DNA from: Candidatus Sulfobium sp.
GTDB taxonomy: Bacteria > Nitrospirota > Thermodesulfovibrionia > Thermodesulfovibrionales > UBA6898
Length of the DNA stretch: 20,201 bases
Assembly: GCA_037380845.1 (NCBI GenBank)
Contig: JARRRI010000058.1
Span: 29,274-49,474, forward strand
Direction of reading: 5' to 3'
The notes beneath the pieces were generated by a model. That model made no database searches and was not told where the DNA came from. It saw only the letters and a list, made by a program, of their open reading frames with translations. Shown here one piece after another: positions 1-20,201 of this stretch; the stretch's first letter is position 1; every line of letters begins with the position of its first letter. The translations under genes were made by a program, and so were the position numbers.

Positions 1-1001
1 CCCATGGCTTCTTCCGAAAGTGTGCTATTCGTTTCTTTTCTGTAGACGGTTATCGGCAGGTTTTTTTCATTAAAAGTCGGCTTCACATTGTAGATGCTTC
101 CCGTAGATACAGCCAACTTTTGAGTGCCAACGGATTTAACTGCCGAGATCATACAAACAAATTTCATAACGTTCCCCAAGAGGGCAATCCCCGGTTCAAG
201 AATGAGTTCGGGCCCTCTGTCCTGGGGGTATGCTTCTTTAAACTGAGGGGCAATCGCCTGAGCATAGTCCTCATAAGTAGGACAATAAAAAGCGAACTGC
301 TTCGCGAAGTCCTTGTCTATTTCACCAAAAAAACCACCACCCAAATCCAGAAAATCAGGTATCCGATCACCGAAACAGGCTTTACTGATCTCAATCATTT
401 TTTTGGCTCTCAGGTAATATGATCCTATGCTTCTGTGAGGAGTCGAAAAGTGGCAATGAAGCCCTTTGACACGGCAATTGGATATCTTCCCTAGGTACTC
501 AAATATTCTATCCACTTCTCCTCCACCGACATCACAACCAAACCGGGAGACATAATCCGTGCCGATATCGAAATTGCACCTTATGCCGACAGAGATTTCA
601 AGCTCCGGCTCCTTTCTTGCCAGAATGCCGACGAGTAAAGCTTCGTGAAATGAATCAAGATTGACAGTAGACCCGGCCTTTACGGCCTTCTCAATATCCG
701 AAGCCGTTTTTAGAGGACCATTGAAAATGATATTGCCTGGAGCAACTCCAACCTGTATTGCCAAATCATATTCCATCATTGAGACCACTTCGGCATAGCT
801 TCCTAATGAGTTGGCATATCTACATAGAGCGGGTGTATAATTTGTTTTATATGAAAAAGCCAGCCTAGTATGTGGATATATCGACTGGAAAGCAGACTGG
901 AAATCTCTGTAATTTGCATCAAACCGTTTTAAATTCAATAGGTAAAAAGATTCTCCATATTGCCCCGCCAGATTGCTGAGCAAATCCCAGGATAATTCCA
1001 T
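1..1001 (-). CDS. PLP-dependent Orn/DAP/Arg decarboxylase family protein (fold type III), 3' end outside window
   Basis: Not in the ORF track. Manual translation from ATG at 1001 stays open to position 1: MELSWDLLSNLAGQYGESFYLLNL...FSYKTN (PLP lysine)...AEVVS..E...IIFNGPLK...SRFG...GLHCH...FLDLGGG...LILEPG. Confidence 0.85.
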   Translation of the reverse strand, partial: MELSWDLLSNLAGQYGESFYLLNLKRFDANYRDFQSAFQSIYPHTRLAFSYKTNYTPALCRYANSLGSYAEVVSMMEYDLAIQVGVAPGNIIFNGPLKTASDIEKAVKAGSTVNLDSFHEALLVGILARKEPELEISVGIRCNFDIGTDYVSRFGCDVGGGEVDRIFEYLGKISNCRVKGLHCHFSTPHRSIGSYYLRAKKMIEISKACFGDRIPDFLDLGGGFFGEIDKDFAKQFAFYCPTYEDYAQAIAPQFKEAYPQDRGPELILEPGIALLGNVMKFVCMISAVKSVGTQKLAVSTGSIYNVKPTFNEKNLPITVYRKETNSTLSEEAM

Positions 1002-1122
1002 CAGAAAGCCCTTTCGTCACTTATCGATGACATTATTAATTTTAACAGACCAGACTTTTTTCAATAAAGTGTGCGATATTGGTCGCAAGGGAAAACTTGA
1101 CCTTGTTCGCAAGCATGACCAT

Positions 1123-2670
1123 TCAGCTGACGAACTTGCTTAAAAAAGCAACTGCCCCTGCTCCCTCTATCCCCACCTTTGCCATCACTTCCCGGAAGAT
1201 AAAGATATCCTCCCGCTCTATGCTCCTTGTGATCAGCAGGCTCGCGGCATAGCCACCTATAAACAGAAGAAAGTAAACCGGCAGCATCCAAGACTGAAGT
1301 GGAATGCTCTGGGCCAGGACATATATTAACACTCCCGTCAAGGCCGCCCCGACCAATGGCCTGAGATAAGCAGAGGTGAATGGATGCATGCTGTTATATC
1401 TGATCAGGCTCAACGAATACAGGAGATTGATGATTATGTAGGACGACATAGTGGCCAGCGCTGCCCCCGTAATGCCCATCCCGAGATATTTTATCAGCAC
1501 GTAGTTCAGAACTACATTAATTATCGCCCCTGTGATGGAAATGTTCATTATAGTTTTAGTGAGCCCGATTACTGTGAGGAGCATCCCGTTTGTGCCAAGA
1601 AAGGCGTTTATCATGAAGCCAATAGCCAGTATCCTCAGCGACATGGCAGCGTCGACAAACCGACTTCCAAAAAGCACTGTAATTGTCATCTCCGGAAAGA
1701 AGAAAAAGACGAAGAATAGCGGCAGGGTTGCTGCGAAAACCCATTTCGTGAGGACCTGATATGTTCTCTTAAGCTCCTGTGATTTCTTTTTCGCATATAT
1801 TTCACCTGCTATCGGCAGAAACACGTAGCCGAGGGCTGATAAAGGGAAAAGCAGCAGCCTCACAAGCGAAACACTCACGCTGTAGGTGCCCACGACTGCG
1901 GGCGTGGAGTAGCGTCCGAGCATCAGAGTATCCGACCACATAAGAGCAAGAGACATGATGGTGGACGCCAGCAGCGGAATGGAAAACTTCAGCAACTTCA
2001 TGTGCCGTCTTCCTGCCTTCGGCATAAAAGGCCGCGCACCAAGTTTCTGAACGCCGTAAACTACGACCAGAACGGATGTCGCCGCGCTGGACGCTACAAA
2101 GGCGTAGAGAATACCTTTTAAGTGCAACCCGAGAAAGATCGCCACGAGTAACAGAACCAGGTATAAAACAGGAGTAAAGACATCTGAAAAGACCCTCTGC
2201 CTGATTACGCCGAAGCCGAGCATCACCCCGCCTGCCACGCCTCCTGCCACACTGAACGGGATCAGAAAGGATATTACCTTGAGCGGGACGGCGAGCTCCG
2301 GGGTATAAAAGACCTTTCGGGCTATAAGACCGGAAAAGAGGTAAACTGCCGCGAAGCACAGCAGGCCCAGCGGCAGCAGCATCTGCATCCCCGCCCGCGC
2401 TGTATAGTAGGCCTCTTCCCTCTTCTCCTCGCCGAGGTGGAGGGAGACAAACCGGGACAGCCCCGAAGGTATTCCAAGTAAGATAACAGCCGAAATAACA
2501 CCCAGGACCGTAAGGACTAGCGAATAGATGCCGAACTCGACCTTTGTAATGTCCCTGACCACGAGGATCTTGATAAAAAACCAGAGCAGCTGACTGAAAG
2601 CCATGCTCGCCAAGACAAAGGTGGAGCCCTTGGCGGCTTTTTTTAAAGAAGAATTAACGGTCTCAGACAT
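1123..2670 (-). CDS. Wzx/MOP-family oligosaccharide flippase
   Basis: 515 aa with many hydrophobic segments; EFGIYSL, FSIPL..WSDTLMLG...VVGTY, NVVLNYVLI..GITGAALAT motifs typical of polysaccharide exporters. Confidence 0.88.
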   Translation of the reverse strand: MSETVNSSLKKAAKGSTFVLASMAFSQLLWFFIKILVVRDITKVEFGIYSLVLTVLGVISAVILLGIPSGLSRFVSLHLGEEKREEAYYTARAGMQMLLPLGLLCFAAVYLFSGLIARKVFYTPELAVPLKVISFLIPFSVAGGVAGGVMLGFGVIRQRVFSDVFTPVLYLVLLLVAIFLGLHLKGILYAFVASSAATSVLVVVYGVQKLGARPFMPKAGRRHMKLLKFSIPLLASTIMSLALMWSDTLMLGRYSTPAVVGTYSVSVSLVRLLLFPLSALGYVFLPIAGEIYAKKKSQELKRTYQVLTKWVFAATLPLFFVFFFFPEMTITVLFGSRFVDAAMSLRILAIGFMINAFLGTNGMLLTVIGLTKTIMNISITGAIINVVLNYVLIKYLGMGITGAALATMSSYIIINLLYSLSLIRYNSMHPFTSAYLRPLVGAALTGVLIYVLAQSIPLQSWMLPVYFLLFIGGYAASLLITRSIEREDIFIFREVMAKVGIEGAGAVAFLSKFVS

Positions 2671-2679
2671 CCAATACTC

Positions 2680-2688
2680 ATTATAACA
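2680..2688 (-). promoter_or_regulatory. Extended -10 element (TGTTATAAT) 9 nt upstream of the flippase ATG
   Basis: Minus strand reads TGTTATAATgagtattggATG; no SD in between. Confidence 0.55.
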
Positions 2689-2779
2689 AAAAGCTTTTTT
2701 GTAATCTTGGATCTTTCCCTTCCGGATGTAAACAGCAGACAGCCCTGAGATCCGATAGAAATTAGTCCCTGAAACATTT

Positions 2780-4741
2780 TTATTTATTGCGGATTACAGA
2801 AAGGGCCTCTTTTTCAAAGAGATGAGCGAGTTGGCCATATCTCTGTGTTTTCTTCATCCGAGCCAAGAGACTGAATGCCTGGTCTTTCCGTCCGTCTCTC
2901 AGCAAAAAGTTAATAAACGGCCATGCCACCCTCTCCGGAGGGGCCATGATAAAAGCCGATTTAAAGAAATCATTTCCCTTCTTCTTATCGCCGTCCCGCA
3001 TGAGGAAATCAGAATAGAAAAGAGTATTCAGCCCGTACTGGTCCGTGAGCTCCTGGACCAGGAAATCGTTAGAAGGGGGCATGTTCAGGACGCTTTCATA
3101 GCTTGTCTTTTCGAAAGCCTCCTTGTATTTCCGCCTAGTGTCCGATTCGAAAGCTCCGGCTGGCTGCCCCTTAGGCCATAGAGCAGCTGAAAAGAGATAC
3201 GGATAATAATCATAAAATTCAGCAACGACCTTTGTCATGCTCAGAGGGTTGTCGACAAAAAGCTTCTCCTTCAGCGCAAATTCATCGTTTATCTCTGAGA
3301 TCGTGCTCTTCAGACTGTGATAAAATCCCGGGTAAAGACCAGCGTATTTCCAGGCGGGAGCACACTCGAGCCCGAAAATGTCATTATTCCCGCTCGTATC
3401 CATGACCAGCACATCGTCTCTCAACCGCTCGACACCTTTCATATAAAAGGCGGTGAACATTGAGTTGTCACCGTGGTTCATGAGCAGACTCTTCTCCGGA
3501 AGAGACATGAGCATATCCCTGCCGTAAGTGTAGCAGATAACATTATTGCTCAGGCCGTATTGTCCGACAGTATAAGGCAGGAAAACAAAAGGCAGTACCG
3601 CCACGGCGTAAGACCCGAATCCAATCAGTGTTGACCAGCGCCTTCTCCTGATGAAAGAGAGGGTCTCTGCAAATCCGACCGAAATGAGGGAATACAGTAT
3701 GGGAACCGCAGGCAGAAAATATACTGAGACAACTTCGGTTCCTGCTAGGTTTAGCTTAGGTCCGGAAAATACCAGTTTTCCGAGCAGTAGAAACCAGACA
3801 ATTCCCGAAAATCCGAAATACGCCAATATCCTCAACCTCTTCCTCAATCCGATAAAGCCTATAAGAAGAAATGGCAAAACAGGCTTCACGCTCCAAAATG
3901 CCACATAGTAGAGACTGTTTCTAAGACCATACAACCATGCACTGCCAAAAGATAAAGTGCGCTCAAGAGTTAGAGGTGTGGATCCGCCCTTATAGTCCTG
4001 CCTGAAAAAAACCCTCAGGAAGTCTTTTAATGTCCCCGTATGGGAATACAGAATCAGACCCCCGTGGTCCGCCATTGCAAGAGACCTCAAATAGAGGAAG
4101 AGATAGACGGAAAATCCAAGGAGGAATAAGAGAAAACCGAAGATCGCCCATCTCACCGACAGCTCCTGCCACCTCATTGCCAGGGGAAACAGGACAATCA
4201 AACCCATGAAACCGATGGTATGGTGATTTCCCATTCCGAGGCCGATGAGGAAAAATGCCAAAAGAGAACTTCTGAAAATGTCCTTTCCCTTGATGATCCT
4301 TATGCCTAGATAAAAAACAATCATCGCCAGGAAACTATTGAGCGAGTAAGCTTCGGCCTTAATTGATTCCGTATAGAATATGGGGGATATCCCGCAAATC
4401 AGGGCCGCCGCCCACGACGCCGGCCTGCTTTCAGTAAGTTCCATGGAAACCTTGAAGACCATAAGACATGTGAGAGCGCCGGATATTGCGCTTACGAGAT
4501 TGACTTTGAGACCTACATTCCCGAGCGGAAGGAAAGTCAGGAGCTTCCCCAAAATTATGAACAGGGGATATCCCGGCGGGTGCGCTGAGCCGAGGGAAAA
4601 AGAGGCGGCGGCAAAGAGACTGCTGTCCCCGACATAGATCGTCGGGCAAAGGGAAATCAGGAATATGAGAAATGAGGCAGAAAGAACAACCGAACCATTT
4701 GTTTTCACATTCCTGGCAAACTCAGACATTGAAAAGTTCAC
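2780..4741 (-). CDS. DUF2723 / TMEM260-like GT-C membrane glycosyltransferase (start GTG 4741 or ATG 4729)
   Basis: PTIYVGDS.LF......LGSAHPPGYPLF..LGKL, AEAYSLN, LGMGNHHT, YLFLYLRS and later GDNSMF..FY...VERLR.DV motifs; multi-TM N-terminal region plus soluble C-terminal region. Confidence 0.82.
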   Translation of the reverse strand: MNFSMSEFARNVKTNGSVVLSASFLIFLISLCPTIYVGDSSLFAAASFSLGSAHPPGYPLFIILGKLLTFLPLGNVGLKVNLVSAISGALTCLMVFKVSMELTESRPASWAAALICGISPIFYTESIKAEAYSLNSFLAMIVFYLGIRIIKGKDIFRSSLLAFFLIGLGMGNHHTIGFMGLIVLFPLAMRWQELSVRWAIFGFLLFLLGFSVYLFLYLRSLAMADHGGLILYSHTGTLKDFLRVFFRQDYKGGSTPLTLERTLSFGSAWLYGLRNSLYYVAFWSVKPVLPFLLIGFIGLRKRLRILAYFGFSGIVWFLLLGKLVFSGPKLNLAGTEVVSVYFLPAVPILYSLISVGFAETLSFIRRRRWSTLIGFGSYAVAVLPFVFLPYTVGQYGLSNNVICYTYGRDMLMSLPEKSLLMNHGDNSMFTAFYMKGVERLRDDVLVMDTSGNNDIFGLECAPAWKYAGLYPGFYHSLKSTISEINDEFALKEKLFVDNPLSMTKVVAEFYDYYPYLFSAALWPKGQPAGAFESDTRRKYKEAFEKTSYESVLNMPPSNDFLVQELTDQYGLNTLFYSDFLMRDGDKKKGNDFFKSAFIMAPPERVAWPFINFLLRDGRKDQAFSLLARMKKTQRYGQLAHLFEKEALSVIRNK

Positions 4742-4850
4742 TTTCTTTCATTAAGCGATCCACAGCCAAAAAGTTGTCATAAATGCTTTCCCTAAAATGT
4801 CCCATCACTCCGCATCACAGCAATTATATTCTTTTTGGCATCTTTCCGGC

Positions 4851-4885
4851 AAAAAAAGCGGGAGCTGCCCTGTGGGAGCTCCCGC
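4851..4885 (-). terminator. Intrinsic terminator downstream of the pilin gene
   Basis: Minus strand GCGGGAGCTCCC-ACA-GGGCAGCTCCCGC followed by TTTTTTT, about 25 nt after the pilin stop. Confidence 0.88.
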
Positions 4886-4909
4886 CATGAACGTTCTTTT
4901 CCCTCCTGA

Positions 4910-5446
4910 TCAGTCTGCTGAAAGGACCTTTGAATACATTACGTTACCATCGTTGTCATACACTGACACGACGACCTGCCGGATTGAACTATCATCGGCA
5001 GGCGTGGCGCTAAGGCAGATCTGGCCTGCCATGGAAGAATCGCAGCCACCGCTGGTTCCGTCATTCCAAAGTTGTTTGCCGCCCCACGGCGAAGCCTCGT
5101 GGGCGTTGTTGTTCCTCGCGTCTGAGAAAGTATGGACAACCCCAGCATCTGCCAGAGCAGCGTTGGTATCGTCAGAGGTATTGACTATGCCGTCCCAATT
5201 GTCGTCAACCTCTTTAAGTGTGCCCTGCGGGGTGCCGGACTTCTTCGCCGCCACCATCCATGCAGTGAGTTCCGGCTCCGAGGCAACGGCTGTCCTCTCG
5301 ATTGCAGCTTTCCTGCTTCTTTCCTGCATGCCGATATAACCCGGGATGGCTATGGCCGCCAGTATACCGATGATCGCCACAACTATCAGAAGTTCGATAA
5401 GGGTAAAACCCTGTTGCTCCTTCACATTATTCATTGCCTTAAACAT
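4910..5446 (-). CDS. pilA: Type IVa major pilin (178-aa prepilin, 13-aa leader)
   Basis: MFKAMNNVKEQQG|FTLIELLIVVAIIGILAAIAIP class III signal with E5 and P22; SD AAGGAGGT 6 nt before ATG 5446; own sigma54 promoter and terminator, as expected for a major pilin. Confidence 0.9.
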   Translation of the reverse strand: MFKAMNNVKEQQGFTLIELLIVVAIIGILAAIAIPGYIGMQERSRKAAIERTAVASEPELTAWMVAAKKSGTPQGTLKEVDDNWDGIVNTSDDTNAALADAGVVHTFSDARNNNAHEASPWGGKQLWNDGTSGGCDSSMAGQICLSATPADDSSIRQVVVSVYDNDGNVMYSKVLSAD

Positions 5447-5550
5447 CAAAACACCTCCTTGTTAAATTCTTGCGGCCGAGAGCCGCAACAAAATCCCCTG
5501 CTGCAATTTTGTAGGACATCACCTCCTCAAGTAAACTTTCTTTACCTAGA

Positions 5551-5566
5551 AGCAGTTTCTATGCCA
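5551..5566 (-). promoter_or_regulatory. Sigma54 (-24/-12) promoter of the pilin gene
   Basis: TGGCATAGAAACTGCT has exact GG-N10-GC spacing; predicted TSS near 5540. Confidence 0.78.
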
Positions 5567-5630
5567 TGACGTGAGTAGATTGGCAGTCCAAAATCGCATC
5601 AAATTTAAGGCCAATTTCATCTTTGACGAC

Positions 5631-5666
5631 CAAAAAACGTCACTTGGCTGACAAATATCGTCACTT
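5631..5666. promoter_or_regulatory. Putative enhancer (UAS) for a PilR/NtrC-family activator
   Basis: Direct repeats CAAAAAACGTCACTT (5631-5645) and CAAATATCGTCACTT (5652-5666), 21 bp apart; the second lies in the palindrome TGAC-N7-GTCA; about 90-125 bp upstream of the sigma54 TSS. Confidence 0.6.
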
Positions 5667-5900
5667 TCATGGTTTGATTACCCGATAATACTCCTTAAAA
5701 GAGGAAAAAAACTTCAGCAAGAGCGGAAAACCTCGATGAACTATTGCCTCATGACAATTCTCAGAATAAAGAATAAGGGAACTTGAGCAGTATGGCAGAT
5801 GCCCGTTCAGTCCGATGATATCATTTTCCTCAGGAAAGTATTGCCGTCCCTTGTCGCATATTTTGCGGCACTGCCGACGACTATGCGACGGAACGAACTG

Positions 5901-5909
5901 TGGTATAAT
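5901..5909 (+). promoter_or_regulatory. Extended -10 element (TGGTATAAT) for the activase fusion gene
   Basis: TGnTATAAT 28 nt upstream of ATG 5938. Confidence 0.6.
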
Positions 5910-5937
5910 CTAACACAAAAAAACAGGCGGGGCGAGG

Positions 5938-8900
5938 ATGAAATATATCGGTCTTGATGCAGGTTCCGTAAGCGTAAAACTTGTTCTCCTCGATGAAAAG
6001 GGATCGAAGGTTTACGGGATCTACCGCAGGCATAGGGGGAAGCCGCTGCAGGCCGCCCTTGAGCTCCTTAAAGAAGTGTCAGGGGTAAGGAGTGAGGAGT
6101 CAGGTGCAAGGGCTCGCCCTTTAAAGTCAGAAGTAAACACCTCAGAAGCCGTTCCTCACACCCCACAATTTTCCCTCTCCGTAACAGGGTCGGCCGGGAG
6201 GCTTATCGGCTCCATCCTGGGCATTGAGCCGGTAAACGAGGTCGTAGCCCATGCCTTTTCCACCCGTAAGCTCTTTCCCGAGGTAAAAACGATCATAGAA
6301 CTGGGGGGAGAAGACTCGAAGCTTATCGCCCTTTCTGATGACTCGAACTCGGCGAAAGACTTTTCCATGAATTCCGTCTGCGCCGCCGGAACCGGTTCCT
6401 TCCTCGACCAGCAGGCAGAGAGGCTAAGGCTTTCGATCGAGGAATTCAGCGAACTGAGCCTGAAGTCTGAAAACCCTCCCAGAATCGCCGGACGGTGCAG
6501 CGTCTTTGCCAAATCCGACATGATACACCTTCAACAGATCGCCACCCCTGTCCACGACATAGTGGCGGGCCTATGCTTTGCCGTGGCGAGAAATTTCAAA
6601 GGTTCGATCGCGAGGGGACGGCAGATAATTGCGCCCGTCTCTTTTCAGGGAGGCGTGGCCGCGAATTCAGGCATGGTCAGGGCCTTCAAAGAAGTATTCG
6701 GCCTTGAGGCCCTTCTTGTGCCTGAAGAGCACGCGCTGATGGGCGCAATCGGTGCGGCGCTGAAGGATATGGACTCGGGAAGCTTCAATCCCTTTGACAT
6801 GTCTCTGCTTGAGGATTTTATCGGGACCGTCAAGCCCTCCGAAAAAGGGCACAAGCCGCTGATGAACGACGGCGACGACTTCGTTGAGAGGCACCTGAAA
6901 AACAGTGAGGAGTCGGAGCATTTCACCTCACACCTCACACCTCACGCCTCACGTTCTGCACGTGTCACTCATCACTCGTCGCCGCCTCGGAAGGCTTTTC
7001 TCGGCGTAGACATCGGGTCTATAAGCACAAACCTGGCGGTGATCGACGAGGAATGCAGGCTCTTGTCCAAACGCTACCTTATGACCGCCGGACGTCCGAT
7101 AGAGGCGGTGAGGCAGGGACTTGCGGAGATAGGGCAGGAAATAGCCGATAAGGTGGAAATAGCCGGAGTCGGAACGACCGGATCAGGAAGGTACATGATA
7201 GCCGATTATATAGGTGCGGATATAGTGAAAAACGAGATCACGGCGCAGGCCACGGCCGCCGCTTTTATCGACAGCGACGTGGACACCATTTTCGAGATCG
7301 GCGGACAGGATTCCAAGTATATATCTCTCAGGGACGGGGTGATCGCAGACTTCGAGATGAACAAGGCCTGCGCGGCCGGGACAGGCTCGTTTCTTGAGGA
7401 ACAGGCCGAGAAGCTGGGTATTTCGATAAAAGGCGATTTCCAGACATCCGCTTTCAATTCCTCAAATCCCTGCAGACTCGGGGAGCGGTGCACAGTATTC
7501 ATGGAAAATTCCCTGATGGCCAACCTGCAGCGCGGCACCGGCAAGGAGGACCTGCTGGCCGGTCTTGCATACTCGATCGTCCAGAACTATATCAACAGAG
7601 TTGTTTGCAAGAGATCGATAGGCAGGAAGATATTCTTTCAGGGAGGCGTTGCCTTCAACAAATCAGTTGTCGCCGCCTTCGAGAAGTATCTCGGCAAGGA
7701 TGTGACGGTTCCCCCCAACCACGATGTCACCGGCGCTATCGGCATGGCCCTGATAGCAAAAAAACACGTGGAAAGTCTGAAGTCAGAATGCAGAACGCAG
7801 AAGTTGAACGGCGCACGCCTCACACCTCACTCCTCACCCCTCACTTCCTTCAAAGGCTTTGAGCTGTCGAAGATACCCTATGAGATATCCTCATTCGAAT
7901 GCAAAGGCTGCCCCAATATATGCGAAATCAACAGGGTGAAGGTCGAAGGGGAGAAGGGATATCTCTTTTACGGCGGCCGGTGCGAAAAATACGATGTCAA
8001 GCGCGACAAGACGCCCCGCAATATTCAGGACCTCCTTGCCCTGAGGGAAAAGATGCTCTGGAAGGAGCACCTGAAATACGTCGAAAAGTCAGAAGTCAGA
8101 AACCGGAAACCGGCGAAAAAACAACTGAGAAACAAGCCTCACGGTTCGCGCGGAAAGATCGGCATCCCTTATGTCTTCTATTTCCATGATTTTCTGCCCT
8201 TCTGGACTACGCTTCTATGGGAGCTGGGGTTTAACGTCGAAGTCTCACCCGGGACGGAGAGGAACATAGTCGATCTGGGTCTCGAAAGTGTTCTCTCGGA
8301 AACCTGCTTTCCCGTGAAAGTCGCCCACGGTCATATCAGATATTTTCTCGAAAGGGAAGTGGACGCCGTATTTCTGCCGAGTTTCGTAAACCTCAACAAT
8401 GCCGGGGAGACATTCGAGAGAGGTCTTGCCTGTCCCTATACCCAGACCATCCCTTACAGCGCCCGTGTCGCATTCAGAAACCTCCGTCTCCTGACGCCCG
8501 TCATCGATCTGGGCAGGGGCAGCCGTTTCATGGAAAAAGAACTGAAGCGTGTCCTGCGACCGTTCGGCATAAACTACAGGGAGCTTTCAGCAGCTTTGAG
8601 GGCTGCCCATAAAGCCCAAACACAGTTTGAGCGTGACATTAAAGAGGAAGGCAGAAAGGTCCTTTCCTCTCTGAGGGACAAGGCCATAGTGGTTGTGGGC
8701 AGAGCCTACAATTCGCTGGACAAAGGCGTCAATCTTAACATATCAAGGAAGCTCGGAGACCTTGGGATGCAGGCTATCCCGGCGGATTTCCTGCCACTCG
8801 ATCCGGCCGGACTCAACGATGACTGGCCCAATATGTACTGGCGTGCAGGTCAGCGGATGCTTAGCGCGGCGAAGTTTATCCGGTCCCACCCCCTGCTCCA

Positions 8901-10350
8901 CGCCCTTTATATAGGAAATTTCTCCTGCGGTCCGGACTCCTTCATAACTAAATTTTTTGACATTGAAATGGCCGGCAAACCGTATCTCCACATCGAAATA
9001 GACGCCCACAGCGCCGACGCCGGGGTAATAACCCGATGCGAAGCGTTCCTCGACAGTATAAACAACAGAAATCAGAAGGTGGGGGACAGGAGCAAAACGA
9101 CGGAAAAAAGCGAAGAGAAGGGAACAACGCCACGCAATGGCTCCCGGTTCACGCGCGGCTCTTCACGCACCGTTTATATACCCTTCATGTCGGACCACGC
9201 CTTCGCACTGGCCGCCGCTTTTGAATACTGCGGGCTTCAGGCCGAGGTACTCCCCGAATCCTCGCACGAAAGGGTCGACCTCGGCAGGAAATATGTATCC
9301 GGGAAGGAATGCTATCCCTGTGCGGTAACAACCGGTGACATGGTGGGGAAAGCCCTCGAACCGGGCTTCGAGCCTGAGAAATCGGCTTTCTTCATGCCGT
9401 CCGGGTCGGGACCGTGCAGGTTCGGCCAGTACAACGTCTTCCACACTCTTGTCATGAAGGAACTCGGCCTTGACAACGTTCCGATCTTTTCCCCGAACCA
9501 GGACGAGAACTTCTATGAGCATCTGGGCATTGTAGGAAGTGATTTCAGCATGAGGTCCTGGAAGGGGATAATCGCCGTCGAACTGCTGAAAAAATGCCTG
9601 CATGAGACAAGGCCTTACGAAAAAGAAGAAGGTACTGCGGATGCATTGTACGACAACTATCTCAGGCGGGTGTACTTGTCAATCAGAGGTTCCGACGGGA
9701 ACATACAGTCCCTTCTCGCCAGGGCAAAAAAGGATTTCGGCCAGATTCCGAAGCATCCTGACAGAAAACCGCTCATCGGGATAGTCGGAGAAATATTTGT
9801 TCGTTCCAACAGATTTTCGAATGAGGATCTGGTGAGAAAAATAGAGGCCCTCGGCGGGGAAGCTTACCTGTCGCCGGTTGAGGAGTGGATACATTACGTG
9901 AATTATACGGCGCTGCGACGGGTCTTGATAAAAAAGGACATCTCTGGTATCATAAGCCTTCTGTTGAAGGGGTTCTTTCAAAAGAAAATAGAGAGAAGAT
10001 TCGGGAAGCATTTCGCCGGATTTCTGAAGACCCTGCACGAACCCCATACTGACGAGCTGATCGACAAGGCAGCCAGGTATGTCCACCCTTCGTTCGAGGG
10101 AGAGGCGATCCTCAGCATGGGCAAGAGCATCGATCTCATTCAAAGGGGATCGTCAGGTATAGTAAATGCAATGCCGTTCGGTTGCATGCCGGGCACTATT
10201 GTTAATGGATTGATGCGAGGGCTCGCGCTGGATTATGACATCCCGTGCCTCAGCATCCCTTACGACGGTTCCGAGTCCGTGACCTCTGATATTCAGCTTG
10301 AAGCTTTTATGGACCAGGCGAGGGAATACGGCGAGAAGCAGCAAAAGTAA
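5938..10350 (+). CDS. Fused acyl-CoA dehydratase activase (2x BcrAD/BadFG ATPase + DUF2229 + dehydratase/reductase-like domain); PlsA-PlsR/Ger-like
   Basis: Two ASKHA modules (GLDAGSVS..ELGGEDSK..MNSVCAAGTGSFL..RCSVFAKSD; GVDIGSIS..EIGGQDSK..MNKACAAGTGSFL..RCTVF), CKGCPNIC..GRCE, then ETCFPVKVAHGH, FSCGPDS, ECYPC, GPCRFGQY, PFGCMPG. Confidence 0.88.
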   Translation: MKYIGLDAGSVSVKLVLLDEKGSKVYGIYRRHRGKPLQAALELLKEVSGVRSEESGARARPLKSEVNTSEAVPHTPQFSLSVTGSAGRLIGSILGIEPVNEVVAHAFSTRKLFPEVKTIIELGGEDSKLIALSDDSNSAKDFSMNSVCAAGTGSFLDQQAERLRLSIEEFSELSLKSENPPRIAGRCSVFAKSDMIHLQQIATPVHDIVAGLCFAVARNFKGSIARGRQIIAPVSFQGGVAANSGMVRAFKEVFGLEALLVPEEHALMGAIGAALKDMDSGSFNPFDMSLLEDFIGTVKPSEKGHKPLMNDGDDFVERHLKNSEESEHFTSHLTPHASRSARVTHHSSPPRKAFLGVDIGSISTNLAVIDEECRLLSKRYLMTAGRPIEAVRQGLAEIGQEIADKVEIAGVGTTGSGRYMIADYIGADIVKNEITAQATAAAFIDSDVDTIFEIGGQDSKYISLRDGVIADFEMNKACAAGTGSFLEEQAEKLGISIKGDFQTSAFNSSNPCRLGERCTVFMENSLMANLQRGTGKEDLLAGLAYSIVQNYINRVVCKRSIGRKIFFQGGVAFNKSVVAAFEKYLGKDVTVPPNHDVTGAIGMALIAKKHVESLKSECRTQKLNGARLTPHSSPLTSFKGFELSKIPYEISSFECKGCPNICEINRVKVEGEKGYLFYGGRCEKYDVKRDKTPRNIQDLLALREKMLWKEHLKYVEKSEVRNRKPAKKQLRNKPHGSRGKIGIPYVFYFHDFLPFWTTLLWELGFNVEVSPGTERNIVDLGLESVLSETCFPVKVAHGHIRYFLEREVDAVFLPSFVNLNNAGETFERGLACPYTQTIPYSARVAFRNLRLLTPVIDLGRGSRFMEKELKRVLRPFGINYRELSAALRAAHKAQTQFERDIKEEGRKVLSSLRDKAIVVVGRAYNSLDKGVNLNISRKLGDLGMQAIPADFLPLDPAGLNDDWPNMYWRAGQRMLSAAKFIRSHPLLHALYIGNFSCGPDSFITKFFDIEMAGKPYLHIEIDAHSADAGVITRCEAFLDSINNRNQKVGDRSKTTEKSEEKGTTPRNGSRFTRGSSRTVYIPFMSDHAFALAAAFEYCGLQAEVLPESSHERVDLGRKYVSGKECYPCAVTTGDMVGKALEPGFEPEKSAFFMPSGSGPCRFGQYNVFHTLVMKELGLDNVPIFSPNQDENFYEHLGIVGSDFSMRSWKGIIAVELLKKCLHETRPYEKEEGTADALYDNYLRRVYLSIRGSDGNIQSLLARAKKDFGQIPKHPDRKPLIGIVGEIFVRSNRFSNEDLVRKIEALGGEAYLSPVEEWIHYVNYTALRRVLIKKDISGIISLLLKGFFQKKIERRFGKHFAGFLKTLHEPHTDELIDKAARYVHPSFEGEAILSMGKSIDLIQRGSSGIVNAMPFGCMPGTIVNGLMRGLALDYDIPCLSIPYDGSESVTSDIQLEAFMDQAREYGEKQQK
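6078..6167 (+). repeat. In-frame degenerate heptamer repeat block 1
   Basis: GTCAGGG GTAAGGA GTGAGGA GTCAGGT ... CCTCACA CCCCACA. Confidence 0.65.
6905..6985 (+). repeat. In-frame heptamer repeat block 2
   Basis: GTGAGGA GTCGGAG ... CCTCACA CCTCACA CCTCACG CCTCACG (6926-6953) ... TGTCACT CATCACT. Confidence 0.8.
7775..7845 (+). repeat. In-frame heptamer repeat block 3
   Basis: GTCTGAA GTCAGAA TGCAGAA CGCAGAA ... CCTCACA CCTCACT CCTCACC CCTCACT (7818-7845). Confidence 0.8.
8088..8152 (+). repeat. In-frame degenerate heptamer repeat block 4
   Basis: GTCAGAA GTCAGAA ACCGGAA ACCGGCG ... CCTCACG GTTCGCG. Confidence 0.65.
9064..9153 (+). repeat. In-frame highly degenerate heptamer block 5
   Basis: AACAGAA ATCAGAA GGTGGGG GACAGGA ... 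GCTCCCG GTTCACG, inside a low-complexity interdomain linker. Confidence 0.45.
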
Positions 10351-10458
10351 GCAGCAAGCAGTAAATAGCAAATAGTGACAGACCGGTAAAAGGTCATTTT
10401 ACCGTAGAGGCCGGCGTGCTGTTAACTACTTACTCTTTACCACTTACTATTTTACTAT
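10344..10458. repeat. Intergenic inverted heptamer arrays forming a long imperfect hairpin
   Basis: AAAGTAA GCAGCAA GCAGTAA ATAGCAA ATAGTGA ... TAACTAC TTACTCT TTACCAC TTACTAT T TTACTAT; internal stem CGGTAAAA-GGTCA-TTTTACCG. Confidence 0.75.
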
Positions 10459-10478
10459 TCTTTGAAGGAGGTGAGTCT

Positions 10479-10577
10479 GTGGGGAACGTCGTTAAATGGC
10501 GCAAAAAGAAGATGAGCAAGCATAAGCACAGGAAGCTGCTCAAAAAGACGAAACATCAGAGAAGAAGAAACAAATAA
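10479..10577 (+). CDS. Small basic ribosomal protein bS22 / mS38 (AURKAIP1/COX24, DUF1713) family, 32 aa
   Basis: SD AAGGAGGT (10465-10472) 6 nt before GTG; translation MGNVVKWRKKKMSKHKHRKLLKKTKHQRRRNK matches the [23 protein letters not shown].QRR pattern of bS22. Confidence 0.88.
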   Translation: MGNVVKWRKKKMSKHKHRKLLKKTKHQRRRNK

Positions 10578-12564
10578 GTCCGCTTGGCAGCCCCTGCAAC
10601 GACGCGTTGCAGTGCACTCTCTGAAAGACGGACTGAAGCGGATTCCTTCCGGACTTAAGGCGGACACGGGCACGGCTGACATATGCCGCGGCACTTTTCG
10701 GTTCCAAAGCGATGGCCCCCGTATACGCCTCTGCCGCCTTTTCATACTTGCCGTCCAGCATCAGCGCAAAACCCAGGTTGCAGACTGCTTCGAAATAATT
10801 CGGGTTCAGGGCTATCGCCCGGGCAAAGTCCCGTTGCGCATTTTCGAGTGCCCCCTCTTTACCGAAGGAAATTCCGCGATTATTAAACGCCTCGGAATAA
10901 TCGGGCTTCAATGAAATTGCCTTCGTGAAATCCCTTATCGCCTTATCATGCATCCCCTGACGCTCATAAGTCCGTCCGCGATCGTTAAACGCCTCGGAAT
11001 AACCGGGCTTCAGCGAAATTGCCTTCGTGAAATCCCTTATGGCTTCTCCGTACGTTCCCTCGTTATCGTGCGCCAATCCTCGGTTATAGTACGCAGGCGC
11101 GTACCCGGGCTTCAGTGCTATTGCCGTGTTGAAGTCACGCAATGCGATACCGTTTGCCCCCTCGTCCATCCGGGCGACCCCCCTGTTGTTGTACGCAAAA
11201 GCGACGGAAGGCTCCCGTTCGATTACGTAATCCCAAAGAGTTATGCTGTTTCTCCAGACGCTGATCTGTTTCACAGTCATTACGGAAAGGAACAAAAGGA
11301 CGCACCCCGCCACGGCCGCAGCCATGAAAGACCGGCCCGGCATGCGGCGTTTCAGTCCGTCTGCACCACCGTACCCCCTGGCGACGGCAAGTCCGAGGAC
11401 AAAAAAAGGGCCGATGCTAGGGAGATAGGCGTATCTGTCTGCCATTGACTGCATGCCGACCCGAACGATCCCCAGCACGGGGAGCAAGGTAACGATATAA
11501 TAGGCCCATATCGCAAGCCATAATTTACGGGTTCGGAACACGATAACGCATCCGGTGATCACGAAAATGGCAAGGACCGCCGTCATTTGTCTCACGGAAA
11601 GCATCGAAACGTCTCCCGGATAAGGATAAAAGGGGACAAGGCCCATCGGCAGGACCATCTTTAGAAGGTAGGAAAAAAGTGCCTGAGCCGCCACCAGAAG
11701 CCTGGCCGGTACATCGGCGACTTTTAAAGGTACGACGTGTCCGCCGATGTCTTCCGCCAGGAAAGTGACAACGGCGGATATCGTGCTCAGCGCGATAAAA
11801 GGAAGTTTTTCCGTTACCGTCGACGCAAACGTCTTCAAAGACCGAATTTTTCCAAGAGGATACCAGTCCGCTATCAGCATAACAACAGGGAGGGTAACCG
11901 CCATCGGCTTGCTCAAAAGGGCGCAGGCAAACAAGACAAGGGACAGCAAATAATTCCCGGGCGCGGGCCGGCCGTATTTTTCGGCGTCTGCGTAACGGAG
12001 GTACGCCAGAAGACTGAGACAAAAAAACATCCCGCACAAGAGGTCCTTCCTCTCGGAAACCCACGCCACCGATTCTACATGAATCGGGTGAATGCCGAAC
12101 AGGAGCCCCGTAAACGCTCCCGCGATGACGATATCTCTTTCGCCTGCAAAAGGGCCGGCTCCGTTCCCGGGGACCTGCCGTTCCGCCGCACAATCCAGAA
12201 GCCGGAAACAGACAAACGTGACCAGCATCGCGTTCAGGGCATGGATGACATTGCTTGTCAGATGGTGTCCCACCGGATTCAGGCCCCAGACGCCGTAATC
12301 AATCGCGTGAGAAATCCACGTGAGGGGATGCCAATTGCCCGCGTAAAACTTCGCGAACGCCCATCCGAAGACATCCCACAGCGGTCTCTGGATATGCATG
12401 TTCGCGTAAACGTAAGTATTGTCGTCCCAATTTGTAAATCCATTCCGCAGGGACGGCAAATAGTTAAGCAGGGTAACCAGAAAAACCATGATCCCGGCAA
12501 GCGCCCTGAGACGCCGATAGTCTTCTGTTTTCATGGAAGGCGGCGGAACGGAACCATGACCCAT
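10540..12564 (-). CDS. TMTC-like GT-C glycosyltransferase with C-terminal TPR array
   Basis: NGFTNWDDNTYV (DD motif), WHPLTWISHAIDY, HPIHVESVAWVSERKDLL, LLSKPMAVTLP, ADRYAYLP, then about six 34-aa TPRs (AYNNRG...A..DF..AI.L.P). Confidence 0.85.
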   Translation of the reverse strand: MGHGSVPPPSMKTEDYRRLRALAGIMVFLVTLLNYLPSLRNGFTNWDDNTYVYANMHIQRPLWDVFGWAFAKFYAGNWHPLTWISHAIDYGVWGLNPVGHHLTSNVIHALNAMLVTFVCFRLLDCAAERQVPGNGAGPFAGERDIVIAGAFTGLLFGIHPIHVESVAWVSERKDLLCGMFFCLSLLAYLRYADAEKYGRPAPGNYLLSLVLFACALLSKPMAVTLPVVMLIADWYPLGKIRSLKTFASTVTEKLPFIALSTISAVVTFLAEDIGGHVVPLKVADVPARLLVAAQALFSYLLKMVLPMGLVPFYPYPGDVSMLSVRQMTAVLAIFVITGCVIVFRTRKLWLAIWAYYIVTLLPVLGIVRVGMQSMADRYAYLPSIGPFFVLGLAVARGYGGADGLKRRMPGRSFMAAAVAGCVLLFLSVMTVKQISVWRNSITLWDYVIEREPSVAFAYNNRGVARMDEGANGIALRDFNTAIALKPGYAPAYYNRGLAHDNEGTYGEAIRDFTKAISLKPGYSEAFNDRGRTYERQGMHDKAIRDFTKAISLKPDYSEAFNNRGISFGKEGALENAQRDFARAIALNPNYFEAVCNLGFALMLDGKYEKAAEAYTGAIALEPKSAAAYVSRARVRLKSGRNPLQSVFQRVHCNASLQGLPSGLICFFFSDVSSF
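10594..10612. other. Perfect 8-bp hairpin just after the bS22-like stop (possible terminator/stabiliser; no U-tract)
   Basis: CTGCAACG-ACG-CGTTGCAG. Confidence 0.4.
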
Positions 12565-12569
12565 GGCCT

Positions 12570-12575
12570 ATTATA
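12570..12575 (-). promoter_or_regulatory. -10 box TATAAT 5 nt upstream of ATG 12564
   Basis: Minus strand gggTATAATaggccATG; no SD. Confidence 0.5.
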
Positions 12576-12759
12576 CCCTAAACTTGCATGAGTGAGAGGA
12601 CGGCCGGGCACGGATAAAAGCTTATATAAGACGACTGGATCTGCCGTGATTGCAGCAGTTCCCTGTGCGGCCACGGGGGACCCGCGGCACTCTTTTCTCC
12701 GGCCGGACGAACAGGAAGGAGAACAGCCTCACCGCACCGGTATGGGCGCGAGAAAACTT

Positions 12760-12789
12760 TTGAAACAATCATCTTCGATAGGGTATCAT
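12760..12789 (+). promoter_or_regulatory. Sigma70-type promoter directly abutting ATG 12795
   Basis: TTGAAA-N18-TATCAT-N5-ATG; no SD. Confidence 0.55.
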
Positions 12790-12794
12790 TCAGT

Positions 12795-13799
12795 ATGTTA
12801 AAATCTTTTTCTACGACCGGAATCGGCAGTCTTCCACTTCTGGACGCCCGGGAAGCATGCAGACTTATTCTCCGGACATTCGATATCCCTTTCTGGCCCC
12901 AGCTTCCGAGGGTGTCGTTCAGGGAGTATATGATCCCCCAGTATTCCGAGGGAATGCCTTTTGCAAGAATAGATATTGAAAAAGAGACGGTATGGGTCGA
13001 CAAAAACTCATCCGATGAGCTTGAACGGTTTTATGAAAACTGGACGGAGGAAAGCAGGGTTGCCATCTCCGAAGATTACGCAAAGGGTCTTCATGCATTC
13101 CTCGGTATGGAGCGTGGCAGACCGCTTGATTACGTCAAGGGCCATGTTACCGGCCCTCTGACTTTTACTCTCGGCTTGAAGGATGCCGAAGGCAAAGCGG
13201 TATATTTCGACGAGGAACTCCGTGAGATTTCCCTCATGCTCCTGAAGGCCAAAACGAGGTGGCAGATCGACATGCTGAGACAATGCGCTCCTGGCGTGAT
13301 TATATTCATAGACGAGCCGATCCTTTCCGCCCTGGGCAGCTCCAGCTATCTCGGGGTCAACAGTGAAGAGGCATTGAGACTTCTCAGGGAGATGGCCGCG
13401 GCCATACAGTCTGAAGGAGCGGTAGCCGGCATTCACTGCTGCGGCAATGCCGACTGGCCTCTCGTGATCAGAAGCGGCGCCGACATTGTCAACTTCGACG
13501 CATATGATTACGTCGATACCATCTCGCTCTACCCGTCGGAATTCACCGATTTTCTGAAAAGGGACGGCCGCCTTGCCTGGGGGATTGTGCCGACGTCCGA
13601 AGCCATACGGGGCGAGACTCCCGAATCGGTCAGGGCGCGCTTCGAGAGGGGCATGGAAAATCTCTCCGGCGCGATCCCGGGTGACCTTCTGAGGTCCAAC
13701 ATATTGCTGACTCCTTCCTGCGGCACGGGGTCGCGGACTGTCGACGAAACCCTGAAGGTGTTCCAGTTGCTTATGAGGCTGAAAGAGGAACTCTCGTGA
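12795..13799 (+). CDS. Core (single-barrel) methionine synthase, MesB-like
   Basis: 334 aa; TTGIGSLP, PFWPQLP, KGHVTGPLT, IFIDEP, GIHCCG, FDAY, AWGIVP, LTPSCG correspond to the MetE catalytic domain without the folate-binding half. Confidence 0.78.
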   Translation: MLKSFSTTGIGSLPLLDAREACRLILRTFDIPFWPQLPRVSFREYMIPQYSEGMPFARIDIEKETVWVDKNSSDELERFYENWTEESRVAISEDYAKGLHAFLGMERGRPLDYVKGHVTGPLTFTLGLKDAEGKAVYFDEELREISLMLLKAKTRWQIDMLRQCAPGVIIFIDEPILSALGSSSYLGVNSEEALRLLREMAAAIQSEGAVAGIHCCGNADWPLVIRSGADIVNFDAYDYVDTISLYPSEFTDFLKRDGRLAWGIVPTSEAIRGETPESVRARFERGMENLSGAIPGDLLRSNILLTPSCGTGSRTVDETLKVFQLLMRLKEELS

Positions 13800-14437
13800 A
13801 GGGAATTTTCATATCCCTTGAAGGCATAGAGGGAACAGGCAAGACCACCCAGGCCGGGTTCCTGGCGGGACATCTGCGGAGAAAAGGGCTCAGCGTCACG
13901 AAGACGGAGGAGCCGGGTGGCACGGCGATAGGCCTGAGGATCAGGGAACTGCTCCTTTCCCCGGGAAGCACGAACATGGACCCGGTAACTGAACTTCTTC
14001 TGTACAATGCATCTCGGGTCCAGCATATCAGGGAAGTCATCATGCCGGTCCTTGAGAGAGGAGATGTCGTGGTTACAGACAGGTTCAGCGATTCGACGAC
14101 GGCCTACCAGGGGTACGGAAGGGGAATAGACCTCAAACTGATAGACTCCCTGGACCTGATCGCCACGCGGAGGCTGCGGCCCGATCTCACAATCCTGCTC
14201 GATATAGACGTGGAAACCGGCTTGAAAAGGAACAGGAAGATAAACAAAGACGACAGGATTGAACGCGAAGATATCTCTTTTCACGAAAAGGTAAGGCAGG
14301 GGTTTATCCATATTGCGGCGCAGTCGCCGGACAGAATAAGAATAGTCGATTGTTCCGGGCCGGTCGATACTGTCCGGGAAGGCGTGGCTGCCGTAATCGA
14401 CGAATTTCTGGAAAAACAGAGCGTTGTCGAGAGATGA
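13796..14437 (+). CDS. tmk: Thymidylate kinase
   Basis: FISLEGIEGTGKTTQ P-loop, EPGGT, DRFSDST.AYQG.GRG, PDLTILLD; GTGA overlap with the upstream stop. Confidence 0.96.
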   Translation: MKGIFISLEGIEGTGKTTQAGFLAGHLRRKGLSVTKTEEPGGTAIGLRIRELLLSPGSTNMDPVTELLLYNASRVQHIREVIMPVLERGDVVVTDRFSDSTTAYQGYGRGIDLKLIDSLDLIATRRLRPDLTILLDIDVETGLKRNRKINKDDRIEREDISFHEKVRQGFIHIAAQSPDRIRIVDCSGPVDTVREGVAAVIDEFLEKQSVVER

Positions 14438-14539
14438 GGAGGCACGAGGTCCGGGTCTTCCGAGGAGAGGACTTCCTCCGGGTAATTCAGTAATGCATTG
14501 TGGCAATCGTTTTTCATGTCTTCAGGAATTTTTTGGGCC

Positions 14540-14612
14540 GTGTTCCCGCGGAAACGGGAATACGGGCTTTTTTAAGGGTAAAGGATTCCCGAATACTACC
14601 TCGGGAATGACA
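14540..14612. repeat. Degenerate RPE/dRS3-like double-hairpin palindromic element
   Basis: GTGTTCCCG-CGGAAA-CGGGAATAC ... GGATTCCCGA-ATACTACC-TCGGGAATGACA. Confidence 0.6.
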
Positions 14613-14683
14613 ATAAATTGACTCGTTTAAAGAGTTTCTTATGAGCAGGTCTTCTGAAACTCTATAGGCAGCCAAGTGTTTAA

Positions 14684-15721
14684 ATGTCACTGAAACAGAT
14701 CATAGGCCAGGACAGGGCAATCGCCATGCTTACCGGAAGCATTGTAAAACAGAGACTCGCCGGCTCCTACCTTTTCTGCGGCGAGTCCGGCGTAGGCAAG
14801 AAGACCACCGCACTGAACTTCGCGAAGGCACTTAACTGCCTGAATACTGCAGCGCCGTCAACAGACGGTCACTATTCAGGCAGCCGGGAGTCGGAGAAGT
14901 TGGCCTCGGACCTCGAACCTCGAACCTCGAACCTGTCTCCTGCGGATTCCTGCGACGAATGCGACTCATGTCTGAAGATGGATGCGGGTGTCCATCCCGA
15001 CCTTCTCGTCGTTTCACCCGAAGAAAGGCTGATAAGAATAGAAGAGATACGTCTGATAGACGAAGCCCTGTCGCTTAAACCCCACGAGGGCAGAAAGAAA
15101 GCGGTAATTGTCGACGATGCGGAAACGATGAACATATCGGCGGCAAACGCCTTTCTCAAGACTCTGGAAGAGCCGCCCGGAGAAAGCCTGATCATTCTCG
15201 TTTCATCACGCCCGGAACTCCTCCCTGCCACAATCCGGTCACGGTGTGCCCGGATCAATTTCTCCCCCCTATCGCTGGAATCCTGCGTCCGGGTACTGGA
15301 GGGGAAGATCCAGGGAGATGATCGGTCACTCAGTGCGAGACTTTCGATGGGCAGACCTGGAATCGCGCTCTCTGCGGGGCTTCTGGAGGAGAGGACGTGG
15401 TTCCTCGACCTTCTCCGGAGCATGATGGACGGCGAAAAGGATGCCTGGGCCTCCCGTGACGATATGGAACGGTGGTTTGGACAGATGCTGACCCTGCTCC
15501 GGGACATGGCGGTGTCCAGGGTGACAGCGGAGCCTTCGCTCCTGCTGAATGTCGACCTCCGGGATTATTTGTCGAAGTTAAGCAGAGATGTCGACCTAAA
15601 AGTTATAATACAGGTGTATAATGAGTTGAACCGCGTCAGGAATCAGCTTATGTTCAACCTGAACAAGTCAGTGACGTGGAATTTCACCTCTTCACTACTG
15701 AGAAAGGAATTTGCTCGTTGA
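14684..15721 (+). CDS. holB: DNA polymerase III delta' subunit
   Basis: IIGQ, YLFCGESGVGKKTTA, ALNC...CDECDSC..HPD, AANAFLKTLEEPP, TIRSRC; downstream of tmk. Confidence 0.93.
   Translation: MSLKQIIGQDRAIAMLTGSIVKQRLAGSYLFCGESGVGKKTTALNFAKALNCLNTAAPSTDGHYSGSRESEKLASDLEPRTSNLSPADSCDECDSCLKMDAGVHPDLLVVSPEERLIRIEEIRLIDEALSLKPHEGRKKAVIVDDAETMNISAANAFLKTLEEPPGESLIILVSSRPELLPATIRSRCARINFSPLSLESCVRVLEGKIQGDDRSLSARLSMGRPGIALSAGLLEERTWFLDLLRSMMDGEKDAWASRDDMERWFGQMLTLLRDMAVSRVTAEPSLLLNVDLRDYLSKLSRDVDLKVIIQVYNELNRVRNQLMFNLNKSVTWNFTSSLLRKEFAR
14883..14934 (+). repeat. In-frame heptamer block inside the HolB zinc module
   Basis: GCCGGGA GTCGGAG ... CCTCGGA CCTCGAA CCTCGAA CCTCGAA CCT. Confidence 0.75.
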
Positions 15722-15722
15722 A

Positions 15723-16577
15723 ATGCCGGGAGTGGTCGGAATACGTTTCAAGAACTGCGGTAAGATATATGATTTCGAGTCCAACGGATTTGATGTCCGT
15801 CCGGGCGACCGGGTGGTGGTCGAATCGGAGTACGGACTCAGCATAGGCACCGTAGTGGTCGGTCCCCGGGAGACCGAACCTGCTGCGCGGGAACTGAAAA
15901 GGGTCCTCCGTGTCGCAGGAGAACATGATTTCCAGCAGAAAAAGGAGAACGAGAAGTTTGAGACCGAGGCCAGAAACTTCTGTCTCGAGCGGATAATGGC
16001 GCGTGGTCTGCCCATGAAGCTGGTCTGTTCTGAAGTCACCCTGGACAGAAAAAGGATAATATTTTATTTTACTGCAGACGGCAGAATAGACTTCAGAGAA
16101 CTGGTCAAGGACCTCGCGGCGAAATTCAAGACGAGGATCGAGATGCGACAGATCGGGGTCCGCGACAAGGCAAAGCTGGTCGGCGGTCTCGGCCTCTGCG
16201 GCAAGGAGCTCTGCTGCAGGGTTTTCCTCACCTCATTCGAGCCGATTTCCATAAAGATGGCTAAACAGCAGGACCTCACGCTCAATACCGGCAAGCTCTC
16301 GGGCATCTGCGGCAGACTGATGTGCTGCCTGGGTTATGAATATTCCGAGGCGGCCGGAAACCAGCGCTCCATGGAAAAAGGCGCGGCCGGGGAAGAAAAA
16401 GCCGCAGAGGCGGCAGCCGAAGACAGCGGTGTCCGCCCGGAGGATGTTTGCTGTCCTGAAGAGGCGCCGGTGGTTCAGGCTGCTGCTCCTCAGGAGGTCG
16501 AAAAGAAACCGGAAGGCCGTAAGAAGAACAGAAAAAGAAGAAGGAGGTACAGGAAGAAAGCGCATAAAAATGAATAG
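15723..16577 (+). CDS. ricT: PSP1-domain protein RicT/YaaT (start ATG 15723 or TTG 15711)
   Basis: VVGIRFK..GKIYDF, FYFTADGRIDFRELVKDLA..FKTRIEMRQIGVRD, GLCGKELCC, KLSGICGRLMCCL.YE; basic tail. Confidence 0.92.
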   Translation: MPGVVGIRFKNCGKIYDFESNGFDVRPGDRVVVESEYGLSIGTVVVGPRETEPAARELKRVLRVAGEHDFQQKKENEKFETEARNFCLERIMARGLPMKLVCSEVTLDRKRIIFYFTADGRIDFRELVKDLAAKFKTRIEMRQIGVRDKAKLVGGLGLCGKELCCRVFLTSFEPISIKMAKQQDLTLNTGKLSGICGRLMCCLGYEYSEAAGNQRSMEKGAAGEEKAAEAAAEDSGVRPEDVCCPEEAPVVQAAAPQEVEKKPEGRKKNRKRRRRYRKKAHKNE

Positions 16578-18591
16578 AAAATTTTACGTCACCACTCCCA
16601 TATATTACGTTAACGACATCCCCCATATCGGGCATGCATATACCACCATAGCCGCCGACATACTCGCAAGGCACAACAGGCTGCTGGGCCGGGATGTGTT
16701 CTTCCTCACCGGGACTGATGAACACGGCCAGAAGGTCGAAAAAGCGGCAAAAGAAAAAGGCCGGTCACCAAAGGAGCACGCTGACCTTATGGTGGAGAAC
16801 TTCAAAGACCTCTGGTCCGGACTGAATATATCGAATGATGCTTTTATTCGTACCACCGACGTCGCCCATGTCAAGACCGTCCAGGGTCTCCTTCAAATGC
16901 TGTGGGACAAGGGAGAGATCGAGAGAAGGGAGTATGAGGGCTGGTACTGCACCCCCGACGAACGTTTCTGGACCGGGAAAGACCTCGTGGAAGGCAATTG
17001 CCCCGACTGCGGCCGTCCCGTCGAACAGATACGGGAAGAAAATTATTTCTTCCTGATGTCGAAGTATCAGGATAAATTGATCGATTATGTTGAAAAGGAC
17101 GATCATTATATCCTCCCTGAGACTCGCAGGAACGAAGTGCTTGGATTTCTGAAAAACAATGCCCTCGGCGATCTCTGCATCTCTAGGCCGAAACACAGGC
17201 TGTCGTGGGGAATACCTCTTCCGTTCGATGAAAACTTTGTAACCTATGTCTGGTTCGATGCCCTGGTAAATTATTTTTCAGCGACACGATATCTGGCGCC
17301 CGACGCCCGGAACGCGGGCGCAGGAGACTTCTGGTGGCCTGCTGACCATCACCTCGTTGGAAAGGATATCCTCACCACGCATGCAGTTTACTGGTCGACG
17401 ATGCTGATGGCACTTGATTTGCCTTTGCCCGGAAACATCTTTGCTCACGGCTGGTGGACGATCGGGGGCAGGAAGATGTCAAAGTCTCTCGGCAACGTCG
17501 TTGATCCCAGTGCAGTTATAGCCCGTTACGGCGCCGATGCCTTCAGGTACTTTCTTTTCAGGGAAGTCCCCTTCGGCCTGGACGGAGATTATTCGGAAGA
17601 GGCCCTGGTGAACAGGATAAACACCGACCTTGCCAACGACCTGGGCAACCTCCTGAGCAGGTTTATTACGATGGCCGACAAGTACCTGGGAGGGGCGATC
17701 GAAAGGCCTGCTTCCTATGGTTTCCGCCTGAACGAAAAAGAAACGGAAGACGAGGTGGAAGGCGGGAAAGTACGTCCCATCAGCGTGAATGATTTCAGGA
17801 CGGAATGCGTCCATAACAACATATGGTCGCGGGCAGGGGAATACTGGGGGAAGTTGCTCTTTACCAGGATACTCGACAATATATGGGCGATTATCGGTGC
17901 CGCCAACAACCATATCGCAGAAACGGAGCCCTGGAAGCTTGCAAAGAGCGACCCGGGACGGCTCAAGGTCGTCATGTTCGATATCTGGAACTCCCTTAGG
18001 CTCGTTGCGCTGGCACTCTATCCTTTCATGCCTGCGACTTCCGAGAAGATGTGGACGCAGCTGGGACTGAACTCGTTGACGACTGAAACCGCTGAGAGTG
18101 AGCGCAGGGAATCCCGCAGGCATGCCGGGATTTTCTACTGGGACTGGACCCCCGGTTATCCGGTGAAGGTCTCCAGAGGCGATCAGCTCTTCCCGCGGAT
18201 AGAGAAGAAGAGGGAAGAAAAGACCGGGCCGGGAAAGAAGGCGAGTGTTCAACCGGCTACGGAACAGAATGTGATCTCCATTCAGGACTTCATGAAAGTC
18301 CGGCTTAAGATCGGCAGGGTAATCAGCGCCGAACGGGTGAAGAAGTCTGGAAAACTGATAAAGATACAGGTGGACACAGGGGAACCGAGACAGATTGTTG
18401 CGGGCATCGGCAAGACATACACTCCGGAAGAGCTCATCGGGAAGAAGATAGTAGTTGTTGCAAACCTTCAACCTGCAAAACTCATGGGCGTTGAATCCAA
18501 CGGCATGCTCCTCGCCGCCACCTCATCTGATGGAATACCGGTCATACTCGTTCCGGAGAAAGACGTCGAAGAAGGTTCGAAGATCAAATAG
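16570..18591 (+). CDS. metG: Methionyl-tRNA synthetase with C-terminal tRNA-binding domain
   Basis: Likely start MNRKFYVTTPIYYVND at 16570, overlapping the ricT stop; HIGH, KMSKS, YVWFDAL, GKDI; C-terminal OB fold (VANLQPAKLMGVESNGMLLAA). Confidence 0.97.
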   Translation: MNRKFYVTTPIYYVNDIPHIGHAYTTIAADILARHNRLLGRDVFFLTGTDEHGQKVEKAAKEKGRSPKEHADLMVENFKDLWSGLNISNDAFIRTTDVAHVKTVQGLLQMLWDKGEIERREYEGWYCTPDERFWTGKDLVEGNCPDCGRPVEQIREENYFFLMSKYQDKLIDYVEKDDHYILPETRRNEVLGFLKNNALGDLCISRPKHRLSWGIPLPFDENFVTYVWFDALVNYFSATRYLAPDARNAGAGDFWWPADHHLVGKDILTTHAVYWSTMLMALDLPLPGNIFAHGWWTIGGRKMSKSLGNVVDPSAVIARYGADAFRYFLFREVPFGLDGDYSEEALVNRINTDLANDLGNLLSRFITMADKYLGGAIERPASYGFRLNEKETEDEVEGGKVRPISVNDFRTECVHNNIWSRAGEYWGKLLFTRILDNIWAIIGAANNHIAETEPWKLAKSDPGRLKVVMFDIWNSLRLVALALYPFMPATSEKMWTQLGLNSLTTETAESERRESRRHAGIFYWDWTPGYPVKVSRGDQLFPRIEKKREEKTGPGKKASVQPATEQNVISIQDFMKVRLKIGRVISAERVKKSGKLIKIQVDTGEPRQIVAGIGKTYTPEELIGKKIVVVANLQPAKLMGVESNGMLLAATSSDGIPVILVPEKDVEEGSKIK

Positions 18592-18622
18592 AGTCTGTAT
18601 ACAAGTTATTGTTTAAGGCAGC

Positions 18623-18697
18623 TGTCATCCCGCGACTGATCGGGGAATCCGCTTATTTCAAAGTTTCCGGACTGTACGGTCAGGCCGGTCAATGACA
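18623..18697. repeat. RPE-like palindromic element with TGTCAT...ATGACA termini
   Basis: TGTCATCCCGCGACTGATCGGGGAATCCG ... CCGGACTGTACGGTCAGGCCGGTCAATGACA. Confidence 0.65.
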
Positions 18698-18740
18698 ACA
18701 TATGCATTTATTCACGGGCTTGAGCAGGGCATGTTCTGAC

Positions 18741-19379
18741 ATGAATATCATCGACATGATGGAAAGACACCAGCTGACCGTGGCTGTCCGCACGGATACC
18801 CCGGAGCAGGCATACGGAGCGGCCGCTGCCTGCGTAAGAGGGGGAATCAAAATGATTGAGATCACCTTCAGCGTGCCCGGGGCAACCGAGGTGATAAAGA
18901 AGATCTGCGGAGAGGGAGTCGCAGTGGGCGCGGGCACTGTTCTTACCGTCGATGATGCAAAAAAGGCCGTCAGAGCAGGCGCTTCTTATATCGTAAGCCC
19001 GAACCTTGACGAAGATATAGTCAGGTTCACCAAACAGGAAGGGGTCGTGTCCATCCCAGGTGCATGCACCCCCACGGAGATATACCGGGCCCACAGGGCC
19101 GGGGCTGATGTCATAAAGCTCTTTCCGTTCGCGGAAATAGGAGGACTTGATTTTCTGAGGGCTATAAGGGGACCTTTTCCATTCATAAAGTATATGCTTT
19201 GCGGGGGGGCGACCATGGAAAACATTGCCGCCTATGTTGCCGCAAAGGCAGCAGGAATATTGGTAGGATCCGCCATTATCAGGCGCGAGCTCGTGACAAA
19301 AGAAGACTGGCCGGCCATTACCGGACTTGCCCGCGCCTTGGTAGAGAAAGTCGAAGCGGAGCTTTCCGTCCCCAGGTAG
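18741..19379 (+). CDS. eda: KDPG/KHG aldolase family protein
   Basis: AVRT, GGIKMIEITF, VGAGTVL, GASYIVSP, PGACTPTEI, VIKLFP (Schiff-base Lys), IRGPFP; probable start ATG 18741 (track gives 18702). Confidence 0.85.
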   Translation: MNIIDMMERHQLTVAVRTDTPEQAYGAAAACVRGGIKMIEITFSVPGATEVIKKICGEGVAVGAGTVLTVDDAKKAVRAGASYIVSPNLDEDIVRFTKQEGVVSIPGACTPTEIYRAHRAGADVIKLFPFAEIGGLDFLRAIRGPFPFIKYMLCGGATMENIAAYVAAKAAGILVGSAIIRRELVTKEDWPAITGLARALVEKVEAELSVPR

Positions 19380-19467
19380 GGCTTCACAGAAGCGGGTCGA
19401 CTCGGATATAATATCATCTCCCTTTCCATATTTACATGCGGAAGGAAAACTTTGGAGGTAAAAGCAG

Positions 19468-20201
19468 ATGTTTCGTCCCAAGATAAAGGTCCTGGATTGT
19501 ACCGTACGTGACGGAGGTCTCATCAACAAATGGCAGTTCAGCGACGACTTCGTAAAAAAGGTCTTCCTCGCCCTGTCGAGGGCTGGTCTTGATTATATGG
19601 AGATCGGATACAAGTCGTCAGAGAAATATTTTTCCCGGCAGGAAAACGGCGCATGGAAATTCTGTGCCGAGGAAGATCTCAGGAGAATAGTCGGTGACGG
19701 TGATTCCGGCCTGAAGCTTTCCGCGATGGCGGACGTGGGACGCATCGACTACGATGATATTCCCCCCCAAAAGGACAGCGTGCTGGACATGATCAGGGTG
19801 GCGTGCTACGTAAAGGAGGTAGACAAGGGAATAAGCCTCGCACACGATTGCATAGATAAGGGCTACGAAACGACCATCAATCTCATGGCCGTCTCGAAGG
19901 TCCTGGAAAGGGATCTCGATGAGGCTTTGAACGACCTGTCGAAGAGCAGAGTGCCCACTGTATACATCGTGGACAGCTTCGGCGCCATGTATTCGGAACA
20001 GATCCATTCCCTCGCCGAAAAATATCTCGAAGCACTGCCGGGAAAGGAACTCGGCATACACGCCCATAACAACCAGCAGCTGGCATTTGCCAATACCATA
20101 GAGGCCATAATAGCCGGAGTCAACCGGATTGACGCGACTCTCTACGGCATGGGAAGGGGAGCGGGAAACTGTCCGCTCGAATTGCTCCTTGCCTTCCTGA
20201 A
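19468..20201 (+). CDS. DRE-TIM metallolyase, 4-hydroxy-2-oxovalerate aldolase-like; 3' end outside window
   Basis: Not in the ORF track. SD GGAGGT then MFRPKIKVLDCTVRDGG...YMEIGY...MIRVA...YIVDSFG...GIHAHNNQQLAFANT...DATLYGMGRGAGNCPLE. Confidence 0.88.
   Translation, partial: MFRPKIKVLDCTVRDGGLINKWQFSDDFVKKVFLALSRAGLDYMEIGYKSSEKYFSRQENGAWKFCAEEDLRRIVGDGDSGLKLSAMADVGRIDYDDIPPQKDSVLDMIRVACYVKEVDKGISLAHDCIDKGYETTINLMAVSKVLERDLDEALNDLSKSRVPTVYIVDSFGAMYSEQIHSLAEKYLEALPGKELGIHAHNNQQLAFANTIEAIIAGVNRIDATLYGMGRGAGNCPLELLLAFL

Follow-up and report, generated by a model that had tools for sequence, protein, structure and literature searches.

The stretch of DNA analysed here (the window, 20,201 nucleotides) comes from a marsh bacterium in which a type IV pilin gene is followed by a gene for a membrane sugar transferase of the TMEM260 family. 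This arrangement raises the question of whether the enzyme acts on the pilin next to which it is encoded, or whether the two genes share a place on the chromosome for other reasons. DUF2723/TMEM260-like proteins are widespread in bacteria, and an acceptor assignment for them was not found in the literature searched. Genomic and structural evidence leads us to propose a pilin-accessory cassette, in which the TMEM260-type GT-C enzyme probably O-glycosylates the pilin encoded upstream and perhaps also a second pilin in the same module.

The pilin gene and its flanking signals

A preliminary description of this DNA had listed a pilin, a terminator, a DUF2723 GT-C, a flippase and a modifying enzyme in a single orientation; all of these are found, on the minus strand. 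The type IV prepilin gene (4910..5446, minus strand, 178 aa) is counted from the ATG at 5446, the listed open reading frame beginning at a TTG at 5449. It matches N_methyl (PF07963, E 1.5e-9) and TIGR02532 (E 8.6e-10). A leader of 13 amino acids, MFKAMNNVKEQQG, precedes FTLIELL and leaves a mature pilin of 165 aa. The protein belongs to pilin class A (...AIAIPGYIGMQER), and its translation ends in ...KVLSAD, the SAD terminus described before. Alignment with 13 GT-C-linked pilins yields 50-70% identity. The genome encodes 13 prepilin-type N-termini, among which only the window pilin and one other gene 16 kb off have the look of a stand-alone T4a-type pilin; it is plausible to regard the window gene as that of the major pilin. 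In class A pilins the conserved Ser/Thr residues comprise S57 and T59 (KKSGT, past the long helix), S106 (SPW) and a Ser near the C-terminal SAD, which may be considered candidate acceptor sites only.

Upstream of the pilin lies a promoter-like element, TGGCAT-N5-CTGCT, of the sigma-54 -24/-12 type (5551..5566, minus strand, about 105 bp from the pilin ATG). This motif scan returned one match in the window against 0.05 expected, with a match in 5 of 100 shuffles. In 6 of 20 related loci this motif precedes the first pilin gene, and it is absent elsewhere in those loci.

Between pilin and GT-C gene, a Rho-independent terminator-like hairpin followed by U7 (~4851..4886, minus strand) is GC-rich and has a folding energy of -29.3 kcal/mol, compared with a shuffled mean of -20.3 (z -2.8; 1 of 200 shuffles as stable). 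The presence of a terminator between pilin and accessory gene was checked in the window. A simple terminator scan of positions 1-6000 was not above chance (8 found, 7.6 expected) and missed this hairpin because of its loop. The sigma-70 promoter scan of the same positions was not above chance either (6 found, 6.5 expected), and hence a promoter-like site before the GT-C gene carries no weight. That a strong terminator, together with this promoter-like site (not above chance), parts the pilin from the GT-C gene speaks against a pilin glycosyltransferase.

DNA nearly identical to window positions 1-6000 is also present in sequencing runs from another study. When contigs from such runs are aligned to these positions, the conserved pilin N-terminus draws in contigs of other organisms; among the contigs of the four runs aligned to 1-6000, no informative joints or variants were found. 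The sequencing runs listed for this material are all DNA runs of marsh metagenomes, with no RNA or protein runs among them.

The GT-C enzyme and its relation to TMEM260

The GT-C gene (2780..4741, minus strand) encodes 653 aa from a GTG start; its database twin begins four codons later (649 aa). A profile check bears out the proposed DUF2723 membership, with a match to PF11028 (TMEM260-like) at E 1.4e-25 and 90.5 bits, the curated cut-off being 24.2. The protein also matches PMT_2 (E 1.1e-9), while a Pfam search found no Wzy_C domain (PF04932) in it. Human TMEM260 is a protein O-mannosyltransferase for IPT domains, with structures PDB 9RQL, 9RQM and 9RQN (PMC10214176; bioRxiv 10.64898/2026.03.17.711096). 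A profile search against the human chain 9rql_A gave E 1.8e-62 across the whole TM module, aligning GT-C profile positions 4-434 with human residues 31-465. Past profile position 434 the human chain is unaligned in this comparison, i.e. the C-terminal domain is unmatched.

In the structural study, mutagenesis identifies D52, H67, R264, Y267 and D441 as needed in human TMEM260, D441 being the catalytic base (10.64898/2026.03.17.711096); the D52A variant is reported in PMC10214176. The equivalent residues of the window enzyme are D39, H54, R247, Y250 and D425, respectively, so that five of the six functionally tested human residues are kept, the catalytic base included. Across 31 full-length relatives D39 (of YVGDS, in the first extracytoplasmic loop), R247 and D425 never vary, and at least 90% of these sequences keep H54 and Y250. 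This invariance of functional residues indicates that the GT-C is under selection. The sixth residue, human R355 (a mannose contact in TMH10), is unconserved and aligns to V340; the sugar is thus probably not handled as in TMEM260.

An AF2 model of the enzyme (pLDDT 85, pTM 0.87) displays about 11 TM helices, then a periplasmic beta/alpha and TPR-like C-terminal domain (strands 419-523, helices 529-652). Its best fold matches are ArnT, STT3/PglB, ALG9 and Pmt4, and designed-TPR chains match profile positions 555-612 with E 9.5e-6. A complex prediction of GT-C and mature pilin (residues 14-178) scored 0.01 against a mark of 0.32 and gave no verdict.

Accessory genes downstream of pilA can also encode assembly factors that are not enzymes (PMC11841053), and in the core module described below a second conserved accessory membrane protein of 215 aa (u215) follows the GT-C. 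The enzyme might therefore be thought of as a mainly non-catalytic, TfpY-like pilin chaperone or assembly adaptor. We regard this as very improbable, since among the 31 relatives the catalytic-base Asp and the residues that bind the donor show little or no variation. Moreover, the GT-C architecture differs from that described for TfpY-like proteins, with their three N-terminal helices and beta-sheets (PMC11841053). In the u215 protein itself, a helical-repeat domain is flanked by a single TM helix on its N-terminal side and by two on its C-terminal side. Pfam and NCBIfam assign u215 to no family, the Atlas gives only unnamed clusters, and a Foldseek search returned nothing at E <= 0.001, just weak TPR-like repeats.

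Linkage of pilin and GT-C genes and the inserted sugar island

Relatives of the locus were collected as 78 related loci, from which 66 DUF2723 rows entered a GT-C tree. The window's clade (n = 19, SH-aLRT 100) has a co-oriented pilin gene directly upstream of the GT-C in all 18 assessable members, the 19th being cut by a contig end; from the end of these pilin genes to the start of the GT-C it is a few hundred bases at most. Three loci left out of the tree as short or N-containing (L031, L051, L058) likewise have a pilin, 0-19 bp from the GT-C, and in a fourth locus (L024) a frameshifted GT-C is preceded by remnants that resemble a pilin. Outside the clade, 35 tree rows have no pilin within 3 kb. 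Most sampled DUF2723 lineages are not pilin-linked, and the family as a whole therefore has other acceptors.

In a sample of the phylum, a pilin lies upstream in 17 of 18 loci of the same order and in 0 of 11 distant matches that cover the N-terminal part only; one locus of the same order (G074) has a truncated GT-C and no upstream pilin ORF. This sample is not an independent replicate, because both samples draw on one species set and overlap (L101 = L033, L126 = L030). The recurrent linkage of pilA and DUF2723 genes on which the preliminary description had staked its proposal is strong, and it is lineage-specific. Five Elusimicrobia loci in which a pilin lies "downstream" of the DUF2723 gene were also considered. 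They were downgraded as linkage evidence: an rsmG-like frame intervenes and runs in frame into the pilin, so the pairing there may be plain synteny.

Five pilin classes placed on the GT-C subclades fit with 4 changes, the lowest number possible, compared with a shuffled mean of 18.3, and none of 200 shuffles was as low. The class match also holds within single genomes, three of which have two cassettes that differ in class. GT-Cs of class A and those of class C share about 30% identity, and the linkage persists down to about 28-30% GT-C identity. A divergent neighbour of 1470 aa is found at 57-80% identity in 12 of 22 loci. The conserved neighbour beside divergent GT-Cs indicates, on sequence comparison, that the locus is a fixed chromosomal site at which cassettes are replaced. 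Gene order, family membership, conserved residues and class-matched linkage are in this sense direct observations.

Such a replacement site is also what one would expect if the pairing meant nothing, i.e. if the cassette were hitch-hiking at a recombination-prone position, with a GT-C that has an unrelated target or is decaying. Most carriers are kin from one order, and neighbours inherited as a cassette co-vary without any enzyme-substrate relation, which counts against a pilin glycosyltransferase. In two loci the GT-C is broken by a frameshift or a truncation. The spread is patchy: none of the 5 genomes sampled from the same family carries the GT-C, and 28 of 301 from the phylum do; the GT-C is therefore dispensable for piliation. 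In one genus of the phylum sample (g10), by contrast, a class D cassette is present in 10 of 11 genomes. We nevertheless judge a meaningless pairing to be quite improbable. The linkage outlasts the divergence of the GT-Cs across several pilin classes and extends to an Aquificaceae MAG. In many loci, this MAG included, pilin and GT-C genes are 0-40 bp apart or overlap, which suggests co-translation, and the invariant functional residues argue for selection on the enzyme.

Comparison of related loci displays a core module of pilin, GT-C, u215 and a second pilin. In this genome, a sugar-synthesis island of about 13.5 kb is inserted within that module, after the GT-C. Next to the GT-C lies a MOP-superfamily (Wzx/MATE-like) flippase gene of the lipid-linked sugar type (1123..2670, minus strand, 515 aa; Polysacc_synt E 2.5e-20, Polysacc_synt_3 E 6.8e-19, MatE E 1.1e-16). 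In the window a MOP flippase gene comes immediately after the GT-C, as it does in 4 of the 7 loci of the closest class that were examined (L019, L020, L022, L023). In a fifth it is the fourth downstream gene examined, and it is absent from all 6 loci of other pilin classes examined. The adjacent flippase thus stands as described for the window and most of its closest class and fails to extend to the other classes. Since it occurs only in closest-class loci, the conserved core is the pilin and the GT-C, not the flippase.

The window then closes with the 5' part of an Orn/DAP-type PLP-dependent decarboxylase (1..1001, ORF 3-1001, minus strand, assigned by profile matches), which runs off the window and is 383 aa long in the genome. 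It is the "modifying enzyme" of the preliminary description, lying just beyond the point where that description began, and it opens the rest of the sugar-modification island, leftwards past the window. The island beyond the window was annotated on loci L018 and L016. Its genes encode a DesI-like aminotransferase, an ATP-grasp ligase, the PLP decarboxylase, a sulfotransferase, GT2, GT4 and GT9 glycosyltransferases, and a GT2 of 253 aa with some likeness to polyprenyl-phosphate sugar synthases. The latter gene lies about 12 kb from the GT-C; its best matches, none of which comes near its curated cut-off, are AglJ, PpgS, a dolichyl-P hexose transferase, PgfS and ArnC. No initiating phosphoglycosyltransferase was found in the island, and the only Bac_transf of the genome is on another contig (C38).

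This gene content allows for a different acceptor, which could be LPS or O-antigen, a side branch of an exopolysaccharide, or envelope proteins over a broad range; the pilin gene would then be no more than an old neighbour within a mobile island of surface-antigen genes. A GT9 heptosyltransferase-like protein, two rhamnosyltransferase-like GT2s, a GT4 and a Wzx-like flippase are LPS-like components, and the combination of GT-C, flippase and polyprenyl-phosphate sugar synthase is a hallmark of glycan side-branch systems (PMC11127046). The genome has three Wzy_C proteins, all on other contigs (C37 and C44), so the island product could go to LPS or to another transferase; the 35 DUF2723 rows without a nearby pilin point in the same direction. 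We consider another acceptor rather unlikely. The constant partner of the enzyme is the pilin and not the glycan genes: 6 of 13 related loci examined have the pilin(s) and the GT-C without sugar genes alongside, and one genome (G142) has the bare module of pilin, GT-C, u215 and pilin, with the island absent. The GT-C subclade follows the pilin class even inside one genome. The catalytic base and the putative TPR acceptor domain are, by comparison with the TMEM260 study, of the protein O-glycosyltransferase type (10.64898/2026.03.17.711096).

Proposed mechanism and comparison with known systems

Because the pairing is kept across a whole bacterial lineage, glycosylation of the pilus subunit is the most likely role of the enzyme. 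From these data we infer acceptor, donor, site and the role of the island as follows. The N-terminal helix would anchor the prepilin in the inner membrane and leave its globular part in the periplasm. A lipid-linked donor would be assembled at the cytoplasmic face and then flipped by the adjoining MOP flippase, the ~13.5-kb island supplying a strain-specific sugar or oligosaccharide. The TM module of the GT-C may hold the polyprenyl-phosphate-linked sugar via D39, H54, R247 and Y250, while its periplasmic TPR-like domain would grip an extended stretch of pilin and D425 would activate the hydroxyl of a Ser or Thr to receive the sugar. Expression of the accessory genes may be held low relative to the pilin by the terminator that follows the pilin gene.

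A second DUF2723 paralogue of this genome is the last gene of a Tad pilus operon, which counts in favour of a pilin acceptor. It may also suggest a broader reading, which in all its parts together we hold to be unlikely: bacterial TMEM260-type GT-Cs would be dedicated glycosyltransferases for type IV filament subunits in several lineages, and this genome would have one for the T4a-type pilin and a second one ending the Tad/Flp operon. The donor would be a complex Wzx-flipped glycan rather than a single mannose, built by the island from a 4-amino-6-deoxyhexose and rhamnose, possibly amino-acylated and sulfated, and the GT-C would act as an O-oligosaccharyltransferase. We know of no such chemistry in the PMT/TMEM260 branch of GT-C enzymes. 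If this reading were true, a pilin-modifying enzyme would be the ancestor of the animal O-mannosyltransferase for IPT domains.

The literature search returned nothing tying DUF2723 or TMEM260 to pili, and the term DUF2723 was met for the human enzyme only; for pilin glycosylation in Thermodesulfovibrio, the titles and abstracts retrieved held nothing on topic. A pilin acceptor, if true, would be the first substrate for the bacterial TMEM260 branch. It would also add a third, presumably unrelated family of pilin glycosyltransferases to TfpO/PglL and TfpW, and would offer a two-gene system (pilin and GT-C), with a soluble and well-behaved acceptor, for the target choice of TMEM260-type enzymes. 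The combination of class-matched cassettes, one fixed site and sugar islands that vary resembles diversifying surface-antigen loci. Pseudomonas loci of such kind shield pili from phages.

The TfpO and TfpW cassettes of P. aeruginosa comprise pilin, terminator and accessory gene (PMC11841053), a precedent for the layout found here. TfpW is a GT-C arabinofuranosyltransferase for the pilin of the group IV pilA-tfpW(-tfpX) cassette (PMC11841053; 10.1101/2020.04.19.049825). The window shares with this cassette, as outlined there, the order of pilin gene, terminator, GT-C and small membrane accessory protein (PMC11841053). A lipid-linked donor used in the periplasm, with donor-synthesis genes nearby or elsewhere, would be a further likeness (PMC11841053; 10.1101/2020.04.19.049825). 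The window enzyme belongs to the TMEM260/DUF2723 family; with TfpW it shares the GT-C fold class. The TM helices of u215 around a helical-repeat domain differ from what is described for TfpX/Y/Z (PMC11841053).

TfpO/PilO and PglL, which carry Wzy_C, are likewise encoded beside or act on a pilin and use Wzx-flipped lipid-linked glycans, and the gene for TfpO is an accessory gene beside pilA (PMC11841053). Unlike these, the window GT-C is without Wzy_C and its pilin without a terminal Ser, ending in SAD instead; it was reasonable to set TfpO-type glycosylation of a C-terminal Ser aside from the start.

MATE-type flippases work with GT-C three-component systems (PMC11127046). As in GtrA/B/C and Citrobacter GT136 (PMC11127046), a GT-C, a MATE/MOP flippase and a candidate polyprenyl-phosphate sugar synthase are found in one island. 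Three-component systems decorate polysaccharides after polymerisation (PMC11127046), whereas the GT-C described here has a pilin gene as its constant neighbour and a catalytic base of the protein-acceptor type.

With human TMEM260, the enzyme shares the PF11028 family and the five key residues, and its model suggests a similar layout, in which about 11 TM helices precede an extracytoplasmic beta/alpha part and TPR-like helices. The bacterial GT-C would differ from it in being periplasmic rather than located in the ER, in a likely type IV pilin acceptor instead of an IPT domain, and in a donor composed of an undecaprenyl-type lipid and an unspecified sugar. The window locus is best read as a probable pilin-accessory glycosyltransferase cassette.

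Gene order of the cassette and the sugar island

The cassette genes in the left 5.6 kb of the window are all located on the minus strand. A sigma-54-type -24/-12 promoter-like element (5551-5566, minus strand), the window's sole match where 0.05 would be expected, is followed by the prepilin gene (4910-5446, minus strand), which has a Shine-Dalgarno sequence and encodes the leader MFKAMNNVKEQQG, a mature start FTLIELL and the C-terminus KVLSAD. Then come a terminator with a GC-rich hairpin and a U7 tail (approximately 4851-4886, minus strand; -29.3 kcal/mol, z -2.8), the GT-C gene (2780-4741, minus strand; 653 amino acids) and, by family match, a MOP-superfamily flippase gene (1123-2670, minus strand; 515 amino acids). 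The preliminary description had listed pilin, terminator, DUF2723 GT-C, flippase and a modifying enzyme in shared orientation, and each item was found on the minus strand. The DUF2723 assignment was borne out by a match of GT-C to PF11028 (TMEM260-like) at 90.5 bits, next to a match to PMT_2. The modifying enzyme is present as an Orn/DAP-type PLP decarboxylase (family match, minus strand), but its gene, which runs off the window's left end, lies just beyond the range ascribed to the system. The genome itself comprises 3.18 Mb on 104 contigs, of which C58 carries the window at 29274-49474; the nearest protein relatives of the window belong to Nitrospirota and Thermodesulfovibrionales MAGs, and marsh metagenome runs contain DNA near-identical to it. 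To the right, an ORF list of 10540-20201 gives a gene of 674 amino acids on the minus strand and after it five on the plus strand (334, 213, 345, 288 and 751 amino acids).

Onward along the contig past the decarboxylase, on the same strand, an ATP-grasp ligase with a PylC-like N-domain is followed by a sulfotransferase (Sulfotransfer_3) and a DesI-like sugar 4-aminotransferase (556 bits, cut-off 650 bits); this stretch including the decarboxylase corresponds to 7787-13274 (minus strand) of locus L018, i.e. C58:24787-30274 of the same genome. From this gene content, an amino-acylated, decarboxylated, possibly sulfated 4-amino-6-deoxyhexose is tentatively suggested. After the aminotransferase follow a 313-amino-acid GT2, two rhamnosyltransferase-like GT2s, a GT4, an opposite-strand methyltransferase, a GT9 and a 253-amino-acid GT2, whose top matches, all below cut-off, are the polyprenyl-phosphate sugar synthases AglJ, PpgS, dolichyl-P hexose transferase, PgfS and ArnC. 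Beyond it lie u215 (L018 1196-1843, C58:18196-18843, minus strand), a membrane protein of 215 amino acids, and a second T4a-type pilin (C58:17746-18195).

In genome G142, pilin, GT-C, u215 and pilin are directly consecutive (58% identity to the window's genome for u215, 42% for the second pilin). These four genes thus constitute the core module, and the sugar island of approximately 13.5 kb is an insertion between GT-C and u215 in the window's genome. Homologues of u215 directly after GT-C were also found in L052 and eight same-order loci (among L104 and L106-L113; not L105), i.e. u215 is a third conserved component of the cassette, kept after the pilin-linked GT-C. It has no match to a Pfam or NCBIfam family, and in its architecture (AF2 pLDDT 87) a helical-repeat domain is flanked by one hydrophobic helix on the N-terminal side and two on the C-terminal side.

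In the window, the gene directly 3' of GT-C encodes a flippase. The same holds for 4 of 7 class A loci examined, and a fifth has it as the fourth downstream gene examined, whereas none of the six examined loci of non-A pilin classes has one; the downstream sugar genes also vary between the genomes of the loci examined. What stays constant is thus the pilin-GT-C pair, while the supply of sugar changes. In class A locus L021 (10051-14570, plus strand), the genes after GT-C encode a GT4, a B12-binding radical SAM enzyme, a UbiA-family prenyltransferase and an NAD-dependent epimerase/dehydrogenase, a set which presumably resembles polyprenyl-phosphate pentose donor pathways.

GT-C may instead belong to a glycan-decorating three-component system or act as a general protein glycosylation enzyme. 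This would fit the island, in which LPS-like genes but no initiating transferase were found, and the three Wzy_C proteins encoded elsewhere in the genome. On the other hand, there are loci in which no sugar genes accompany pilin and GT-C, and the catalytic base of GT-C is of the protein type. We regard such a non-pilin acceptor as unlikely, if still worth serious consideration.

Recurrence of the pilin-GT-C linkage

From the best 80 of 417 confirmed relatives, 78 related loci were obtained, all of which were scanned for prepilin N-termini. A tree was computed from the window protein and the 65 loci with a frame of at least 500 amino acids and no X (left out: L024, L031, L049, L051, L058, L066, L069, L070, L075, L076, L080, L091 and L095). 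The window GT-C falls within a clade of 19 (SH-aLRT 100), and a co-oriented pilin ends beside the GT-C start in 18 of its 19 rows, L036 starting at a contig end. The recurrent linkage in other genomes on which the preliminary description had staked its proposal is thus seen in all 18 assessable rows. Among the loci left out, L031, L051 and L058 have a pilin 0-19 bp upstream of GT-C, and L024, with a frameshifted GT-C, has pilin-like tblastn matches just upstream.

The tree has 47 further rows outside this clade. In 35 of these there is no pilin within 3 kb, in 2 there is one at less than 3 kb, and 5 are unassessable; the other 5, all Elusimicrobia, have a pilin downstream, beyond an rsmG-like frame, and carry little weight as linkage evidence. 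In these (L040, 9872-10969, plus strand; also L041, L043, L050 and L064) the pilin, with a normal G/FTLIEL site, shares an open frame with the upstream rsmG-like methyltransferase without intervening stop; either the pilin start is internal or a stop was lost. The DUF2723 family overall is mostly without pilin linkage, which speaks for a non-pilin acceptor.

In a phylum sample the gene is present in 28 of 301 genomes (E <= 1e-20). Within one genus of the same order, 10 of 11 genomes are carriers, against 0 of 5 in the same family. Since it shares two identical GT-Cs with the first sample, this one overlaps it and is a widened count, not a replicate. Pilins lie upstream in 17 of 18 same-order loci, the exception being G074, where GT-C is truncated at 423 amino acids; no pilin was found at this sample's 11 distant loci whose match covers the N-terminal part only. 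The gene is patchy and dispensable.

The directly upstream pilins fall into five classes by N-terminal signature, and mapping the classes onto a tree of 32 distinct GT-Cs takes 4 changes, the possible minimum (shuffled mean 18.3; 0 of 200 shuffles as low). Three genomes (G166, G142 and a Nitrospira-labelled MAG) carry two cassettes of different class, and each GT-C clusters by pilin class, not with its genome-mate. Class A and class C cassettes, with GT-Cs only approximately 30% identical, share a chromosomal site adjoining a divergent gene for a 1470-amino-acid fusion of two BcrAD/BadFG ATPase domains and DUF2229 (CoA-enzyme activase-like; 5938-10350, plus strand, in the window). Of 22 related loci, 12 retain this neighbour (57-80% identity); it marks the constant position at which pilin-GT-C cassettes of different class are inserted. 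This pattern typifies a pilin-accessory cassette that can be replaced while its locus stays fixed. In class C cassettes (L033-L035, L101, L105, L127), GT-C is preceded by two or three pilin genes in tandem, which belong to two different sub-types.

Pilin and GT-C might merely be hitch-hiking together, for which the patchy and dispensable gene could be cited; we consider this improbable, and more so than a non-pilin acceptor. Because kin share linked genes, the data show durable co-inheritance of, and selection on, the pilin-GT-C pair, not chemistry.

Enzyme identity and proposed mechanism

A profile of 31 full-length relatives matched the human TMEM260 structures 9RQL/M/N over the entire transmembrane module (E 1.8e-62). 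The AF2 model of GT-C (pLDDT 85, pTM 0.87) displays approximately 11 TM helices, then a beta/alpha domain and TPR-like helices, and Foldseek ranks ArnT, STT3/PglB/AglB, ALG9/12 and Pmt4 at the top. According to a structural preprint (10.64898/2026.03.17.711096), human TMEM260 uses D52 and H67 for donor alignment, R264 and Y267 for phosphate and sugar, R355 for mannose and D441 of the luminal domain as catalytic base, and its TPR "fingers" clasp an extended acceptor segment; the D52A variant is inactive, too (PMC10214176). By profile alignment and conservation list, D52, H67, R264, Y267 and D441 correspond to D39, H54, R247, Y250 and D425, each invariant or at least 90% kept among the 31 relatives. 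Match, fold and kept residues together make GT-C look like a competent protein Ser/Thr glycosyltransferase with a polyprenyl-phosphate sugar donor. A role as non-catalytic adaptor appears highly improbable, even less likely than hitch-hiking. R355, however, aligns with V340 and is not conserved, and GT-C probably does not treat its sugar in exactly the way that human TMEM260 treats mannose.

Preferring the pilin as acceptor, we hypothesize that the membrane-anchored pilin would offer an extended periplasmic segment to the TPR and beta/alpha domains of GT-C, where D425 would activate a pilin Ser/Thr and D39, H54, R247 and Y250 would hold an undecaprenyl-phosphate-linked sugar donor. Candidate acceptor positions, conserved in class A pilins, are S57 and T59 (KKSGT, just past the long helix), S106 (SPW) and the Ser of the C-terminal S-x-D. 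The 253-amino-acid GT2 is the candidate donor synthase, and the adjacent MOP flippase may flip the donor, a step done by a MATE-type flippase in a GT-C three-component system (PMC11127046). Either a single sugar or the entire flipped oligosaccharide could be transferred.

A second DUF2723/PMT_2 paralogue (1-1044, minus strand; 348 amino acids, cut by the contig end) is encoded on contig C72 of the same genome (locus L097, 1-7456), where it closes a Tad/Flp pilus operon with TadG-like, CpaE-like, CpaF, TadB and TadC genes. In G055 and G073, TadC again directly precedes the relatives of this paralogue, with three tandem copies following in G073; in G150 it was not found within 1.5 kb of the relative. 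The paralogue may represent a branch of the family linked to Tad pili.

Relation to known pilin glycosylation systems

In the literature searched, "DUF2723" led to a single paper, on human TMEM260, whose sole remark on the matter is "distant homologs in bacteria", and "TMEM260" together with "pili" to no paper; the word "bacteria" is absent from the available part of the TMEM260 structure preprint (10.64898/2026.03.17.711096). The papers found on pilin glycosylation with GT-C and TfpW concern the known Pseudomonas systems. Contributed here are a clade centred on Nitrospirota whose cassettes are matched by class, a four-gene core with u215, an inserted sugar island and a second paralogue at a Tad operon. 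The account of P. aeruginosa pilA alleles describes a terminator after pilA that tunes the accessory gene (PMC11841053), a layout like that of the window cassette. Judged by its sequence, the window locus is probably a pilin-accessory glycosyltransferase cassette, built on what seems another enzyme family than the known ones.
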